This document shows, in pieces, positions 1 through 62,904 of a stretch of 62,904 bases of DNA (positions within the stretch are counted from its first letter, which is position 1; every line of letters starts with the position of its first letter). This stretch comes from a virus (taxonomy: Duplodnaviria; Caudoviricetes). The stretch lies in the IMG/VR virus record IMGVR_UViG_3300034168_001612, positions 1-62,904 of that record; one strand, given 5' to 3'. The translations under genes and the position numbers were made by a program. The notes under the pieces were generated by a model, which worked only from the letters and a program-made list of their open reading frames with translations, did no database searches and was not told where the DNA came from.

Positions 1-1413
1 AGAGTTAATCAATTGAACAATTTCAGCAAATGAATCTTTATCAGCATCAGAAGCAGAAAGGATAGCGTCAATTCGAGATTTTTCTGTGTTAATTTTTGAA
101 TCAAGTCCTGACTCTATTGAGTCAACTTCTACTTTTGTGTAATAAGGAGTTAGATCAACATCAGGAATCAATGCAATCTGTGCATCTGCGTATGCCTTAG
201 CTTCAACAAGTTTTGAAGCATCTTGATCATCAGCATATTTTTTAGTGGCAGCATCTTGATCAGAAGTAGGGTCGAGCAATTCAGTGATCTTATTAGAATT
301 CATATCAATAGAAGTAAGCATATTTAGCTTAGAACCATCAATTTGGACCAAACCTCGTGTGGCTGCAGAACCAGAAGAAATTAAGATATTTCCAGAAGCT
401 ACAGAAGCAGCACCAGACTGAACTTGAACTTGACCAGAATTTGCACCAGAAGATTGACCAGAAAGAAGAGATGTAACGCCTGAATCTCCAACAGAATTTC
501 CAGATCTAACTTGTGTGTTACCTGAGTTTACAGCAGCATCACCTGATCTTAAAACAGCAGTACCTGTACTGCTTGATGATGAGTTACCAGATTTTAAAGT
601 TGCAAATCCAGTAGCACCTATACCATCACCCGAATGAGCAAAAATAGGACCAGAAGCCCCACTTACCTCGGCAGTACCAGAAAGAATCGTTACACCACCA
701 GAATTTGCACCTCTCGTGTATCCTGAACCAACGACCATTTCCTTGGAAGCGTTTCCAGCGAATGCCCCCAGTTGGTCGGCTGACTGGATATACATTTCAT
801 CAGTTGAACCATCTTTAGCTGTGATCACAGAGTAACCTGCACCCCATGGATTACCAATAACAATATTGTTAGCTTCGAGAGCAGCAGCATCAGCAACAGT
901 GATATCTAAAAGGCCTGACATAGTATCGCCAGATTTCTTAATCTTCTCAGTATCTAGTTCATTCAAGGCAGCTTGAACAGTTGTAGCATCCAAGTTACCA
1001 GCAGGAATACTAGGGATTGCAGAGGCATCAAGAACAACAACTCCAGTTTCTCCGTTAACAGAATCAACAGCTCCAGATGTAATTTGAACGTAAACAGATC
1101 CCGCCCATCTATACTGTTTATTAGTATCTAAGGCAACGTAAATTTTTCCTGCTTCTCCAGATACTGGTAATGCTGCCAAACTAGCGTATTCCTCGACATC
1201 ATCAACGTAAGACGGGAGTCTTGCTGAAGAAATTAGACCGGATGATTCAAGAACCTTAAATCCGTTTAAATAAACTTCTGATGAAGTAATTTTTGCTAGA
1301 TCGACCTCGGTAGCTCCGTCCATCGCTCTAATTGCTTGACCGTCTTTAAGTAATAATTTGTCACCATCGACTTGATTATTACCTATAAATTTTTTCTTTA
1401 ATTGCTGCGACAT
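1..1413 (-). CDS. Fibre/adhesin-like virion protein (partial, runs off the window; absent from the ORF track)
   Basis: ATG at 1413 with GGAGG RBS; reads MSQQLKKKFIGNNQVDGDK..., then LPSYVDDVEEY..GEAGKIYVALDTNKQYRWAGSVY and VDSVNGETG (phage fibre motifs), S/G-rich repeats and DAATKKYAD. Confidence 0.75.
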   Translation of the reverse strand, partial: MSQQLKKKFIGNNQVDGDKLLLKDGQAIRAMDGATEVDLAKITSSEVYLNGFKVLESSGLISSARLPSYVDDVEEYASLAALPVSGEAGKIYVALDTNKQYRWAGSVYVQITSGAVDSVNGETGVVVLDASAIPSIPAGNLDATTVQAALNELDTEKIKKSGDTMSGLLDITVADAAALEANNIVIGNPWGAGYSVITAKDGSTDEMYIQSADQLGAFAGNASKEMVVGSGYTRGANSGGVTILSGTAEVSGASGPIFAHSGDGIGATGFATLKSGNSSSSSTGTAVLRSGDAAVNSGNTQVRSGNSVGDSGVTSLLSGQSSGANSGQVQVQSGAASVASGNILISSGSAATRGLVQIDGSKLNMLTSIDMNSNKITELLDPTSDQDAATKKYADDQDASKLVEAKAYADAQIALIPDVDLTPYYTKVEVDSIESGLDSKINTEKSRIDAILSASDADKDSFAEIVQLINS

Positions 1414-1470
1414 AGTTTTTCCTCCTATGGGCTGGGTGAAAGGTGTAAATGTTTTATTGTTTTTACAAGA

Positions 1471-1479
1471 TAAAGATTA
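1471..1479 (-). promoter_or_regulatory. Putative late promoter TAATCTTTA
   Basis: Recurrent motif, oriented toward the fibre gene and just downstream of a terminator. Confidence 0.55.
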
Positions 1480-1489
1480 TATCTCTTGC

Positions 1490-1521
1490 AAACAAAAAGG
1501 GAGGCTCAATGGCCCCCCTTT
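1490..1521 (-). terminator. Rho-independent terminator after the capsid gene
   Basis: Minus strand AAAGGGGGGC-CATTGA-GCCTCCCTTT followed by TTGTTT. Confidence 0.75.
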
Positions 1522-1542
1522 ATACTTATGTTCTTAATTTAA

Positions 1543-2937
1543 TTAAGAAAGTTGACCAGTAATATTATCCACAAGAACGTTCTTACGAGGCTGGTATCCA
1601 GCAAGACATAAGAAACGGAAATGGGCTTCTGGTAAGCTAAGATCGTTGATCGCCATTTTCAAACGAGAATATGGAGACAACTGGTGAATTCCCCAAGTAT
1701 TGGCCTGGATCAAGAACCCAGTTACTGCACCTGGACTACGATGACCAAGATCAGTAAATACTGTAGAAGCACCACCGGCAGATTTTACACGACCGATAAA
1801 TTTAGCAGAAGAAGCAGATCCACCAGCTTCAGAACGGTAAACGTTAAAATACTTAGAACCATTATTAGTAATAGTTACAGTAATTTTGTCACCAGCAGCT
1901 GCAGAAGTTGAAGCAGAAGCTGAAGAAAGTGATTCACCTCTTTCGTTTACACCAGTTACGAAATAAACGTAAGCTCCAGCAGGAAGAACTGAGTTAGCAT
2001 CAGCTGGAGAAGCAAGAACTGGAACAGCAGGAGCTGCCGGAGAACCAGAACGAGCACGAGCAGGTTTAGTTTTACCAGAAAGGAATCTAGAAGCTTCTAG
2101 AGAAACTAGAGCTGAAGAAGTCCATTGTTGTCTTAATTCAGCACCAGTCTTAGACGTAGCACTTCCACTAAGAACAATTCTTTCTTTTGCGTGAGCAATT
2201 TTATTATATTGAGCAAGAGAAATAGGATCAAGACAAAGTTTGTCAGCAGAACCGTGGTTCATAGCAGAACGAACAGCAGCATCTTCGATGATAGACTGAG
2301 TAAGAGTACCATCAGCAGAGAGAACTACAGTTTGATCTGAACCATATTCAGCAAACATAAGATCTTGAGTATTTGCCATTGCATCACTCATACGGATTTG
2401 TGCGTCAACACCAACCATATTCGGGATATCAGCGATTGAAGAAGGATCTCCAGTGAAGAAACCGTCAGAAGAGAATCCAGATTGACCTTGGAAAAGATCG
2501 AATTCAACGTCACCAGAAAGTTTCATAGCAGCATCAGAAGCAGCACGATCTTCAGCTTTAACGCCGTCAAAAGCACCAATCATGTTAGAAGCTACTGAAA
2601 CACGACGAGTTGTCGAGTAGTAAGCCATTGGAACTACAGCACGTACGTAGTTTGAAGTATCTTCTTCTCCGATACCACCTTCATACTGAGCTGAACCACC
2701 AAAAATACCGTAATCAAGTTGACGGTTAAATTGGATGAGTTGAGACTTGGCATCTTTGCTTTCAACCATTTTTTGAAGCTTGATGTGAGAATCATCCCAA
2801 GTAACGTTTTGCATAACAGGAGAAAGATCTTCTACCTGAAGTGCTGAACCTTGAGTAAGACTGTCTGGGGTTGCGTTGTAACTACCAACTTCTAGTGCCT
2901 TTACTAGCTGTTGCAGTTGTTCAATAGTGTTCGACAT
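1543..2937 (-). CDS. Major capsid protein (Herelleviridae-like, with an Ig/FN3-like insertion)
   Basis: KALEVGSYNATPDSLTQGSALQVEDLSPVMQNVTW resembles the Twort/SPO1-like MCP N-terminus; 464 aa; follows the scaffold; GGAGG RBS. Confidence 0.85.
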   Translation of the reverse strand: MSNTIEQLQQLVKALEVGSYNATPDSLTQGSALQVEDLSPVMQNVTWDDSHIKLQKMVESKDAKSQLIQFNRQLDYGIFGGSAQYEGGIGEEDTSNYVRAVVPMAYYSTTRRVSVASNMIGAFDGVKAEDRAASDAAMKLSGDVEFDLFQGQSGFSSDGFFTGDPSSIADIPNMVGVDAQIRMSDAMANTQDLMFAEYGSDQTVVLSADGTLTQSIIEDAAVRSAMNHGSADKLCLDPISLAQYNKIAHAKERIVLSGSATSKTGAELRQQWTSSALVSLEASRFLSGKTKPARARSGSPAAPAVPVLASPADANSVLPAGAYVYFVTGVNERGESLSSASASTSAAAGDKITVTITNNGSKYFNVYRSEAGGSASSAKFIGRVKSAGGASTVFTDLGHRSPGAVTGFLIQANTWGIHQLSPYSRLKMAINDLSLPEAHFRFLCLAGYQPRKNVLVDNITGQLS

Positions 2938-2946
2938 GGATTCCTC

Positions 2947-3678
2947 CTATTTTGAAATTAAGTGTTTAATTTTTTCTACACTTTCGTTTTTTAGATAAAA
3001 ATTGTTTATAGCATCTCTATCAGATTTAGACAATGATTGAAAATCAAGAGCTTTTAGCTTGCTTGTAACTTCGCCTTTTGACATTTCAGCAACGTTAACA
3101 CCTTCTGTTTCCAGCTCTTCTGATTTAGCAATAAAGCTACTAGCAGTGATCGCTTTCTGAGCAGGGGCTTTTTTTGAAGCAAAAAGTTTGTTTACAAGAT
3201 CGTTTAAGCTTTCAAGATTTTTCTTAAGTGCTTCATTTTCTTGAATTAAAGATTTTTCAGACTTGTCCATTTTCGGAGCGTCAGATTTTTTACGATCTTT
3301 CTTCTCTTCCTCTTCTTCGTCTTCATCTTCGTCTTCAGATTTTTTAGCAGACATTTCGCCGCACTTTTCCATTTCTTCTTTTTCTTCGTGCTTCTTGTCT
3401 TCTTTTTTCTCTTTTTCTTCGTGCTCTTTACTTTCTTCTTCTTCTTCGTCCTCAGACTTAGTCATCATAACTTTTTTAATAGAAGAATAATGAACTTCAA
3501 TTTCATTTTTTGTCATTGAAGCGTAAAGATCTTCAATTGTTTCAAATTCTTCAGAATCGGCTTCGACCGATTCTTCAGTTGTTTGATTTTTTTCGTTTTT
3601 TGCAATGCCTTCCAAGGTTCTTTCAAATTCGTGTTCTACCTGGAGGAGCATTTCATCAACCTGTGCTTTTGTATACAT
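2947..3678 (-). CDS. Capsid scaffolding protein
   Basis: Very acidic, coiled-coil, directly upstream of the MCP, many KSE motifs. Confidence 0.7.
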   Translation of the reverse strand: MYTKAQVDEMLLQVEHEFERTLEGIAKNEKNQTTEESVEADSEEFETIEDLYASMTKNEIEVHYSSIKKVMMTKSEDEEEEESKEHEEKEKKEDKKHEEKEEMEKCGEMSAKKSEDEDEDEEEEEKKDRKKSDAPKMDKSEKSLIQENEALKKNLESLNDLVNKLFASKKAPAQKAITASSFIAKSEELETEGVNVAEMSKGEVTSKLKALDFQSLSKSDRDAINNFYLKNESVEKIKHLISK

Positions 3679-3711
3679 GGCAGATCTCCTTTATATGTGA
3701 GTAGACAAAAA

Positions 3712-4101
3712 TTAAGCTCCTCTAGTTGGCCACATCATGTTATGTCTTTGTTCTTCAGCACTATCAGCAGCTATTTCAGCATCGGCAAGAGTTGCGTCTT
3801 CACCAATTTTAAGAGCTACGCCTTGTTTTCCAAGTTCCATCATGGCTTTAGCAACTTGAGAATGAGTAGCTACAGCGTTGTCGATTGCAAGTTTTACTTC
3901 ATGCGGGGCAAATGAGTCAACAGAATTTCCAAAGATATCTTTAGAAACAGCATCTTTAGCTTCGATTCTGATAGAAATACAAGCACTTAGTACTAATTTC
4001 TTACCTTTTGCAAGATCAGACTCAACTACAGAAAAGCCTCTTTTTTCAAGAGCAGATTTCATTTCACGAGCCATTGCTTGAGATTTTGCTTTACTTAACA
4101 T
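3712..4101 (-). CDS. Hypothetical virion-associated protein
   Basis: 129 aa, AGGAGG RBS, first gene of the capsid operon. Confidence 0.65.
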   Translation of the reverse strand: MLSKAKSQAMAREMKSALEKRGFSVVESDLAKGKKLVLSACISIRIEAKDAVSKDIFGNSVDSFAPHEVKLAIDNAVATHSQVAKAMMELGKQGVALKIGEDATLADAEIAADSAEEQRHNMMWPTRGA

Positions 4102-4241
4102 AAAATTCCTCCTATTAATATAGAAAATTGCGTATCAACGAATTTTCAACGGTTTATTATAAATTATTATGTCTCATGGGTGTAAAATGAATGATATTAT
4201 ATAGTTACAATTAAATATTTTTCACAAAAACTAATGAAAAT

Positions 4242-4250
4242 AAATCTTTA
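4242..4250 (+). promoter_or_regulatory. Putative late promoter AAATCTTTA
   Basis: Recurrent motif just upstream of the protease gene. Confidence 0.5.
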
Positions 4251-4259
4251 ACTGTAAGT

Positions 4260-6152
4260 ATGGGAAATAAAATGAGCAAAAATACAATAATCGACGGAAT
4301 CGCTGCAAGTGAACACATAGACTCTTCAGGTGAGTCACTAAGTATTGAGGGGATGGACATCTCAAGTCTGGGTGGTCCTGATTCAATATTGAACTGGGAA
4401 CACGGTTCAAAAGACCGTCCGGGTCAGGTTGTTGGTAAAGTTACGTTTGCCAGAAAAATCATGAAAAAAGAAGACGCTAAATCCCAAAGGGAGCTTTATT
4501 TTTGGAATAAAGCAAAAAAACCTTTTGTTTATATTAAAGCGGAACTATTTGATGGATTAGGCCACTCTGGCGCAGAAGACGTATCGGCCATGTTAAAATA
4601 TAAAAACAAAGATAAAGGTGAGGACAGCAGACTTGTTGTAGGTTTTTCGATCGAAGGTGGTAAGATTGAAAAAAATGGCATGCTGGTAACAAAATCAATA
4701 GCACGAGATGTTGCAATTACTGTTAAGCCATGTAATAAGATATGCGACGCAGAAGTAATAGATAGCGAAGTTGCAGATGACTTTCTTTACAAGAATCAAA
4801 ACTTTGATTGTGAAATTCTAGAAAGTGAATTATCAATAAATTCAACATCGTACAGATCCCTACTGTTGGATAGTATTAAAAAAAGTGAATGGAAACCATC
4901 GAAAGAAGATAAAGAGCAAATCAAAGAACTCAAAATAACTCCTAAAGCTAAGGAGTTGATTGAAGAATATAGTACAGATAATAATATGAGAAAAGCCCTT
5001 ATTGCTGGTATGATAACAGGATCTCCTGATTGTCGAACAGGAACAGCGGCCTTGACTCCTGAACATTTAGAGGGTAAACTAGAAAAACCTTTTACATCCA
5101 AAGCTCAGCGTAAGTTTGCTTACGCCAATCCTGAAAAATTTGGAGGGAAAGAAGGTGTAAAAGAATGGGAAGAAAAAACTCCCAAAAAACTGCCCGAAAA
5201 AGTTAAAAAAGCTGAAAAGTTAGAAAAAATGTCTCGTCCACTTATGCAAAATAAAGAATTGAATCTAGGACAAGATCCTAGAATGGATGTTAAAAGTGTA
5301 GATCCTAAAAAGGAATACACTGTTCCTGCTAAAATGACTCCAGAAGGTGTAAAGCCCGAGCAAAAATATAGTGCAATGGATATAGAAAATAAAAAACTGA
5401 CACAGATGGCAAGAGAAGGGATGAGACAACAACAAAAAAATCCCGAAAAAATATCTCCTAAAAAAGAAGGCGAGATAAAAGAAAAAGCAACAAAAACATA
5501 TGGTGATTTGTTAGACCCTAACCAAGAAGCTGCAGCAAATGTTAACATACCTGGGTATGGTCAAAAATCTTATGAATATACCCCGCAAGAACAGACTGCT
5601 AAACAGGGTAAAATTTTGTATACATCTGATAAATCTAAAAGACCTCCTGAGGCTCAGTTGGGTCATAAAATACACGAAGCAACCCATGGCTTTTTTACAG
5701 ACATAATAAACAAACACGGTCGCCCTAATGCTATAGCTTTATCTGACAGATTGTTAAAAGAAAACTTTCATCCAAAAGACAGAGAAAGAATAAAGAGCTG
5801 GATCAAAAACAAGGGATATAAATCAAAGAATGATCGGTTTAACGAAGAACATATCACTCACATATCTGATGTATTAAACAATCCATCTGATAAAAAAAGT
5901 TTTTACGAGCACTTGGGATTTGAAAACTCTGAAAAGATATTTAAACAGATCCCATCTTACGTAAAAGCGTTAAAAACGGGCCAAGGAATTGAGAAATTTT
6001 CTCCAGAAGAATTAGATAAAATTAGACAGGTAAGACATATTGATAGAAGGTTAAAAAGAGGTTGGGAAAATGCTACCAAATTTACCAGCAACCCTCTTCA
6101 GTTGACCGATTTTTTTAATCAAATTGATAAAAAACAAAAGAAAAAAGGATAG
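4260..6152 (+). CDS. Prohead protease with a long C-terminal extension containing a HExxH domain (alternative start 4272)
   Basis: N-terminal GIAASEHIDSSGE..NWEHG..GFSIEG..VAITVKPCN motifs; C-terminal FTSKAQRKFAYANP module and HEATH. Confidence 0.8.
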   Translation: MGNKMSKNTIIDGIAASEHIDSSGESLSIEGMDISSLGGPDSILNWEHGSKDRPGQVVGKVTFARKIMKKEDAKSQRELYFWNKAKKPFVYIKAELFDGLGHSGAEDVSAMLKYKNKDKGEDSRLVVGFSIEGGKIEKNGMLVTKSIARDVAITVKPCNKICDAEVIDSEVADDFLYKNQNFDCEILESELSINSTSYRSLLLDSIKKSEWKPSKEDKEQIKELKITPKAKELIEEYSTDNNMRKALIAGMITGSPDCRTGTAALTPEHLEGKLEKPFTSKAQRKFAYANPEKFGGKEGVKEWEEKTPKKLPEKVKKAEKLEKMSRPLMQNKELNLGQDPRMDVKSVDPKKEYTVPAKMTPEGVKPEQKYSAMDIENKKLTQMAREGMRQQQKNPEKISPKKEGEIKEKATKTYGDLLDPNQEAAANVNIPGYGQKSYEYTPQEQTAKQGKILYTSDKSKRPPEAQLGHKIHEATHGFFTDIINKHGRPNAIALSDRLLKENFHPKDRERIKSWIKNKGYKSKNDRFNEEHITHISDVLNNPSDKKSFYEHLGFENSEKIFKQIPSYVKALKTGQGIEKFSPEELDKIRQVRHIDRRLKRGWENATKFTSNPLQLTDFFNQIDKKQKKKG

Positions 6153-6161
6153 TTTTTCAAT

Positions 6162-6554
6162 ATGTCTAAAAATAGCAAACGAGTAGCAATTGGGTTAATA
6201 GTAGATAAAGAAAACAAAATTCTTATGGGAAAAAGAAATGATACAAACAAATGGACAATTCCCGCAGGTCACATAGAAGAAAATGAATGTCCGTTTGCCG
6301 GAATGGGAAGAGAGCTTAAGGAAGAGACAGGATTGGATGCTAAAGAAATTAAAATGATTAGAGCAGGATTTGAAGATGATTTACTGCTTTATTTATTTGA
6401 AATAGAAATAGATCCGAAACAAAAAATTGACACCTCCGGCGATCCGGATGGTGAATGTAACGATTGGACATATGAAGATCCATTCGATCATGTTTACGAA
6501 CTACATGTACCAGCTCATAAGAACTGGGCATTAAAACACTGGGCCAATAGGTAA
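6162..6554 (+). CDS. NUDIX hydrolase
   Basis: Nudix box PAGHIEENE..GMGRELKEETGL. Confidence 0.9.
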   Translation: MSKNSKRVAIGLIVDKENKILMGKRNDTNKWTIPAGHIEENECPFAGMGRELKEETGLDAKEIKMIRAGFEDDLLLYLFEIEIDPKQKIDTSGDPDGECNDWTYEDPFDHVYELHVPAHKNWALKHWANR

Positions 6555-6557
6555 AAT

Positions 6558-6887
6558 ATGAATTACGAAATCTTAGGACTTGTTCTTGCAGCATTATTTA
6601 TGATAAGCGGTGGGGTTGCCACTCTTTATAGAATGATCAACTCTTTACGAGAAGAAAGAGATCGTGAAAATGAAAAACTTATAAAAGAAGCCAAGGAATA
6701 TACTGATGTAAAATGCCAATCTCTGGAGCAGGAGTTAGCTCATCAAAAAGATATGCACGAAGGTAAGATTGCTGAATTATCTGATAAAATTGAACAACTA
6801 AGAGAAGAAATGAGGAGGCACCATGGTCAGCTAGTGGAACTCCTCACTAAAATGATCGACAAAACCCATTTTAAAGACAAAGATTAA
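6558..6887 (+). CDS. Membrane-anchored coiled-coil protein (possible lysis accessory)
   Basis: N-terminal TM helix followed by heptad-rich helix. Confidence 0.55.
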   Translation: MNYEILGLVLAALFMISGGVATLYRMINSLREERDRENEKLIKEAKEYTDVKCQSLEQELAHQKDMHEGKIAELSDKIEQLREEMRRHHGQLVELLTKMIDKTHFKDKD

Positions 6888-7162
6888 AAACCTAATTCTT
6901 TTGCTCTAGCCATACTAAGAGTCCCTCGGGCTTCTCCTGCTCTTTTTGTTCTTTCGTAATCTACTGTTTTGAAACTTACAAAAGTACCTTTTGGAGCTAC
7001 AACCTCAAAAACAGTACCATCCTCAGGATCTTGGAAAGCTTTTCCAACACCAATTGTTGTTAAAAGCCCCTCTACCTCTGTCCCCAATTCTTTAAGCTCA
7101 TTTTTAAGACTTTCTACTTTTTTTGAAACTTCAATAAGTTTTTTTTGTTCATCTGTAAGCAT
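6884..7162 (-). CDS. Hypothetical protein (start corrected to 7162)
   Basis: AAGGAGG RBS before ATG (MLTDEQKK); has its own sigma70 promoter. Confidence 0.7.
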   Translation of the reverse strand: MLTDEQKKLIEVSKKVESLKNELKELGTEVEGLLTTIGVGKAFQDPEDGTVFEVVAPKGTFVSFKTVDYERTKRAGEARGTLSMARAKELGF

Positions 7163-7183
7163 GTTTCCTCCTTGCTTTTTTAT

Positions 7184-7212
7184 ATGATAGAACAAGATGA
7201 TTTTTATGTCAA
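7184..7212 (-). promoter_or_regulatory. Sigma70-type promoter
   Basis: TTGACA-17 bp-TATCAT. Confidence 0.75.
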
Positions 7213-7266
7213 TTAAAAAAATATTCAATATTTTCAATTACTTGGATATGCAATGGTTACGTAATA

Positions 7267-7275
7267 TAATCTTTA
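7267..7275 (+). promoter_or_regulatory. Putative late promoter TAATCTTTA
   Basis: Recurrent motif in an intergenic region. Confidence 0.55.
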
Positions 7276-7329
7276 ATTCATAGTATGCAAAAAAGGCGTT
7301 ACGGATTAACCGTTCTATGGGAGAAATTT

Positions 7330-7770
7330 ATGATTAGTGAAAAAGAAGAAGTTATTCTTGGTATCGCTCTTGCAAACAAAAGAGTTGCCAGCGAATTGGT
7401 GGCAAGAGTTATCGACGCTACACCAGCCGATGCTGCTGCTGCTCAAGCTATTCTTGATGTGGTCTCAAGCTCTTCAAAAGAAGAGAAACAGATCGAAGAG
7501 TATCTTATAGTCGCTCTTACAAGTCGCCGTTTGGGGAAAGAAGTCTCTGATAAACTAAAACTAATTGTTGAATGCTTATCGCTTCAAGCCGCTGACTTGA
7601 TTGCAAATAACGCTGCTTTGAACGCTAAACAAGCGCTTCTCAGCTCTCTTAGTAAAGAAGCAAGAGAAAGATTAGTGGTTGCTATGGCTAATAGAGCTGT
7701 TGCTAAGTCAGTAGCGGATAAAATTGATGTTGCAATTGTTGCCGCTGTTGCAATCCCTGACGCTGTCTAA
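7330..7770 (+). CDS. Ala-rich helical repeat protein, probably virion-associated
   Basis: GGGAG RBS; three internal repeats (LGIALANKRVASEL / LIVALTSRRLGKEV / LVVAMANRAVAKSV). Confidence 0.65.
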   Translation: MISEKEEVILGIALANKRVASELVARVIDATPADAAAAQAILDVVSSSSKEEKQIEEYLIVALTSRRLGKEVSDKLKLIVECLSLQAADLIANNAALNAKQALLSSLSKEARERLVVAMANRAVAKSVADKIDVAIVAAVAIPDAV

Positions 7771-7777
7771 TTAGTTA

Positions 7778-7951
7778 ATGGAAAAATCGGATTTAATGAG
7801 GACTTTAATGGAAAGGCTGTTTCGTAAGAAGCATCAACCAGAGAAGTCCTCAATAGAAAATCAAGAAAAATCTGAATCAGAAGATCATATCTTTAAATCA
7901 AATCAATCATTTCGAGTGGTTAAAAAGAAAATTGTAAGAAGAAGGGACTAA
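7778..7951 (+). CDS. Small 57-aa protein with four x-K-S motifs (absent from the ORF track)
   Basis: MEKSDLMRTLMERLFRKKHQPEKSSIENQEKSESEDHIFKSNQSFRVVKKKIVRRRD; fills the intergenic gap. Confidence 0.55.
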   Translation: MEKSDLMRTLMERLFRKKHQPEKSSIENQEKSESEDHIFKSNQSFRVVKKKIVRRRD

Positions 7952-8490
7952 ATTCTGTAGTCTTTTTCAATAATATTCAATATTTGATCTCTTACATCAA
8001 AAATTTTGTCGTCTTCATTAAAAAATATGAGCCTGATATCAAGACCTTGAGAGACAGAGTAATTGTTTATATTCTTGAAAAAATTATAAGAATCTAGCAA
8101 TCCGTAGATATCAGGAAGTTCTTTAAATCGTTCAGCAGGAATTGACATATTTTCAGGTATTAGAAAGAAATGAATAGACCCATACTTATGGTTTATATCC
8201 TGTTCCTTTCTCAACAATTCTCGATAACCATCTCCCACAGAAAATATACCTAAGCCTTTTTTAACATCATCCTGAAACAAAGAGAGTATGGAGTTTTCCT
8301 TCAAAATGACAGAATTAGAGTTATCTTCTAATAAGATGTTTTGTAATTTCAGCTTGTTATCATCTGTGCCATTCATTTCATGCAAGTCAAGTTCTTTATT
8401 TTTCAAATACTTACGCATTTCTCTGACCACGGAAGTTTTACCCGCTTTGTCTATCCCGTCTATGTAGATGCATCTTATTTTTCTTGACAT
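7948..8490 (-). CDS. Thymidylate/dNMP kinase-like P-loop protein
   Basis: IYIDGIDKAGKTS Walker A. Confidence 0.7.
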   Translation of the reverse strand: MSRKIRCIYIDGIDKAGKTSVVREMRKYLKNKELDLHEMNGTDDNKLKLQNILLEDNSNSVILKENSILSLFQDDVKKGLGIFSVGDGYRELLRKEQDINHKYGSIHFFLIPENMSIPAERFKELPDIYGLLDSYNFFKNINNYSVSQGLDIRLIFFNEDDKIFDVRDQILNIIEKDYRI

Positions 8491-8497
8491 ATAATAT

Positions 8498-8515
8498 ATA
8501 ATATCATAATCTTTA
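8498..8515. promoter_or_regulatory. Back-to-back promoters: extended -10 TGATATTAT (-) and late motif TAATCTTTA (+)
   Basis: The two recurrent motifs abut in a 41-bp divergent gap. Confidence 0.5.
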
Positions 8516-8531
8516 AACTATAGGAGCACTC

Positions 8532-8921
8532 ATGAAAATATCGGTTAAGTTCTTGAAAAATGTAGCAAATGTAAACACTTTTCAATACGCATCTCAATGG
8601 AATATTTCCGAAGGATCGTCGCAAGTTTTGTACTTTCAATTCGTTGACAAACTTAAAGACGATCTGAGATATAAGAGCCAAGCAACCGTTATTGATGAGG
8701 TATCGGTAACGTTCTTAAACATTGATGAAGCTTCAGAAATTATCAAAATAGCCACACAGGCTTTCCCTGACGATAAATCGATATGGACTATCACTTTAGA
8801 AAGTGACGAAGTCCCAAATCCGGGTGCTGCAAAATTTTCAATAACCGAAGACGGACAAGAGCGCAGGTTCAGAGTAGAACAAGCTATTTCTGTCGATCTT
8901 CTTGACGCTGGGAGCTGCTAA
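8532..8921 (+). CDS. Hypothetical structural protein (beta-rich)
   Basis: AGGAG RBS; precedes the neck gene. Confidence 0.6.
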   Translation: MKISVKFLKNVANVNTFQYASQWNISEGSSQVLYFQFVDKLKDDLRYKSQATVIDEVSVTFLNIDEASEIIKIATQAFPDDKSIWTITLESDEVPNPGAAKFSITEDGQERRFRVEQAISVDLLDAGSC

Positions 8922-9751
8922 TGGCTTTATTATCTGATCAAGACTACCCCAAAGATTACGGCACAAAAGGTTATCCTGTAGGAGCTGTAGACAGTAGTGA
9001 GCTATTAAAAAGAATAGAACCTATTTTAACACCCGAAAAATTAGTTAACCGATACCTAAAAGGAATCAACCTATCTCAATATTCTAACGATGATTTAAAA
9101 GATATACTTACAATTGCTGCCGATAAAGCTGAGCTTTTGATAGCCACAACTATTACTCCTGTAAAACGAAAAGAAAAACATCCTTTTGATCAAAATCTGT
9201 ATAGAAGCTTTATTCACATAATGGCGAATTTTGGCCCAATTCTTCAGATTAATAAATTTTGTATCAGAAGCTCGAACGATAAGAGTATTTTTGAAATACC
9301 AGCTGACTGGATTGACGCAGCTAGGTTTTATCAAAAACAAATAAATGTTATTCCCTTGACGGTTGTGGGAGCTACAGGCATTAGCCAAGGCCAGCCTACT
9401 GGGGCTGCTGGCTTAGCTTTTATCGCAGCAATGAATGGAGGAATTAGTTGGGTTCCTTCCTATTGGGAAATAGAGTACACGACAGGAGTGTGTACAAAAG
9501 AAGGACAAGTACCCTCTATCATAAATGAATTGATTGGATGTATTGCGGCCATCAATATTTTAGGTAACTTAGGAGCACAAAACAAAAATACTTCCATAAG
9601 TATAAGTCATGATGGTATTTCTCAATCTAGCTCTAATCCGGGTCCAAATCTGTACCAAACAAGAATTGCCGAGCTAAGCAATGAAAGAGAGATGATGGTA
9701 AAGAAAATTAAGGCTGTATTTTACAATAAACGCTTTGTTACAAATATTTAA
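8921..9751 (+). CDS. Head-tail adaptor/neck protein
   Basis: YTTG..VPSIINELIG..SISISHDGISQS pattern typical of myovirus adaptors. Confidence 0.65.
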   Translation: MALLSDQDYPKDYGTKGYPVGAVDSSELLKRIEPILTPEKLVNRYLKGINLSQYSNDDLKDILTIAADKAELLIATTITPVKRKEKHPFDQNLYRSFIHIMANFGPILQINKFCIRSSNDKSIFEIPADWIDAARFYQKQINVIPLTVVGATGISQGQPTGAAGLAFIAAMNGGISWVPSYWEIEYTTGVCTKEGQVPSIINELIGCIAAINILGNLGAQNKNTSISISHDGISQSSSNPGPNLYQTRIAELSNEREMMVKKIKAVFYNKRFVTNI

Positions 9752-9766
9752 TGATATTATAATTTT

Positions 9767-11203
9767 ATGTATAAACAAATTATACAAGAGATTAAAAAAA
9801 ACGAAAACCAACCGATTCAATCGGTACAGTCTGATGTTGTCAAAATTAATCCCGAAGATGGCAAAAAGGTAGCTCAAGCCTACCATAACATGGAACATAA
9901 TCCAGATCATCCCGAAGTAAAGCAAGCTTACGGTGCCTTGATTGATGAAACTAAACAGCAATTCAATGACTTAGTAGGTAAAGGATTGAAAATCTCCAGA
10001 ATTGAGTCTGGAATGGAAAATCCTTATAAAAATTCTAAAGAATTACATGCCGATGTTAAAAACAATGGCCACCTCTGGTATTTTCCTACAGAATCTGGTT
10101 TTGGGGGAGAGGAAAAAACTACGAATCACCCCATGTTACAGCCTGCCGGAATAACTCACGAAAATAAAGAACTTTTAGCTAACGATATATTCAGAATTGT
10201 TCATGATATAAACGGACACCATACGGGAGGTGAGTCAGGATTTGGCCCTACAGGGGAGCACAAGGCTTATTTAACTCACAAGCAAATGTATTCGCCACTT
10301 GCGGGGAAAGCATTAGCCTCGGAAACCTTAGGACAAAATTCATGGGTAAATTTCGGACCTCATGGAGATCATAATAAAAAAAACCCTTCTCAAACTATTT
10401 ATGCCGAACAAAAAGCAGGATTATTACCTGATGAAATAATCAATGGGAATTGGCATATATCAAAAAATATTGAAAAATCTGAAAAATCTTATTCTGAAGA
10501 AGAATTACTTCATTTTTTTAAGGAATACACCATGAAAAAATCTCTCGAATATACAGAAAAATATCCAGAAATACCCGAAAAAGAATTATATAAAAATTTT
10601 AATAAACTCCTGAGAAACGGCATAGCACTGATAGGTCTTGCACATGCCCACAGATATATGGACACCCCTCCGGAACAAATAAAGAATAAACTAATACCAG
10701 AAACGAGCATTTCTCAAGAAGCGGGGACTGGTAAGCAAAAAAAGATAAATAGTTTTTTAAAAACGACCTCTATGATAGAAAGCTCGGGCGGGAAAAATTT
10801 AGACCACCCTAAAGTTGCCCATGGACTACATGCAGGAGACAGAGCTGTTGGACAATGGGCACTAATGCCTAAGACAGTCAAGGAAATAGCAGGAAGGATG
10901 GCTGATGATTCTGAGATAGCTCCTTATGCTCAAATGAACAGTAAAAAAATATCACAAAAATTATCACAAAATCCTCATCATGAAAAACAGATGGCATCAT
11001 TTCTAGCCAATAAGCTTTACGATAAATTTGGAGGAGATGAAAATAAGATGGCATATGCTTGGAATCAAGGGCACAATATAGAGCCTAAGTCTTTTGATAG
11101 TGACCGAAAGGATTATTTAAATCACGATTATGTAAAAAAATATAATAAATATAAAAATCAAGATTCCTCATCCAGATCTATTGCTGGCTCTCAGAATGAG
11201 TGA
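9767..11203 (+). CDS. Two-domain protein: HDxxGH domain plus lysozyme-like transglycosylase
   Basis: NDIFRIVHDINGH..GFGPTGE..ETLGQNSW; then IESSGG..AVGQWALMP..AYAWNQG..YVKK. Confidence 0.7.
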   Translation: MYKQIIQEIKKNENQPIQSVQSDVVKINPEDGKKVAQAYHNMEHNPDHPEVKQAYGALIDETKQQFNDLVGKGLKISRIESGMENPYKNSKELHADVKNNGHLWYFPTESGFGGEEKTTNHPMLQPAGITHENKELLANDIFRIVHDINGHHTGGESGFGPTGEHKAYLTHKQMYSPLAGKALASETLGQNSWVNFGPHGDHNKKNPSQTIYAEQKAGLLPDEIINGNWHISKNIEKSEKSYSEEELLHFFKEYTMKKSLEYTEKYPEIPEKELYKNFNKLLRNGIALIGLAHAHRYMDTPPEQIKNKLIPETSISQEAGTGKQKKINSFLKTTSMIESSGGKNLDHPKVAHGLHAGDRAVGQWALMPKTVKEIAGRMADDSEIAPYAQMNSKKISQKLSQNPHHEKQMASFLANKLYDKFGGDENKMAYAWNQGHNIEPKSFDSDRKDYLNHDYVKKYNKYKNQDSSSRSIAGSQNE

Positions 11204-11478
11204 TATGTTGTATGAATATGAAAAAAACTACAAATGAAAAACTTGTTGGTAAAGTAAAAAAAAGAAGCTGGGACGATCTGGCGGGTGATATAATTTCATT
11301 AGAAAATTGCATCAGAAAGGAAAAAAATTCTAAATCATTGATTTTACTCAAAAATAAGTTAAAAATATGGGAAAAGGAGAAATCTGATCGTATTTTTAAC
11401 ACTTTTGATATGAAAACTTTTTTAAACAAAAATAATGAAGAATTTGAAATAGAATATTCTACAAAAACAACCACTTAA
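11200..11478 (+). CDS. Hypothetical protein
   Basis: ORF overlapping the upstream stop. Confidence 0.4.
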   Translation: MICCMNMKKTTNEKLVGKVKKRSWDDLAGDIISLENCIRKEKNSKSLILLKNKLKIWEKEKSDRIFNTFDMKTFLNKNNEEFEIEYSTKTTT

Positions 11479-11497
11479 CTGTTTGAAATATCTGAAA

Positions 11498-11506
11498 TAA
11501 TCTTTA
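11498..11506 (+). promoter_or_regulatory. Putative late promoter TAATCTTTA
   Basis: Recurrent motif in an intergenic region. Confidence 0.55.
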
Positions 11507-11537
11507 TATTATACATTATCTTGTATAAAGAGGACGC

Positions 11538-12074
11538 ATGGACATCAAAGAAGACGAAATCAAAGAAGTAAATAAATTAGGCAACCTTAATGGTGATGAA
11601 GTTAAGCTCATTACCCTGAAGGGAGGTCTTCATATTGGGATCGGCAAAAAAACTGAAAATAGCAACAAAAGCGCAATTTTAGCCATTGGATCTCATCCAG
11701 CTCTGGTCTCTTATCAAATTTCTAAGAAGTTTGAACAAAAATTTGAAGAAACTCTAAATAAAAGCGAAGGGAAGGCATCTCCCGAGGTTACTAATTATTC
11801 TAAAAATCTCTCCTCAATGAATAAGAATATTATGGGGTTAGATATCTATGCTATAAAAACTGGTGAAAATGTAGACTTCAAAATTACAAAACATAATTTT
11901 GAGATTTTTTCAATACAGGCAATTGATGATGGACAAACTCTTTCATTGAATAAAACATCTAAAAATGAAGAAAGACTATCCAAACTAGACAAGGCTGAGC
12001 TGAGTAAAAATTTGGAAAAAGCTATAAGACAATTTGCTAAAAACAGTAAATTAAAGATTAAGAAAAAATTCTAA
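11538..12074 (+). CDS. Hypothetical virion protein
   Basis: GAGGA RBS; LNKSE motif. Confidence 0.65.
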   Translation: MDIKEDEIKEVNKLGNLNGDEVKLITLKGGLHIGIGKKTENSNKSAILAIGSHPALVSYQISKKFEQKFEETLNKSEGKASPEVTNYSKNLSSMNKNIMGLDIYAIKTGENVDFKITKHNFEIFSIQAIDDGQTLSLNKTSKNEERLSKLDKAELSKNLEKAIRQFAKNSKLKIKKKF

Positions 12075-12075
12075 T

Positions 12076-12948
12076 ATGGATAAACTTAAGATCCCATCTC
12101 CTCCAAACCCTGATATTGGAATCAATCTAGATTCTCAGGATGAGTTTATCAAAAATAGAGGAGTGAATCTTGAGCATTACGCTGCCCTCCCCTCTCCGAT
12201 TGGATTAAAAGATAGAGGGGATTATAGAAGAACCGATCAATACGATTCTGTTACTTCAAACGGAATGCTTTATAAAAAAGTCGGATGTTTTACAGGGGTT
12301 ATTGTTTCAAATTCCAAAAGAAAAACCCCGGGTGAGGGTGGGATAATAGATCACTCTACTGCAAGACTTTTATTGCCTCGATTTTACAATGATAACAAAG
12401 AAATACACTTAGCCCCAGGTGACAGGGTTTTTATTAAAGATGTAGATGTTCTTGTATCAAATTATCAAAGAATGCAGTATGATCCGGGAAATTTTGATAG
12501 AGCGCAATTCCCTATTAAGTGTGTTGAATATTTAATAGATAGCAGAGGAATAGAATACAAAGAAGGGGTCCAGTTTAAAATCCAGGACGGGTATATCGAA
12601 TGGATTGATGGTAAGGATAATCCCGGAATAGACCAAGATACCGGCAAAGGAAGAGTCTATTCAGTAAGGTATAAATACAACGCCCATTGGTACATAACAG
12701 AAATACCAAATGAAGTAAGAGTGGCTCAGACATTCGGTCCAGATGGAGAAAGAGTTGCGGAAAGAATGCAATATTCGGCCATCATTCAAAGAGAATATGT
12801 TTACTATAATCAAAATAATGATATTAATAAGGACCATGGAAAAGAAAAATTGGTTAGAAATATAGAAGAGCCAAAAGACCTAATTGATACCATTTACGAA
12901 TATGAAATAAAAGTCGATATGAATGATATAGGAGAACAAGATGAGTAA
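12076..12948 (+). CDS. Head-closure/neck protein (probable)
   Basis: Beta-rich; YSVRYKY..WYI..IPNEVR; position in the neck cluster. Confidence 0.55.
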   Translation: MDKLKIPSPPNPDIGINLDSQDEFIKNRGVNLEHYAALPSPIGLKDRGDYRRTDQYDSVTSNGMLYKKVGCFTGVIVSNSKRKTPGEGGIIDHSTARLLLPRFYNDNKEIHLAPGDRVFIKDVDVLVSNYQRMQYDPGNFDRAQFPIKCVEYLIDSRGIEYKEGVQFKIQDGYIEWIDGKDNPGIDQDTGKGRVYSVRYKYNAHWYITEIPNEVRVAQTFGPDGERVAERMQYSAIIQREYVYYNQNNDINKDHGKEKLVRNIEEPKDLIDTIYEYEIKVDMNDIGEQDE

Positions 12949-13333
12949 GTTTTTTAGAAGAAAAATAGACGGAAGATATGCGGAAGATTCTCAAACTATT
13001 GATAATATTGAACACAATAGCGAAGCTGGTGCTCAAAAAAACATGGAAGTAGGTCCTGGATTAAAATTCATTGGAGATGCAACTTCCGAATTAAGAATAG
13101 CCCCGGGCGATCAGCTTTTTTTCTTTAAGACCACTAGCGGTCTTGGATGGGTTGAAATGTCGGAAAGTGGTAGTATAGGAGTTGTGGGATCTGCTCCAGC
13201 TGATAATACTTTCCCAATTGAAGGTCAAGTTTTCACTAGGTACTCGGCGGCAAATTATAAATATGTCAAAGCAAGTGCTGGTGTTTATCTCTATATTTTG
13301 AGGGATGACAATCAGCTAAGAATTAACCCTTAA
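12941..13333 (+). CDS. Hypothetical structural protein
   Basis: AGGAG RBS; coupled to the upstream gene. Confidence 0.6.
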   Translation: MSKFFRRKIDGRYAEDSQTIDNIEHNSEAGAQKNMEVGPGLKFIGDATSELRIAPGDQLFFFKTTSGLGWVEMSESGSIGVVGSAPADNTFPIEGQVFTRYSAANYKYVKASAGVYLYILRDDNQLRINP

Positions 13334-13346
13334 AAGGCAGTAATTA

Positions 13347-13634
13347 ATGAGTTCTTCTAAAAAATTAGAGAATTTTTTAAAAAAATCCCAAGGCGACCAG
13401 AGACAAGAGGCTGAGATAAAAAAAGCCGAGCTGATTAGTTGCCCAGACTGCGGTTTTAGTTTATATGAAGGTGGAAAAAGTTTGACGCTATGTATTTGTT
13501 ATGGAGAAGATTGGGATAAGAATATTAAAATTCAAAAGTCCGAAAAGGCCATAAAAATGCAGTTTCCTAAGAATATAGATCCAGAAAATATTGAAATGTT
13601 ATTGAATACATTAAAAAATTTGAATAAGGAATAG
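13347..13634 (+). CDS. Small zinc-ribbon protein
   Basis: CPDC..CIC; LKKSQ, IKKAE and IQKSE motifs. Confidence 0.6.
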   Translation: MSSSKKLENFLKKSQGDQRQEAEIKKAELISCPDCGFSLYEGGKSLTLCICYGEDWDKNIKIQKSEKAIKMQFPKNIDPENIEMLLNTLKNLNKE

Positions 13635-13636
13635 AT

Positions 13637-15520
13637 ATGAAAGAGCAAATGACCTACGTAGCAATCGATGCTGATGATGTAGGAGAAAGCATTGGAGGAG
13701 CTGTAATATCCGACGATGCAGATAAGCTATCATCAATTTCCGGCAAGATAAACGCTGGAGTACAAATTTTTTCAAAATGGGCTGAATATAACGGTGGATC
13801 TGTAATTAGTAGCGGAAGTGATGAGGCTATTTTTCAGGTTCCTTCAACCAGTATTAAAGAACTAGAAGATTTGAAAAACAAATACCAGAAGCATACAGGA
13901 TTTTCCGTATCAATTGGGATTGGTGAAAAAATATCTGATGCAGCTAAAGCTTTAATCTACGCCAAGGTGAACGGTAAAAATCAAATTGTTGATTATTCGC
14001 CTGAAATAGAAGAAGTGATGAAACAATCCATCACAGGAAACTTAGACAGAGAGCAATCTGATCAAAAATTAGAAGGCGGAGTAGGTGATGAGACTGAATC
14101 ATCAGAAGTTAAATCTGACCAGCTCAAGCAAGGTCGCACAGTAGAAAAAGAACACACCGACGATGAAGCGGAGGCTGAAGAGATCGCTTTAGATCATCTC
14201 ACAGAAGATCCTGAATACTATTCAAAACTTCAGGAAATGGAAAGTAGTAAGCCTAAAACCAGAAGGCCGAAATTTGAGGAAAAAGATGAAAGTGAAGATG
14301 AAAGTGAAGATGAAAGTGAAGAGGAAGATGAAGAGGAAGATGAAGATGAAGATACCGAAGATTTAGATCTTATACAAGATCAGGATTCGGAAGAAGAGAG
14401 TGAAAATTCATTTTTAAATCAAGAAGACTTAGATCTCGATGGCCGTCCTGACAAACAAGAAGAGCACGGGGAAATAAATCCTGAAGAAGACGATATAGAT
14501 AAAGATGGAGATACAGAGCACGAAGAGGCGATGGCTTCGGAGGCTGGTGAAAAAGATAAATATAGCGATGAAGGTGATTTTTCAGATGAATATCTGGATG
14601 AAGAAGCTGAACAAGATAAGACTGAACCAGAAGGCGAAGAAGAAATACCAGAAGGCGAAGAAGAAATGCCAGAAGGCGAAGAATTAGAAGAAGATGCGGA
14701 ATCCGAGGATGAGGGCGGTCTAACTGATTCTATAGCTTCGGAAATGTCTGACGAAGATATGTCTGAAGAAGAAATACCTGACGAAGAAATGTCTGACGAA
14801 GATATGGCGGATGAAGGGGATATGACTGATGAAGATTTAAAACAAGCCATTTTTGATAGCTTGCAAATATTCAAAGAAAATAAGGATATTCTATCCTCTC
14901 TTGCCTCTCAGAGTCCTGATCTATACAATGCTCTTGTTGTTTCTTTGCAATCTATGATAGAAATGGCAAAAGAGCTTGGATACGGAGGATACGGAGATAG
15001 CTCAAAGCAAGAGACTGATCCTAAAAAAATGAAAACCGAAGATGAAGAATCAAGCGATCAGGATGAAGACATGAATCCTGAAGACTATGAAGTCTCGGAC
15101 GATGAAGGAGATATCGAAAAAAGTGAGAATTTTCATAATTTAATAAACAAAATTAATAATACAAAAAATCTTCTAGAAATGAAAAAGAAAGAAGATAAAA
15201 AACAAATGTTTTTAAGGCTTAGAGAGAAGTTAAAGAAGATAAAAAACAAAGCCCCCGATTCTGGCAAAAAACCGTTCGAGGATAAAAAAAAGAAGCCACC
15301 AAAACCTAAGAAAGTTGAGGCAGCGTCATTTTGCTCGTCTTCTAATCAAAAAATGAAAACAGCAGGTCATGATTGTCGAGCTAATGAAGACAAAGACTCT
15401 CCCATGTGTGCTGCAAGAAAAAAAATGAATTGCAGAGGAAAAAATGCCGAAAAGGGTGCTGTTGTTCAGAAATCTGAAAAATTAAAAAACTTTCTGGAAA
15501 ATAAAAGAAAAAAGAATTAG
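13637..15520 (+). CDS. Modular acidic protein: N-terminal mCpol/GGDEF-like palm domain, DUF5661-like motif, acidic tract, Cys-containing basic tail
   Basis: YVAIDADDVG..NGGSVISSGSDE..SVSIGIG..AAKALIYAKVNGKNQI; QGRTVEKEHTDD..IALDHLTEDPEYYSKL. Confidence 0.75.
   Translation: MKEQMTYVAIDADDVGESIGGAVISDDADKLSSISGKINAGVQIFSKWAEYNGGSVISSGSDEAIFQVPSTSIKELEDLKNKYQKHTGFSVSIGIGEKISDAAKALIYAKVNGKNQIVDYSPEIEEVMKQSITGNLDREQSDQKLEGGVGDETESSEVKSDQLKQGRTVEKEHTDDEAEAEEIALDHLTEDPEYYSKLQEMESSKPKTRRPKFEEKDESEDESEDESEEEDEEEDEDEDTEDLDLIQDQDSEEESENSFLNQEDLDLDGRPDKQEEHGEINPEEDDIDKDGDTEHEEAMASEAGEKDKYSDEGDFSDEYLDEEAEQDKTEPEGEEEIPEGEEEMPEGEELEEDAESEDEGGLTDSIASEMSDEDMSEEEIPDEEMSDEDMADEGDMTDEDLKQAIFDSLQIFKENKDILSSLASQSPDLYNALVVSLQSMIEMAKELGYGGYGDSSKQETDPKKMKTEDEESSDQDEDMNPEDYEVSDDEGDIEKSENFHNLINKINNTKNLLEMKKKEDKKQMFLRLREKLKKIKNKAPDSGKKPFEDKKKKPPKPKKVEAASFCSSSNQKMKTAGHDCRANEDKDSPMCAARKKMNCRGKNAEKGAVVQKSEKLKNFLENKRKKN
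14284..14350 (+). repeat. Coding tandem repeat GATGAAAGTGAA x3 plus GAR/GAY runs
   Basis: Read directly; encodes a DESE acidic tract. Confidence 0.8.
14627..14682 (+). repeat. 21-bp coding repeat (PEGEEE[I/M]), about 3 copies
   Basis: CCAGAAGGCGAAGAAGAAATR units. Confidence 0.8.
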
Positions 15521-15771
15521 GGTCGCTAGATAAGACGAGTGGTGGACTACCGACCAAACAGACCACAAAGCATATTCCTAAACCCCATCACGAAGAAGGG
15601 ACTGTTAAGGGGTATAAGATAAAAGATACCGATCCGGCCACGGGCAAGGCTAAATGGATCGACGCATCCAGAGGACTAGCCTTGGATGACAATGGTGATC
15701 CCGTGTCTCCTCCTGGTCGCAGTCCTGTTAGAGGTACTAAAAATAAGCTTCCTCCTCCAGGACTTGTATGA
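15508..15771 (+). other. Putative programmed -1 frameshift site and 86-codon extension of the 13637 gene
   Basis: A_AAA_AAG at 15508-15514 in the correct frame; -1 frame open 15505-15771 with no ATG; its TGA overlaps the next ATG. Confidence 0.65.
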
Positions 15772-16532
15772 TTTTGGTGGATGTACAAATAGAAGGGAAT
15801 TTAGAACAAGATGGCAATAGAATAAAAAATAATATTCGAGAAGATCTTCATCTTGCCGTTAAAGCTATGGGTTCTAGTACTTTAAAAAAAGCAGAAGAAC
15901 TTGCTCAACAGCATCTTTCTCCAAAACTTGCCAGTATGTACAGAACCGCATTAAAGATAGAACAGCTATCAGAAGATGTAGTGATAATAGAATTGGATCA
16001 AAAAGCACTCTGGATAGAAAAAGGCCGCAAAGCAGGCTTTATGGAAGATCTCCTCAAATCTGGCACAAAAAAAGCAAAAGATGGGTCTAAATATAGGGTG
16101 ATACCTATTGGAGAATCAAAAACATCGCCTCAATCTCCTTCTGTAGGTGAAAATCTTGTGCCTGAGATAAAATCTTTTTTACAAAAAAAAGGTATCAGAA
16201 CAGGTGCGGGTGATTTAGAATTAGACAGCAGAGGAAGTCCCCGGCTTGGTAAAATAAATACTTTTAATATCAAAGATTTGAAAGATAAAAAACAAATTTC
16301 TGATAATATATCTAGAATAAGTGTTTTTCAGAATAAAAACCCTAAAACTGGAAAAGTAGAAAAAAGCATAACAGCGTTCAGGGTTATATCAGAAAAGCAT
16401 AAAGGAACGGGCAAATGGGTTCACCCAGGCACTCCTCCTGCAGAAATACTGGAAAAAGCTTTTAAATGGTCAGAACAACTATGGCAAACAGAGTTGTTTT
16501 TGGCGATTAAAGCAAAGTACGAAGGTAAATAA
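15768..16532 (+). CDS. Tail completion/neck protein (probable)
   Basis: WIEKG..KDGSKYRVIPI..FRVISEK..WVHPG motif seen in myovirus neck-region proteins. Confidence 0.6.
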   Translation: MILVDVQIEGNLEQDGNRIKNNIREDLHLAVKAMGSSTLKKAEELAQQHLSPKLASMYRTALKIEQLSEDVVIIELDQKALWIEKGRKAGFMEDLLKSGTKKAKDGSKYRVIPIGESKTSPQSPSVGENLVPEIKSFLQKKGIRTGAGDLELDSRGSPRLGKINTFNIKDLKDKKQISDNISRISVFQNKNPKTGKVEKSITAFRVISEKHKGTGKWVHPGTPPAEILEKAFKWSEQLWQTELFLAIKAKYEGK

Positions 16533-17515
16533 TGTCAATATGGCAAGGCGATGTCTTTTTTAGACGAATTATAGAATTGATCCTAAGAGATGTCAGACAA
16601 AATCCGTGGCTGATTGATGATATTCTTTCGGATTTTATCACAGATCCCATGCTTTCTGGCATATACGGTCAAAAAGAGATAGAAAACGCAAAAAAATGGA
16701 TCACTGATAACGAGATATCCGTATTTCTTCCTCATAGAATGGACTTGGAAAAAATGCCTTGTATTACCATCGCTATAGGAACCAACATGGAAGATAGGAG
16801 TCTGGCCAGAATGGCTGATATGACTCATATTGTTGAAACCTTAAACCCGACTCAAGTAGGTAAGGTAGTCCCTTATATTATCTCTCCTTTTAATTACATA
16901 TCTTACAACCAAGCAACAGGTTTTTTTGAAGTTCCAGATAGTATTAACTTACTAATAATACAACCAGGAATGGCGGTGATAAACCCCCAAACAGGCGCAG
17001 GATTTATTATTGTAAGCAAAAGCAACAATGGTTTTTCTATTGCGGCAGGAACCACTATAACCTTCCCTTCAATTGGCATAATCCCAGAGTATAGGATATA
17101 TAAAGCCAGAAGAGAAATTGCAACTTTCCAAGAAAACATCTCCATAGGATGTCATGTCCACGGTGATCCAAACGCCCTTCTGTGGCTTTATTCCATAATG
17201 ATGTATGGATTGTTAAGATATCGAGAAGGATTGATAGAATCTAGAAATTTCCAAATATCCAGCTTACAGACAACCGATATGATCAGGAATGATGCGTTTC
17301 AGAGCTTCGGAGAAAATGTCTATAGTCGATTCATAACTATAACCGGTCAGGTAGAGAATACTTGGATCAAGGCTCCTAAACGTGTAATAGAGGCTATCAA
17401 TATTGTTGAAGGAATCGATGCTGGACTGGTAATAATAAACAAAGACAATGGCGAAGTACCTGGAATTATTGATCGAGAACAGGATTCTTGGGTAGCTAAA
17501 ACTGATCCGGAATAA
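16532..17515 (+). CDS. Tail terminator/completion protein (probable)
   Basis: MPCITI motif; size and position upstream of the sheath. Confidence 0.55.
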   Translation: MSIWQGDVFFRRIIELILRDVRQNPWLIDDILSDFITDPMLSGIYGQKEIENAKKWITDNEISVFLPHRMDLEKMPCITIAIGTNMEDRSLARMADMTHIVETLNPTQVGKVVPYIISPFNYISYNQATGFFEVPDSINLLIIQPGMAVINPQTGAGFIIVSKSNNGFSIAAGTTITFPSIGIIPEYRIYKARREIATFQENISIGCHVHGDPNALLWLYSIMMYGLLRYREGLIESRNFQISSLQTTDMIRNDAFQSFGENVYSRFITITGQVENTWIKAPKRVIEAINIVEGIDAGLVIINKDNGEVPGIIDREQDSWVAKTDPE

Positions 17516-17522
17516 ATCTTTA
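17514..17522 (+). promoter_or_regulatory. Putative late promoter AAATCTTTA
   Basis: Recurrent motif. Confidence 0.45.
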
Positions 17523-17535
17523 TCTAGAGGTAAGT

Positions 17536-18168
17536 ATGGATAATTATTTAAAAGAAAAAAGCGATTTATTGTTAAAGTCACTTTATAAAAAAATGAAGAA
17601 ACTTGAACATAAAAAAAATGCCATTGAGGATGTTCTTGATTCAAATGCAACTGCTGAAATGAATCCTGACGACATCCCTACGTCCAGCTCTGGCACTTTA
17701 AATAAAGCCAAAATGCAGAAAAAACAAAAAGTGTCTGAGGATGTTAAAAAAAACGAAGAAATAATTGATAAACTTTTAAAAAATTTAGATGTGATTTCAA
17801 AAGCTTGCAAGTCAAAAATGGAAAAAAGATGCTGGGAAGGGTACGAAGCCACTCCTGGAAAAAAAGCTTATTCAGAAGGTTCTTGTCAATCTATAAAGAA
17901 AGAAGAAAAAGAAAAACCGTTCGTAGGGTATAATAAAGAAAAGCACTCCAAAGAGGGTGGTTTAAACGAAAAAGCTAGAGAAGAATACAATAGAGAGCAT
18001 GGATCGAATCTACAAGCTCCAGTTTCTTCAAAAGAAGCCAAAAAATCGCCCAAGAAAGCAGCTAGAAGAGAATCTTTTTGTGCTAGAATGTCGGGCGTAA
18101 AAGGTCCTACTAGTAAAGAAGGCAAAAAGACACCAAAAGGTGCCGCTCTTAAGAGATGGGATTGTTAA
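17536..18168 (+). CDS. Basic modular protein (CWxGY motif plus DUF6321-like C-terminus)
   Basis: RCWEGYEATPGKKAYSEGSC; GGLNEKAR..RRESFCARMSG..ALKRWDC. Confidence 0.7.
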   Translation: MDNYLKEKSDLLLKSLYKKMKKLEHKKNAIEDVLDSNATAEMNPDDIPTSSSGTLNKAKMQKKQKVSEDVKKNEEIIDKLLKNLDVISKACKSKMEKRCWEGYEATPGKKAYSEGSCQSIKKEEKEKPFVGYNKEKHSKEGGLNEKAREEYNREHGSNLQAPVSSKEAKKSPKKAARRESFCARMSGVKGPTSKEGKKTPKGAALKRWDC

Positions 18169-18218
18169 TAAGTGTTTGAATTTACTGGTATAAACTGGTC
18201 TTAAAAATAATATAGAAT

Positions 18219-18227
18219 TAATCTTTA
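18219..18227 (+). promoter_or_regulatory. Putative late promoter TAATCTTTA
   Basis: ATAGAATTAATCTTTAA is identical to the copy at 49872-49888. Confidence 0.55.
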
Positions 18228-18249
18228 ATATATAAATCAGGGGATTGTT

Positions 18250-18990
18250 ATGTCTGAAAAGAAAATGTTTACAGCAGCAGAAGTGGCCAGAATGATTCTG
18301 GAAAAAACTCATAACACTTTAAAAAAACACGAAGATATGTTGCAAAAATCTAAAAACACTTCTCATGAAATAGATGCTGGTGAAGAGCCTAATAATGACG
18401 AGGCAGAGTGTCCTGAATCTTTAAAAGGTGAAGGAAGTTCTGAGGCTTCGGGAAATGAGCCTAAAAAAATTAAAGCTCCGGCAGAAGATAGCGAAGATCC
18501 AAGCATGGAAGACCAGTCTTTGAGTGATGATGAAAGCGAAGATGAAGAATCTGAAGAAGAAGAATCGGAAGAAAAAGAAGAACAACCTAAGTTTGAATTC
18601 AAAAAGTCTGAATCTGGTATGCACACTGTGCAGTACAAAACATTGGTAAAAAAAGAACAACCTCTTAAAAAACTAATGTCTGCAACAAGCGGTATGCCGG
18701 GAAGTGTTGCCTCAACCGGTGGTCCTTCTATAGGGTCTCAAATTGGTTTTCCAGGAATTAAAAAAGACGAAGATAAAAAAGAAGGCCAGGATATGGTCCC
18801 TAATCCAGATCCGAAAGCTCCTACTCATATTAGAAGAGAACAGGAAGGAGAAGGAAAATCAAAAACTATAACAGAAAATCAAAAAAAAGCAGGGTGGGGA
18901 CAGTCCATTTCTCCTAAGCAAAAAACAACCAATGTAGGCCAGTATCAAGGAATCAAAGCCGCACAGGAAAAAAGAAAAAAACAAGACTAG
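18250..18990 (+). CDS. Low-complexity charged putative internal head protein
   Basis: LQKSK and FKKSE motifs; acidic tract. Confidence 0.6.
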   Translation: MSEKKMFTAAEVARMILEKTHNTLKKHEDMLQKSKNTSHEIDAGEEPNNDEAECPESLKGEGSSEASGNEPKKIKAPAEDSEDPSMEDQSLSDDESEDEESEEEESEEKEEQPKFEFKKSESGMHTVQYKTLVKKEQPLKKLMSATSGMPGSVASTGGPSIGSQIGFPGIKKDEDKKEGQDMVPNPDPKAPTHIRREQEGEGKSKTITENQKKAGWGQSISPKQKTTNVGQYQGIKAAQEKRKKQD

Positions 18991-18991
18991 T

Positions 18992-20488
18992 ATGGAAAAA
19001 GACAATAAAATTCAATACAAAATTCTTAAATCTGAAGCTTGCGGTCATACTATCGAGTATAAGATGGTAAAGAAAGAACATGAGCTTGAAAAAGCTCGTA
19101 TTGATGAGGGATTGTCTTCTAGAGAAAAAATGAAAGCTCGTGAGGCAAGATCTTCTAAAGAAAGAGAACCGAGAGAATTAAGCCCTGAACAGTATGAGAC
19201 TGGTAAAAAAATAGCCCGGACTAAGGCTGTCACTGCTACAGGCGAAAAACAAAGAAAAGAAACTCTTAAAGATGTTCTTCATACACATAAGCAAAATGCT
19301 CCTAAATCTCCTTCCAAGGAAGATCTAGAATACCCTATGGCTGCTAGTGAAAAAGAATGTTTGTGCAAAGATTGTGATTGTGATAAAAAAGAAATGAATA
19401 AAAGAGAAAAATTCTATATTCAAAAGATTCAGGAATTGAGGAAATTTGGTTTTGATCAAAAAGAATTTGAAACAGGCTTAAGACAAAAAGTTGCTGCTAC
19501 GGCTGATCAACAACGGCAGCAAAAAGATACAAGTTTAGAAAATACTGGAATTGTTAATCGAAATCGAGCCGCCTTTGGTCAGCCCATGGCTACGCAAGGA
19601 ACTCAAAGCAGTATGGGCGATTATGTTTTAAAAGACGCTCCTCAAAGAGGGGAAAGAGCCGGAACAGCTTCTGTTAATCAAATGACAGGAATGAATAGAA
19701 TGTTACCTGCTTCTGCCTCTTCAGCACAAGGTCCGTCAGCACAAGCTCCTGCTCCTGCTGCTGGACAAGCTCCTGCTCCTGCTGCTGGACAAGCTCCTGC
19801 TCCTGCTGCTGGACAAGCTCCTGCTCCTGCTGGTGCTGCTGCACCGCAAAGGATGCAATTTGGGAAAGATAGCGGCGTGAATTTTAAAGATGCTTTCGCA
19901 CAAGCTAGGAAATCAGGTAATCAAGAATTTGACTGGTATAATCCTAAAACAGGTAAAACGCAGCCATATCATACCCATTCAAAAGAAGAATTTCAACAAG
20001 GTAAAACTCTTGCTGCTGGAAGAAATCCTGAAGGATTTCAATCACAGACTATAGGCGCTGATAATAAGTATTTCAAAGGTTATCAAGCTCAACAAAAAGC
20101 TGCTCCTACAGCACAAGGTCCTGTCGCTGCTCCTACAGCACAAGGTCCTGCCGCTGCTCCCGCAGCAAAAGCGCCAAATCCAAATGCGAACATAACGGGT
20201 GTAAATACAAATGGTTCTATTTCTTCAACAGAATCTGATGGAAGAAAAACATTAACCATGCCTCAAAATTCTATATCAATGGCTCGTCCTGATCAAATGG
20301 GAATGGCACCAGCTCTAAACGAGCCAGGTAAAGTAGGAATGAAAATTCCTGGTGCCTCTGTTAAATATCCAGAAGCCGAAGGTTTTAAATCTGGAGATAC
20401 GGCCACAACCCAAGCTCCTACGAGTGAGCAGGCTGAAGGAAATATAAAATATAATAAAAATAATAAATTAAATGCGAATATGGGATAA
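18992..20488 (+). CDS. Low-complexity putative internal/ejection protein
   Basis: ILKSE and LEKAR motifs; FKDAFAQARKSG..FDW..YHT module; Ala/Pro repeats. Confidence 0.6.
   Translation: MEKDNKIQYKILKSEACGHTIEYKMVKKEHELEKARIDEGLSSREKMKAREARSSKEREPRELSPEQYETGKKIARTKAVTATGEKQRKETLKDVLHTHKQNAPKSPSKEDLEYPMAASEKECLCKDCDCDKKEMNKREKFYIQKIQELRKFGFDQKEFETGLRQKVAATADQQRQQKDTSLENTGIVNRNRAAFGQPMATQGTQSSMGDYVLKDAPQRGERAGTASVNQMTGMNRMLPASASSAQGPSAQAPAPAAGQAPAPAAGQAPAPAAGQAPAPAGAAAPQRMQFGKDSGVNFKDAFAQARKSGNQEFDWYNPKTGKTQPYHTHSKEEFQQGKTLAAGRNPEGFQSQTIGADNKYFKGYQAQQKAAPTAQGPVAAPTAQGPAAAPAAKAPNPNANITGVNTNGSISSTESDGRKTLTMPQNSISMARPDQMGMAPALNEPGKVGMKIPGASVKYPEAEGFKSGDTATTQAPTSEQAEGNIKYNKNNKLNANMG
19741..19831 (+). 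repeat. 24-bp tandem repeat, about 3.8 copies (QAPAPAAG)
   Basis: ACAAGCTCCTGCTCCTGCTGCTGG units. Confidence 0.9.
20099..20160 (+). repeat. 27-bp tandem repeat, about 2.3 copies (AAPTAQGP[V/A])
   Basis: GCTGCTCCTACAGCACAAGGTCCTG units. Confidence 0.85.
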
Positions 20489-20490
20489 AT

Positions 20491-20682
20491 ATGATAACAA
20501 ATAAGAAAAAAGACAAAAACAACAACAGAGAAGAATTTAGAAAATACTTCTTGAAATTAAACAAAAAACTTAATCTGAATAAATCTTTAGAGGAAGTAAT
20601 TTGGATACACCTTAAAACAATTGATCATGATAAGAAAGAATTGTTTGATAAGGGAGTAGAACATTTTGGATATAAATTATAA
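20491..20682 (+). CDS. Small hypothetical protein upstream of the sheath
   Basis: 63 aa; contains AAATCTTTA at 20581-20589, a candidate sheath promoter. Confidence 0.55.
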   Translation: MITNKKKDKNNNREEFRKYFLKLNKKLNLNKSLEEVIWIHLKTIDHDKKELFDKGVEHFGYKL

Positions 20683-20710
20683 TATTTTTTTGACATAAAG
20701 GAGAATAACC

Positions 20711-22867
20711 ATGGCACAACGATTAACTACTAGCTTTGTAAACACCAACATCCCCGGTGCTTACCCAAGCGTAACAGTAAAGTCAACCCCGGTAGGCATT
20801 TCTAGTACTGGAGATATTGTTATTATCGGAGAAGCCGAAGGCGGCGCTGATTTTACACAAGACGCACTTAAAGATAACTTTTTTACTGCCACTCAATTAA
20901 CAAGAGTGAAAGCAAAATATCTGAGAGGACCAATAGTTGACGCTATGGCGGCGCTTATTTCTCCAAGCAATGACACCAATATCCAAGGATCGATTGGTAA
21001 AGTCTACATTATTAAAACTAATGGTGGATCAAAAGCATTGGCAAGTATGGGTGCTTCTCCATCGGGTGTTTACGGCTCTCTTTCTGATAAGAATTTTGGT
21101 GCAGATGGAAATAAATATTTTTTCAAGATAAGTCAAGTAGAATCTGAAGTTGCTCCTTCTATCACAGGAAATAGCTTAGCTCCATTTACTGCCACAGACT
21201 TTGACGCTCTTTCTTTTTCTGTAAGATTGAATGGTGGAGCGGAAGTAGCAATTACCTTAGGTACTGGTACTCATGCTTCTCTTGCTGCTCTTGCTTCTGA
21301 AATTGATGCCCTTTTGCCAGCTGGAATGAGCTGTGCAGCAGTTCCTGCCAGTAATTCGATTGCTATCTCTGTTGACGCAGATGCAGCCGCTAATGGAAAA
21401 GGATCTGGTAAATCATTTGAATTGATTGACTCTACCCCGGGTGATTTGGCAGTTTTGGGTCATGATGAAGATCTTATCGTTTCCTCTCAAGAGCCAGAAG
21501 TTCAAATAGCTATCAATAGACAAGATACGAACACTAACGAATCTTTCATGGCAGAGGCTCAAATAGCTATATCTGTAGGATATGATGGTACTAGTGCTAT
21601 TCTTTCAATTTCATCAGGAAGCCTTACAACTACTGTAGTTGGCGGATCTGGCTCTAGTCTAAGTATCGCTCTTAGCGAATTTACAACTATGTCCGACCTT
21701 GCTGCTTTCATTAATTCTCAAGCAGGATATTCTGCTTCTTCAGTTTCTTCTTCTAATAATCTAAGCCCGCTTAAATTGGATGAAGTAGCTGCTATCGGAA
21801 TTGCTACATCTGGCGGATTTGAAGCTGGAAGAATTAAAAGAGCACTTTATAACTTTCAAAATAAAATTGCATCAAGTTCTGTTCTTGATTTTGAAGCATC
21901 TGCTGCTGCAGGATTGCCGGCTGAAATGGCTGCTTCTCAATTCTTAGCAGGAGGAGCAAAAGGTTCTACAACTGCTGCTGATATTGCAAATTCTATCCCT
22001 TCTTTAGAGGGTGTTAAAGTTAATTTTGTTATTCCTCTGTTCTCTAGAGATGCCTCTGAAGATATCGCAGATGGTTTGACTGAATCTACTTCTACTTATA
22101 CAATTGACGCTATTAACGCTCTTGTTAAGTCTCACGTTCTTGCTATGTCAACTCCAAAAATGAAGAGGAACAGAGTAGCTATGCTCAGTAAACAAGCAAG
22201 CTATGCAGCTACAAAAGAAGCGGCGGCTTCTTTGTCTAATTACAGAGCTAACATGTTTTTCCAAAGATCAAGCCAAGTTAATTCTCTTGGTAATGTTACA
22301 GAGTACCAACCATGGCATGCGGCCTGTATTGCAGCTGGTATGCAAGCTGCAGGATTTAACAAGTCTCTGACTAATAAATTCGCCAATGTTATCAGTTTTA
22401 AAGATCCTGCTGGATTTGATTCTGGTAATCCGGGTGATGTTGAAGATGCAATTGATGCAGGATTATTTTTCATGCAACAAGAAACAGCTGGGAACAAGTG
22501 GGTGGTTGATCAAACTACTTACGGTTTTGACACAAATTTTGTGTACAACTCACTACAAGCCGTATATATGGCCGATGTTCTTGCGATTCAATTGTCTGAA
22601 TCTCTTGAAAAATTTGCAGTAGGACAATCTCTTGCTGATATTACTTCTGCAGGAATTGTTGCCTTCATTTCTAAAAAAATGGAAGAATATAGAAAGCTTA
22701 AAATCATTGGGGCTTCTGATGACGCTCCTTTGGGATATAAAAATGTTAGCGTTTCTATCAATGGCCCTATTGCAGAAGTTAAACTTGAAGCTAAACTTGC
22801 TACGGCAATCTTGTTCATACCAATTGAATTAGAATTGAGCCAAATCCAGTCTAGCGCATCAGCATAA
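20711..22867 (+). CDS. Contractile tail sheath protein
   Basis: PGAYPSV..IVIIGEAEGG N-terminus and sheath-like C-terminal domain; 718 aa. Confidence 0.9.
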   Translation: MAQRLTTSFVNTNIPGAYPSVTVKSTPVGISSTGDIVIIGEAEGGADFTQDALKDNFFTATQLTRVKAKYLRGPIVDAMAALISPSNDTNIQGSIGKVYIIKTNGGSKALASMGASPSGVYGSLSDKNFGADGNKYFFKISQVESEVAPSITGNSLAPFTATDFDALSFSVRLNGGAEVAITLGTGTHASLAALASEIDALLPAGMSCAAVPASNSIAISVDADAAANGKGSGKSFELIDSTPGDLAVLGHDEDLIVSSQEPEVQIAINRQDTNTNESFMAEAQIAISVGYDGTSAILSISSGSLTTTVVGGSGSSLSIALSEFTTMSDLAAFINSQAGYSASSVSSSNNLSPLKLDEVAAIGIATSGGFEAGRIKRALYNFQNKIASSSVLDFEASAAAGLPAEMAASQFLAGGAKGSTTAADIANSIPSLEGVKVNFVIPLFSRDASEDIADGLTESTSTYTIDAINALVKSHVLAMSTPKMKRNRVAMLSKQASYAATKEAAASLSNYRANMFFQRSSQVNSLGNVTEYQPWHAACIAAGMQAAGFNKSLTNKFANVISFKDPAGFDSGNPGDVEDAIDAGLFFMQQETAGNKWVVDQTTYGFDTNFVYNSLQAVYMADVLAIQLSESLEKFAVGQSLADITSAGIVAFISKKMEEYRKLKIIGASDDAPLGYKNVSVSINGPIAEVKLEAKLATAILFIPIELELSQIQSSASA

Positions 22868-22891
22868 TTTTAAGATATAAGGAGAAATAAA

Positions 22892-23341
22892 ATGAGTGTA
22901 ACAATGACAGGCGCACGAGCCAAAGTAAAAGTAGACGGGAAATACGTGGGAGTTTTTGATTCTTGCCAATATGGCGGAACTATAGGAACAGAACCTATTC
23001 ACACATTAGGTCGTTATTCACCTGCAGAAGTTGTTATTAACAGCTACGAAGCTGTTCAGGTACAATGCGGTGGTTTTAGAATTATAGACCAAGGTGTTCA
23101 CGTATTACCAGCAGCCCCAAAACTGCAGGATCTTTTGAATTTTGAATCTATTCAATTAGAAGTTGAAGACAGACAATCAGGCAAAACAATTGCCATTGTT
23201 AAAAATTGTGTTCCTTCTAGCTGGGGAGAGGCTCAACAAGCAAAAGGTACTACTAGATTCAACATTACTTATGTTGGAACTGTTTACAGCGATGAGTCTG
23301 GAGATCAAGACGAAAGTGCTGGAGCATCTAGCCTTCCTTAA
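22892..23341 (+). CDS. Tail tube protein
   Basis: TGARAKVKVDG..VG..PIHTLGRY..E; directly after the sheath. Confidence 0.85.
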   Translation: MSVTMTGARAKVKVDGKYVGVFDSCQYGGTIGTEPIHTLGRYSPAEVVINSYEAVQVQCGGFRIIDQGVHVLPAAPKLQDLLNFESIQLEVEDRQSGKTIAIVKNCVPSSWGEAQQAKGTTRFNITYVGTVYSDESGDQDESAGASSLP

Positions 23342-23367
23342 TATTATTTAAAAAACATTAATAGAAT

Positions 23368-23396
23368 AGCCACCTTCGGGTGGCTTTTTTATTTTT
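23368..23396 (+). terminator. Rho-independent terminator
   Basis: AGCCACC-TTCG-GGTGGCT-TTTTT (cUUCGg loop). Confidence 0.9.
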
Positions 23397-23397
23397 G

Positions 23398-23406
23398 TGA
23401 TAATAT
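23398..23406 (+). promoter_or_regulatory. Extended -10 promoter TGATAATAT
   Basis: Recurrent TGATAHTAT motif, 5 nt before the ATG. Confidence 0.55.
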
Positions 23407-23411
23407 AAGGC

Positions 23412-23792
23412 ATGAATGAAGATAAAAGAAATTGTATTTTCACAAAACTTCCTGCAACGGCTAAATTAACCGTATCTTCCTCTAAACATAACTGGACCAA
23501 GTCCGTCCCGTGTACTAAAGAATTCTTAGAATCTAAAAAAAACAATAAGTTAACCGATGTCGAGTTCAGACTGGTTGAGATTTTCTATTTGAAAGAGACA
23601 GCTTTGCTTAGGGCTGAATATTTAGAAAACAAAATGGAAGAACTCAGACAGATGATTGATTTGAGTGGTTACGCCAAGATAACTCTCCAGGATATTGAAA
23701 TAATTGAAATCGATATAGAAAAAGCCGAGGAATTGACAAACATAGAAGAACCTGCTAAGATCGTTCTTAGTGATAAAAACCTGTGGGAGTAG
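23412..23792 (+). CDS. Hypothetical protein
   Basis: ORF, first gene of the accessory block. Confidence 0.6.
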   Translation: MNEDKRNCIFTKLPATAKLTVSSSKHNWTKSVPCTKEFLESKKNNKLTDVEFRLVEIFYLKETALLRAEYLENKMEELRQMIDLSGYAKITLQDIEIIEIDIEKAEELTNIEEPAKIVLSDKNLWE

Positions 23793-24002
23793 ATGAAAGA
23801 AAAAAGACAGAATATTATCTATCAATACGAAGACGGCGATGATCAGGAAAAAATTGGATTTTTAAAAAATTGTTATGATACTAATAAAAAAAAATATCTT
23901 TTTCATGCAGAATTTTATGATATTTTCAATGTGAATGAAAAAGAGGAAAGTTTCTCGATTACCAGAGTTGGAATGAATAAACGAATTAAAAATTTCAAAT
24001 AA
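23793..24002 (+). CDS. Hypothetical protein (C-terminus shared with the next gene)
   Basis: GGGAG RBS; ends VGMNKRIKNFK. Confidence 0.6.
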   Translation: MKEKRQNIIYQYEDGDDQEKIGFLKNCYDTNKKKYLFHAEFYDIFNVNEKEESFSITRVGMNKRIKNFK

Positions 24003-24010
24003 AAGGATTT

Positions 24011-24331
24011 ATGCAAGGAATCAAATTGAGACTCTATATCCCAGACCACAACCATGTGTCGAGGCATTGGGTTAAGTTATTTCAAAAGCGTATAAAAATA
24101 AGTCAAATAGTTTTTATTGATTATTTTGATTTAAAAAGCAAAGAAGTTCATCAAAAACACAGAAAATTTGATATAAATTGTTCTATAGGCTTTACTTATA
24201 AAGGTAAATATATAAATTATGAAAAAGTTACTAAATTTACTAGGGATTATGCTACTTATCAAACATTTGAACCGCAACTACCTAGCTTTAAAGTTATTGG
24301 AATGAATAAAAAGATTTTCAATTTTAAATAA
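24011..24331 (+). CDS. Hypothetical protein
   Basis: AAGGA RBS; ends IGMNKKIFNFK. Confidence 0.6.
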   Translation: MQGIKLRLYIPDHNHVSRHWVKLFQKRIKISQIVFIDYFDLKSKEVHQKHRKFDINCSIGFTYKGKYINYEKVTKFTRDYATYQTFEPQLPSFKVIGMNKKIFNFK

Positions 24332-24342
24332 AAAAGGATTTT

Positions 24343-25338
24343 ATGGAAGATAATTCGGGTAGATTTAAAATTATCAAAGCGACCTCATTGGAAGATATTA
24401 ACGATGGTACAATCAAAGAATTGCCAGAATCCGACTTATGCATCCAAACCAGCTCTCATATTGTTCAATATAAGTATGTAGACGAAGAAGATGAAAACAA
24501 AGGTAAGGTTACAATCAAACCAGGTATCTGGACTATTGTAAATATGGGCGGATCTTTACGTCTTAAAAAACTAGAGCTTAAAATTCATAACTTATTAGAA
24601 ACAGCAACCAACAGTGCTCTTATCCAAAAAGAGGCTCAAATTTTCTTCAGTAAGTTGGATGTTTATAAGAAATTCAAGAAAGAGCCTAAAAGATCTATTT
24701 TGCTTTATTCTCAGCCCGGAATGGGAAAAAGCTCGACAATTGCCAAGATTAGTCAGGATTTTTTACAAGAAGACGAAGGAACAGTGGCCATATTTTGGGA
24801 TACTTCTGATATTGGCTCTGGTGCTGTTAGTAAATTTTTATCTACAGGAAGTAAATTCTCTAGCAAATGTACTCGAATGTTTTTCATCATGGAGGATATT
24901 GGAGGAGGAAATGCAGAGGATTATCACGGTCCTAAAACTGCGGATTCAAGTCTACTTGAGCTTTTAGATGGGGCTTCTGTAAATTTCAGACTTCCTACGT
25001 TTATTATTGCTACTACCAATACTCCTGAAAACCTATTAAAATCTCTAGCGGATAGACCGGGTAGATTTGATCAAATGTTTGAGCTGGTAGGCCCAGATGC
25101 GGAAGAAAGAGTAAAATTAGCGGAACACATGTTCGGAAATAAATTAACGCCAACTCAACGTGAGGCTTTAATGAGTAAGGACGCAGATGGTCTTAGTATT
25201 GCTCATATTTCTGAAATAATTATCAGATCAGAACTTCATGACAAAACCTATCTAGAGGTTATAAAAGAAATGAAAGAACATAAGAAAAAAATAGAAGCGG
25301 CTTTCCAAAAAGCTAAAAGCAAGCTAGGGCTTGGGTAA
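24343..25338 (+). CDS. AAA+ ATPase
   Basis: LLYSQPGMGKS Walker A, FIMEDI Walker B, ATTN sensor 1, DRPGRFD Arg finger. Confidence 0.9.
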   Translation: MEDNSGRFKIIKATSLEDINDGTIKELPESDLCIQTSSHIVQYKYVDEEDENKGKVTIKPGIWTIVNMGGSLRLKKLELKIHNLLETATNSALIQKEAQIFFSKLDVYKKFKKEPKRSILLYSQPGMGKSSTIAKISQDFLQEDEGTVAIFWDTSDIGSGAVSKFLSTGSKFSSKCTRMFFIMEDIGGGNAEDYHGPKTADSSLLELLDGASVNFRLPTFIIATTNTPENLLKSLADRPGRFDQMFELVGPDAEERVKLAEHMFGNKLTPTQREALMSKDADGLSIAHISEIIIRSELHDKTYLEVIKEMKEHKKKIEAAFQKAKSKLGLG

Positions 25339-25355
25339 TAACAAAGGGAGAAAAA

Positions 25356-25559
25356 ATGAGTACAGAAGTAAAGAGATGGTCTACGGTTAATGGTAAATCG
25401 ACCAAAGCGGGCAAAAAGTTAACGAAAGGATCTGTTGATTTTATTGTTAAAAATGCGGGTAAAATGTCAGGCAGAAGTATTGCAAATATTTTGCATCGAC
25501 CGCTTAAGACAGTTCAGACAGTCGCAGCTCGTGCTGGTGTAAGTCTAAAAGTTAAGTAG
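25356..25559 (+). CDS. Small HTH DNA-binding protein
   Basis: MSGRSIANILHRPLKTVQTVAARAGVSL; GGGAG RBS. Confidence 0.7.
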   Translation: MSTEVKRWSTVNGKSTKAGKKLTKGSVDFIVKNAGKMSGRSIANILHRPLKTVQTVAARAGVSLKVK

Positions 25560-25679
25560 TTATCGTGGTGTCACATACCAGTAAAGGTCAGGGATAATGA
25601 TGTCGGCTCGGACTCGATAACCCTTGATGAGAGCGAAAGTTGTGAGTGTTGCGGGCTATCCGCTTTTATAAAGGAATTT

Positions 25680-25865
25680 GTGCATAGATATAAAGTAGAT
25701 GCAGTTGTCACAACAATAATAGAGACTAGGGAACAGTTGGAAAAGTTAAAAGAAATATTCCCTACAATGGCAGACATATCTTTACATGTCTCTGACGATG
25801 AGAAAAAGTTAATACTGGATGAATTAAGATTATTAGAAATAGTTCTTGATTCTTTAAAAAAATGA
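25680..25865 (+). CDS. Hypothetical protein
   Basis: GTG start with AAGGA RBS. Confidence 0.55.
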   Translation: MHRYKVDAVVTTIIETREQLEKLKEIFPTMADISLHVSDDEKKLILDELRLLEIVLDSLKK

Positions 25866-25984
25866 TAAAAGGCACAAAACATAACGGGTGGAATTTCGGG
25901 CTGTCCTATACTATAGGTCAGAAAGGTAAGTATTTGAGCGTTATGTTCTATAAATGGACTTGGATATTTTCAATAGGAGAATAA
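25862..25984 (+). CDS. Small hypothetical protein (40 aa)
   Basis: ATGA overlap; MIKGTKHNGWNFGLSYTIG... Confidence 0.5.
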   Translation: MIKGTKHNGWNFGLSYTIGQKGKYLSVMFYKWTWIFSIGE

Positions 25985-26143
25985 ATGTATATTTTATTAT
26001 TGCTTTTAATACACAAAGGGACTCCTTCTGTTACTAATTTAAATTTTGACAGTCATTCAGCTTGTTTAAAAGCTTTGAATACTGTTTTAGAATTTGAAAA
26101 CAAAGATACCGCTATAAAAGCAAGGTGTATTAAAAATGATTAG
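25985..26143 (+). CDS. Small exported or membrane protein (52 aa)
   Basis: AGGAG RBS; MYILLLLLIH..FDSHSAC..ARC. Confidence 0.55.
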   Translation: MYILLLLLIHKGTPSVTNLNFDSHSACLKALNTVLEFENKDTAIKARCIKND

Positions 26144-26306
26144 ACTACTACTAGCAACTTTTGGGCTTTTATTGTGTATTAAGATGATGATAAACCCCAC
26201 AGACACCCTTACTTTTGGTTTGTGTGGTCTTTTTATACCCATTTTCTTTGTCTACGGCTGGATGGCTATAGAAAAAATGGGCGAAGAAAAAAAGGAAGAT
26301 GAATGA
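26136..26306 (+). CDS. Small two-TM membrane protein (56 aa)
   Basis: Two hydrophobic segments and a charged tail; overlaps its neighbours. Confidence 0.5.
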   Translation: MIRLLLATFGLLLCIKMMINPTDTLTFGLCGLFIPIFFVYGWMAIEKMGEEKKEDE

Positions 26307-26377
26307 GTTGTCCATTTTGCGGAACCCAGCCTTGTAATAGATCTTGGTGTCCCTATACAAAACCTGTTAAGAAATAA
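26303..26377 (+). CDS. 24-aa Cys4 micro-protein
   Basis: MSCPFCGTQPCNRSWCPYTKPVKK; ATGA overlap; AAGGA RBS. Confidence 0.45.
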   Translation: MSCPFCGTQPCNRSWCPYTKPVKK

Positions 26378-26384
26378 TTTTTTA

Positions 26385-26393
26385 TGATACTAT
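26385..26393 (+). promoter_or_regulatory. Extended -10 promoter TGATACTAT
   Basis: Recurrent motif before the groEL RBS. Confidence 0.5.
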
Positions 26394-26411
26394 AGTATTA
26401 AGGAGTAATCA

Positions 26412-28196
26412 ATGACTGTAAAGAAGGTAAAAAGCCCCGCAAAGCTTTATTGTTCTAATCCTAGTATTTTGAGGAAAATCACCTCTCAAACTATGGATGA
26501 GATCTCAAGTATCGTAGGGTCTAGCTATGGTCCCGGTGGTAAGACCACTCTTATAGAGAGTGAGTATCCAGGAATTCCCAATAAGAATACCAAAGATGGG
26601 GTGACGATTTTTAAATCGCTAGGGTCACAAGATCCCTATAAACATTTGATTATCGAACAAACTAGGGATGCAGCCCAAAGAACGGCCAGTGAGGCTGGAG
26701 ATGGAACGACTGCAACCACTATTATCTCAGCTCATCTCGTTAAATCTTTGTTTAAATATTGTGAAGAAAATCCAAAAGAATCGCCTCAAAGGGCTACTCG
26801 GATTCTGGACAAAATAGTAAAAAAAGAACTTATTCCAACTGTCAGAAAAGCATCAATCCAAATCACTACAGAAAACCAACATCTTCTTGGGAAAGTGGCT
26901 AAAATCTCTGCGAATGGGGATGAGGAGATGGCGGAAGCAGTAATGCAAGCGTTTGATATGGTAGGTTTTGGCGAATCTTCTCACGTTACGATCCAGGAAC
27001 TTTCCGGACCGGGTGGGTACGAAGTAGAGCTTATTGAAGGATATCCGATTGCTATCGGTTTTGAAGAATCAATCGGTAAATTTCATACTGCATTCATAAA
27101 TGATAAAGCCAATCAAAGATGTAAGCTTGATAAGCCTTTGTTTCTTTTGTACGATGGTATAGTGAACGATTTAGTGGCATTTCTTCCTTTGATCGATTCT
27201 CTAGGCAAAAAATACGTACAAGAAGGCGATTCAGATTACTGTAACCTAGTACTAGTAGCCCATGGTTTTTCTGAAAACGTATTAACAACTCTTGCTTTTA
27301 ACTTTTCAAATCCTACAACTTTAAACGTTGTACCAATGGCAACTCCTATAACCAACCAAAAAAATTCCCGATTAGAGTTTCTTTACGATATAGCTGGCTT
27401 TACAGGAGCTAAGATTTTTGATATGAATAATCAGGTAGCGAAGGCTGGATTGCAGGATCTAGGAGCTGGTATGGAACTGTTTGAGTTCTATAGATTTAGA
27501 GGGACAGTTGTCGGTCAGCCTGACGAGATGGATATTTCAGATAGAGCTGACGAATTGGAACAACAACTCAAAAATGCAGCAAGTATTTCCGAAAAATTGG
27601 ATCTGGAAGAGAGGCTCGGTAAATTAACAAACGGTATTGCAAAACTTAAAATATATGGTGCATCTAATGGCGAACTTAAAGAAAGACACGACAGATGCGA
27701 AGATGCTGTTTGTGCTGTAAGAAGTGCGATTAAGCATGGAGCACTTCCCGGCGGATGTAGAGTACTGGTTAACTTAGCATTGAAATTAAATTCTGAATAT
27801 GAAGAAAGTCACAGGGACTACAACTTGGTTCAGACTGTTTTGATTGAAAGTCTTATGGAACCTCTACGCAAGCTTCTGGACAATGCGGGATATAATTCTG
27901 AAGAAATTCAAAAAATTATTACAGATTATTTTGTTGACACAAAAAAAGTCTACGATATAGAAAATATGGAATTCGGAGATCCAGAGGATCTTGGTATATT
28001 CGATGCCTCCCAAGCTATTATCCAGGCTCTAGAGAACAGTGTTTCAATCGCCAGTGTCATGGGTAATTTGGGTGGAATTGTTTGTTCTCCAAGGGATAAT
28101 CAATTAGAACTGAGTGCATGGAAAGAAGATCAAGATTTTAGAAGATCTGTAGACCATGCGGAAGAATTCACAAACGAAGCGAACGTAAGACCTTAA
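26412..28196 (+). CDS. groEL: Phage chaperonin GroEL (Cpn60)
   Basis: GPGG, TKDGVT, AGDGTTAT, ISANGD, EERLGKL, EDAVCA, PGG motifs. Confidence 0.92.
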   Translation: MTVKKVKSPAKLYCSNPSILRKITSQTMDEISSIVGSSYGPGGKTTLIESEYPGIPNKNTKDGVTIFKSLGSQDPYKHLIIEQTRDAAQRTASEAGDGTTATTIISAHLVKSLFKYCEENPKESPQRATRILDKIVKKELIPTVRKASIQITTENQHLLGKVAKISANGDEEMAEAVMQAFDMVGFGESSHVTIQELSGPGGYEVELIEGYPIAIGFEESIGKFHTAFINDKANQRCKLDKPLFLLYDGIVNDLVAFLPLIDSLGKKYVQEGDSDYCNLVLVAHGFSENVLTTLAFNFSNPTTLNVVPMATPITNQKNSRLEFLYDIAGFTGAKIFDMNNQVAKAGLQDLGAGMELFEFYRFRGTVVGQPDEMDISDRADELEQQLKNAASISEKLDLEERLGKLTNGIAKLKIYGASNGELKERHDRCEDAVCAVRSAIKHGALPGGCRVLVNLALKLNSEYEESHRDYNLVQTVLIESLMEPLRKLLDNAGYNSEEIQKIITDYFVDTKKVYDIENMEFGDPEDLGIFDASQAIIQALENSVSIASVMGNLGGIVCSPRDNQLELSAWKEDQDFRRSVDHAEEFTNEANVRP

Positions 28197-28199
28197 AAA

Positions 28200-30035
28200 A
28201 TGTCTGAAGAATTAGAAAAACTCAAAGCCGACCTCATCTTAAGGCCCCTCAATTCTGCACAAGAGTTGAGGGACTGGATGTACACGTATTTTGATATTAG
28301 ATTTCCTATGGGGGTCGTATATCCTACATCAACCCATGGACCGGTGGAGTCTGCTTGGCGTATTTATGAACTGATAAAAACAGGCGAAAGTAAAGATGTT
28401 CCTGAGATTGTCTTGCTTTCTAGTCGTGATTCTTATAAAACTCTAATTGCTTCAGCTATTGAAGTCCTTTGTCTTGTTCATTTTAAATTCAGTATCGCTC
28501 ATGCCGCAGCTATCCTTTCTCAATCAGAAAAAGCCGTACAATATGCTAACTCATTTTTTAATAAAATACAGCCTTATTTAGAAAAAAATGGCTGGAAAAA
28601 GATATCAGACAGCAAAACCAAGCTTGAATGGAGAACAGACGAGGGTGATAGTATCTATCTTCGAGTTCTTGTAATGACACGAAAAGGGATGAACTCTGAG
28701 CATTTGCCCATGCTTTTTTTGGATGAGATTGATCTAATCCAAGATCCAGGTGCCTTAGAAGAAGCTAAAATGGTTCCCAGTATTTATAAAAAATACTTCC
28801 CCCTTACAGTAGGGTTATCTACTCGAAAATATGCCGGGGGATTAATGGAAAAAAAGATTCGAGAAACTGAAAGATCTGGCGGCGAAGTGTTACGATGGAA
28901 TATTGTAGATATAACAGAAAGAATCTCAAAAGAAGAAGCAAAAACAAACCAACCCAAGGTTACAAGGTATATATCCAGAGAGCTTCCTTTAAAGAATATA
29001 CCACCAGAAGAATTTAAAACATTAAATGAAAAAGAACAACAAAAGTTTGAAGAATTTGAAGCCTACGCTGGGATAGCTACTCATCCCATGCTTTCTGTTA
29101 TGAGGAACTACTTGGTAGACAGGCCGCAGGCAGATGTTGGAGATTTGTACAAACCTGTTATTGCAGTAAGAAATAACTTTAAACAAACCTCACCAGAAAT
29201 GGGGGAGGCTCAGCTCTTATGTAATAAACCAAGTTCTTCTGGACTTGTTTATCCTAGGTTTAGTACTGTTGAAAATTCAATCAGCCTAAATGATGCCTAT
29301 AAGTACCTGTCAGGCGATGAAGAATCATCCAGAACCTTGACAGAACTCATAGATTACATGCATAATCTGGGTATAGAGTTTTATGCAGCTGCCGATTGGG
29401 GTAATACTGATGAAACTTCTTTAGGTATTTTTGCTAAATTGGCAGGGGGAACGACATGGCTTATAGACTTACTCTCTGCTCCTGATATGGAAATACCTGA
29501 AATTAAAGAGAAAGTTAAAGATTTTACAGAGATGTATAAAATAAAAAGATGGTTTTGTGATTCCAACTATCCTGCTTATATAAAAATGCTAAAAAGAACT
29601 GATACTATATATGGAAAGATTCCTGCTGTGGGTGTTAAGAAAGGTGTAGAGTCTGTGATAGACGGGATCACCTGCGTACAATCTCGAATTGTGGACGCTA
29701 GTAATAGTCGACATTTTAAAGTGCTGAAGCATCAAAATACACAAAGAGTGCTTGATGCTTTTGAAACGTATAAATGGAAACTTGATGGAAAAGGGAACCC
29801 CATAGATGGTAAGCCGGAGCACGGGAAAGACGGAGTTGCTGATATTATGGATATGATACGATATTATTTTTTTAGTATGTTCGGGAAGGGGAAAAGCGTT
29901 TTATTCTCTTATGATTTAGAGAATCTCAACCAGACCCCTACCAACTTGAAAAATAAAATAACAGAATTAACGGGTAAACCTACTTCTGGCGTAAGAAAAT
30001 CAGGAAAAAATAAAGGTTTATTGTGGGACATTTAA
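28200..30035 (+). CDS. terL: Terminase large subunit
   Basis: Deviant Walker A SRDSYKT, LFLDE Walker B, AADWG nuclease motif, DIMDMIRY. Confidence 0.85.
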   Translation: MSEELEKLKADLILRPLNSAQELRDWMYTYFDIRFPMGVVYPTSTHGPVESAWRIYELIKTGESKDVPEIVLLSSRDSYKTLIASAIEVLCLVHFKFSIAHAAAILSQSEKAVQYANSFFNKIQPYLEKNGWKKISDSKTKLEWRTDEGDSIYLRVLVMTRKGMNSEHLPMLFLDEIDLIQDPGALEEAKMVPSIYKKYFPLTVGLSTRKYAGGLMEKKIRETERSGGEVLRWNIVDITERISKEEAKTNQPKVTRYISRELPLKNIPPEEFKTLNEKEQQKFEEFEAYAGIATHPMLSVMRNYLVDRPQADVGDLYKPVIAVRNNFKQTSPEMGEAQLLCNKPSSSGLVYPRFSTVENSISLNDAYKYLSGDEESSRTLTELIDYMHNLGIEFYAAADWGNTDETSLGIFAKLAGGTTWLIDLLSAPDMEIPEIKEKVKDFTEMYKIKRWFCDSNYPAYIKMLKRTDTIYGKIPAVGVKKGVESVIDGITCVQSRIVDASNSRHFKVLKHQNTQRVLDAFETYKWKLDGKGNPIDGKPEHGKDGVADIMDMIRYYFFSMFGKGKSVLFSYDLENLNQTPTNLKNKITELTGKPTSGVRKSGKNKGLLWDI

Positions 30036-30071
30036 TCCTAATTTTTCAAATAAAATCTAGAGAGGTATTCT

Positions 30072-30773
30072 GTGTCTAAAATGAATATTCTAGTAGATTT
30101 AAAGGGATACGATGGGAATAATGCCAATACTTCCAGAGCTATCTTTAACAAAAATCTACAACATGTAGGTATTTCAATTGATAGAGAAATAACCCAGGAA
30201 TTGGAAATACCGGCAAATACGGTAAGACTGCTAGTCTCTGCTTCTGGTTCTTCGGGTTCAACTCCGGCTACAGGTCCTACGTTTAAACAAGAATCTGCTA
30301 CTTTAACAACAACGCAGGATCTGGTTTATATTGAAATAGATAAAAAAATAATAACAGATAGCCTGATTCTATCAAACGGCATGGCTCTTGGGCATAGAAA
30401 CGTTGATTATCAGATTACCTTTATAGGCAGTAAAACAAGGATAACTTGGATCAATGATTGGGCAGTAGGAGGAGACAGAGCTGTTGAATTAGATGAAACC
30501 ATATTTTTATCCTATGCCTATTATACAACAGAACAAGATCCGTCATTCCCAACTCCTCATCCTGGGGTTGCTTTGTTTAAATTCTTTTACATAGAGGCTG
30601 ACAAAGAGTGCGAAATACTTATAAATCAAACTATCCGGAACATTCTTAAACCTGTAGTTGTAAACAATACTGCAAAAAAAGGAATGTTTTTAATAAGCGC
30701 CGATATAAACGATGTTTATATTGTTAACAATAATGATACAAGTATAATTGTGTATTATGTAACAGCAAAATAG
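30072..30773 (+). CDS. Hypothetical structural protein
   Basis: GAGG RBS, GTG start; beta-rich; lies between terL and portal. Confidence 0.6.
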   Translation: MSKMNILVDLKGYDGNNANTSRAIFNKNLQHVGISIDREITQELEIPANTVRLLVSASGSSGSTPATGPTFKQESATLTTTQDLVYIEIDKKIITDSLILSNGMALGHRNVDYQITFIGSKTRITWINDWAVGGDRAVELDETIFLSYAYYTTEQDPSFPTPHPGVALFKFFYIEADKECEILINQTIRNILKPVVVNNTAKKGMFLISADINDVYIVNNNDTSIIVYYVTAK

Positions 30774-30780
30774 GTAAACT

Positions 30781-32646
30781 ATGTCTGATGATAACAAAAA
30801 AAATTCAGGTAGCCCAGAGAACGGCAATAATTCCGAAGGGCTAAACAAATCAGAAAGCCCTCCGACTGGGTCTAGGAAAACTTTATTCACTATTTCAAAT
30901 GAGATTAATTCAGAGCTAATGAAAGGCTACATGGATAATCCCGATACAGACGTAGATAAAAGTCTAGGAGATCTAATAGGCTCCGGCTCAGGTTCTTCGA
31001 GAAATGTCAACAGAACCACAAAGCCTCGAATGGCTTTTACCGAAGATCCAGCCCGAAAAGACAATTACTTTGGCTTATTCAAAAACAAAAAAAGACTTCT
31101 TCCAGACTGGACAATCAAAAGAATCAGACAGGAAGATCATCTTGTCGCCTCTATTTTACGTGCCAGAGGGAATACGATGTCAATGTTTGCCCGTCTTAGA
31201 AAAGACAGGTTCGATATTGGTATTGAGGGAAATATAAAATCTGAATATGAAGAAATAGTATCTCCAGAGCAAAGAATCAAAATTGAAGAAAGAATGGATA
31301 AAGCTTTAAATATTTTGATGAATTGCGGGAATAATGAAGGTGTTGCTAATGATGACAGAATGCTTCTTTCGGAATATTTTTACACTTCAGCCATAAATGG
31401 ACTATCATTCGGAAGGTTTGCTACAGAGATTATCTACGAAGAGGATGATTTAGGAAATAAAATTTTTCACAGATTCAGACCTGTCGATGCTGGTACAATC
31501 TATAAAGCTGTTCAAAAAGGGGAATATGCTGATAGCATAAGACAAGCCTCTATTAGAATGCTAGAGGATGTGCAGGGTTCTAAAATCGATAGAGGATCTG
31601 TTTTGGCAGGACGGTATTCTTGGATTCAGGTAGTGGACAATATCCCTCGACAGGCTTTTACTCAAGAGGAAATGCTTCTTTGTAACCTATTTCCTTCAAC
31701 AGATATTGAGCACAATGGATATCCTGTAACTCCTCTTGATACAATAATGCAAGCGGTAACTACTCATATTTCCATAGAAACCTATAACAGACTTTATTTT
31801 GCCAACGGAAGAGCCACCAAAGGTATCTTGGTTATTAAGTCAGACGAAATTGATCAAGCAACAGTCGAAGGGATTAAGCAACAGTTTAATGCTTCAATCA
31901 ATAGTGTAGGAAATTCTTTTAGAACACCAATCTTCGGAGTAAGCTCGGAAGACGATGTTCAGTGGGTTCCTATGAATATGCAGAAAAAAGACGGGGAATT
32001 TCAGTTTCTTTATGACTCCGTAGCCAGAAATATTTTATCGGCTTTTTGTATGTCGCCAGATGAATTACCGGGGTACGGACATCTTTCAAAAGGAACAAAT
32101 CAACAATCACTATCTGAAGCAAATAATGAGTACAAACTCACAGCTGCTCGAGATACAGGGATCAGACCACTTATTTTAAAATTTCAAGATTTTATTAATG
32201 AGAAACTCTTTCCTTTGATTGATCCCGAGCTTTCTCAGGTATGTATCATAACCCTATCCGGATTAGATGCCGATACCAGACAAAACGAAGCTCTTAGACT
32301 TCAGTCAGATATGCCTCTTCATATGAGCATGGATGAGGTAATGAATTACGTTGACAAAAGACCTTTGGGCGTACATCTCGGCGGTGAGGTAAATTTTAAC
32401 GAAAGATTCCAAGTAATAGTTGATAAATATTTAGAAACATCTAATTTTACGGGTCACACAATTGACCCGGCGTATCTGGTTGATCCCATGTTAAAGTACC
32501 GCAGAGATGCGTTTTGGTTTCAACAATTAGCAATATTGATGCAATCTAACCCAACTGCGGTACAAGCTTATTTTGCTTACAGACCTGATAATGTTGAATT
32601 ATTAAAAATGTTAGAACAAGATATGTTAGACGAAGATGATGAATAG
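30781..32646 (+). CDS. Portal protein
   Basis: FRPVDAGTI, GYPVTPLD, YFANG..KGIL, DGEFQF, AFCMSPDEL, GIRPL. Confidence 0.88.
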   Translation: MSDDNKKNSGSPENGNNSEGLNKSESPPTGSRKTLFTISNEINSELMKGYMDNPDTDVDKSLGDLIGSGSGSSRNVNRTTKPRMAFTEDPARKDNYFGLFKNKKRLLPDWTIKRIRQEDHLVASILRARGNTMSMFARLRKDRFDIGIEGNIKSEYEEIVSPEQRIKIEERMDKALNILMNCGNNEGVANDDRMLLSEYFYTSAINGLSFGRFATEIIYEEDDLGNKIFHRFRPVDAGTIYKAVQKGEYADSIRQASIRMLEDVQGSKIDRGSVLAGRYSWIQVVDNIPRQAFTQEEMLLCNLFPSTDIEHNGYPVTPLDTIMQAVTTHISIETYNRLYFANGRATKGILVIKSDEIDQATVEGIKQQFNASINSVGNSFRTPIFGVSSEDDVQWVPMNMQKKDGEFQFLYDSVARNILSAFCMSPDELPGYGHLSKGTNQQSLSEANNEYKLTAARDTGIRPLILKFQDFINEKLFPLIDPELSQVCIITLSGLDADTRQNEALRLQSDMPLHMSMDEVMNYVDKRPLGVHLGGEVNFNERFQVIVDKYLETSNFTGHTIDPAYLVDPMLKYRRDAFWFQQLAILMQSNPTAVQAYFAYRPDNVELLKMLEQDMLDEDDE

Positions 32647-32654
32647 GAGATTAT

Positions 32655-33194
32655 ATGAGTGGTAAAAAAACGGATTGGAAATCAAAATATTATGAATTAC
32701 GCTCCAGGCATATAAATGCAATGGATGTCAGTTTTCGTCTTGGATTTCAAGAAGGACTTAAGGCGGCTGAATTGCAAAATATGCAAATGCAATTACAACA
32801 AGCTCAACAGTCTGCTGCTGCAGGAATGGCTGCCGGCGGTGGAATGCCACCAGAAGCCATGGGAGGCGCTCCGGAAGCAGGAGGTATGCCGCCGGAAGCT
32901 ATGGGAGGCGAAATGCCACCAGAAGCCATGGGAGGCGAAATGCCGCCTGAAATGGGAGGCGCTCCGGAAGCAGGAGGGGAAGAAATTCCTCAGGAAGAAG
33001 AGGAACCAGAGGGTGATCCTCTAGATTCTACTATTAGTGAATTAGAAACTCTTGTGTCTAAAAATGAAAAAATTGATTTTTCTAAAATGCTCAAATCTTT
33101 ACACAGATCCGGCACTAAAAAAAATATTCCTGAGCTATCGGAAAAACATAAAAAAATTGATGATATAATTAAAAAATGGGATGAAAAGAAGTAA
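32655..33194 (+). CDS. Portal-adjacent protein with Gly/Met/Pro repeats
   Basis: AGGAG RBS; GG(E)MPPEAMGG repeats; VSKNE and MLKSL motifs. Confidence 0.65.
   Translation: MSGKKTDWKSKYYELRSRHINAMDVSFRLGFQEGLKAAELQNMQMQLQQAQQSAAAGMAAGGGMPPEAMGGAPEAGGMPPEAMGGEMPPEAMGGEMPPEMGGAPEAGGEEIPQEEEEPEGDPLDSTISELETLVSKNEKIDFSKMLKSLHRSGTKKNIPELSEKHKKIDDIIKKWDEKK
32835..32976 (+). repeat. Imperfect coding repeats (GGMPPEAMGG / APEAGG)
   Basis: Read directly. Confidence 0.8.
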
Positions 33195-33199
33195 ATTAA

Positions 33200-33340
33200 A
33201 TGAGTACATTTAAATTAGTAATAATCTCGATCACTGTGGCGATATTTTTATTTTTATCTCAAAAACACAAAAACCTAGGATGTAACAATCCAGGATCTCT
33301 TGCTGAAAAAGTTAATTTTGGCGGAAAGAATTGTGATTAA
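33200..33340 (+). CDS. Small single-TM protein (46 aa)
   Basis: MSTFKLVIISITVAIFLFLSQ..C..C; converges on the endolysin. Confidence 0.45.
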   Translation: MSTFKLVIISITVAIFLFLSQKHKNLGCNNPGSLAEKVNFGGKNCD

Positions 33341-33738
33341 TCTTTTTTTAACTCAAAATGAGGGATGTCGTTAAAGGTCTGATCTTTGGTATCAAAGTCT
33401 CCGTCCCAATCGGCACCCATTCTTATGTTTATGCCCATTGAAACGGCCAGCCCTTTAATAAAACCTGCAAAAAGATAATTCCTGCTTGTGTTATTCCAAT
33501 CAATAGGGAACGGCATAGCATCAACAGCGTGACTATAGCCATCTGGCTGTTTTATATGCTTAGAGTCCATAGTCTTGGATTTGCCTGTTTTTACATATTC
33601 TTCTTGTTGTTCTTTTGTTCTAACGCCGTCAATAATAGCAATATCAACATATTTAATTGCTTCATTGAACAAGCGCTGTATGTCAGGATGGCAAGTATTT
33701 AATTTATCCAAGGATTTTTGACCGTATTTAAATGACAT
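33337..33738 (-). CDS. Endolysin, M15 L-alanyl-D-glutamate peptidase type
   Basis: GVRT..Q..SKTMDSKH..HAVD..GADW..DIPHFEL. Confidence 0.9.
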   Translation of the reverse strand: MSFKYGQKSLDKLNTCHPDIQRLFNEAIKYVDIAIIDGVRTKEQQEEYVKTGKSKTMDSKHIKQPDGYSHAVDAMPFPIDWNNTSRNYLFAGFIKGLAVSMGINIRMGADWDGDFDTKDQTFNDIPHFELKKD

Positions 33739-33751
33739 AAGCCCTCAATTG

Positions 33752-33781
33752 TGATATTATATATATGTATGATAAAGATTA
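33752..33781. promoter_or_regulatory. Face-to-face promoters: TGATATTAT (+, helicase) and TAATCTTTA (-, endolysin)
   Basis: Both recurrent motifs are oriented toward their divergent genes. Confidence 0.5.
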
Positions 33782-35274
33782 ATATAGAAAATCCTACGGC
33801 TTGTTTTTTAGAGAACCCATCTTCGGATGAGATTTCCAAGCTTAAGCATTGTTTGACATACAATGATACTTCGGCGGCTTTTGCTTTAAAGAACCTTAAA
33901 CAAAACAGATGGTTAGAAGCAAACAAACCCGAAACTTTTAGAATCAGAAAAGAAGAGCTGGAAAGAAAATTGAGAACTTGCATGTTACATTTTTGTTCTA
34001 AGAAAGGGAAGTACTGGTTTCATCCGGGATCTATTTCATATCTTAAAGATAGTTTTAATTTTGAGCTTAAAAATAATATCAAATATCCGGAAGGAAGAAA
34101 AATGGCATGGAAAAAACCTTTGCCATTTGATTTGTATTTTTATCAAAAAGAATCCATAGAGAAGCTCTTGGGAGCGAAGCACGGTTGTGTAGAGTTATGC
34201 ACAGGCGCAGGCAAAACTGCTATAATACTTACCTTAGCCAGGGAGCTGGGTCTTAAAACCGTCATTGTAACACCTAGTAAGTCTATTTTTTTAGAAATTT
34301 TAGAAAAGTTTGAACACCATCTTGGCAAATCAAATGTCGGAGCATATGGAGATGGTAAGAAAAAACTAGGTAAAAATCTTACAGTTTGTGTATCAAAGTC
34401 TTTAACTATGCTAAAAGAAGGGACTCCTGAATACGATTTTTTCGCCAAAGCCGATGTTGTTATAGGGGATGAATCTCACACACTTGCTGCTGAAACTCTA
34501 GAATCAGTATTCCATGGTGTATTGAAAGATGTGCCATATAGGTTCTTTTTATCTGGAACTCAAGTAAGGGGAGATGGTAAAGACGAGCTATTAGAATCAA
34601 TTATCGGTCAGAAAGTTTTTTCTTTAACCACTAAAGAGGCAATTGAAGGAAAGTTTATTTGTCCTGTAAAGTTTGTTATTTTTGAAACTACCAGCAAAGA
34701 CACTAAGAGATATGGCGATGCTCTTAAAGCAAAACGTAATCAATTCTTATATAATTCCAATATTGCAGACATTGCTGCGAAAATTGCCAATTCTGCGTGG
34801 AACCAGGCTCAAGAGTCCACTCTTATTCTTGTCGAAGAACTTGAGCAAATCAGGATGCTTAAAGATAGATTAAAAGTACCTTTTGATTACGTCCATTCGG
34901 CGGCTAAGGCTAATGCCGCAGAGTTTGGGCTAGAGACCAGAAAGGTAGACGAGACAGTGGAGGCGTTTAATAAGGGCGAAATAAGGGTCTTAATTGGCAC
35001 AAGTTGTATTGCAACCGGAACAAATATCTACCCAACTCATAATACTATAAACTGGGTAGGAGGTTCTTCAGAAGTTAAAACAAAACAAGGAGCAGTTGGC
35101 AGAAGTGTCAGGCTTTTAGAAAAAAGTGAATACAACAATCTTCACAAAAATAAGCCATATTCTAAGGTTTATGATTTTAGAGTTTCTAACATCCCCTTGA
35201 TGGAAAATCATTTACAAAAAAGAATTTCTATGTACAAAGAAACTTCTGATGATATTAAGTATATTAAGTTATGA
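33769..35274 (+). CDS. SF2 DNA helicase (UvsW-like)
   Basis: CTGAGKT, DESH, SGT, QGAVGRSVR; start inferred at MIKIN. Confidence 0.88.
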   Translation: MIKINIENPTACFLENPSSDEISKLKHCLTYNDTSAAFALKNLKQNRWLEANKPETFRIRKEELERKLRTCMLHFCSKKGKYWFHPGSISYLKDSFNFELKNNIKYPEGRKMAWKKPLPFDLYFYQKESIEKLLGAKHGCVELCTGAGKTAIILTLARELGLKTVIVTPSKSIFLEILEKFEHHLGKSNVGAYGDGKKKLGKNLTVCVSKSLTMLKEGTPEYDFFAKADVVIGDESHTLAAETLESVFHGVLKDVPYRFFLSGTQVRGDGKDELLESIIGQKVFSLTTKEAIEGKFICPVKFVIFETTSKDTKRYGDALKAKRNQFLYNSNIADIAAKIANSAWNQAQESTLILVEELEQIRMLKDRLKVPFDYVHSAAKANAAEFGLETRKVDETVEAFNKGEIRVLIGTSCIATGTNIYPTHNTINWVGGSSEVKTKQGAVGRSVRLLEKSEYNNLHKNKPYSKVYDFRVSNIPLMENHLQKRISMYKETSDDIKYIKL

Positions 35275-36308
35275 AAAATAAAAGTAAAAAGATTAATGAT
35301 CCTGTTTTTTATAATCTAGCGAACGATATCGCTAAGATTCTAGCTAAAAACAATAACGGCAAAAAGCTGAATAAAAAGGATTTTACCAAAAAACAGAAGG
35401 CCCAAGTAGAAAGAATGATGGAGTTAGAAGAAGTTTTTAGAAAAACTATAAACTCCTATAAACAAAGTGATAAAATATATTATAAGTTTTTAATGCATAT
35501 AAAAATAGAAAAAGGCAACATCTTGATGGCAAGACCTTTTTTTAGAGAAAATTCAAAAACATTCGGAAAAGATATATCTCCAGCATTTAAAGAAGATGAT
35601 ATCGAAAAAATAAAACAATTTCATATAAATTATAAGTTTATATTGTTCGTGATTGAGAACTGGAAAGGAAACGTTCCAACTAAGGCTGTGGATGCATGGG
35701 AAGAACATCAAGAAGTAAGAAGGCAGCTAATAGAGAACAGCATGCCTATGGCTATAAACGAAGCCATGAAGTTCTATAAGGCTGTGCCTAAAAATCATGC
35801 CACTTTGATGGACATCATAAATGCCTCTGTGGCGGGGTTATGTATTGGGGCGGATAAATGGGTAGGACCATTCAGGACTGTTTTCAGAAGTGTGTGCCTT
35901 AGTCGTATGAAGAGTAATATCATGGATGTTTACAATCAAACTTTTCTTCATTATTATCCTTCTGATAAAAAAATCATTTATAAGTCTAACTTATTGAAAA
36001 GTCGTGAAAAGATAAAAGATCCGTTAGAGCTTTTAAATGCTATTAATGCCTATCTCGAAGAAAACAATGATAAGAGAGTTTTAAAAAATCACGAATTACA
36101 GAACTTATTAAATGGAGCAAGTTTGGAAAGCATAGAAGCCAACGCCACTGAGGAAGGTTTTTCAATTTACGACACTTATGTTGATGAAAACAGTGATGTA
36201 GAAAAAAATATGGAAAATTCTGATGCATTAAAACACATCGTAGTAAAAATGAAAGATTTACTAATAATAGAAAAGAAAATAATAAAACTTAAAGGGGTAG
36301 ACTTATGA
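35271..36308 (+). CDS. Sigma70-family factor lacking region 4.2
   Basis: RRQLIENSMPMAINEA..DIINASVAGL..ADKW..FRSV (region 2); ends IEKKIIKLKGVDL. Confidence 0.7.
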   Translation: MKNKSKKINDPVFYNLANDIAKILAKNNNGKKLNKKDFTKKQKAQVERMMELEEVFRKTINSYKQSDKIYYKFLMHIKIEKGNILMARPFFRENSKTFGKDISPAFKEDDIEKIKQFHINYKFILFVIENWKGNVPTKAVDAWEEHQEVRRQLIENSMPMAINEAMKFYKAVPKNHATLMDIINASVAGLCIGADKWVGPFRTVFRSVCLSRMKSNIMDVYNQTFLHYYPSDKKIIYKSNLLKSREKIKDPLELLNAINAYLEENNDKRVLKNHELQNLLNGASLESIEANATEEGFSIYDTYVDENSDVEKNMENSDALKHIVVKMKDLLIIEKKIIKLKGVDL

Positions 36309-36619
36309 AAACATCCATTAATGGCAACCTAATTCTAAAGCCTTACACTAAGACTAAAGAGTTAAGAGCTACAGAGGTAGCCTCTGGGTTTGTAATGACA
36401 GCAAATAAGATCGGACTAGAATCATTAGAACTTTTAGTTGACGCAACAGTAGGACTAGGCCATAATGCAATGCATCTGCCCAAAGGTAGTAAAATTTATT
36501 TCAAGGAAGAAACATTGCATACTCAGAAATGGCCTAGACAAATTTTTGAATCAGAAGAGTTTTCTGGAGGATTTGTCGTAGGTAGTATTGCTGATGTTTT
36601 ATTTTTCGAGCATGTATAA
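36305..36619 (+). CDS. GroES-like co-chaperonin
   Basis: INGNLILKP..SGFVM..GSKIYF..FVV..ADVL follows the Cpn10 pattern; 104 aa. Confidence 0.6.
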   Translation: MKTSINGNLILKPYTKTKELRATEVASGFVMTANKIGLESLELLVDATVGLGHNAMHLPKGSKIYFKEETLHTQKWPRQIFESEEFSGGFVVGSIADVLFFEHV

Positions 36620-37598
36620 AACTCTAGTTATCGGAGATCCGCACGTTCAGGTATCAAATCTCAAAGATTCTCAGGAATTGATGAATTTTATAATCAAAAC
36701 TGCACTTGAAAGAAAAATTAAAGTCGTAGTGTTACTAGGTGATTTATTTCATACTCATGCTGTTAAAAGAGTTGAAGTCGAGGATTTTTGGTCAAATGCT
36801 TTTCGCAGACTTGACGAAAATGGAATAGCATGCAGGGTTCTTGTTGGTAATCACGATCAGGTAGGGTCAAAAGAAAAAGAGCAAGAAATGAATGCTCTTA
36901 ATATTTTCAATCCAGGCCCTCATGATCTAAGCGAACGAGTAATCATCAATAAGCCGCTGGTCTTGGGCAAAATCGCCTATATGCCATATCACAGTAACGA
37001 GGATGCTTTTCTCAAAGCATGTCAGGATCTTTATGATTTGGGAGCTACAGACCTCCTCGTGGCTCACCAGACATTCACAGGAGCACAGTATGAGAATGGG
37101 TTTTTTAGCGAAGAAGGGATAGATCCAGGTTTAGTACCTCAGAAGCAAATACTTAGTGGTCATATACATAAAAGTCAACAAGTAGGTAAATGCTTCTATC
37201 CCGGAACCCCTAAATGGGACACGATGGCTGATGTTAATCAAGAAAAAGGTATATGGATTTTTACGCATAATCAGCAAACGGGTGAATATGTTGATAAAGA
37301 ATTTATCTCTACCGCAGATATTGTAACTCCAATTATTTCTTATGATATTAAAGAAGGGGATGATTTACCAGAAGTTAACCCTTCCGCTAGGAATTACGTG
37401 ACCTTAGAAGGCAAGACAGCGTGGATTAATAATATTAAATCTAAACTGAAGAATTGCAACATTAAGATAAAGCCTACTGATAGAACTGCAAGCAAAACTA
37501 ACAGCAGTCTATCGATTGATAAGTATTTAGAATCAGAATTCGAGCCTATTGCAGGCATTGAAAAAGACGAACTAAAACAATTTATAATGAGCATATGA
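36612..37598 (+). CDS. SbcD/Mre11 (gp47-like) nuclease
   Basis: GDPH, LGDLF, VGNHD, AHQ, SGHIH, YPG. Confidence 0.88.
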   Translation: MYKTLVIGDPHVQVSNLKDSQELMNFIIKTALERKIKVVVLLGDLFHTHAVKRVEVEDFWSNAFRRLDENGIACRVLVGNHDQVGSKEKEQEMNALNIFNPGPHDLSERVIINKPLVLGKIAYMPYHSNEDAFLKACQDLYDLGATDLLVAHQTFTGAQYENGFFSEEGIDPGLVPQKQILSGHIHKSQQVGKCFYPGTPKWDTMADVNQEKGIWIFTHNQQTGEYVDKEFISTADIVTPIISYDIKEGDDLPEVNPSARNYVTLEGKTAWINNIKSKLKNCNIKIKPTDRTASKTNSSLSIDKYLESEFEPIAGIEKDELKQFIMSI

Positions 37599-37957
37599 AA
37601 AACACATCCAAAAACACTCAGAGCATAGTAGAAGACATGAAAAAAATCACCATACTAACCGGTGAAATTTCTAATGTACACGAAAAAAGCCTCCTAACAT
37701 GGCCATACGTTGTGTTTGACCGGGTCAAAAACGTTGAAATAAAGTATGATCTTAGCAAAACAGCGTACTCAGATCTAGGGTATAATCTAGTCGAATTCTT
37801 TGTAACGGTGGCCGAAGAAGACAGACAAAATATTGACAATTTTGAAAAAAGATGTGACACTTTAAAAGAATGGACAGAGTCGATGCTATGGTCTGGGATA
37901 GAGGTGAGAGTTCATATAAACAAACCCTCAGAATTAGGTGAAAATGGACTTAAGTAA
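37595..37957 (+). CDS. Hypothetical protein
   Basis: Translationally coupled ORF. Confidence 0.6.
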   Translation: MKNTSKNTQSIVEDMKKITILTGEISNVHEKSLLTWPYVVFDRVKNVEIKYDLSKTAYSDLGYNLVEFFVTVAEEDRQNIDNFEKRCDTLKEWTESMLWSGIEVRVHINKPSELGENGLK

Positions 37958-38585
37958 AATTGATAATGACTTTACGGATGATGAAGTAGAAAAGGTTAAT
38001 ACCTATGTATCCAATGGCTCCATTGGGCTAGAAACTATTGTAAAAGACGAACATAAAATGAATTCGCTTTTCGGCCTGTACATGGCTGGGAAAACTTATG
38101 AAGAAATTAGCAAAATATCCAGAGTCAAGAAAGATATCGTCCTTTATTTATCTGCAAAAATGAGATGGTACGAAAAAAGAATGGAATATCTTGAAGATAT
38201 TCAGCGACAAATGACTAAAAAGTTATCCTACACCCGAATAGAAAGTCTTAATTTTATTAGCGATCTAATCAATTGTCATCATAAATACTATGGAGATGAG
38301 ATTAATAGGTATCTACAAACAAATGATAGGACTATTATTGAAAATTTAGATTTAAAATCTTTAACTCAATACTTTAAAAGTATTGAAATATTAGAGAAAA
38401 TTCTAAATCCCACAAATGTGACCAAGGGCGGAGGAAGTGGGACTACTATTAACATAAACGCTATCGGATCTAAAATAGATGCAACTGATGACAGCATTCA
38501 AATTACACCCTCTAATACGGGCGATATTCTGAAAGCATTGGCAAATCTAAAAGATAAAAAGAAAAGTGAAGAGAGTGATAAATAA
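37938..38585 (+). CDS. HTH protein, possible terminase small subunit
   Basis: LYMAGKTYEEISK..W HTH, helical core, TTININ tail. Confidence 0.4.
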   Translation: MKMDLSKIDNDFTDDEVEKVNTYVSNGSIGLETIVKDEHKMNSLFGLYMAGKTYEEISKISRVKKDIVLYLSAKMRWYEKRMEYLEDIQRQMTKKLSYTRIESLNFISDLINCHHKYYGDEINRYLQTNDRTIIENLDLKSLTQYFKSIEILEKILNPTNVTKGGGSGTTININAIGSKIDATDDSIQITPSNTGDILKALANLKDKKKSEESDK

Positions 38586-38628
38586 GTATGATAATATACT
38601 CGTACAGCTATTTTTCAAAGGAGAAAAA

Positions 38629-39606
38629 ATGAGAATGTTTCTAGCTATGCTGTTATTTGTTTTGTTTGTACCAACGACCCAAGCTAAAGAGATCGTCCTT
38701 ACTCAGGATAACTCCGTAGTATTGAATGGAGAAGTATCGGGTAGGTCTGTTTCTAAATTGATTGGTGAGATCAAAAAATTAGATGCCGAATTAAAAAATG
38801 GGTATCCAATTTATCTGTTTCTAAACACTCCCGGAGGAAGTATTCAGGCGGGGTTAGAATTATTTGAATTTGTTAAAGGTGTAAACAGACCTGTTCACAC
38901 AATCACATTGTTCGCAGCATCAATGGGGTTTCAGACAGTTCAACACTTCGGTACACGATATATCTTAGAATACGGTGTCCTAATGAGCCATAAGGCTTCT
39001 GGTGGATTTCAAGGAGAGTTTGGCGGGGAATCCAGCCAGATCGATTCCCAATACGGACTATGGCTACGAAGACTGAAGATGATGGATCAAAAAACCGTCG
39101 AACGCACAAAAGGCAAAAAGACTCTCCAGAAATACCAAGCAGAATACGATAACGAACTGTGGCTTAATGGTGAAGAAGCTGTTAAAAATGGTTATGCTGA
39201 TGAGGTAGTGACTGTAAAATGTTCTGCAGGACTGCAAGGGGAAAAAGAAGAACAAGTAAATTTCATGGGAATGAGATTTGTTGTAAAGTTTGACAAATGC
39301 CCTATCAGAACTGGTCCTGTTTCTGTTGCCGCTTCCGTAAGAACAAACAAAGGTCTTATGACTCTTGATGATTTTGTGACCAAGGGTGGAAATTTTGATA
39401 CTGATAATTGTCAAAGAAATGCTCAAGTTCAGCAGTATGGGTGGTCAAATCAAGTAACAGCTCCTGTTGAATCAGAGATTTGTGCTCTTGATAAAGGATT
39501 GAGTATTGAAAAGGTTGAACAAGCTATCCAAGAATACAGAACTAAAACCTTGACAAAAAACAAAAAAGTTATTAAGATGAGTTTTGGAAACTTTGTTTCG
39601 GAATAA
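38629..39606 (+). CDS. ClpP-family protease with an N-terminal signal peptide
   Basis: AAGGAG RBS; MRMFLAMLLFVLFVPTTQA|KE; LFLNTPGGS, AASMG, MSH, ELWL..EAV..GYAD. Confidence 0.8.
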   Translation: MRMFLAMLLFVLFVPTTQAKEIVLTQDNSVVLNGEVSGRSVSKLIGEIKKLDAELKNGYPIYLFLNTPGGSIQAGLELFEFVKGVNRPVHTITLFAASMGFQTVQHFGTRYILEYGVLMSHKASGGFQGEFGGESSQIDSQYGLWLRRLKMMDQKTVERTKGKKTLQKYQAEYDNELWLNGEEAVKNGYADEVVTVKCSAGLQGEKEEQVNFMGMRFVVKFDKCPIRTGPVSVAASVRTNKGLMTLDDFVTKGGNFDTDNCQRNAQVQQYGWSNQVTAPVESEICALDKGLSIEKVEQAIQEYRTKTLTKNKKVIKMSFGNFVSE

Positions 39607-39608
39607 AT

Positions 39609-39884
39609 ATGCCAAGAATACTGTATCTATGTTCAAAATGTAACTGTGAATCTAAAAAGTTTTACAGATCCTCTGGAGGCATTTTGAATAAAATAAGTTG
39701 TGAATGCGGGGGAGAGTTGCTAAGGCAGCTCTCTTCTCCTAATCAGCGTAGTAAGATTATTGTTGACAATGGTGTACAATCAAAAGCAGTCGAAATTGAT
39801 AGAGAAATAGTAGAGATTATTGAAGATAGAGAAAAAGCAGATCTCAAAAAACGAGGAGATTCTGTAATAGAGGAATTAAAATAG
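39609..39884 (+). CDS. FmdB-like zinc-ribbon protein
   Basis: MP..YLCSKC..CECGG.L.R.LS. Confidence 0.7.
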   Translation: MPRILYLCSKCNCESKKFYRSSGGILNKISCECGGELLRQLSSPNQRSKIIVDNGVQSKAVEIDREIVEIIEDREKADLKKRGDSVIEELK

Positions 39885-41929
39885 TGCTTAAATTAAAGAA
39901 ATACTCTTTTTCAGGCATCGGAAGATTCGTCGAAAAGCAAACAATAGATCTAGAATCTAGAAGCCATCTAATTCAAATTGATGGCTACAATACAAATACC
40001 GGAGGTTCTTCTGGTGCAGGAAAATCCACAACAGTAGAAGCCTTGGCCTTTCTTTTAGGTATTAGCGAGATACCAGCTACTCAACTCCAGTCTAGGATTA
40101 CAGACGACCCTGCCTGGGTGCAAGGGGAGTTTGAAGAAGGCATAACAATCACAAGATCCAAGAAAGATGGACTTACTATACAGACACCCGATGGGACAGT
40201 TTCTGGCAATAGTAAACTGGCTGAGGAAAAATTAGACGAAATTATCGGAGTAAATAGAGAGCTTCTTAAGACAATGTGCTATAAGAGACAGAAGCAAGGA
40301 GGATTTTTTTTAAACCTCACTCCTAAGCAATCCTATGATTTCTTAATGCAATGTCTTGATCTTAGAGAATTCCAAAATAAAATACTTAAATTAGATGACG
40401 TAGTAAAAAATAAATATAAGCCTAAAAAAATAGAACTAGAGAGCAGTATTAAGACTTTGAATGATGGTACTGACCAATTGCGCTCTTTGCTATTTCAAAA
40501 AACCCCTCCCCAGAAAGAAGAGCAGGATGACTCGTCTTTAAAAACAAATATACAAGATCTCAAGATAAGGGTAGAAGCCTTAAAAGAAGAGCGAGATCAG
40601 TTGATAGACGAAGCTGGAAGTAAGCCTGAATTTGTTTCCATGTCTTTTGAAAAAGATCAACAATTAACCGATATAAATAATCAAATTTCTGAACTAAAAA
40701 TTATCATAAACAACAATATCAGTAATAAAAACATAGAGATACAACAAGCATCTTCTGCTATTTTTAAGATTAGAGAGCACGTAAAAGAACTCAATCAACT
40801 TAAAAACAAAGCTATAGAACTAGATTCTTTTGTACAAACACTTTGTGATGAGTTTAAACATCTAGAAGCTGGTAACTGCCCCACCTGCCTTAGGCTCTGG
40901 GAAACAGAAGAAAATGCACAAAAAATGCAACATGTGGCTAGTCAGATAGAGTCTAACAAGAAGACTGTTGAAGAATATTTAAAAGAAGTTCAAAAAATAC
41001 CCCATTATAAAATGATGGAAAAAAAAGCAGAGGAATTGTTACAAAACAGAACCGACCGTGCCGTTAATGTTTTGGAAGAAAAAGATCTTACTGAAATTCA
41101 AGAAAATCAAAGAACTTTAATGAATGAAAAAGAAAACACAAAAAATGCAGTCAACCAAGACCATCTTAAAAGTGTGAACGAATGGAACTATAAGATTTTT
41201 AATATAAATCAAAAATACCATAACGAGTCTTCAGGGCTTGAGACTCAGATCAACCATCTTCGGCACGAGACTGAAAAGATTCAATTAAAAAAGAATAATT
41301 ATATCCAAGCCCTTGAAATCTATGAAAAAGACTGTAAAAATATAAAAGATAAAATTTCTTTGAATTCGGATGAGTTACTAAGACAATCAGGGGAATTAAA
41401 AATACTTGAAAAAAATACTCTATTATCTGAAGAATCTATTCGTTTAATTAAGAATTTTACTTTACAAAAGTTCCAAGATACGCTAAACTACATTGGACAC
41501 AGAGCTACTGAAATTATCAACTCAGTCCCTAATATGGCAAATGCTGTTATCTTTTTTGAAAATAGCAAAGAAACCAAATCAGGAAGCATTAAGAATGAGG
41601 TAAACGCTATTATTAATCTAGAAGGCGATAGTGCTGTTCCAATTAAGACTCTATCTGGGGGAGAACGTACTTCGGCTGATTTTGCGATTGATTTAGCTGT
41701 AGGTGAGATGATAGAAAATATGACCCAAAAAGGCGTTAACTTTTTTATTATAGATGAAGGATTTGATGGATTAGATTCCATATCAAAGATCCAGTGTCTG
41801 GAGATATTGAAAAGCTTAAATACTGACAAAAAAATACTAATGGTTGACCATTCGTCCGAGGTCAAAGAAATGGTATATGATACTATAATTGTAAAAAGAA
41901 TGGGCGAAAAGAGTTTTATTCATGAGTAA
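39884..41929 (+). CDS. SbcC/Rad50 (gp46-like) ATPase
   Basis: GAGKST, CPTC hook, LSGGE, IDEGFDGLD, VDH. Confidence 0.92.
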   Translation: MLKLKKYSFSGIGRFVEKQTIDLESRSHLIQIDGYNTNTGGSSGAGKSTTVEALAFLLGISEIPATQLQSRITDDPAWVQGEFEEGITITRSKKDGLTIQTPDGTVSGNSKLAEEKLDEIIGVNRELLKTMCYKRQKQGGFFLNLTPKQSYDFLMQCLDLREFQNKILKLDDVVKNKYKPKKIELESSIKTLNDGTDQLRSLLFQKTPPQKEEQDDSSLKTNIQDLKIRVEALKEERDQLIDEAGSKPEFVSMSFEKDQQLTDINNQISELKIIINNNISNKNIEIQQASSAIFKIREHVKELNQLKNKAIELDSFVQTLCDEFKHLEAGNCPTCLRLWETEENAQKMQHVASQIESNKKTVEEYLKEVQKIPHYKMMEKKAEELLQNRTDRAVNVLEEKDLTEIQENQRTLMNEKENTKNAVNQDHLKSVNEWNYKIFNINQKYHNESSGLETQINHLRHETEKIQLKKNNYIQALEIYEKDCKNIKDKISLNSDELLRQSGELKILEKNTLLSEESIRLIKNFTLQKFQDTLNYIGHRATEIINSVPNMANAVIFFENSKETKSGSIKNEVNAIINLEGDSAVPIKTLSGGERTSADFAIDLAVGEMIENMTQKGVNFFIIDEGFDGLDSISKIQCLEILKSLNTDKKILMVDHSSEVKEMVYDTIIVKRMGEKSFIHE

Positions 41930-42275
41930 ATTAAAAGAACAATTAGAAGTGGACATGCTTAGGTTTCTAGAAAATATAGAAACTCAGAATGCTTCTGATA
42001 AAATCCAAACACTTAGACAGCTATTTGATAAGTATATACACTTAAGTCAAGCAGAACTGTTATTGGATTCCCATGATTTAACTGTTATTATAAATGATGC
42101 TAAAAATAGGTTTGCAACACAATCTATGCCAGTGCACCTAGGTCCGAACAGGAGACCGGTTGGAGCTATGGATTTACCTAATTTCTGTGTGATAGAGGCT
42201 ACTGTAGGGCATTTAAATAAAAAAGATTGCCTTAAAAAAATGGCTAAATTTGATAAAAGAGAAGATAAACTATAG
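41922..42275 (+). CDS. Hypothetical protein
   Basis: Coupled ORF. Confidence 0.6.
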   Translation: MSKLKEQLEVDMLRFLENIETQNASDKIQTLRQLFDKYIHLSQAELLLDSHDLTVIINDAKNRFATQSMPVHLGPNRRPVGAMDLPNFCVIEATVGHLNKKDCLKKMAKFDKREDKL

Positions 42276-42282
42276 GAGGGTT

Positions 42283-42783
42283 ATGTCTAAAAAAACTATT
42301 GATGAGATTGTTGAAGAAAAACTACCAACATTCGCAAATATGATCAAGGATATGAAGAACAGGCAAGAGCTTGAAGGAAGTCTTATTATCTACCTCAGAG
42401 AAAAAGAGGGACTAGTTATCCAGAAAACTCGGGATGAAGAGCTGGTTAAACTAAAAGAAAGAAAGACAAAACTATCCAAACCGTACAATCAGACCATCAG
42501 CGCTTTAAAAAACATGATGGAGTGCATCTATAAGTTTGGTCATAAATTTGAAGCGGATCTTAAGCAAGAGTTTGAAAAGAACCTTGTAGCCTATGCTAGA
42601 CAGCTTTCTGACATCAAAAGACAGAAAGATGAGGATACAGAGCTTACGGCTATTGGTGAAATGATAAAAGAAATTAACGAGGATTATGACCCCACAATCA
42701 AAGCACTAGAAATGAAATGTGAATATGTTTCTTTTATCTTAAAGGAAAGGTTTAACATAGATGCCCCGAAAGTCGAAATCTAA
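42283..42783 (+). CDS. Coiled-coil protein with an internal duplication
   Basis: GGAGG RBS; DEELVKL..PYNQTISALKNMMECI versus DTELTAI..DYDPTIKALEMKCEYV. Confidence 0.6.
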   Translation: MSKKTIDEIVEEKLPTFANMIKDMKNRQELEGSLIIYLREKEGLVIQKTRDEELVKLKERKTKLSKPYNQTISALKNMMECIYKFGHKFEADLKQEFEKNLVAYARQLSDIKRQKDEDTELTAIGEMIKEINEDYDPTIKALEMKCEYVSFILKERFNIDAPKVEI

Positions 42784-43354
42784 TAAAAAAGATGAATTAA
42801 AACCACCCACGCCTGATATCGTAAAAAAAAGGCTAATTAAGGGTGGTATTCGTCGTGTATTCAGGCAGTCAATAGAGATGAGAGTTGTTTTACAATCCTC
42901 TAGGGTAGAACTGTCTCCTAAGACACTCAAAGACGGCTCAATCGGTAAGAAGAATCAAATAAGATACAAGTGCGCAATATGCGGTGAGTTATTCTCTCAA
43001 CAAGATGTTGCAGTAGATCATATCGATCCTGTGATACCTTTGCATAGATCGGAAGAAGAGCTAACGATTGATGAAATGGCTTATAGAATATGGTGCGATA
43101 TAAGCAATTTGCAGGTTATTTGTAACACCACTCTAAAGAGAAGTCAAGGAGTTCCTAGCTGCCATAAGATAAAAACTGATGAAGAAAACTTTATCAGAAA
43201 AAAACTTAAGGAAGAAAAATGGGACGGCCAACTGTCTCGTATGCTTGAGCTAAAACAAGAATACAAACTATATTTAGAAGAAAAAGAAAAAGAAAGACTG
43301 GAAAAACAAAAACGAAAAGCTGAAAAAGAAGCGAAACGCAAGGTAAAAAAATGA
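42761..43354 (+). CDS. HNH endonuclease
   Basis: YKCAIC..VDHIDPV..NLQVIC..CHKIKT. Confidence 0.85.
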   Translation: MPRKSKSNKKDELKPPTPDIVKKRLIKGGIRRVFRQSIEMRVVLQSSRVELSPKTLKDGSIGKKNQIRYKCAICGELFSQQDVAVDHIDPVIPLHRSEEELTIDEMAYRIWCDISNLQVICNTTLKRSQGVPSCHKIKTDEENFIRKKLKEEKWDGQLSRMLELKQEYKLYLEEKEKERLEKQKRKAEKEAKRKVKK

Positions 43355-43593
43355 ACAATAAAACAATCACCCATGAGCAAGCTTCTAAAAGAATCAAAGA
43401 GCTAGAGGTCAAGCAAAGAGTTTTAAAAGCTTTTAGAAATCATTCTTTTAAATTTCAAAAAATTAGCGATGCCACCGATTATCAATTATACATATTCCAA
43501 AATAAAAAAGAAATAAATATGCTGCTAAGTATCATCTACTGGCATAAAAAAGCTAAAAAAATATTTGCTGATTTAAAGAAAATAAAACCATGA
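43351..43593 (+). CDS. Hypothetical protein
   Basis: Coupled ORF. Confidence 0.5.
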   Translation: MNNKTITHEQASKRIKELEVKQRVLKAFRNHSFKFQKISDATDYQLYIFQNKKEINMLLSIIYWHKKAKKIFADLKKIKP

Positions 43594-44393
43594 AAGAAGA
43601 TGAAATAGTTAAAAAAATTAAAGATATTCAAAAAGATTACAAAGCAGAGCTGGAAGACAGCCCTGAAGAGGATCGTTTGTCTTTTCTTGACCGGATTAAC
43701 GATTTAATCAGGTCAATTTTTAACGATTCCTCCATGACTGTCTATGATGTGTTTAGTAAGGATGAACTAGAAAAATGGAAAAGTAAAAGATTTTCTAGAA
43801 AAATAAAAAACTTATTTCTTAATAATTATAAGAACACTTTTTACTTCCTGCTCCTGGTTACGATCACGGGCTTCCTTGTCAGCGAAGCTCTGGAATTTTA
43901 TGGAATAAACGGAACAATAGATACTAAAACATACATTAAAGCAGTCCTTACGGAAGTCTGTTTTATCTTTCTTTCTGGGTATAGATCTGATAATAAAATT
44001 CAAGAAATTGCAACCAATGTGCTGCGAGTAGGTATTTTTTGTTTAATGATATTTGTTATTACTTCCAAAACGTTCATGGACAGTACTAAAAATTCTAGTA
44101 ATACGAATGCTATTCAAGAACAAGTCACAATCATAGAACAGCAAATAAAAGAAAAAGAAAAAGATATTGAGTATTATCGGGATGTTAAGCAGTGGCCAAA
44201 TACTGCGAGACAACTCATAAAAGAAAAAGACGAACTCGTAAAGAAAATAATTGATTTAAAAGAAAAGCAAGCCGCCGGAGCAACTGTAGAAGTTTCGGAT
44301 CTTATAAGGTATAAAGCGTACGGAAATGCTTTTTTTCGTGTTCTACTACTGTTCATATCTATTTTAATCACAAGACGACTTTTTTCTTTCTAA
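43590..44393 (+). CDS. Multi-TM membrane protein with a coiled coil
   Basis: About four hydrophobic segments. Confidence 0.65.
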   Translation: MKEDEIVKKIKDIQKDYKAELEDSPEEDRLSFLDRINDLIRSIFNDSSMTVYDVFSKDELEKWKSKRFSRKIKNLFLNNYKNTFYFLLLVTITGFLVSEALEFYGINGTIDTKTYIKAVLTEVCFIFLSGYRSDNKIQEIATNVLRVGIFCLMIFVITSKTFMDSTKNSSNTNAIQEQVTIIEQQIKEKEKDIEYYRDVKQWPNTARQLIKEKDELVKKIIDLKEKQAAGATVEVSDLIRYKAYGNAFFRVLLLFISILITRRLFSF

Positions 44394-44406
44394 ACCTTTC
44401 AAAAAA

Positions 44407-44415
44407 TGATATTAT
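44407..44415 (+). promoter_or_regulatory. Extended -10 promoter TGATATTAT
   Basis: Recurrent motif before the nrdB RBS. Confidence 0.5.
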
Positions 44416-44433
44416 ATCTATGAAAGGAGTACT

Positions 44434-45405
44434 ATGTCATTATTAAATCCCAGAGTTTTTTACAAGCCTTTTGAATACCCTCGTGCTTACGAGTATTTTG
44501 AAAAACAACAAAATGCCCACTGGTTGCCCAGTGAGGTTGCGATGTCTAAAGACATCAATGATTGGACCCATAAGCTTACAGAGTCCGAAAGACTCGTGAT
44601 TGGGCAAATTCTAAAATCATTTACTCAAACCGAAATCAGTGTTAATGAATACTGGGGAAGGAAGATAACTAAATGGTTCCAAAAGCCCGAGATTTGCATG
44701 ATGGCTTCGGCATTTAGTTCAATGGAAAGCGTCCATACCGTGGGTTATTCTTATCTGAATGACAGTCTGGGGTTGGATGATTATTCTGCTTTTTTACAAG
44801 ATCCTACGGCGGTTGCTAAATTAGATGCATTGAAAAATGTAAAAGGCAAAAGCAAACAGGATATAGCCCGGTCTTTGGCTATATTTAGTGGGTTTACAGA
44901 AGGTGTGAACTTATTTAGTTCTTTTGCCATTCTGATGAACTTTTCTAGATTCAATCTGTTAGAGGGAGTAGAAACTATCGTAAGCTGGTCGGTTCGGGAT
45001 GAGTCACTGCACTCTGAGGCGGGATGTTGGTTGTTTAGAACTTTTATTGAAGAAAACCCAGAGATATGGACTGACGAACTTAAAAAAGATATCTACGATG
45101 CAGCCAGACTCTCGGTTAAATTAGAAGATGACTTCATTGATAATGCTTTTTCCTTGGGTAAAGTAAGAGGTCTCGATCCAGTTGATCTTAAAAATTTTAT
45201 CAGAATGAGAGCTAATGCAAAATTGAATGACCTAAACCTTGCAACTAATTGGAAAAATATTGATCAGGACTCTCTTAAAAGAATGGCTTGGTTCGACGAA
45301 CTAAGTGGCGGTACAAAGTTTGCAGACTTCTTCGCCGGAAAAGTTACGGATTACAGTCGCTGTAATTTTACAATCGATAATTTATTTGAAGAAGAGGACA
45401 AATAG
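44434..45405 (+). CDS. nrdB: Ribonucleotide reductase class Ia, beta subunit
   Basis: KPFEYP, HWLPSEV, ESVH..Y, EGVNLFSSF, RDESLH, DFF..VTDY. Confidence 0.95.
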   Translation: MSLLNPRVFYKPFEYPRAYEYFEKQQNAHWLPSEVAMSKDINDWTHKLTESERLVIGQILKSFTQTEISVNEYWGRKITKWFQKPEICMMASAFSSMESVHTVGYSYLNDSLGLDDYSAFLQDPTAVAKLDALKNVKGKSKQDIARSLAIFSGFTEGVNLFSSFAILMNFSRFNLLEGVETIVSWSVRDESLHSEAGCWLFRTFIEENPEIWTDELKKDIYDAARLSVKLEDDFIDNAFSLGKVRGLDPVDLKNFIRMRANAKLNDLNLATNWKNIDQDSLKRMAWFDELSGGTKFADFFAGKVTDYSRCNFTIDNLFEEEDK

Positions 45406-47156
45406 TGGAATTAGATAAAGAATTACAAAATCTAAAACAGACAGGCGAAGCTCCGGAATGGATGACTTCTGCCGGTTATATTACAATTTCAAAAGGCTAC
45501 AGACTTAAGGGTGAAACACCAAAAGGAATGTACCAGCGAGTTGCTTCAAGTGCTGCTGAATTCTTATACCAGAATACCGATAAAGTATTAGATTTTACCA
45601 AAAGCCAGATGGCTGATATTTTTTCCCAAGCAATGTGGAAAAACTGGCTATGCCCAGCTAGTCCTGTTTTATCAAATTGTGGAACTGACAGAGGGCTTCC
45701 TATAAGCTGTTATGGCAATGATGTTGGGGATTCTGTGCAACGAATCATGGAATGTGCAGCCGAGCTTGCCATGCTATCCAAGAATTCTGGTGGTGTAGGA
45801 ATGAACTGGAGCAGGATCAGACCACGAGGTACTCCGATCAAAGGGGGGGCTAATGGGACTTCTGAAGGCATTATTCCTTTTGCTAAAATTTACGATTCAA
45901 CGATCATAGGTATTTCTCAAGGATCTACTCGTCGAGGAGCCGCTTCTGGTAATCTAAATATTGAGCATGGTGATTGGCATGAATTTGTCCGTATGCGCAG
46001 GCCTGAAGGAGATACCAACCGTCAATGCGGGAATCTTCATCACTGTACGGTTATTAATGATGATTTTATGCAAAAAGTAGTAGATGGCGACTATGTTGCT
46101 AGGGCTAAATGGGCAGAGCTTATGAAGGCTCGTATGGAGACTGGTGAACCTTATATAATGTTCAAAGATAACGTCAATAAAACAAATCCTGAAGGGTATA
46201 AAAAACTTGGGCTAAAAGTTGATATGACAAATATATGTAGCGAAATCACTCTTTTTACGGATGATGACCACAGTTTTATTTGTTGTCTGGCCTCCCTCAA
46301 TCTGGTTAACTATGATGAATGGAAAACAGAAAAAATTAATGACTTATCTCTTCCTCAGATTGCGACAATTTTCTTAAACGGTGTACTGAATGAATTTATT
46401 AGCAAGGCTCAATCAGTATACGGCCTTGATAAAGTAGTAAGACACGCCACTAAAGGAAGGGCTATTGGAATAGGGGTTTTAGGATGGCACACTCTTCTAC
46501 AAGCCAAAAGCCTTCCCTTTGAATCATTTCCAACAATGATGCTGAATGGTGAGATTTTTAATTTCATACACAAAGAAGCCGTACAGGCATCGAAGGGTAT
46601 GGCCCAGGTTTTTGGAGAGCCGGAGTGGTGTAAAGATACAGGGATGTACAATTCTCATTTAATAGCAATTGCTCCTACTAGATCGAATTCGATTATTTCA
46701 GGGGATGTGTCTCCAGGTATTGAACCAATAATTGCCAACGCTTATGTTGATAAAACAGCTAAGGGAACTTTTATTAGGAAGAATCCATATCTTATGGTAC
46801 TATTAGAAAAATATGGTAAAAATGATGACAAGATCTGGAAAGATATTGCTAGAAAAAATGGATCGGTACAGCATTTTGAATTTCTTTCTGAGAATGAAAG
46901 AAATGTATTCAAGACAGCTTATGAGATTAATCAGATGGCAATAATTACACAAGCATCTCAAAGACAGCAATTTGTATGCCAATCTCAGAGTCTGAATTTG
47001 TTTTTTCCAGTAGAAGTAAAGCCTAGTTATTTCAACAAGGTGCATATGGAAGCATGGAAGATGGGCATTAAGACTCTTTACTATTGTCGATCTAAATCAG
47101 GCATCCAAGCAGATGTTGCCAACAGGGATGAAGGATGTCTTTCCTGTGAGTCGTAG
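45405..47156 (+). CDS. nrdA: Ribonucleotide reductase class Ia, alpha subunit
   Basis: ISCY, QGSTRRG, NICSEI, CCLAS, IAPT, KTLYY, CLSC. Confidence 0.95.
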   Translation: MELDKELQNLKQTGEAPEWMTSAGYITISKGYRLKGETPKGMYQRVASSAAEFLYQNTDKVLDFTKSQMADIFSQAMWKNWLCPASPVLSNCGTDRGLPISCYGNDVGDSVQRIMECAAELAMLSKNSGGVGMNWSRIRPRGTPIKGGANGTSEGIIPFAKIYDSTIIGISQGSTRRGAASGNLNIEHGDWHEFVRMRRPEGDTNRQCGNLHHCTVINDDFMQKVVDGDYVARAKWAELMKARMETGEPYIMFKDNVNKTNPEGYKKLGLKVDMTNICSEITLFTDDDHSFICCLASLNLVNYDEWKTEKINDLSLPQIATIFLNGVLNEFISKAQSVYGLDKVVRHATKGRAIGIGVLGWHTLLQAKSLPFESFPTMMLNGEIFNFIHKEAVQASKGMAQVFGEPEWCKDTGMYNSHLIAIAPTRSNSIISGDVSPGIEPIIANAYVDKTAKGTFIRKNPYLMVLLEKYGKNDDKIWKDIARKNGSVQHFEFLSENERNVFKTAYEINQMAIITQASQRQQFVCQSQSLNLFFPVEVKPSYFNKVHMEAWKMGIKTLYYCRSKSGIQADVANRDEGCLSCES

Positions 47157-47159
47157 TTG

Positions 47160-47168
47160 TGATATTAT
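47160..47168 (+). promoter_or_regulatory. Extended -10 promoter TGATATTAT
   Basis: Recurrent motif. Confidence 0.5.
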
Positions 47169-47186
47169 ATATCCAAAGAGGTTTAT

Positions 47187-48080
47187 ATGAGTCAATTTGA
47201 TAATGATTTTTGGGATAAAGAAGAGGAAGAACCCTCTGATACTTGGAAACAAAGTAAGCAATATTCTCAAAAAGAAGAACAAGAAGAAGAACAAGACGGA
47301 GATGAAGAATTGTATGATTTAAGTGAATCTGAAGAAATAGAAGATTTTTTAGATGTAGAAGAGATTTCCGTAGTAGACAATGCCAGAATCAGACTTGAGC
47401 AAGGGCGTTTGTATGAAATGCTAATTAAGCATAATCTGTTCGACGGTGTGGAGGCTATGCCCCAGGCCGTAACCAAGGTGCAGTCTGAGATTAAAGAATT
47501 CATCATCGAAAGATTGGAAATTCTTTTAGGAATGAAATCAGAGAAACAAAAAGAAGTGCATCAAATAATTAAAGAATCCCAATTCAATGAGCTAGAAGTG
47601 CAAGCATTAAAAATGATTGCCAGCAAAGTTACTAAAGGGGTTTCCGAAAGTGCACCACCTCCCTCTGAAAGACCTAAGAGTGGGCTTAATGCTATCAAAA
47701 CCAGTAGCCCGAGCAAGCCTGCTTTGAGTGTTGTTAAAAAGTCTCCTCCCCCTCCTCCTCCTCAGGTTCAAAAAAAAACTTATAAACAAGTTCCAGTAAA
47801 AAACCCCCTCAAGCAGGAATCATTCAAAAAGCCTGTAGAAGAGGACACTCGCAATATGTCACCTGATGCAATTGCTAAAAAAGATATAAGATATATTAAT
47901 TCATTAAAAGACATGAGCTTGTCAGAAGCGAACAAACTAGTCTCTGAAAGACATGTTAGACCACGGCCAACTACTAAAATGGATCAAGAGTCAATCAATA
48001 GGCACTATGCCGCTAAAATGGCGGTTAACCAAGAAGCACAAACTTTTACAGCATTGCTTGCAATGGCAAAAAGAAAATAA
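47187..48080 (+). CDS. Hypothetical protein (acidic N-terminus, Pro-rich linker)
   Basis: GAGG RBS. Confidence 0.65.
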   Translation: MSQFDNDFWDKEEEEPSDTWKQSKQYSQKEEQEEEQDGDEELYDLSESEEIEDFLDVEEISVVDNARIRLEQGRLYEMLIKHNLFDGVEAMPQAVTKVQSEIKEFIIERLEILLGMKSEKQKEVHQIIKESQFNELEVQALKMIASKVTKGVSESAPPPSERPKSGLNAIKTSSPSKPALSVVKKSPPPPPPQVQKKTYKQVPVKNPLKQESFKKPVEEDTRNMSPDAIAKKDIRYINSLKDMSLSEANKLVSERHVRPRPTTKMDQESINRHYAAKMAVNQEAQTFTALLAMAKRK

Positions 48081-48090
48081 GGAGAACACA

Positions 48091-48666
48091 ATGAGACCTG
48101 AAGAGAAATTACAGAAATCAAAAGAAAAACTAGAGAACCTTTCGGAACAGTCGATGATTACAGCCCGAAGAGTTGGTGAAATGGAATTAATCCTGTACAA
48201 TATTGCCAGGGAAAATGAAATCCTGAAAGATGCTCTGCAATTGTTGCACGAGAAACTCGATGCTGTGATTTCTCTACAAAATAGAGAACTCCCTTTGAGC
48301 GAAGGGAATATTAATGAAGTGGTTGTGGAAATGAAAGTAAATTCACTAAAAGAACGAGTGGATCAGATGCTACAACAAGGAGCTATCAAAGTGACAGATG
48401 TTGTTGGTGAAGATTCTTTGATTGTTAGTCGTGAATTGAACAAGGAAGGCAAGGTTGAGAATCCTCGTTTACAGTTCCTTGTAGGTCGTCTTATAGATGA
48501 GCTTAAGTCTAGGTTTGTAGGTAAGAAAACTGGAGATTTAATTCAGGGTGAAGAGAATAAGCTGGACATTGAAATTATGGAAATTTACGATCTAGTGCCT
48601 GTAGGTTTAGGCAAGATCGACGCTAACAACGAATTGCCGTTGGAACAAAATAACCAGGATTCTTAA
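48091..48666 (+). CDS. Hypothetical protein (start corrected)
   Basis: AAGGAG RBS; coiled coil plus beta domain. Confidence 0.65.
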   Translation: MRPEEKLQKSKEKLENLSEQSMITARRVGEMELILYNIARENEILKDALQLLHEKLDAVISLQNRELPLSEGNINEVVVEMKVNSLKERVDQMLQQGAIKVTDVVGEDSLIVSRELNKEGKVENPRLQFLVGRLIDELKSRFVGKKTGDLIQGEENKLDIEIMEIYDLVPVGLGKIDANNELPLEQNNQDS

Positions 48667-49839
48667 ATGAAATTTACGGAAGATCAGATTGCTTTTATTT
48701 TAAGTCAAAAGAGTGTTAGTCGCAGAGGGTTTGATGAAATAGCCATGCTTCTAAACGATAATTTTGTTTTACAAAAAAAAGTAACAGGTGTTGACATCAA
48801 GCAATGTTGGGAAAAATATAAAAACAATCCCGACAGTCTCACTGCTGGTGTTAGAACTTTAAAAGAAATTGCAAGAGTTAAAGCTAATAATTCGTTTACT
48901 TCCAAAGAAAACCGAACGATCCTCCAGCTGTGGAATGACCGGGATGATATTTTAGAAGCAATTAAAAGTGCTGCTAAAGATATCAATAAAATTAAAACCA
49001 AGCCTGTCAAAGCTGTAAAAAAATCCGGCAAACTAGGTGTTACCAAAGAGCTTCTTTTGTCAGATATTCATTTCGGCAAAAAAACAGACCGGTTCAATTT
49101 GGATATATGTAAACAAAGATTGGAAGAGGTGGTTCATGCTACTATTGGAGAAATTGAACGAGACAGTAAAGAATATGTTATTGATGAAATTGTCATAGGT
49201 TTATTGGGAGATATTATTGAAAACTACTCAATGCATGTTCTTGAATCAGCCAAGGGATGTGAGTTTGGGAATGCTAAACAAATATATGAAGCCACTATAA
49301 ACCTGTTTAAAATAGTCATAGCTCCTCTTAGCCAACTTGGGATTAAGATGAGAATTGTTTGTGTCACAGGGAATCATGACAGAGATGGGTCCGATAGAAC
49401 CTACCACAATCCGGGGGAAGAGAATTTTACCCATATCATTTATAATACTTTAAAAAACTTTGCAGAATTTTCAGGTCTTAAAAATATCCAATTTATAATA
49501 CCCAAGGAGCCATGGGCGGTTCTTCAGATTTATGGTAATAATATTCTATATGAACATTACGATAACTCTAAAAGTGCTGACAGAAAAGGCCTAGAGACTC
49601 TTATGACTAAAAGAGCTAATCAGCTAGGGATCAGCATAGATTACATGAGAGGGGGGCATTACCATGAGCCTACAAGCTTCCGTAATGGTCGAATGCAGAT
49701 CAATGGGTGTTTGACCGGAAATGATAGTTTTTCCTCTGTTCTCGGGTTCAATGCCGAAGCTTCTCAGACGCTTAATACTTTTGCTAACTCTAAAAGGAAA
49801 TATAAAATGTATAGAAGTTTTAACATCTTGCTTGAATAA
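48667..49839 (+). CDS. Calcineurin-like metallophosphoesterase
   Basis: LSDIHFG, LGD, GNHD, EH, GHYH. Confidence 0.85.
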   Translation: MKFTEDQIAFILSQKSVSRRGFDEIAMLLNDNFVLQKKVTGVDIKQCWEKYKNNPDSLTAGVRTLKEIARVKANNSFTSKENRTILQLWNDRDDILEAIKSAAKDINKIKTKPVKAVKKSGKLGVTKELLLSDIHFGKKTDRFNLDICKQRLEEVVHATIGEIERDSKEYVIDEIVIGLLGDIIENYSMHVLESAKGCEFGNAKQIYEATINLFKIVIAPLSQLGIKMRIVCVTGNHDRDGSDRTYHNPGEENFTHIIYNTLKNFAEFSGLKNIQFIIPKEPWAVLQIYGNNILYEHYDNSKSADRKGLETLMTKRANQLGISIDYMRGGHYHEPTSFRNGRMQINGCLTGNDSFSSVLGFNAEASQTLNTFANSKRKYKMYRSFNILLE

Positions 49840-49847
49840 CCTAATAA

Positions 49848-49887
49848 AATCAATAACTTGCTTGATGGTTAATAGAATTAATCTTTA
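49848..49887 (+). promoter_or_regulatory. IHF-consensus box plus late motif TAATCTTTA
   Basis: AATCAA-TAAC-TTG at 49848-49860; TAATCTTTA at 49879-49887. Confidence 0.45.
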
Positions 49888-49916
49888 AAGTAAAATTACA
49901 TTTTCAAGGAGAATCA

Positions 49917-50363
49917 GTGGGAAGAGGCCAGAGAGGATACAACAATACATCTTACCCCGAGGAAAAAGAAGGAAATGCTAAAGATGCGAACAAGAAATTA
50001 AAGGCAGAAATAAAAAACTTGAAGAGGATCGTTAAAAATTTGGAATCAGAGAACAGAACCTTGACCAAATCCTTTAGTAAAAGTTGTGATTTTATAAATA
50101 GCAAACTTGCTGATAAAAAGATAGAAGAAATAATAGAAATGATTAACGAATCCGACCAGCAAGAGGTCGATAAGTTAAAGAGAAAAGAAGAAGTTAAGAA
50201 AAAGGAAAAAAAGCTTGCACAAGAAAAGGAATGTCCGAAGTGTTTCATGCCAGAAGGAAGAGGGTATAAAATTATAGACTTCAATACTTTTAAAGTACAT
50301 ACCTGTGTTTGCGGGCATAGAGCTAGGATAGATAACGAAAATGAAGGAATCGAAAGAAGTTAA
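49917..50363 (+). CDS. Coiled-coil zinc-ribbon protein
   Basis: AAGGAG RBS, GTG start; CPKC..CVCG. Confidence 0.65.
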   Translation: MGRGQRGYNNTSYPEEKEGNAKDANKKLKAEIKNLKRIVKNLESENRTLTKSFSKSCDFINSKLADKKIEEIIEMINESDQQEVDKLKRKEEVKKKEKKLAQEKECPKCFMPEGRGYKIIDFNTFKVHTCVCGHRARIDNENEGIERS

Positions 50364-50730
50364 AACACTGAGAAGTAAACTACTAGGAATGGAATTAGAA
50401 TTAAATCTCCTTTCCAAGGATCTTGAACGCTTTAAGTTTGAATTGGCTTATAATGAAAAAATGTTTGAAATAACTTTAGAAAATTTGAATTTTTTAAAAT
50501 CATCAGATATTATTATTTCAATGCCAGAATATAAAAAAATAAAGCAACAAAAAAAATTGATAGAAATGAGAATGAAATATTACAGGGAACAGATATATCC
50601 ATTAGAGAGAATCTTAGATAGAAAAGAAGATAATCATAAAAAAGAAATGGAAAGATTTGAGTACCTATACAGAATGCAATTCAAAAACAATGTGCTGGAG
50701 TTCCCCTGTGACAGAAGAAAAAAAGCTTAA
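50341..50730 (+). CDS. Coiled-coil hypothetical protein
   Basis: Overlapping ORF. Confidence 0.55.
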   Translation: MKESKEVKTLRSKLLGMELELNLLSKDLERFKFELAYNEKMFEITLENLNFLKSSDIIISMPEYKKIKQQKKLIEMRMKYYREQIYPLERILDRKEDNHKKEMERFEYLYRMQFKNNVLEFPCDRRKKA

Positions 50731-50917
50731 ATTAACACAAGAAGAAGATTTTATTGATTGTCCTAAGTTTAACAATAGCATTAGGCAATTGATTGAAAAA
50801 AACCCTGACGGTGTCGATGAAGAAACTATAGCAAAAGTCCTTAACATGACCGTTGAAGATGTTGAGAAAACATATGAAAACGCAATTAAAAAACTCAAGA
50901 AATCACTAGAAACTTAA
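50708..50917 (+). CDS. Standalone sigma region-4-like HTH protein
   Basis: GGAG RBS, GTG start; EETIAKVLNMTVEDVEKTYENAIKKLK. Confidence 0.6.
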   Translation: MTEEKKLKLTQEEDFIDCPKFNNSIRQLIEKNPDGVDEETIAKVLNMTVEDVEKTYENAIKKLKKSLET

Positions 50918-50941
50918 CAAAATCAAACATTTATTACTACT

Positions 50942-50970
50942 AAAACCCTGTCCTTGACAGGGTTTTTTTT
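50942..50970 (+). terminator. Hairpin terminator
   Basis: AAAACCCTGTC-CTT-GACAGGGTTTT followed by TTTT. Confidence 0.8.
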
Positions 50971-50982
50971 ATGTGATAATAT
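50954..50982 (+). promoter_or_regulatory. Sigma70 promoter for the exonuclease-dnaE operon
   Basis: TTGACA-17 bp-TAATAT with extended TG. Confidence 0.75.
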
Positions 50983-51000
50983 AGCCCAAAGGCGGTTTGA

Positions 51001-51639
51001 ATGATGTACCTTGGGTTTGACTTAGAGACAGGTGGGTTTGATAAAAAAAATCATACTATTACAGAAGCTTATTTTGCCATATGGGACCAAGATTGGGTGC
51101 TGTTGGATGAAGTTCATTTATATTTAAAAAATGATAAAGGCGAAGTCCACGGAGAGGAGGAGGCTTTTAAAGTATCGGGAATCAACCCCCAAGAACTACT
51201 CTCAAGCCCTGACACCCTTACTTACACCGAAGGTAGGGTGAAGCTTATGGCAATGCTAGAAAAGCACAAAATGCCGGGTAAGAGGGTCCATTACAAGCTC
51301 CTTGGGCAGAATATCGCAATGTTTGATATCCCTTTCATGGAAGAACAGGGGTTCTTCACAAGTGCTCACCTCAAGAAAAGCGGCATCACTCATAATCCAG
51401 TCGATACCACCCTAATCGTCACCTGGCTAAAAGACATGGGAATAATTCCTGCGAACGTGGGGGGATTAGGAACCTTGGTGGACTATTTTGGCCTTCCTAA
51501 AGGAACCGCTCACCGTGCCAGAGATGATGTCCATATGCAAAAAGATGTCTATGTAAAATTATGCGAACTATTTAAGAATAATTCATTAAATAATCTAAAA
51601 AATGATAATGATGATTTGTTAAAGATAGTGGAACTTTAA
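51001..51639 (+). CDS. DEDDh 3'-5' exonuclease (DnaQ-like proofreader)
   Basis: FDLETGG, QNIAMFD, AHRARDD. Confidence 0.88.
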   Translation: MMYLGFDLETGGFDKKNHTITEAYFAIWDQDWVLLDEVHLYLKNDKGEVHGEEEAFKVSGINPQELLSSPDTLTYTEGRVKLMAMLEKHKMPGKRVHYKLLGQNIAMFDIPFMEEQGFFTSAHLKKSGITHNPVDTTLIVTWLKDMGIIPANVGGLGTLVDYFGLPKGTAHRARDDVHMQKDVYVKLCELFKNNSLNNLKNDNDDLLKIVEL

Positions 51640-54600
51640 TGAAAAATTTTGTAACACCAAATTCCCACCCTTCCAGCTTCCTAACTGGCTCTACTTTAGA
51701 ATCCATGATAGATAGGGCCAAGGATCTGGACACCGGTTACTATGTATGTACCGACAACGGTTACTTAACCGACACATTCAAAGCATATAACTATGCCCTT
51801 AAAAAGCAGCTTAAACCGATTTTAGGATGTGAGCTGTATGTTAGTGTCAGTGATTGTCAATTTGCTTCTAAAAAGAAATCTGAAAAGATTAAATATTTCA
51901 CGATTACTTTGCATGCGAAAAATCAAAAAGCTTATCAATATCTTGTAAAAAAAATATCTGACAAAAAAAGACAAACAATCAAGATCCTAGATCATGACTA
52001 CCCTTTGTTCGGATGGCAAGACCTGTTAAATTTTGCTGAAGAAGATTTTACAGCAGTTATAGGCGGTCCTCAGTGTATTGTTTGTAAAAACTTGCTGGTG
52101 GGGAATAAAGTTTTTGCCGAAGCTATATTCATAGAGTTAAAAAATAAGTTTAAAAATAATTTTTACTCCTCTGTAGTACCTATGGAGTTTAATAAAAAAT
52201 GGGTAACATCTAGTACGTTCACATTCAGTAATGGACAATCTGCAAGTCTGGATTCCTCTATACTTGCCGAAACAGATCAGGCAGTAAGTTTCAGGGTTTC
52301 TTTAGAAGAAGTAGCTAACAAGCCTGACTTACACAGGACTATCCGTAAAGTCTATGTAAATGGGGTCGGATATAATGTAAACAAAAGGATCATATCAGCT
52401 CAAAATTATAAAGAATTCGTGTCCATTGGACAGGATATCTCTGAGTTGTATAATTCTTTTATTAGCAAAGTATCTAAAAAATATGATGTTAAAATTTTAA
52501 TCAATGATTATTCTTATTTTGCACACAAAGATGACCAATTAGTTCAGAACCTTAAGTTGGGAGAGGAGAAGAGACTCTCCACAAATAACTCAATGAAAAG
52601 CTCTGAAGAAGTTTTTTCTTATCTATCTAACTATTATTCTGCAGAAGAACTTGAAAAATTTATTGAGAATAGCTACTCTTGGGCCGGTAATTTTGATAAT
52701 TTTAAATTAAAGTACGAATACAGACTGGTAAAAGAATCCGACAACTCTTTACAGAGTGCCATGGACTTAATCAAAAAGATTGGCAGATTTGACATCAATG
52801 ACGCAGAGCATAGGAAAAGATTGAAACACGAGGTTGATGTTATCCATGCTAACGGAGTTGTTGATTTATTGCCTTATTTTTTCCCAATCAGTAAAGCCTT
52901 AAATTACTACGCTGATAGAGGGAGAATCGTCGGTCCTGCTCGGGGATCTGCTGGCGGATCTTTCCTTATGTACTGTATGGGAATCACTCAAATCAATCCG
53001 TTGAAACATGGATTGTATTTCTCCCGATTCCTTACTCTGGGTCGTATCCAGAAAGGGACTCTTCCAGATGTCGATTGCGACTTTCCAGACAGAGAGATGT
53101 TGGTATCTAAAGATGGTTTTCTTGAGACAAACTACAAAGACCGCTGGTCACAAGTATCCATCAGAACCTTAATGAAATTAAAATCTGCAGTCAGGGATGT
53201 TAATCGATTTAAAAAAGGCAAAGTAGAGGACGAGATAGAAACCTTTGCTAAAAACCTCGAGGCGACTCCTCAGGGTATATCGGATAAAGATTTTGTGTTC
53301 GGGTATGAAGACACACCGGGATTGATCGATCGTGACCCAAGACTCCGTGCTTATATCAATAAGCGTCCTGAAGAGTGGGAAATTGTAAAGAAAACCCTTG
53401 GTGTTCCTCGTCAACATGGTAGACATGCTTCTGCGTTTGTTATTTCTGATATACCGATCAATGATGTTATCCCTACGATGAAAGTGTCTGACTCAGAAAA
53501 CATAACGCAATATGAGGCAAAAGAAGTAGAAGCTGCCGGTCTTATTAAGTACGACTTTCTTGTGGTAAAGTGCTTAAACGATATCGAGCTTGCTATCAAA
53601 TATATTAATCAAAAGAATGGGGCTGTGGACTTAAGTGCAGGGTATTTTTTACACAACAGTAAAAATACCTATATATGGGATCTAGATGAAGAATCCTCTG
53701 TTTTCAATATGCTTGCAGAAGGAAAGACCGAAACTGTATTCCAATTAAACACAAGTTCTGTGACACCGTTTGTTCAAAGCATGATGCCCAGATCGATCGA
53801 AGATTGTGCCGTTGTGACTTCTTTGGTGCGTCCAGGTCCTCTTGAGTTTATAGATGAAAGAACCGGTCGAAACATGGCCGAAGAGTATGTAGAAAGAAGA
53901 CAAGGAAGAAGTAAGGGCGAAATGCCGATCCTTGATGATCTTTTGCCAGAAACTTACGGGATTATGGTGTATCAGGAACAAATTACTAAGGTCACAAAAG
54001 AACTGACCGGATGGGATGATGAAAAAGCAGAAGATGTTCGTATTGCAGTAGGTAAAAAACAGGCCAAAATGATCGACGAGCTTCGTCCTCAGTTTATCGA
54101 GGCATCGGCTAAAATAGGCAAGGTTAATGCAGAAACAGCGGAAGTCGTGTGGTCAATGATCGAAAAGTTTGGTAGGTATGGATTTAACAAATCCCATGCT
54201 GTGGCCTACTCAATGATTGCATATGCTTGTGCTTATTTAAAGCACCACTATTCTCTAGAATGGTGGGCCGCAGTGTTATCCAATGCTGAAGAAAAAGAAA
54301 TAACAGAAGTGCTATGGCCTCACGTTAAAAAAATACTTCTTCCTCCTGATATTAACTTGTCCAGAGAGGAGATTGTGATTGATTACGAAACAGGGACACT
54401 TAGAAATAAATTATCAGTACTCAGAGGGTTGGGTGTAAAAGTTGCTCAGAATATTATTGACAATCGACCTTACTTAACAGTCGATGATCTTATTATCAAA
54501 GAAGTTGTAGGCCCTGCTCTTGTTAGAAGTCTAATCCACGTTGGTGTTATGGACAGTCTTTTTCCTAAGAACACAAATCTTATGGAGAAGATGCAGCAGT

Positions 54601-55262
54601 TTGAGAACGCCCTAAGTGCATGGGAATACAAGAAAAAAATGTATGAAAAATCAAACAAAGAACTCAGTCTAGGGTTGGATCTGTTAAATTTTATTGAAGC
54701 AGCCAAGATACATCCTCTGACCAAAAGATGTCGGCACAAAATACCCGAAGGTAAAATTGATTTGAAGTATGCTTTTATGAATCCAGTCAAGGACTATATT
54801 CTTAAAAAATCTATTTTCCCTACTATGCCTGCGAAGCTTTATGATGTTATCAAAAGTAGTACCAAGAATGTTAAGCTTATTTCATCAAACGGCAATAGTT
54901 ATGTATTTAATAAAAAACACGAAGAGATAAGATTAATTAATGGTAAGACATTTCAAAATATAAAAGATATCCCATACCAGACCAACACTAGACAAGTTAT
55001 AAATTTTTGTATAGCAGGATATGTTGTTGAATCTAAAGAGTTTGCATATAAAGCAGGACAGAGAAAGGCCTTAAAGATGATCATAGATATAGATGGCCAC
55101 TTGGAAGAATTTGTACAATGGCCAGACTATGAAACCGGCGTTTTAAAGTACCCCGAAAATTTAAAGAAAAATTCAGTTATATTCTTGTTTTTACACAGGA
55201 AAATGGACAGAGAAAAATATCACACCAATATAGATGACATTGTTGTTGAAGATATATTTTAA
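51639..55262 (+). CDS. dnaE: DNA polymerase III alpha subunit (family C)
   Basis: PHP domain, RGSAGGS, LPDVDCDF, KYDFL, MVYQEQ, YGFNKSHA. Confidence 0.95.
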   Translation: MKNFVTPNSHPSSFLTGSTLESMIDRAKDLDTGYYVCTDNGYLTDTFKAYNYALKKQLKPILGCELYVSVSDCQFASKKKSEKIKYFTITLHAKNQKAYQYLVKKISDKKRQTIKILDHDYPLFGWQDLLNFAEEDFTAVIGGPQCIVCKNLLVGNKVFAEAIFIELKNKFKNNFYSSVVPMEFNKKWVTSSTFTFSNGQSASLDSSILAETDQAVSFRVSLEEVANKPDLHRTIRKVYVNGVGYNVNKRIISAQNYKEFVSIGQDISELYNSFISKVSKKYDVKILINDYSYFAHKDDQLVQNLKLGEEKRLSTNNSMKSSEEVFSYLSNYYSAEELEKFIENSYSWAGNFDNFKLKYEYRLVKESDNSLQSAMDLIKKIGRFDINDAEHRKRLKHEVDVIHANGVVDLLPYFFPISKALNYYADRGRIVGPARGSAGGSFLMYCMGITQINPLKHGLYFSRFLTLGRIQKGTLPDVDCDFPDREMLVSKDGFLETNYKDRWSQVSIRTLMKLKSAVRDVNRFKKGKVEDEIETFAKNLEATPQGISDKDFVFGYEDTPGLIDRDPRLRAYINKRPEEWEIVKKTLGVPRQHGRHASAFVISDIPINDVIPTMKVSDSENITQYEAKEVEAAGLIKYDFLVVKCLNDIELAIKYINQKNGAVDLSAGYFLHNSKNTYIWDLDEESSVFNMLAEGKTETVFQLNTSSVTPFVQSMMPRSIEDCAVVTSLVRPGPLEFIDERTGRNMAEEYVERRQGRSKGEMPILDDLLPETYGIMVYQEQITKVTKELTGWDDEKAEDVRIAVGKKQAKMIDELRPQFIEASAKIGKVNAETAEVVWSMIEKFGRYGFNKSHAVAYSMIAYACAYLKHHYSLEWWAAVLSNAEEKEITEVLWPHVKKILLPPDINLSREEIVIDYETGTLRNKLSVLRGLGVKVAQNIIDNRPYLTVDDLIIKEVVGPALVRSLIHVGVMDSLFPKNTNLMEKMQQFENALSAWEYKKKMYEKSNKELSLGLDLLNFIEAAKIHPLTKRCRHKIPEGKIDLKYAFMNPVKDYILKKSIFPTMPAKLYDVIKSSTKNVKLISSNGNSYVFNKKHEEIRLINGKTFQNIKDIPYQTNTRQVINFCIAGYVVESKEFAYKAGQRKALKMIIDIDGHLEEFVQWPDYETGVLKYPENLKKNSVIFLFLHRKMDREKYHTNIDDIVVEDIF

Positions 55263-55270
55263 CTTTTATA

Positions 55271-55298
55271 TTGACTTAAGTTTTCTTTGTGATAATAT
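55271..55298 (+). promoter_or_regulatory. Sigma70 promoter
   Basis: TTGACT-16 bp-TAATAT with extended TG. Confidence 0.65.
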
Positions 55299-55312
55299 AG
55301 GGTGGGGTCTTA

Positions 55313-55543
55313 ATGGAAAATAAATTAAAATTAGAAGAAAAAGTCATCTCTAGTAATTGTACGTTAAATACATACATAACTAAAGATGAAGGAAGCTATG
55401 TATTAGAAATCAATTACTTGAGAGGAAGATTTGTTTCTGAAAAGTTTTTTTCTAATGATTTAGAAGGAGTAGAGCTTATGGAAGAAGCTAAAGAATTGTT
55501 TAAAACAGAATATGATATTAAAGAGTATTTCGGCATCATTTAA
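55313..55543 (+). CDS. Hypothetical protein
   Basis: ORF downstream of a promoter. Confidence 0.6.
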   Translation: MENKLKLEEKVISSNCTLNTYITKDEGSYVLEINYLRGRFVSEKFFSNDLEGVELMEEAKELFKTEYDIKEYFGII

Positions 55544-55554
55544 AGGAGAACAAA

Positions 55555-56328
55555 ATGAGCTTGGCCACTATCCTGGATCAGATTAATCAACAAAAAGAAA
55601 TCGCACAACAAGATTTGAATGTTATCAGCCCTAGGGCTTTGCCTTATAAAAAGGGACAAATCAATAGTGCTAAACAAAAGTTGGAAGATCTGTATGTTGA
55701 TTATAAAAACGAAGTCTTAAGAAACGCAGTATTTATCCTAGTCACAGGGGATCTATCAGAAAAATTTGCATCCGTTGCTGAAGAAAATTTTAAATGTTTT
55801 TCGGTAGATGGGAAAGAAATGTTCAGAGAGATACTGGAAAAAGTAAGTCCTCAGTTGTACAGAAACAAAAAAATTAACGCATTTGTTTTTGAAGCTCTTG
55901 GTAATCTGCTAGAAGAAAAGATGAAAAAACTGGATGTGACAGGATATAATCAACTTATATTTGACTCAAAGTACTCTCGTGTGGTAAAAGATGAAGCAGA
56001 GATGCTAGATGTTATCGCATCAGCAGTGACCGATATTGTAGGAAGCGAAGTAGTCGGTCTAGATGCGTTAGAAAGGATTACACAGAAAGCAATTAATAAG
56101 AATTACAAATCAAAGATTGTACCAATTCTTATTCATAGCAAAGATGAAAAATTTATTGTAAGTATCACCGAAGGATTAAAACGCTTAAATCCTAAGGTAG
56201 TAAAGGTATCTGCAGGTAAGCTAGAAACTGATTTAAAGACAAAAATTTCACTTGAAGAAGTGGATGAAAAAAATGTAGAAGAAACCCTAAAAACAATCGC
56301 CGCAAACGCACAAGGAGAAAAGGTATGA
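55555..56328 (+). CDS. Hypothetical protein (possibly a degenerate P-loop fold)
   Basis: AAGGAG RBS; VFILVTG without GKS/T. Confidence 0.55.
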   Translation: MSLATILDQINQQKEIAQQDLNVISPRALPYKKGQINSAKQKLEDLYVDYKNEVLRNAVFILVTGDLSEKFASVAEENFKCFSVDGKEMFREILEKVSPQLYRNKKINAFVFEALGNLLEEKMKKLDVTGYNQLIFDSKYSRVVKDEAEMLDVIASAVTDIVGSEVVGLDALERITQKAINKNYKSKIVPILIHSKDEKFIVSITEGLKRLNPKVVKVSAGKLETDLKTKISLEEVDEKNVEETLKTIAANAQGEKV

Positions 56329-57350
56329 AACTAGGATCACCAAAGTATGAACAAAGTAAAAAGAATTATTTTTCATTCAAAAAGAATCAGAACACATTTA
56401 TTCTGAGAGTTCTTCCACCTATGGGTAATCTGGCAGATTCAGGCAAGTGGTCTATGTATCACAGAGTAGAATTTGGATATACAGGGACAGATGGCAAATT
56501 GCGACCTTTCCTATCTCCTAGAGTTGTAAACTATGGAGGGATGGTAGAGGTTGAATCAGAGTCACATAAAAGACGAGAGGCTATCAAAGTCCAGCAGGCT
56601 CAGGCCAAGAAGAGTGGCAACGGGGCGTTGGTAGAACAATGCACTAAAATGCTTCAGAAATATAACCAAGATGCAAAACATCACATGAATGTAATTGACC
56701 TACAAGGGAATATTGGACTATTTAAGATCGGTCATAAAGGATTCCAAGCGCTTAAAGCAGAAGTGGATCGTCTTCGCTCTGAAGGGATCGATCCTATCGG
56801 TGTAGAGAATGGTCGTTTCTTTGTGTTCAGCAGGAATGGAACTGGTCGAGATACTCTATACACTGTCAATGAATATAAACAAAAACAAGAAATCGCAACT
56901 CCTACCGGTAAATTAACGGCCATGATTGACCTTCCCCATTCAATCAGTGACTCCATTATGGTAAAGCTTTCTACCGATGCGTTCGAGTTAGATAAAATCT
57001 ATCCAACTGTAACTCCTGACGAAGAGCACAGAATTGTGCACGAAGGAGCTACAGCGGTAGATGAAATTCTGGGCAACAAAAGACAAAAAACCGAAGCAAG
57101 CTCTACGACTACTAGACAAACAACTGCAACTTCGGGTCTCTCGGTTCCTACTGGAACCGCAGATTTGCAAAAAACCGCAGGTGTCACAATGACAACTGCT
57201 AATGCAACCACTACAGTAACTGCTCAGACTGTTTCGGATGAGAGTGACTTTTACGAAGATGAGGACATGCCTGTAGGAATGGGGAACGTGGATGTTTCAA
57301 GTATGAGTGAGGAAGACTTCTTTAAAAAAGTAGAGAGTGGTAACTTCTAA
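56325..57350 (+). CDS. Single-stranded DNA-binding protein (gp32-like)
   Basis: ILRVLPP..GRFFVF.R.GTG..T.Y; acidic C-terminal tail. Confidence 0.7.
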   Translation: MKLGSPKYEQSKKNYFSFKKNQNTFILRVLPPMGNLADSGKWSMYHRVEFGYTGTDGKLRPFLSPRVVNYGGMVEVESESHKRREAIKVQQAQAKKSGNGALVEQCTKMLQKYNQDAKHHMNVIDLQGNIGLFKIGHKGFQALKAEVDRLRSEGIDPIGVENGRFFVFSRNGTGRDTLYTVNEYKQKQEIATPTGKLTAMIDLPHSISDSIMVKLSTDAFELDKIYPTVTPDEEHRIVHEGATAVDEILGNKRQKTEASSTTTRQTTATSGLSVPTGTADLQKTAGVTMTTANATTTVTAQTVSDESDFYEDEDMPVGMGNVDVSSMSEEDFFKKVESGNF

Positions 57351-57844
57351 TGTCAGACACAAAAAAAGGGACGATGCTTGTCGTCCCTGCTTTTAAACAT
57401 TGTAAGGAATTAAGGATAGATACCTCTAGCTGGGAAACGGCTAAAACTCGTATGAGTGAGGTTCAGCATCTAGTTCCTGCGAATTATTCCAGTCTTGAGT
57501 TTACCTTTCAAGAGGCTTGGAGAGAAGCAAGAAGAAATGCTATCATTACAGAAGATGCTATAAAAAAGGCTATGCAAAATATAGAGGAGATTAAAGCCGA
57601 TATTATTTTGACAGACATACCCAAGCTTCTGGAAGAAATGCCTAAGAACGCTAATAATACAGACTTTAGAAAAGCTGTTATTACTAAGAATGAAGATCAT
57701 AGGCAGGCGAATGAGCATTTAGAAAAACTTCAATCAATCCTAGCACATCTTGAATCGAATATGAAAGTGATGGAAAATACATCAAGATTTTTAAAAAAAC
57801 AAATGGACTACATTATCCGCAGTGGTAGTGTAGGCCTGAGATAA
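57350..57844 (+). CDS. Helical protein, possible UvsY-like recombination mediator
   Basis: All-helical; located between SSB and recombinase. Confidence 0.4.
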   Translation: MSDTKKGTMLVVPAFKHCKELRIDTSSWETAKTRMSEVQHLVPANYSSLEFTFQEAWREARRNAIITEDAIKKAMQNIEEIKADIILTDIPKLLEEMPKNANNTDFRKAVITKNEDHRQANEHLEKLQSILAHLESNMKVMENTSRFLKKQMDYIIRSGSVGLR

Positions 57845-57854
57845 GGAGCAACCC

Positions 57855-58895
57855 GTGGCTGAAAATAAATGGTTAAAACAACTTAGAAAACATGATGCTT
57901 ATGTGCAGCATAATTATGATGCTTTTGCATCCGAAAACTGTCTCTATACACCAAGTCCCTACATGAACTGGATCTTTGCAAACAAGTCACATGGCATCCC
58001 TAAGGGATCTGGTGTCCTGCTTTACTCTGAACCCAAAGCAGGTAAATCACTGCTTGCTCAATCAATTGCTGCCCAACTTCACCAGGATGATCCTGAAGGG
58101 ATTGTTATGTATTTCTCTACAGAATACAAGGGCAAGTTCCAGAAAGGATTCTTCACTGGAATTGATCCAGATCGTCTGTTATTTTATGATACATCTGATC
58201 CTAAGGATATCTTCGACTATCTGGCCTACGAGGTTCAACCTCTGGTTCAAGACGGCATGCCACTAAGACTGGTGATAATCGATTCGATCACCGCAATTGG
58301 TGGTGTAAAGGCACAAGGGAAGTCTGTTGAGGATCACTTGATCGGAGATAAAGCCTTGACCATTACCAGAGGTCTGGATCAGATTATTCCTTTTTTCAAG
58401 AAAAATAACATCAACTACATCACCGTTGCTCAGATTCGTATGAACATCGGATCGCACTACGGCCCAGATACTAAAGCGGCTGTTCCTAAGGCGTGTGAGC
58501 ATAACCATGAATACTTTATTTCTGTTAAAAAAGCTGGATCGGCTGACGATAAAAAAGATCTGGCAGGAAACAGTTTTGAAGGAGAATCAAAAGATGCCAG
58601 AGGGAATAAGGACTTGACCGGACATAAGATCTATGTTAAGATGGAGCAGAATTCGGTAGGAACAGCAGGACGAGCGGCAAGAATCACAGTTGATTATAAA
58701 AAAGGATTTATCAATCAACACGAAGAGATTTTTGAACTAGGTGTAAACACAGGAGTTCTAACTAGACCGAATAATCGTGTCTATGAATTCCAAGGGATTA
58801 CATATGATGGCAAAAACACTATGGCAGATGCTATCAAAAACAACCCCGGACTAGGCGAAGCTATTTTGAATGAAGTAAGATTGTTAGATTTATAA
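57855..58895 (+). CDS. RecA/UvsX-like recombinase
   Basis: GIPKG..YSEPKAGKS, VIIDSI, AQIR. Confidence 0.88.
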   Translation: MAENKWLKQLRKHDAYVQHNYDAFASENCLYTPSPYMNWIFANKSHGIPKGSGVLLYSEPKAGKSLLAQSIAAQLHQDDPEGIVMYFSTEYKGKFQKGFFTGIDPDRLLFYDTSDPKDIFDYLAYEVQPLVQDGMPLRLVIIDSITAIGGVKAQGKSVEDHLIGDKALTITRGLDQIIPFFKKNNINYITVAQIRMNIGSHYGPDTKAAVPKACEHNHEYFISVKKAGSADDKKDLAGNSFEGESKDARGNKDLTGHKIYVKMEQNSVGTAGRAARITVDYKKGFINQHEEIFELGVNTGVLTRPNNRVYEFQGITYDGKNTMADAIKNNPGLGEAILNEVRLLDL

Positions 58896-58904
58896 GGAGT
58901 TGTA

Positions 58905-59708
58905 ATGACTGATTTTTTAAGAAAGTTGGACGATCCAGAAGTGGATTGTAAAAAGAAGATTAATTCTAATGATTATTTTGAATTAGTCTACATGAGACAT
59001 CGGTATTTTAGAAAATCTACAAATCCTAAACCTGAAAGACTCCAGGAATTTGAAGAAATGATCTGTAATATTTCTGAAAAAATTTATTACAGAAATATAG
59101 GCATCTTTAAAATAGTAGGATTTGACAGTGATGATTTAAAAAACATAGGAAGAATTAATACGGTGTCGTTCATTTCCATGGGTGGGCTAAATGAAAATCC
59201 ACAGCTAATGGAAAAGTTTATTGCCGATCATAAGTATAAGTATGGCGACAAGAGCGATCCTAGTAAGCGTGACATATTTCTTAGAGAATGTTACAACCTT
59301 GCTAAGTATTTAAACCAAAGGCTTCAGGAAATTGCTAAATTTTGCGAAATTAAAAGCGCAAATATTATAGGAGATAAGGCTAAGAAAATCTATCTTATTG
59401 GGGGACAAGAAAAAAACCCTAGTGACGATAGCTTACTAATGTCTCCAGAATCCTTTGGGTTTAAGAAAATAAAGATAAAAAAGTTTAAACAAATGCTCAA
59501 AGATTTAAAACCTTTGAGCAAAACATCTTTCTTAACACCGGATGGTCAGGTTATTAGAATTGTTCATAAAAAACCTAACTATCTTGCGATTGAAGATTTT
59601 TATAGAAACAGTACAGATAACGAATCATACCTAAGTGCTGAAGACCTAATGATCAAAAAAGAAGAAATGGCGATGGCTCAAAAACTTGTTTCTAAAAAAA
59701 ATCTATGA
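58905..59708 (+). CDS. Hypothetical protein with weak sigma region-2 resemblance
   Basis: MICNISEKIY..GFDSDDLKNIG; AAGGAG RBS. Confidence 0.5.
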   Translation: MTDFLRKLDDPEVDCKKKINSNDYFELVYMRHRYFRKSTNPKPERLQEFEEMICNISEKIYYRNIGIFKIVGFDSDDLKNIGRINTVSFISMGGLNENPQLMEKFIADHKYKYGDKSDPSKRDIFLRECYNLAKYLNQRLQEIAKFCEIKSANIIGDKAKKIYLIGGQEKNPSDDSLLMSPESFGFKKIKIKKFKQMLKDLKPLSKTSFLTPDGQVIRIVHKKPNYLAIEDFYRNSTDNESYLSAEDLMIKKEEMAMAQKLVSKKNL

Positions 59709-59722
59709 TACTATAGGTGAGT

Positions 59723-60898
59723 ATGGCTGACAATGCTGATAAAGAAAGTCCTGAAGAGATGTTTAATAAGATTACGGAAGCGTATGACAAAACTGCTAAA
59801 ACGCAGCTTCTGGTCGAAGAAAACAAAGAACTTCAGGCGCAAATTTACAATGTTAAGCTTAAAATGCAAAAAAGTGAAATCGATAAGATTTCTAATATCC
59901 ACAATAATTTGCAAAAAGAAGACTTAACAAACAGAGTTTTTGATAAACAGAAAATGTTGAGAGATCTTGAGGATCGAAAAAACTCTGTTATTTTTTTAAA
60001 CGAAAAAATATCAAAACATTTTATTGCTGCTCCGGGAAGCTTGATCGTTGTGCCTTCTATGACAAATAATGGTAAATCAACACTTACCGCACACATAGCA
60101 GAAGCAATGGTCAATAAAAATAAAAAAGTTTTGATTCTTTCCAATGAAGAAAAAGAAGAAGATGTTAGAGCCAGGATCAGCTGTCTCAGGACTAAGGTAT
60201 CGTTCGGTGATTATAAAACAAATAAGTGCTCCCCTGAAGAGATTGATAAGGTACTGGATGATGCAGAATTACTGGCTAATAGCTCTAATCTTGTTGTAAT
60301 TTCTCCTAAAAATGAATCCGATGCATATAAAGTCACCACAGTAAGAGGTGTTATGGCCACGCTAGAAAAGGCCAAGGGGATCTTTGACGCTGTTATAATC
60401 GATTACTATACAAACGTAAACATCAGCGAAATGGGAGCACAAGATCCTTGGACCGTGAACAATGCTCTTGCTAGTGAACTTAACGTATTTAAAGACTCCT
60501 CTCCATTCCCTATTATAGCCATGGCCCAGTGTGACAGTTTGAGAAATGAGAAAAATAAACAAGATTTAGATGATGCGGATTTTGAATCTCAGCATCCAAT
60601 GTATAGATGGAAAGGTGGTAAATCAATTATCATCTATGCTACCGATATTATTGAACTTAAAAAAGATTTTGAAAATAGCAGATCCTACCTATATGCTCAC
60701 AAAGTCAGATTCGGACATGGAGATCTTCTAAGAGGCCACGTTCTTTACTTTGATAAAAAAATGCAAAGATTTTCTGAATGGACACCTCAAATTGATGCTC
60801 AAGTTACTGCCTCAAAAGTAATAAGACAAACAAGAGAACAGAGCAAGGACATGGGACTGGCGAATATTTTTGAAGACAAAAATGAAAGAAATGACTAA
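59723..60898 (+). CDS. DnaB-like replicative helicase
   Basis: SMTNNGKS, LSNEE, IIDY, AMAQ, KVRFG; TGATACTAT at 59706-59714. Confidence 0.8.
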   Translation: MADNADKESPEEMFNKITEAYDKTAKTQLLVEENKELQAQIYNVKLKMQKSEIDKISNIHNNLQKEDLTNRVFDKQKMLRDLEDRKNSVIFLNEKISKHFIAAPGSLIVVPSMTNNGKSTLTAHIAEAMVNKNKKVLILSNEEKEEDVRARISCLRTKVSFGDYKTNKCSPEEIDKVLDDAELLANSSNLVVISPKNESDAYKVTTVRGVMATLEKAKGIFDAVIIDYYTNVNISEMGAQDPWTVNNALASELNVFKDSSPFPIIAMAQCDSLRNEKNKQDLDDADFESQHPMYRWKGGKSIIIYATDIIELKKDFENSRSYLYAHKVRFGHGDLLRGHVLYFDKKMQRFSEWTPQIDAQVTASKVIRQTREQSKDMGLANIFEDKNERND

Positions 60899-61700
60899 AA
60901 ACTTTTTAGATTTATTTTTCAATCCCGGTGAGGAGATATGTTTCTCTCCGAATAAATATGCCTACCCTAGCGAATCTCAAGAAAAACTTGACGAAGAAAA
61001 AACAGTTCTAGTGGCGATCAATCCTATTAAGGGTCAAAGAAATGACGAAAACGTTGTCGCCTATAGGACATTTATGGTGGAGTGTGACGATGCAACCCTC
61101 GAAAATCAATGGAAATACATTAAAGACAGCGGCTTCCCTTATTCTTATTGTTGCTTTTCAGGCAATAAATCTCTACATTTTGCTCTCGTCCTTGATCACG
61201 ACATTCCCAGTTCCCACATTTATAGACATACCTATCAGTGGATTCTAAACATCCTCACTCAGGCCGATCAGAAAACTAAAAACCCTAGCCGGTCTATTAG
61301 GTTCCCGGGTGCGATCAGATCCGAAACAAACAAAGAACAAAGACTTCTTCATATGGGTAAGAGAATAAGCCTCGACACGCTGGCAGAATGGCTTAATAAG
61401 CACATTGATAAACAACCCAAGCCTTTGATCAGAAATAAAGGGAAAAGCCCTGTTCCTAATTTTAAAGGGATTAAACCATGGGTTATGCAGGCTCTGGTGG
61501 AAGGGGTTCATAATATGCACGGATCTCGAAATCAAAAATGGATGTCAATAGGGTGTGAATTTGCTTTAAATGGGTACGATGTAGATTCTACGATATTATA
61601 CTTGGAAAGGTTTTTTCAAGAGCAGTCTGATTTCAAAGAAAGAGAATGGCTGACAGCTATTAAATCGGGCTGGAGCTATGCCGACAAAATAACGAGATAA
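60882..61700 (+). CDS. AEP/RepB-type primase
   Basis: FMVECDD, FSGNKSLH, D..TKNPSRSIRFPG, PriCT-like GSRN. Confidence 0.75.
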   Translation: MKEMTKNFLDLFFNPGEEICFSPNKYAYPSESQEKLDEEKTVLVAINPIKGQRNDENVVAYRTFMVECDDATLENQWKYIKDSGFPYSYCCFSGNKSLHFALVLDHDIPSSHIYRHTYQWILNILTQADQKTKNPSRSIRFPGAIRSETNKEQRLLHMGKRISLDTLAEWLNKHIDKQPKPLIRNKGKSPVPNFKGIKPWVMQALVEGVHNMHGSRNQKWMSIGCEFALNGYDVDSTILYLERFFQEQSDFKEREWLTAIKSGWSYADKITR

Positions 61701-61702
61701 TT

Positions 61703-62419
61703 ATGACCGATGAATTAGATGTTTATCACAAATTTAAAAAAGATGATGTTGACCAGTTTATGGACAATCACATCTATCTTCCCACTCGAACCATTTATAT
61801 GGGGAGCATGAGCAGCTCTGACAGTGACGGAGAAAGTGGCACAGACTACCACATGGCCGAAACTGTTGTTAAAGCTCTTCATATTCTGGATAATCAGGAT
61901 TCTCTCTCAATGAAGGGTGAGAAGCCTATCAATGTGATCATGAACAATATTGGCGGTGACGTTTATCACGGCATGGCTATTTATGATGCTATTTCTAATT
62001 GTAAAAACCATGTGACAATCCGGGTATACGGGCATGCGATGTCTATGGGATCTTTAATCTTGCAAGCAGCCGATCAAAGAACCATGACAAGACACTCAAG
62101 AATCATGATACATTACGGAAGCGCTGGTACAAATCAGCATGCAAAAACTCTTTATAAATGGGCCAATGAGACAAAGAAATTTGATCAAATGATGGAAGAC
62201 ATCTACTTGGACAAGATTAGTGACAGGAAAATAACATTAGAAAAATATCTTACTTTAATTGACAGACAATCAGAAATCCCTGCAGGAAATGCTAAAAATA
62301 AAAAGATATCAATCGGAAGAAAAGAGCTTCAAGAGATGTTAAATTTTGATACTATAATAGATGCAGAGACCGCTCTTGAGCTTAATCTGATCGATAAGAT
62401 CGAGGATAAAAATGTCTGA
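61703..62419 (+). CDS. clpP: Cytoplasmic ClpP-family protease
   Basis: INVIMNNIGGDVYHG, AMSMGS, IMIH, AETALELNLID. Confidence 0.85.
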   Translation: MTDELDVYHKFKKDDVDQFMDNHIYLPTRTIYMGSMSSSDSDGESGTDYHMAETVVKALHILDNQDSLSMKGEKPINVIMNNIGGDVYHGMAIYDAISNCKNHVTIRVYGHAMSMGSLILQAADQRTMTRHSRIMIHYGSAGTNQHAKTLYKWANETKKFDQMMEDIYLDKISDRKITLEKYLTLIDRQSEIPAGNAKNKKISIGRKELQEMLNFDTIIDAETALELNLIDKIEDKNV

Positions 62420-62882
62420 ACAATTTGCAGGAGTTTCTCTTTCTGTTTTCCTAGTCTTAGTAAATCTGATAGCTTTTGTATATTTTACTAAGGTATTGTA
62501 CGGAAGATTTAAACTAAAAATACAGCAGATTAAAAAATTCAAGTTATTAGCGGCCAAAAAGTGCAAGGGACCACACATTTGGCTGACTATATCTGTAGAA
62601 GGTTCCCAGACCCATGTTTGTCGTGAATGCTATTTTGCTCCTAAGCATGATACTTTTGTTAAAGAATATTATGTAAAAGAAGCAATCTATACCCAGCAAT
62701 TTGAAGCAGATTACAAAAAATATCTTGACAAAAAAGTTCAGGAAATGGCTTTGTTTTACGGCATCGATGGTGAGGAGATTATAGAAATCAATGAAAAAAT
62801 TGTACAAATAAAACAAGAATTTTCCTTACAATATCTCAAAAAAATGATTCAGGAAATGAGCCAGGACTTGGAGAAAAAGTAG
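62412..62882 (+). CDS. Membrane-anchored protein with a C/H zinc motif
   Basis: N-terminal TM; CKGPH..CREC. Confidence 0.6.
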   Translation: MSEQFAGVSLSVFLVLVNLIAFVYFTKVLYGRFKLKIQQIKKFKLLAAKKCKGPHIWLTISVEGSQTHVCRECYFAPKHDTFVKEYYVKEAIYTQQFEADYKKYLDKKVQEMALFYGIDGEEIIEINEKIVQIKQEFSLQYLKKMIQEMSQDLEKK

Positions 62883-62904
62883 TGATAGAAGAATTTCGAT
62901 TCTG

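Follow-up and report, generated by a model that had tools for sequence, protein, structure and literature searches.

The window (the whole 62,904-nucleotide stretch analyzed here, a virus record) derives from an uncultured phage with a large genome that comes from a lake and is related to Myxococcus phage Mx1; the labels of the sequencing runs read lake or fresh water. It carries virion, replication, and chaperone genes. On its + strand, positions 13637..15520 hold a zero-frame open reading frame (ORF) of 627 aa, whose first 121 residues (13637-14000) had been described in an earlier note, made from the sequence alone, as a phage-encoded minimal CRISPR polymerase (mCpol) palm lying in a morphogenesis block. 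The N-terminus of the predicted protein, MKEQMTY, is kept in close relatives. Only 2 nt separate its start from an upstream syntenic gene encoding a Cys-rich, ribbon-like motif (13347..13634, +), and two further syntenic genes lie downstream, one matching phrog_16819 (15768..16532, +) and the other a terminator-like gene (16532..17515, +) whose PF23932/phrog_1000 match is below its cut-off. Genes for a tail sheath (20711) and a tube-like protein (22892) close the block (20711..23341, +), and a terminator-like hairpin follows at 23368-23385 (+); the block is co-directional and late-type, with the site at 23368 being the first terminator-like site on the + strand. PHROG and Pfam profiles also identified a virion structural protein (12076), a terminase (28200), and a portal (30781), and with the sheath and tube genes these neighbors bear out the placement of the gene in a phage morphogenesis block. 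A promoter scan of the window performed no better than shuffled sequences (46 found versus 47 expected). A search with Rfam gave no match in the window, and hence no riboswitch. Pieces of the mCpol-carrier gene are present in one RNA library, and because such libraries can contain carried-over DNA, we make no claim of expression from them. A peak in sequencing depth at 14270-14356 corresponds to low-complexity, GAA-rich sequence from other organisms.

Residues 7-120 (13655..13996, +) are a genuine mCpol palm domain. Pfam PF18182 (mCpol) matches these residues over its entire length (profile positions 1-114 of 114) with an E-value of 1.2e-17 (domain-only E 3.7e-19) and a score of 64.8 bits (threshold, 26.4), the NCBIfam mCpol profile NF033576 scores 53.1 bits (threshold, 40), and the PADLOC CARF_HEPN_mCpol profile matches with an E-value of 1.6e-7. 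The GGDEF profile PF00990, by comparison, returned no row for the protein at E<=10, and the corresponding motif reads G-S-D-E-A. A phmmer search of the PDB returned 9nwn_B (E 7e-11) and KpOptS (9mnr_A, E 1.9e-10), the latter aligning without gaps across the first 65 residues. The AlphaFold2 model of the domain (pLDDT 90.5, pTM 0.82) has a palm fold, and its six top Foldseek matches in the PDB are OptS/mCpol chains (including 9pd0, 9mnr, and 9nwn), with TM scores by target of 0.85-0.89, rmsd values of 1.4-2.4 A, and 28-31% identity; the next tier consists of GGDEF cyclases and Csm1, with TM scores of 0.5-0.6 for the GGDEF structures. Both computational checks proposed in the earlier note, profile searches against mCpol and GGDEF and structural comparison, thus confirmed the identity of the domain.

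The acidic residues that the note had read as kept within DAD and GSD motifs are present, as D11 and D13 in the D11-A12-D13-D14 motif and as D62 and E63 in the G60-S61-D62-E63 motif. In KpOptS, the catalytic residues are Asp6 and Asp57 (PMC12657218), and S30 and N34 determine ATP selectivity (PMC12657230); in the ungapped alignment, the former pair with D11 and D62 of the window protein and the latter with S35 and N39. Together with D13, E63, K104, K110, and K114, these make up the key residues of the domain. Active KpOptS itself has A-A-D at the position of G-S-D, so the Gly-to-Ser change in the window protein is no argument against its activity. The first 125 residues are a true mCpol nucleotide cyclase that is probably active, and since this mCpol copy is apparently working, the phage may itself make immune-type nucleotides.

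The domain is the only recognizable enzyme domain of a protein that contains, in addition to mCpol, a DUF5661 motif and three further modules. The DUF5661 motif, at residues 158-203 (14108..14245, +), matches PF18905 with an E-value of 2.4e-12 and 47.4 bits (threshold, 27), and in other proteins it is fused to NUDIX, Peptidase_C39_2, or DUF6321. It is followed by a hyperacidic, fast-evolving linker at residues 206-400 (14252..14836, +), 52% of which are D or E, in agreement with the fusion to DUF5661 and acidic tracts proposed previously; across the family, the linker has a median length of 236 aa, a D+E fraction of 0.37, and low sequence identity. Next comes a conserved helical module (the C-module), at approximately residues 401-450 (14837..14986, +), which co-occurs only with mCpol: it is found in 161 of 187 mCpol proteins, in 45 of 45 locus ORFs, and in 0 of 20 proteins without mCpol. 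Residues 496-627 (15122..15517, +) form a basic region (30% K+R) with four Cys. As read from its sequences, the family is built of mCpol, a hyperacidic linker, the mCpol-only helical module, and a C-terminal anchor-like motif. Among 46 relatives scanned, there are proteins in which mCpol is fused to a NUDIX, SAM-lyase/DUF3293, GNAT, or 2H-like domain. Among PHROGs with a known function, none matches the window protein, and sequence searches of the PDB with DUF5661, the C-terminal third, and the tail-motif profile gave nothing or noise. The look-alikes found in the ESM Atlas for the C-terminal half of a family member (P0135) all fell below the bar, the best being an SH3-like cluster with a TM score of 0.51.

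The 627-residue product may not be the only form of the protein. An in-phase slippery heptamer, A_AAA_AAG (15508..15514, +), is located one codon ahead of the TAG stop codon (15518-15520), and an open -1 frame (15505..15771, +) that would extend the protein contains a conserved tail motif at 15598-15708 (E 5e-12) and ends with a TGA that shares bases with the start codon (ATG) of the downstream gene at 15768. Of 46 loci, 26 have the tail motif in the -1 frame and 15 have it in frame, while a +1/-2 shift would be needed in four and the motif is absent from one. An in-phase X_XXY_YYZ heptamer is present in 25 of the 26 loci of the -1 class (A_AAA_AAG in 21) and missing from one; many of the loci are near-duplicates, and these counts do not represent independent events. 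Within the window, A_AAA_AAG occurs in phase eight times in 17,698 positions across 57 ORFs, and only the copy at 15508 is less than 30 nt from a stop codon with a long -1 frame (85 codons, versus 1-18 for the others). A contig from another study matches 15397-15547 with zero differences. RNA structure following the heptamer was not significant (fold of 15500-15600, z -1.28, with 26 of 200 shuffles equal), and the adjacent stop codon may take the place of a downstream stimulatory structure. AlphaFold2 modeled the -1 frame extension, with its anchor-like motif, at a pLDDT of 60 and a pTM of 0.29, and no PHROG matches it. Given that the tail motif is encoded in the -1 frame and that an in-phase A_AAA_AAG precedes it, programmed frameshifting probably produces two isoforms.

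To place the gene among its relatives, related loci were gathered with the single domain and with two subfamily alignments. The same neighbors surround the gene in 45 of 45 loci, including that of Mx1, each of five CheckV-complete genomes (167-177 kb) contains a single match, and divergence of the mCpol domain parallels sheath and tube identity. The gene therefore belongs to the core genome of Mx1-like myophages, in whose neck/tail block it is present as a single copy and inherited vertically, and it is not an accessory gene. At a threshold of E<=1e-3 the family has 911 representatives, and at E<=1e-10 it has 579; no fewer than 579 clusters (50% identity) share the domain. The aspartates, on whose conservation in phage homologs the initial proposal had hinged, are retained: over 191 aligned family rows, D13 and D62 are each present in 187, E63 in 175, and G94 and K110 in all 191, with Asn occupying position 11 in 50 rows, and the combination [D/N]11-D13-D62-[E/D]63-K110 is retained in 177 of 190 family domains. 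Position 39, which is involved in base selectivity, is variable (N in 88 of the 191 rows, D in 30, K in 29, and E in 16). The phage domains match one another with E-values of 1e-23 to 1e-65, versus 1e-10 for KpOptS; they are far closer to each other than to KpOptS, and nothing indicates that they were recently captured from a system of the host.

The only cultured orthologue, the hypothetical protein WNM70340.1 of Mx1, is encoded four genes upstream of the sheath gene and differs in its active site, with D11S, K110Q, and K114G changes and GAVG in place of GGDE. It scores 21 bits against PF18182, under the 26.4 cut-off, and its mCpol-domain identity is 23%, with a full-length alignment to another family member (P0132) at an E-value of 7e-40. 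WNM70340.1 keeps the carrier, the C-module, and the tail motif, the last of these in frame and with no frameshift, and the same Mx1 gene block also encodes a giant ART-PolyVal+NUDIX protein. Since the Mx1 copy is without catalytic residues, at least one lineage can dispense with catalysis, and the carrier must do something else. The alternative offered in the earlier note, that the domain is a dead nucleotide binder or a structural exaptation, accordingly fits the Mx1 protein, but it fits neither the window protein nor the 177 of 190 family domains that retain the active-site residues. Supplementary Table 3 of PMC12657218, in which the Mx1 protein is entered as "mCpol+?", contains the sole mention of the family that we found in the literature. 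Mx1 is described as escaping a CBASS plus type III-B island (PMC11506125); we do not count this escape as support, since the domain of the Mx1 protein appears to be catalytically dead.

We searched for proteins that might respond to, or act together with, a nucleotide made by the mCpol domain. Neither Pfam (63 window ORFs) nor PADLOC (47 window ORFs) profiles revealed a CARF, SAVED, or 2TM partner, and hydropathy analysis of 22 ORFs revealed no TM protein adjoining the mCpol gene, consistent with the original observation that no such partner lies beside it. PF18153 and PF18145 (Cap15_CD_rec and SAVED) matched in none of the five complete relatives, nor did they match in the control genomes. 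In the window, we identified neither a sponge nor a nuclease partner, and searches of gene 9767 for a 2H domain found none (Pfam at E<=5, five N-terminal regions; phmmer against the PDB).

We favor an explanation in which the protein is a modular carrier with an active mCpol domain and a frameshifted long form, delivered as virion cargo that acts on host signaling, and we consider the chances that it is correct as a whole to be about even. By homology with KpOptS, the mCpol domain would act as an oligomer and use ATP, and its product would be a cyclic di- or oligo-adenylate made without an activator. Products described for mCpol enzymes are 2',3'-c-di-AMP and related dinucleotides for type I and cA3 for type II (PMC12657218, PMC12657230, PMC13577387). 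The rest of the protein would form a tether running from DUF5661 through the disordered hyperacidic linker and the helical module to the basic tail, and a -1 frameshift at A_AAA_AAG would add ~85 residues containing the anchor-like motif, generating a short and a long form. The carrier would be cargo associated with the virion, a protein of the polyvalent type that brings, or places, a constitutive writer of signal nucleotides in the infected cell and thereby tampers with host nucleotide signaling, the target of the writer most likely being host-encoded. The fusions of mCpol to NUDIX, SAM-lyase/DUF3293, GNAT, and 2H-like domains, along with the ART-PolyVal+NUDIX protein of Mx1, favor the reading of the protein as cargo, and the variability of the base-selectivity position (N39 in the window protein) likewise speaks for a delivered counter-defense enzyme.

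Alternatively, the carrier could be what is selected, for example as a neck- or tail-associated assembly factor, with mCpol serving mainly as an oligomerization head whose catalysis is incidental or vestigial. Genes producing two isoforms by frameshifting are typical among phage structural and assembly genes, such as those for tail chaperones, and the predicted isoforms would suit such a role, as do the location between neck and tail genes, constant across 45 of 45 loci, the restriction of the C-module to proteins with mCpol, and the Mx1 protein, in which the carrier, C-module, and tail motif accompany a dead domain. The active-site residues (among them three Lys and the D-E pair), however, are near-invariant over hundreds of clusters while the linker is free to evolve, which a role in oligomerization does not predict, and the fusions to other small-molecule enzymes point to enzymatic cargo; we regard a purely morphogenetic or structural role as unlikely. 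An enzyme that is made late and stays unpackaged in the cytoplasm, producing a phage-internal or host-directed late signal (in lysis timing, superinfection exclusion, or hijacking of host c-di-AMP physiology, for instance), would be consistent with the long co-directional block, which has no + strand terminator-like site before 23368, and with translational coupling, given the 2-nt upstream gap and the overlap of the -1 frame stop with the next start. Yet no receptor was found (by Pfam and PADLOC in the window, or with the Cap15_CD_rec and SAVED profiles in the five complete relatives) and no riboswitch was found in the window, and the anchor-like motifs and polyvalent-type fusions suit a particle-bound protein better, leaving this alternative with little probability in our estimation.

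The cyclase could also, as the earlier note proposed, be a decoy directed against Panoptes, supplying the nucleotide of the host OptS/mCpol so that guard effectors (2TM-beta OptE, CARF-TM) stay ligand-bound while phage sponges or nucleases deplete host signals. The nearest solved relatives of the domain are Panoptes synthases, S35 and N39 are identical to the adenine-selectivity pair of KpOptS, and position 39 would be expected to vary if the products follow host signals. As reported in PMC12657230, OptS is constitutive, and a delivered copy would, as a consequence, work at once. Against such a role, the gene is core, syntenic, and vertically inherited, whereas Panoptes is described as relatively rare (PMC12657218); the Mx1 copy is catalytically dead although its carrier is kept; the phage domains are nearer each other than KpOptS, with no sign of recent capture; and the window is without an identified sponge or nuclease partner, sequence searches of gene 9767 for 2H having been blank. 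We consider an anti-Panoptes decoy possible but unsupported, and improbable.

Previous work on mCpol has been confined to bacteria, in which it forms one half of a guard system that penalizes the removal of immune nucleotides by phages. If our favored explanation is borne out, what is new is a large and widespread phage lineage that has an apparently active mCpol of its own among its core genes, and it would mean that viruses write such nucleotides too, placing writers beside erasers and sponges in the arms race. Programmed frameshifting, too, probably gains a new example, here in a phage gene that does not encode a chaperone. The domain is small and soluble-looking, an assay is already available from KpOptS, and the toxicity of OptE or CARF-TM is a read-out ready for use, while the family itself offers a natural experiment, with most members active-looking and that of Mx1 degenerate. 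A more specific version, which we find doubtful, is that particles carry a constitutive signal writer that enters along with the DNA on its disordered tether and floods the cell with a cyclic adenylate, which keeps guards of the Panoptes kind shut or competes at CBASS or type III sensors. If true, it would be the first counter-defense that writes an immune nucleotide rather than degrading or sponging one, and position 39 would record an arms race over which nucleotide gets written.

Several known systems share features with the window gene. Frameshifting to -1 at A_AAA_AAG is known from E. coli dnaX and from the G/GT tail assembly chaperones of phages, and the window gene resembles these in having the heptamer in phase, two predicted products with a common N-terminal part, and a conserved C-terminal extension in the -1 frame. 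It differs in that its site is one codon before the stop codon and no downstream stimulatory structure was detected, and its location upstream of the sheath gene indicates that it is not, by position, a tail chaperone. Viral palm cyclase look-alikes are also found among phage GGDEF proteins, such as gp350 of Bacillus phage G and the SP-15 "diguanylate cyclase" (BFVD; Foldseek E 5e-5 to 2e-4 against the window model), but these belong to the GGDEF family and are without the carrier architecture.

With the OptS/mCpol proteins of Panoptes (KpOptS, 9mnr and 9pd0; mCpol, 9nwn), the window domain shares family, fold, the catalytic Asp pair, the S/N adenine-selectivity pair, and a minimal size without Cas10 accessory domains. 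Panoptes is a cellular defense operon, often located beside CBASS, whereas the window gene is viral, has no S-2TM-beta, CARF, or SAVED partner among the genes searched by profile, and encodes a domain that is fused to a carrier of ~500 residues within a structural block and is 28-31% identical to KpOptS. A further parallel is offered by the polyvalent proteins of phages, which adjoin virion genes and include GGDEF and RelA/SpoT domains, and for which interference with host nucleotide signaling has already been suggested (Iyer, Burroughs, Anand, de Souza, and Aravind 2017, PMC5512222). Like these, the window protein has a conflict-type enzymatic head, a long multi-module build, and virion genes as its surroundings, and its relatives combine mCpol with NUDIX, SAM-lyase, GNAT, or 2H-like domains, which clearly places those relatives among proteins having several unrelated functional domains in one polypeptide. 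PMC5512222 names GGDEF rather than mCpol, and no paper among those searched joins the terms "mCpol" and "polyvalent". The window protein is set apart from polyvalent proteins by its single enzyme domain, its fixed place as a core gene, and its anchor, predicted to be reached by frameshifting.

The ORF at window positions 13637-15520 (+ strand) encodes a 627-residue protein and lies in a 62.9 kb window, an IMG/VR virus record with an estimated completeness of ~39% (CheckV). Residues 7-120 cover the entire Pfam mCpol profile PF18182 (E 1.2e-17, 64.8 bits, cut-off 26.4), the protein scores 53.1 bits against NCBIfam NF033576 (cut-off 40), and its nearest solved sequences are two mCpol proteins of Panoptes, a bacterial anti-phage guard (9nwn_B, E 7e-11; 9mnr_A, E 1.9e-10). 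An AlphaFold2 model of the domain, computed from 131 family sequences, has a pLDDT of 90.5, and the top six rows of a Foldseek comparison with the PDB were all OptS/mCpol chains (TM by target 0.85-0.89, rmsd 1.4-2.4 A, identity 28-31%), followed by a tier of GGDEF cyclases and Csm1. In BFVD, several GGDEF proteins of phages resembled the model, as did one uncharacterised uncultured-phage protein (TM by query 0.80). The domain is a real mCpol. An earlier note had read an mCpol-type palm domain at residues 1-120 of a protein that also carries DUF5661 and acidic tracts; the profile and PDB sequence matches, the predicted palm fold and the architecture described below agree with that observation in all particulars.

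Catalysis by KpOptS, the Panoptes nucleotide synthase of Klebsiella, depends on Asp6 and Asp57 (PMC12657218), and its choice of ATP is set by S30 and N34 (PMC12657230, PMC12657218). Because an ungapped alignment pairs these with D11, D62, S35 and N39, all four key residues are kept in the phage protein. Active KpOptS reads A-A-D where the phage protein has GSD, and OptS is described by the authors of the KpOptS work as nearly without a GGDEF motif (PMC12657218), so the doubt raised by GSD in place of GGD has little weight. Across 191 aligned domain rows, D13 is present in 187, D62 in 187, E63 in 175 and G94 in 191, as are K104 in 179, K110 in 191 and K114 in 183; position 11 is Asp in 137 and Asn in 50. 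The set [D/N]11-D13-D62-[E/D]63-K110 is retained in 177 of 190 domain instances, and the 13 exceptions are two truncated sequences, seven with GGDQ, three second copies in tandem mCpol proteins, and protein P0042. The acidic residues are kept in the window's domain, as the earlier note had seen, and in most domains of the family, and the window's domain is probably active as an enzyme, judging from these residues. Position 39 is varied (N 88, D 30, K 29, E 16 in the 191 rows), and therefore the base used may differ from phage to phage. Three metagenomic proteins (P0063, P0065 and P0073) carry two mCpol domains in tandem, with the catalytic set present in the first and lost in the second, an arrangement reminiscent of Cas10, in which an active palm is paired with a degenerate one.

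Downstream of the domain lie DUF5661 (residues 158-203, positions 14108-14245, + strand; E 2.4e-12), a linker (residues 206-400) that is 52% Asp+Glu, and a C-terminal region (residues 496-627) with 30% Lys+Arg and four Cys. Read depth is meaningless at 14270-14356, a GAA-rich, low-complexity part of the acidic linker that attracts contigs of unrelated organisms (summed depth up to 44,655). A helical C-module of ~50 residues (~401-450 in the window's protein) is shared by 161 of 187 mCpol proteins and by all 45 locus ORFs, whereas none of the 20 collected proteins that lack mCpol has it. The linker in front of this module has a median length of 236 residues and is 37% Asp+Glu. A third module, the ~40-residue tail motif, forms the end of 39 collected proteins, every one with mCpol. 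Another 20 proteins, all long and acidic, have DUF5661 but no mCpol (P0043-P0062), among them fusions to NUDIX (P0047), DUF6321 (P0048) and Peptidase_C39_2 (P0049); from its associations DUF5661 behaves as a shared adaptor. A literature search found no paper mentioning DUF5661.

The tail motif of the window is encoded not in the zero frame but in the -1 frame (15598-15708, + strand), within an open -1 frame (15505-15771) that ends in a stop overlapping the following gene's start. An in-phase heptamer, A_AAA_AAG, is located at 15508-15514, one codon 5' of the zero-frame stop. In a frame survey of 46 loci, with numerous near-duplicates among them, the motif lies in the zero frame in 15 (Mx1 included), in the -1 frame in 26 and in the +1 frame in four, and was not found in one. 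An in-phase X_XXY_YYZ heptamer is present in 25 of the 26 -1 loci (21 A_AAA_AAG, three C_CCA_AAG, one other). As a control, A_AAA_AAG was counted in the window's 57 ORFs: of eight in-phase copies in 17,698 positions, the one at 15508-15514 alone is both no more than 30 nt from a stop and followed by a long open -1 frame (85 codons, versus 1-18 at the other copies). The A-run is no artefact of assembly, since a contig of a separate, independent study covers 15397-15547 with zero differences. Folding revealed no significant RNA structure 3' of the heptamer in the window. Taken together, the sequence features make likely a programmed -1 frameshift that yields two isoforms, the longer of which would carry the conserved tail motif. 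The four +1 loci (L012 ~11260-11281, L018 ~11585-11605, L027/L028 ~11640-11674; overlap 116-185 nt) share xCC_CCA_CAG near the zero-frame end; here tRNA-Pro could slip by -2 on CCCC, or the motif could belong to a separate gene.

The gene occupies a constant position in 45 of 45 loci that contain the ORF, including Mx1. It is preceded by homologues of the ORFs starting at 12076 (phrog_1004, virion structural protein), 12941 and 13347, and followed by homologues of those starting at 15768 (called on the opposite strand in two loci) and 16532 (terminator-like), then by sheath and tube, which bears out the location in a morphogenesis block proposed in the earlier note. Identity to the window for domain versus sheath is 80% versus 68% in locus L005, 37% versus 55% in L012 and 23% versus 36% in Mx1; domain identity follows the core virion proteins across loci, and the linker diverges much faster. 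A scan of the window found no + strand terminator-like site between 8.5 kb and 23368. The gene for the mCpol carrier belongs to the core of the neck/tail block and is inherited vertically, rather than being an accessory gene of an island. The stretch that separates the sheath from the terminator-like gene (17536-18168 and 18250-20488) holds three genes, whose products are a protein matching DUF6321 (E 4e-18), an acidic one of 246 residues and one of 498 residues that contains repeats of the PAPAAGQ type. A stand-alone NUDIX gene (6162-6554; E 7e-14; PADLOC PDC-S07, E 2e-9) is kept in several relatives, and is fused to mCpol or ART-PolyVal in other phages. Elsewhere, the window encodes a Cpn60/GroEL-like chaperonin (26412-28196), two ClpP-like proteases (38566-39606 and 61703-62419), a DnaE-type Pol III alpha subunit (51639-55262) and both ribonucleotide reductase subunits (44434-47156).

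When 1.84 billion cluster representatives were scanned without a profile, 911 proteins matched at E<=1e-3 (579 at E<=1e-10), and the best 150 of the 911 are mostly 350-1,100 residues long with an N-terminal domain. The domain is present in 187 of 207 collected proteins (N-terminal in 157, internal in 30). Three viral-contig scans gave 9, 18 and 18 loci on contigs of up to 177 kb, and each of five CheckV-complete genomes of 167-177 kb has a single mCpol match. According to the labels of the sequencing runs, the window's phage comes from lake and fresh water, and contig pieces identical to the window are present in runs of other studies. Among cultured phages, the carrier protein was found only in Myxococcus phage Mx1, as was a match to the tail sheath, at 41% identity. 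The Mx1 protein is also the sole viral row found in 12 of the 17 supplementary files of PMC12657218 (WNM70340.1, 'mCpol+?', Supplementary Table 3); viral mCpol is absent from that paper's distribution section, and the available text of the 2026 review PMC13712596 and of PMC13577387 does not mention phage-encoded mCpol. The relevant items among the matches listed in a literature search on mCpol were Panoptes papers and reviews, the matches listed for phage-encoded minimal CRISPR polymerase all concerned the bacterial system, and no literature combining mCpol with polyvalent proteins was found.

The Mx1 orthologue (L011 8992-10398) aligns over its full length to P0132, another member of the family (E 7e-40), and has preserved both the C-module and, in frame, the tail motif. 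Its domain has S-I-D for D-x-D (D11S), G-A-V-G for G-G-D-E, neither lysine (K110Q, K114G), and a Pfam score under the cut-off. Since Mx1 keeps the carrier with a degenerate domain, the carrier has a role without need for catalysis. Mx1 escapes an island with CBASS plus type III-B (PMC11506125); we rejected this escape as an effect of the mCpol enzyme, the Mx1 domain being without catalytic residues. Located 5' in the same Mx1 block are a giant ART-PolyVal+NUDIX protein (L011 3-3872) and a protein with PI3/PI4-kinase-like and HipA-like matches (L011 3880-5739), both further candidate cargo enzymes by their domain content.

Mx1-like phages carry mCpol on a conserved carrier, with two predicted isoforms, in their virion block. 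The decoy signal that the earlier note had proposed is a minority possibility. Panoptes is described as relatively rare (PMC12657218), which is hard to square with a core gene retained solely to overcome it. Searches of the window turned up neither a receptor of the CARF, SAVED or Cap15 type nor a TM partner or riboswitch, in line with what the note had observed for CARF, SAVED and 2TM partners beside the gene; five complete relatives also had no match to Cap15_CD_rec or SAVED, although the family controls matched nowhere either. Most likely, by analogy, the carrier would be enzyme cargo whose mCpol head would write cyclic adenylate in the host. Pfam analysis of 46 relatives identified mCpol fused to NUDIX and DUF5661 (P0133, P0164), to NUDIX and SAM-lyase/DUF3293 (P0157) and to GNAT (P0192, P0202), and accompanied by a 2H-like domain in P0095, with a match under its cut-off; in the window, an SLT-domain protein is encoded four genes 5' of the mCpol ORF. 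The genes of polyvalent proteins lie next to virion genes, packaging and delivery of the proteins are predicted, and GGDEF cyclases are already among their domains, with interference in host nucleotide signals suggested (Iyer et al. 2017, PMC5512222). The mCpol fusions, the Mx1 block and the SLT-domain protein display the same pattern as polyvalent proteins.

Follow-up and report, generated by a model that had tools for sequence, protein, structure and literature searches.

A phage mCpol gene probably extended into a conserved C-terminal domain by programmed -1 ribosomal frameshifting

The gene for an mCpol-domain protein in a lake-water phage is followed by 247 nt of apparently empty sequence between its stop codon and the next ATG (15521-15767), which raises the question of whether this gap is coding and, if so, how it is read. 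A first-pass annotation of the window (the whole stretch of DNA analysed, 62,904 nt) had proposed that a hidden -1 ribosomal frameshift extends the mCpol protein through the gap. Direct reading of the sequence confirmed every coordinate of that proposal, namely the A_AAA_AAG heptamer, the GGTCG/CGACC stem, the -1 opening and the overlap with the next ATG (Table 1). The comparisons described below supported the frameshift itself, through fused relatives, a conserved heptamer and spacer, purifying selection and suppression of synonymous variation. From these sequence comparisons it is likely, and we hold this with considerable confidence, that the mCpol gene and the following 247 nt are one gene recoded by programmed -1 ribosomal frameshifting.

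The 0-frame codons at the end of the gene are AAT AAA AGA AAA AAG AAT TAG. Most ribosomes would read AGA AAA AAG AAT and stop at TAG, yielding the 627-aa protein. A fraction would slip back one base with two tRNA-Lys on the AAA-AAG of A_AAA_AAG, continue with GAA UUA GGG... for a further 85 residues; the resulting 711-aa isoform would end one base inside the next gene. In this isoform the extension would be joined after Lys626, with the predicted junction ...ENKRKK/ELGSLDK.... The slip may be aided by the downstream stem, perhaps as part of a pseudoknot. We infer slippage at an efficiency that would yield the two isoforms in a set ratio, as the first-pass annotation had suggested.

Table 1 Features of the recoded region in the window and heptamers of related loci
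Feature	Position	Strand	Description
mCpol-domain protein ORF, short isoform	13637-15520	+	627 aa, 0 frame
Slippery heptamer A_AAA_AAG	15508-15514	+	X_XXY_YYZ phase with the 0 frame
-1 frame extension	15514-15771	+	85 codons (GAA 15514 to GTA 15768) and TGA 15769-15771
Spacer AAUUAG	15515-15520	+	6 nt, includes 0-frame stop TAG 15518-15520
Predicted stem-loop	15521-15555	+	GGUCG-C-UAG (15521-15529) with CUA-C-CGACC (15547-15555), 9 pairs, one C.C mismatch
Possible pseudoknot stem 2	15539-15566	+	loop GUGGU (15539-15543) with ACCAC (15562-15566)
Next gene, phrog_16819	15768-16532	+	254 aa, ATG overlaps the TGA of the extension (ATGA)
Heptamer A_AAA_AAG, split			window, L002, L003, L005, L007, L025
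Heptamer C_CCA_AAG, split			L006, L017, L027, L028, L030, L032
Heptamer C_CCA_AAA, split			L024, L034
Heptamer C_CCA_AAA overlapping A_AAA_AAA, split			L019
C_CCA_AAR, fused			L015, L020, L021, L033
A_AAA_AAG, fused			L023
T5A10 at homologous site, fused			L012, L013, L040-L043

The heptamer alone is weak evidence, because the gene is Lys-rich and A_AAA_AAG is expected in it fairly often; at the gene's own rate (9 per 625 codons), the chance of an in-phase heptamer in the five available codon slots is P ~0.07. The -1 frame is closed by TAA at 15502-15504 and then open for 88 codons (15505-15768) up to its TGA, a stretch that stayed stop-free in only 15 of 5000 dinucleotide shuffles. Openings of at least 40 codons past the stop were found in the -1 frame of 21 of the 56 plus strand genes of the window. 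In 20 of these 21 the opening merely reflects the next gene, whose start codon is at most 20 codons from where the frame opens, and only the mCpol extension lacks such a start: the frame had been described as open without an ATG, and its first ATG, GTG or TTG indeed comes at codon 60 (TTG 15682). Other long -1 extensions considered as candidates (11200-11478, 20467-20682, 25317-25559 and 43324-43593) proved to be ordinary small genes, each having an ATG or GTG of its own close to the opening. Read-through or recoding of the TAG was rejected, as the 0 frame reaches a second TAG two codons on and its continuation is unrelated to the extension domain, and so was an antisense ORF (15588-15788, 66 aa) whose third codon positions coincide with those of the extension frame and which has stops in its start region in relatives L003 and L007. 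Neither promoter-like nor terminator-like sites were found in 15300-15900. A metatranscriptome contig (X24) spans 15807-16013, outside the slip site.

The 627-aa protein matches mCpol (PF18182) in Pfam over residues 7-120 (E=1.2e-17, 64.8 bits, cut-off 26.4) and DUF5661 (PF18905) over residues 158-203 (E=2.4e-12). The remainder comprises a long acidic region, then a conserved helical segment and finally a C-terminus that is basic and rich in Cys. The PF18182 cut-off is also passed by relatives P0014, P0018, P0026, P0027, P0030 and P0038, and the homolog from Myxococcus phage Mx1 (P0039) falls below it at 21.0 bits. A GGDE-like motif runs through the family, as GSDE in the window protein and GGDE in most relatives. 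The tail sheath gene (20711-22867) follows about 5 kb downstream of the mCpol gene, and the major head protein is encoded elsewhere, on the minus strand (1543-2937). Pfam and PHROGs gave no tail assembly chaperone match for the 627-aa protein, in line with the earlier view that the candidate frameshift lies outside the usual tail-chaperone context.

We examined whether the arrangement is shared by related genes. Relative to the upstream gene, the extension is in the -1 frame in all five relatives on viral contigs (L002-L006) and in a metagenome relative (L007). A profile of more distant extensions added 21 loci, 12 with the -1 relation and an in-phase heptamer, eight with the domain fused in frame and one in the +1 frame (L016, with no obvious signal). 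The non-redundant tally of layouts is 15 at -1, 11 fused and one at +1, counts from sequences that are related to one another and so do not represent independent events. The conservation expected of the heptamer in homologs was found: each of the 15 non-redundant split -1 loci carries an X_XXY_YYZ heptamer in phase, with four different heptamers among them (Table 1). The chance of a heptamer in the overlap, again at each gene's own rate, is 0-0.22 in 14 of these loci and 0.53 in L007. In the window, L002, L003, L005, L006 and L007 the spacer measures exactly 6 nt, and across the split loci the 0-frame stop falls 0-24 nt past the heptamer. Both the frame relation and the slip cassette are thus conserved. 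Searches of the INPHARED phages by blastn with 13000-17600 and by tblastn with the extension gave no match.

The extension encodes a small basic domain with the conserved motif LPTKxTTKH...G..KG.K.D..TGK..WID. It has no Pfam or PHROGs match, its AlphaFold2 model (pLDDT 75.3) contains only a beta hairpin (residues 38-53), a Foldseek search of this model against the PDB gave no match at E <= 0.001 (best 0.56), and an ESM Atlas search with the extension gave no usable match. In other genes the same domain is fused in frame (L012, L013, L015, L018, L020, L021/L022, L023, L029, L033, L040-L043 and the cultured phage Mx1, homolog WNM70340.1); among the INPHARED phages, tblastn with the fused relative P0014 matched Mx1 alone, the mCpol domains being 26% identical. 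When longer (fused) relatives of the extension were sought by word index, none came up, and the fused forms were located via the N-terminal domain and via the profile search. Within a library of 1.84 billion proteins, nine long representatives carry the domain at their extreme C-terminus, and seven of the eight that were scanned match mCpol. The predicted trans-frame products are collinear with the fused proteins and of equal length (for example, DPK/ASGAIGQPIGKLP in L030 vs DPKNGSPVGQPIGKLP in fused L015). The added tail domain of about 85 residues is therefore conserved and homologous to the C-termini of the fused proteins.

These comparisons bear on the possibility that the extension is a separate small protein, made from a non-canonical start or by termination-reinitiation after the TAG, which we regard as improbable. 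Such a protein would fit the finding that 20 of the 33 profile matches in public data are free ORFs of 31-96 aa, and the position of the 0-frame stop so close to the heptamer could allow reinitiation. Near the conserved IGxPIG motif, several of the free ORFs start with M-I-G or M-G, and a functional start may therefore exist in some lineages. However, the first ATG, GTG or TTG of the -1 frame comes only at codon 31-99 in 14 loci, L006 has none at all, and conservation begins directly at the heptamer. The called starts also vary between relatives, where the extension has been annotated as ORFs of 78 and 55 aa from differing internal starts. In 11 fused relatives the same protein ends in this domain, with a collinear junction, and a separate protein would leave both the -1 frame in 15 of 16 split loci and the in-phase heptamer unexplained.

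The sequence downstream of the heptamer was examined for a frameshift-stimulating RNA structure. In the window the stem core (GGTCG 15521-15525 with CGACC 15551-15555) begins 6 nt after the heptamer. The stem-loop has a predicted energy of -9.6 kcal/mol, which 53 of 200 shuffles equalled (z -0.5 to -0.6). Eight of its nine pairs form in at least five of six aligned window-clade sequences, and the mismatched position is U.G in L005 and G-C in L006. A second pairing, GUGGU with ACCAC, which may form a pseudoknot, is present in five of the six and absent in L006, and both partners are missing from the fused relative L013. Covariation was not detected in the window clade because all pairs are invariant (shuffle controls reached the observed values in 408-485 of 500 runs). 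Across the 15 split loci, pairing begins 4-7 nt past the heptamer in 13, and in the remaining two the main stems begin at 5-6 nt; six fold better than shuffles (z <= -2.7), and for eight z lies no more than about 1 from zero. A 9-bp hairpin carries a compensatory change, G-C to A-U, between L027 and L017. At codons for conserved amino acids, synonymous variation was seen in 3 of 17 within codons 3-22 vs 33 of 42 within codons 23-86 (Fisher p=2.2e-5). The stem arms and pseudoknot partner also encode conserved G-S, L-P-T and T-T, and part of their conservation is therefore at the protein level. The suppressed stretch corresponds to the 60 nt after the heptamer, and the synonymously variable positions within the element are the stem mismatch, the loop and the linker. 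RNA-level constraint thus acts downstream of the heptamer. An Rfam search of 15400-15700 at a permissive threshold found no frameshift element, returning two chance-level matches (E 7-8). Upstream, a Shine-Dalgarno (SD)-like GGAG lies 8 nt before the heptamer in L002 and L003, as does GAGGA in L006; the window and L007 have only GGAA at this position and L005 has none. The SD-like element also encodes conserved Leu-Glu.

The frames might instead be joined by RNA polymerase slipping on the run of A, giving mRNAs with one A more or less. Runs of this kind are present, with A6 in the window, A7 in L019, a nearby A9 in L007 and T5A10 at the homologous place in several fused relatives (Table 1). 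Polymerase slippage usually needs about eight or more A. The six split loci with C_CCA_AAG and the two with C_CCA_AAA have only three or four in a row, which is too short. Moreover, conservation of X_XXY_YYZ in a specific phase, with structure 4-7 nt away, is characteristic of ribosomal slippage, and the polymerase explanation therefore appears very improbable next to programmed frameshifting.

Selection on the extension was also examined. In all six pairs among the window, L002, L003 and L007, dN/dS over codons 3-86 is 0.06-0.15 despite dS of 0.7-1.3 among the window's close relatives, and the differences at the three codon positions number, for example, 7/8/35 (L005 was left out because of a one-codon indel against the gap-free alignment). 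The -1 frame is thus under purifying selection. The alternative that a frameshift mutation has become fixed, leaving a C-terminal domain that is cut off, not made and decaying, draws on the distribution of layouts. The split and fused layouts show a scattered distribution on the tree, with at least five changes forced and clustering no greater than with shuffled labels (84 of 500), in a tree built without duplicates (L004, L008, L026, L035), without L040-L043 and without L007, L017 and L031, whose N-terminus is not on the contig. The two states differ by a 1-nt indel in the spacer just past the heptamer (L019 vs L023, L030 vs L021), and L016 is shifted the other way. Such alternation could reflect frequent indel damage. 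A decaying domain is, however, at odds with the purifying selection, with an extension frame that is open in 15 of 15 split -1 loci and with the ATGA overlap kept in the window, L002 and L003. The split loci are also no random mix of frames (15 at -1 vs one at +1), and we give this alternative as little credence as polymerase slippage.

An assembly or sequencing error hiding one continuous ORF is scarcely credible: the contig was assembled from a metagenome, the heptamer includes a run of A6 and the check was made at the level of contigs, but the extra A foreseen under an indel was not seen in contigs from two independent metagenome runs of other studies (X4 record 7, 15276-15545; X9 record 14, 15398-15602), both crossing the slip site with 0 differences and 0 gaps, and the same -1 relation recurs in six other window-clade and nine distant contigs with differing local sequences.

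With programmed frameshifting as the preferred reading of the split genes, the fused relatives suggested a further possibility. An in-phase heptamer is kept at the homologous site in 8 of the 11 fused relatives, with hairpins downstream of it in L015, L020, L021 and L023. In the four fused genes with C_CCA_AAR, Pro-Lys is encoded in slippery form at the cassette in 4 of 4 cases vs 0 of 15 elsewhere (4-6 per gene). A -1 slip at a heptamer kept in the fused genes would reach a stop within 1-14 codons. We tentatively suggest, while judging it on balance doubtful, that the cassette is frame-agnostic, such that the family always makes a long and a short isoform and a 1-nt spacer indel swaps which of them needs the frameshift. 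The split layout might then give the short form in the 0 frame and the long form by slipping, and the fused layout might conceivably do the reverse, with the long form in the 0 frame and the short form by slipping, as in dnaX. Frequent, tolerated switching of layout would be expected if frameshift efficiency were near one half.

The frameshift in the mCpol gene is very probably a new example of a known recoding trick. A literature search outside supplements and subscription journals found no paper linking mCpol proteins with frameshifting, which is not proof of absence, and within the same scope it found no paper on DUF5661; nor did the literature search find a genome paper for Myxococcus phage Mx1. 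Few phage recoding events are known outside tail chaperones and capsids, and the finding would add to them a well-conserved -1 frameshift found throughout a family of structural-module proteins with a Cas10-like mCpol palm domain, a family that is essentially unstudied and almost entirely uncultured. It would also correct the annotation, as the gap in the window would become the 3' part of a recoded gene, and the free ORFs among the library representatives may likewise be 3' parts of recoded genes. The series of split and fused alleles sharing one cassette offers natural material on the co-evolution of frameshift efficiency and gene layout, and the junction gives a handle on the role of the C-terminal domain. 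By analogy with lambda G/GT and T7 10A/10B, we infer that this domain presumably serves a virion-module protein in assembly or binding, with the frameshift setting its dose.

Among known systems, the closest in its signals is E. coli dnaX, where a -1 frameshift at A_AAA_AAG, with a stem-loop downstream and an SD-like element upstream, produces the two isoforms tau and gamma. The window gene shares the heptamer, a predicted stem-loop about 6 nt downstream and isoforms that would differ by a C-terminal part, and the SD-like elements of L002, L003 and L006 may extend the likeness, whereas the window has only GGAA. In contrast to dnaX, where the shifted product is short, the shifted product of the window gene would be long (dnaX would be mimicked instead by fused relatives with a retained heptamer); the protein families are also unrelated and the window has no match to an Rfam frameshift element. 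In T7 10A/10B, a -1 slip at the end of the capsid gene gives a minor, C-terminally extended isoform, and the major head protein of Lactobacillus phage A2 reportedly uses a -1 frameshift at C_CCA_AAA with a stem-loop, the heptamer class of L024 and L034. Both resemble the present case, in which a -1 slip near the stop of a structural-module gene would likewise make a minor extended isoform; they differ in that the mCpol protein is not the major head protein and that its extension is constitutive in sister phages. For the tail assembly chaperones G/GT, PMC10885494 describes two ORFs that are often annotated separately and form a single fused gene in some phages. As there, a gene of the phage late or structural module would gain a C-terminal domain by a -1 slip near its 3' end (PMC10885494). 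The mCpol gene differs in lying upstream of the tail sheath gene and not between the tube and tape-measure genes, and in encoding a 627-aa protein with an mCpol domain and without a chaperone family match. Bacterial mCpol belongs to Panoptes defence systems according to the portion of PMC12657230 available, which makes no mention of phage structural mCpol proteins or of a frameshift. The window protein resembles these bacterial proteins in its N-terminal domain, which matches Pfam mCpol above the cut-off and keeps the GGDE-like motif, and differs in being phage-borne, encoded in a structural gene cluster and fused to about 500 further residues.

The mCpol gene very probably undergoes genuine programmed -1 ribosomal frameshifting at a heptamer of the dnaX or IS3 class, so that some copies of the mCpol-domain protein gain a conserved domain at the C-terminus; a set ratio between the isoforms, and any part played by a stem or pseudoknot, are further inferences. 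Reading of the sequence bore out the site described in the first-pass annotation: the 0 frame ends AGA AAA AAG AAT TAG, A_AAA_AAG lies in X_XXY_YYZ phase, complementary GGTCG and CGACC arms begin 6 nt 3' of it, and the -1 frame, closed by a TAA, is then open up to a TGA overlapping the next gene's ATG (ATGA). The window stem is longer than this core, with 9 pairs and one C.C mismatch. A slip on AAA-AAG would place 85 more codons after Lys626, giving a 711-aa product beside the 627-aa product of the mCpol gene.

Positions of features in the window and in related loci
Feature	Sequence	Position	Strand	Detail
Major head protein	window	1543-2937	minus	
'Virion structural protein'	window	12076-12948		
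mCpol gene	window	13637-15520	+	
mCpol domain	mCpol protein	residues 7-120		Pfam, E=1.2e-17
DUF5661	mCpol protein	residues 158-203		
Palm motif region	window	13637-14000		
Four-Cys motif	window	15340-15470		C-x12-C-x10-C-x7-C
X4 record 7	window	15276-15545		
X9 record 14	window	15398-15602		
TAA closing -1 frame	window	15502-15504		
Extension, G+C stretch	window	15505-15768		
Heptamer	window	15508-15514		
0-frame TAG	window	15518-15520		
GGTCG arm	window	15521-15525		
CGACC arm	window	15551-15555		
ACCAC	window	15562-15566		
TGA of extension	window	15769-15771		
Small ORF	window	20491-20682		
Tail sheath	window	20711-22867		
Small ORF	window	25356-25559		
GroEL-like chaperonin	window	26412-28196		phrog_5725, E=1.1e-87
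In-phase A7	window	43345		
Small ORF	window	43351-43593		
+1 C-terminal domain	L016	3381-3560		
T5A10 run	L012	7308-7325		
T5A10 run	L013	6957-6975		
T5A10 run	L040	1669-1690		
Mx1 homolog	L036, OR576727.2	33963-35369		

The heptamer alone is weak evidence because the Lys-rich mCpol gene has nine in-phase heptamers in 625 codons (P ~0.07 for five available slots), and the window stem (-9.6 kcal/mol, z -0.6) did not outperform shuffled sequence. Such a long open frame is uncommon: only 15 of 5000 dinucleotide shuffles of the extension were stop-free. A -1 frame open for at least 40 codons beyond the stop was seen in 21 of 56 + strand window genes, and the other 20 such frames were the next gene, starting near the frame opening. 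Independent translation of the extension is improbable: it contains no ATG, GTG or TTG until codon 60. No promoter-like or terminator-like site was found in the gap 3' of the mCpol gene. Three other apparent gaps 3' of + strand genes are filled by small ORFs, rejected as frameshift candidates because each has its own ATG; two have an SD-like sequence, and the last has an in-phase A7, yet also its ATG. G+C is much higher in the extension (0.48) than in the whole window (0.36).

Searching viral contigs with the extension returned five loci (L002-L006), and a metagenome scan added L007 and L008, the latter the same as L005 over the compared stretch. In each of L002-L008 the extension is encoded at -1 relative to the mCpol gene 5' of it, with an in-phase heptamer, a spacer of exactly 6 nt and GGTCG...CGACC; the L006 extension has only 46% identity and its heptamer is C_CCA_AAG, not A_AAA_AAG. 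With a profile built from more divergent extensions (A3), another 21 loci were recovered, 12 at -1 with an in-phase heptamer, eight fused in frame and one (L016) at +1. Conservation of the heptamer in homologs, which the first-pass annotation had put forward for checking, was found in 15 of 15 split loci (after duplicate removal), within the short frame overlap. Transcriptional slippage by RNA polymerase is highly improbable. The L016 domain follows a 540-aa mCpol ORF ending ...GCC CCA CAG CGA TAA with no X_XXY_YYZ site; this arrangement may stem from tRNA-Pro slipping by -2 on G_CCC_CA, from a true mutation or from a contig error.

Programmed frameshifting also accords with the fused relatives. 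Queries with the N-terminal domain (L012, L013) and the Cys-rich C-terminus (L040-L043) recovered genes that all run in frame into the extension domain. The only cultured relative found, from Myxococcus phage Mx1 (WNM70340.1), is fused, annotated 'hypothetical protein' and located four genes 5' of the tail sheath gene, a position like that of the window gene; no slippery heptamer was found near its junction. Against 1.84 billion protein representatives the extension profile gave 33 matches: nine proteins (257-724 aa) that end in the domain itself (mCpol matched in 7 of 8 scanned long representatives), two fused-form fragments (137 and 153 aa), 20 free ORFs of at most 96 aa, and two long, doubtful matches with many short stretches. 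The predicted trans-frame product is collinear with fused proteins at zero length difference (DPK followed by ASGAIGQPIGKLP in L030, DPKNGSPVGQPIGKLP in L015). Split and fused states are interspersed on the mCpol-domain tree (25 rows), where well-supported branches force at least five changes and the labels cluster no more than shuffled ones. Close pairs (e.g. L019 vs L023, L030 vs L021) are separated by a 1-nt spacer indel directly after the heptamer. The in-phase slippery heptamer is kept at the homologous position in 8 of 11 fused forms, whose -1 frame stops within 1-14 codons, and the hairpin in L015, L020, L021 and L023. In L015, L020, L021 and L033, the cassette Pro-Lys alone among 4-6 per gene is spelled NNC-CCA-AAR. 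These patterns hint that each layout may give rise to two isoforms, one long and one short. All three fused lineages of the window clade encode F-L-K-K-K as TTTTTAAAAAAAAAA (T5A10), slippery for ribosomes and RNA polymerase alike, with both alternative frames stopping within 12 codons.

A decaying frameshift mutation, which would leave the extension a relic, is likewise highly improbable: over codons 3-86 the -1 frame of the window, L002, L003 and L007 gave dN/dS of 0.06-0.15 at dS 0.7-1.3, with most differences at third codon positions (L005 rows were left out because of a one-codon indel). Nor is the split layout due to assembly error, a negligible prospect, as no homopolymer indel, which the first-pass annotation had put forward for checking, was present in X4 record 7 and X9 record 14. 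These are contigs (not raw reads) of two separate studies, and both match the window across the site with neither a difference nor a gap. Synonymous variation was seen at 3 of 17 amino-acid-conserved codons within codons 3-22 vs 33 of 42 within codons 23-86 (p=2.2e-5). The handful of positions that vary close to the frameshift site lie in the stem mismatch, loop and linker. In this small sample of four related sequences, the low variation 3' of the heptamer indicates a putative RNA element overlapping the coding sequence.

Pairing begins 4-7 nt 3' of the heptamer in 13 of 15 split loci, and the main stem at 5-6 nt in the other two. Folding was clearly better than shuffles in six (L005, L006, L017, L019, L027, L034) and not clearly so in eight, including the window; a compensatory pair distinguishes L027 (GCCGAUAGG/CCUAUCGGC) from L017 (GCCAAUAGG/CCUAUUGGC). 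In the window clade, loop GUGGU could form a pseudoknot with ACCAC. Stem and putative second helix are each ~89-90% paired across six sequences of this clade, among which neither showed covariation. Neither the stem arms nor the two pseudoknot partners are present in fused L013, though it encodes L-A-T-K-Q-T-T. In the distant group, hairpin arms encode I-G-x-P-I-G and the 0-frame TAG lies within AUAGG, arising from Ile codon AUA plus GG in L017, L027, L030, L015 and others. In these loci the arms, ~10-35 nt 3' of the heptamer, are an inverted repeat encoding one tripeptide twice (P/A-I/V-G ... P-I-G), so RNA structure is entangled with the conserved peptide motif IGxPIGKLP.

After its two annotated domains, the 627-aa protein has a strongly acidic central part, a helical segment and a basic C-terminus with four Cys shortly 5' of the frameshift site. 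In distant relatives, CPYC/CxxC repeats occur mid-protein instead, and both are possible zinc-binding modules. The palm motifs appear intact family-wide (D-x-D near the N-terminus; GSDE in the window, GGDE in most relatives), so the protein may be a phage-borne, possibly active nucleotide cyclase within a structural gene cluster. The gene lies inside a long + strand late-gene block, between the 'virion structural protein' and sheath genes of a 62.9-kb contig (39% complete by CheckV) that also encodes a portal, a large DNA polymerase and a terminase, whose gene adjoins the chaperonin gene. The extension domain matched no Pfam or PHROGs family, no fold (AlphaFold2 model, Foldseek vs PDB) and nothing in the ESM Atlas, and a literature search (mCpol with phage or frameshift; DUF5661) found no publication on a frameshift in mCpol-domain genes. 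As described in PMC10885494, known phage frameshifts are mostly in tail chaperones, with some in capsid and other genes.
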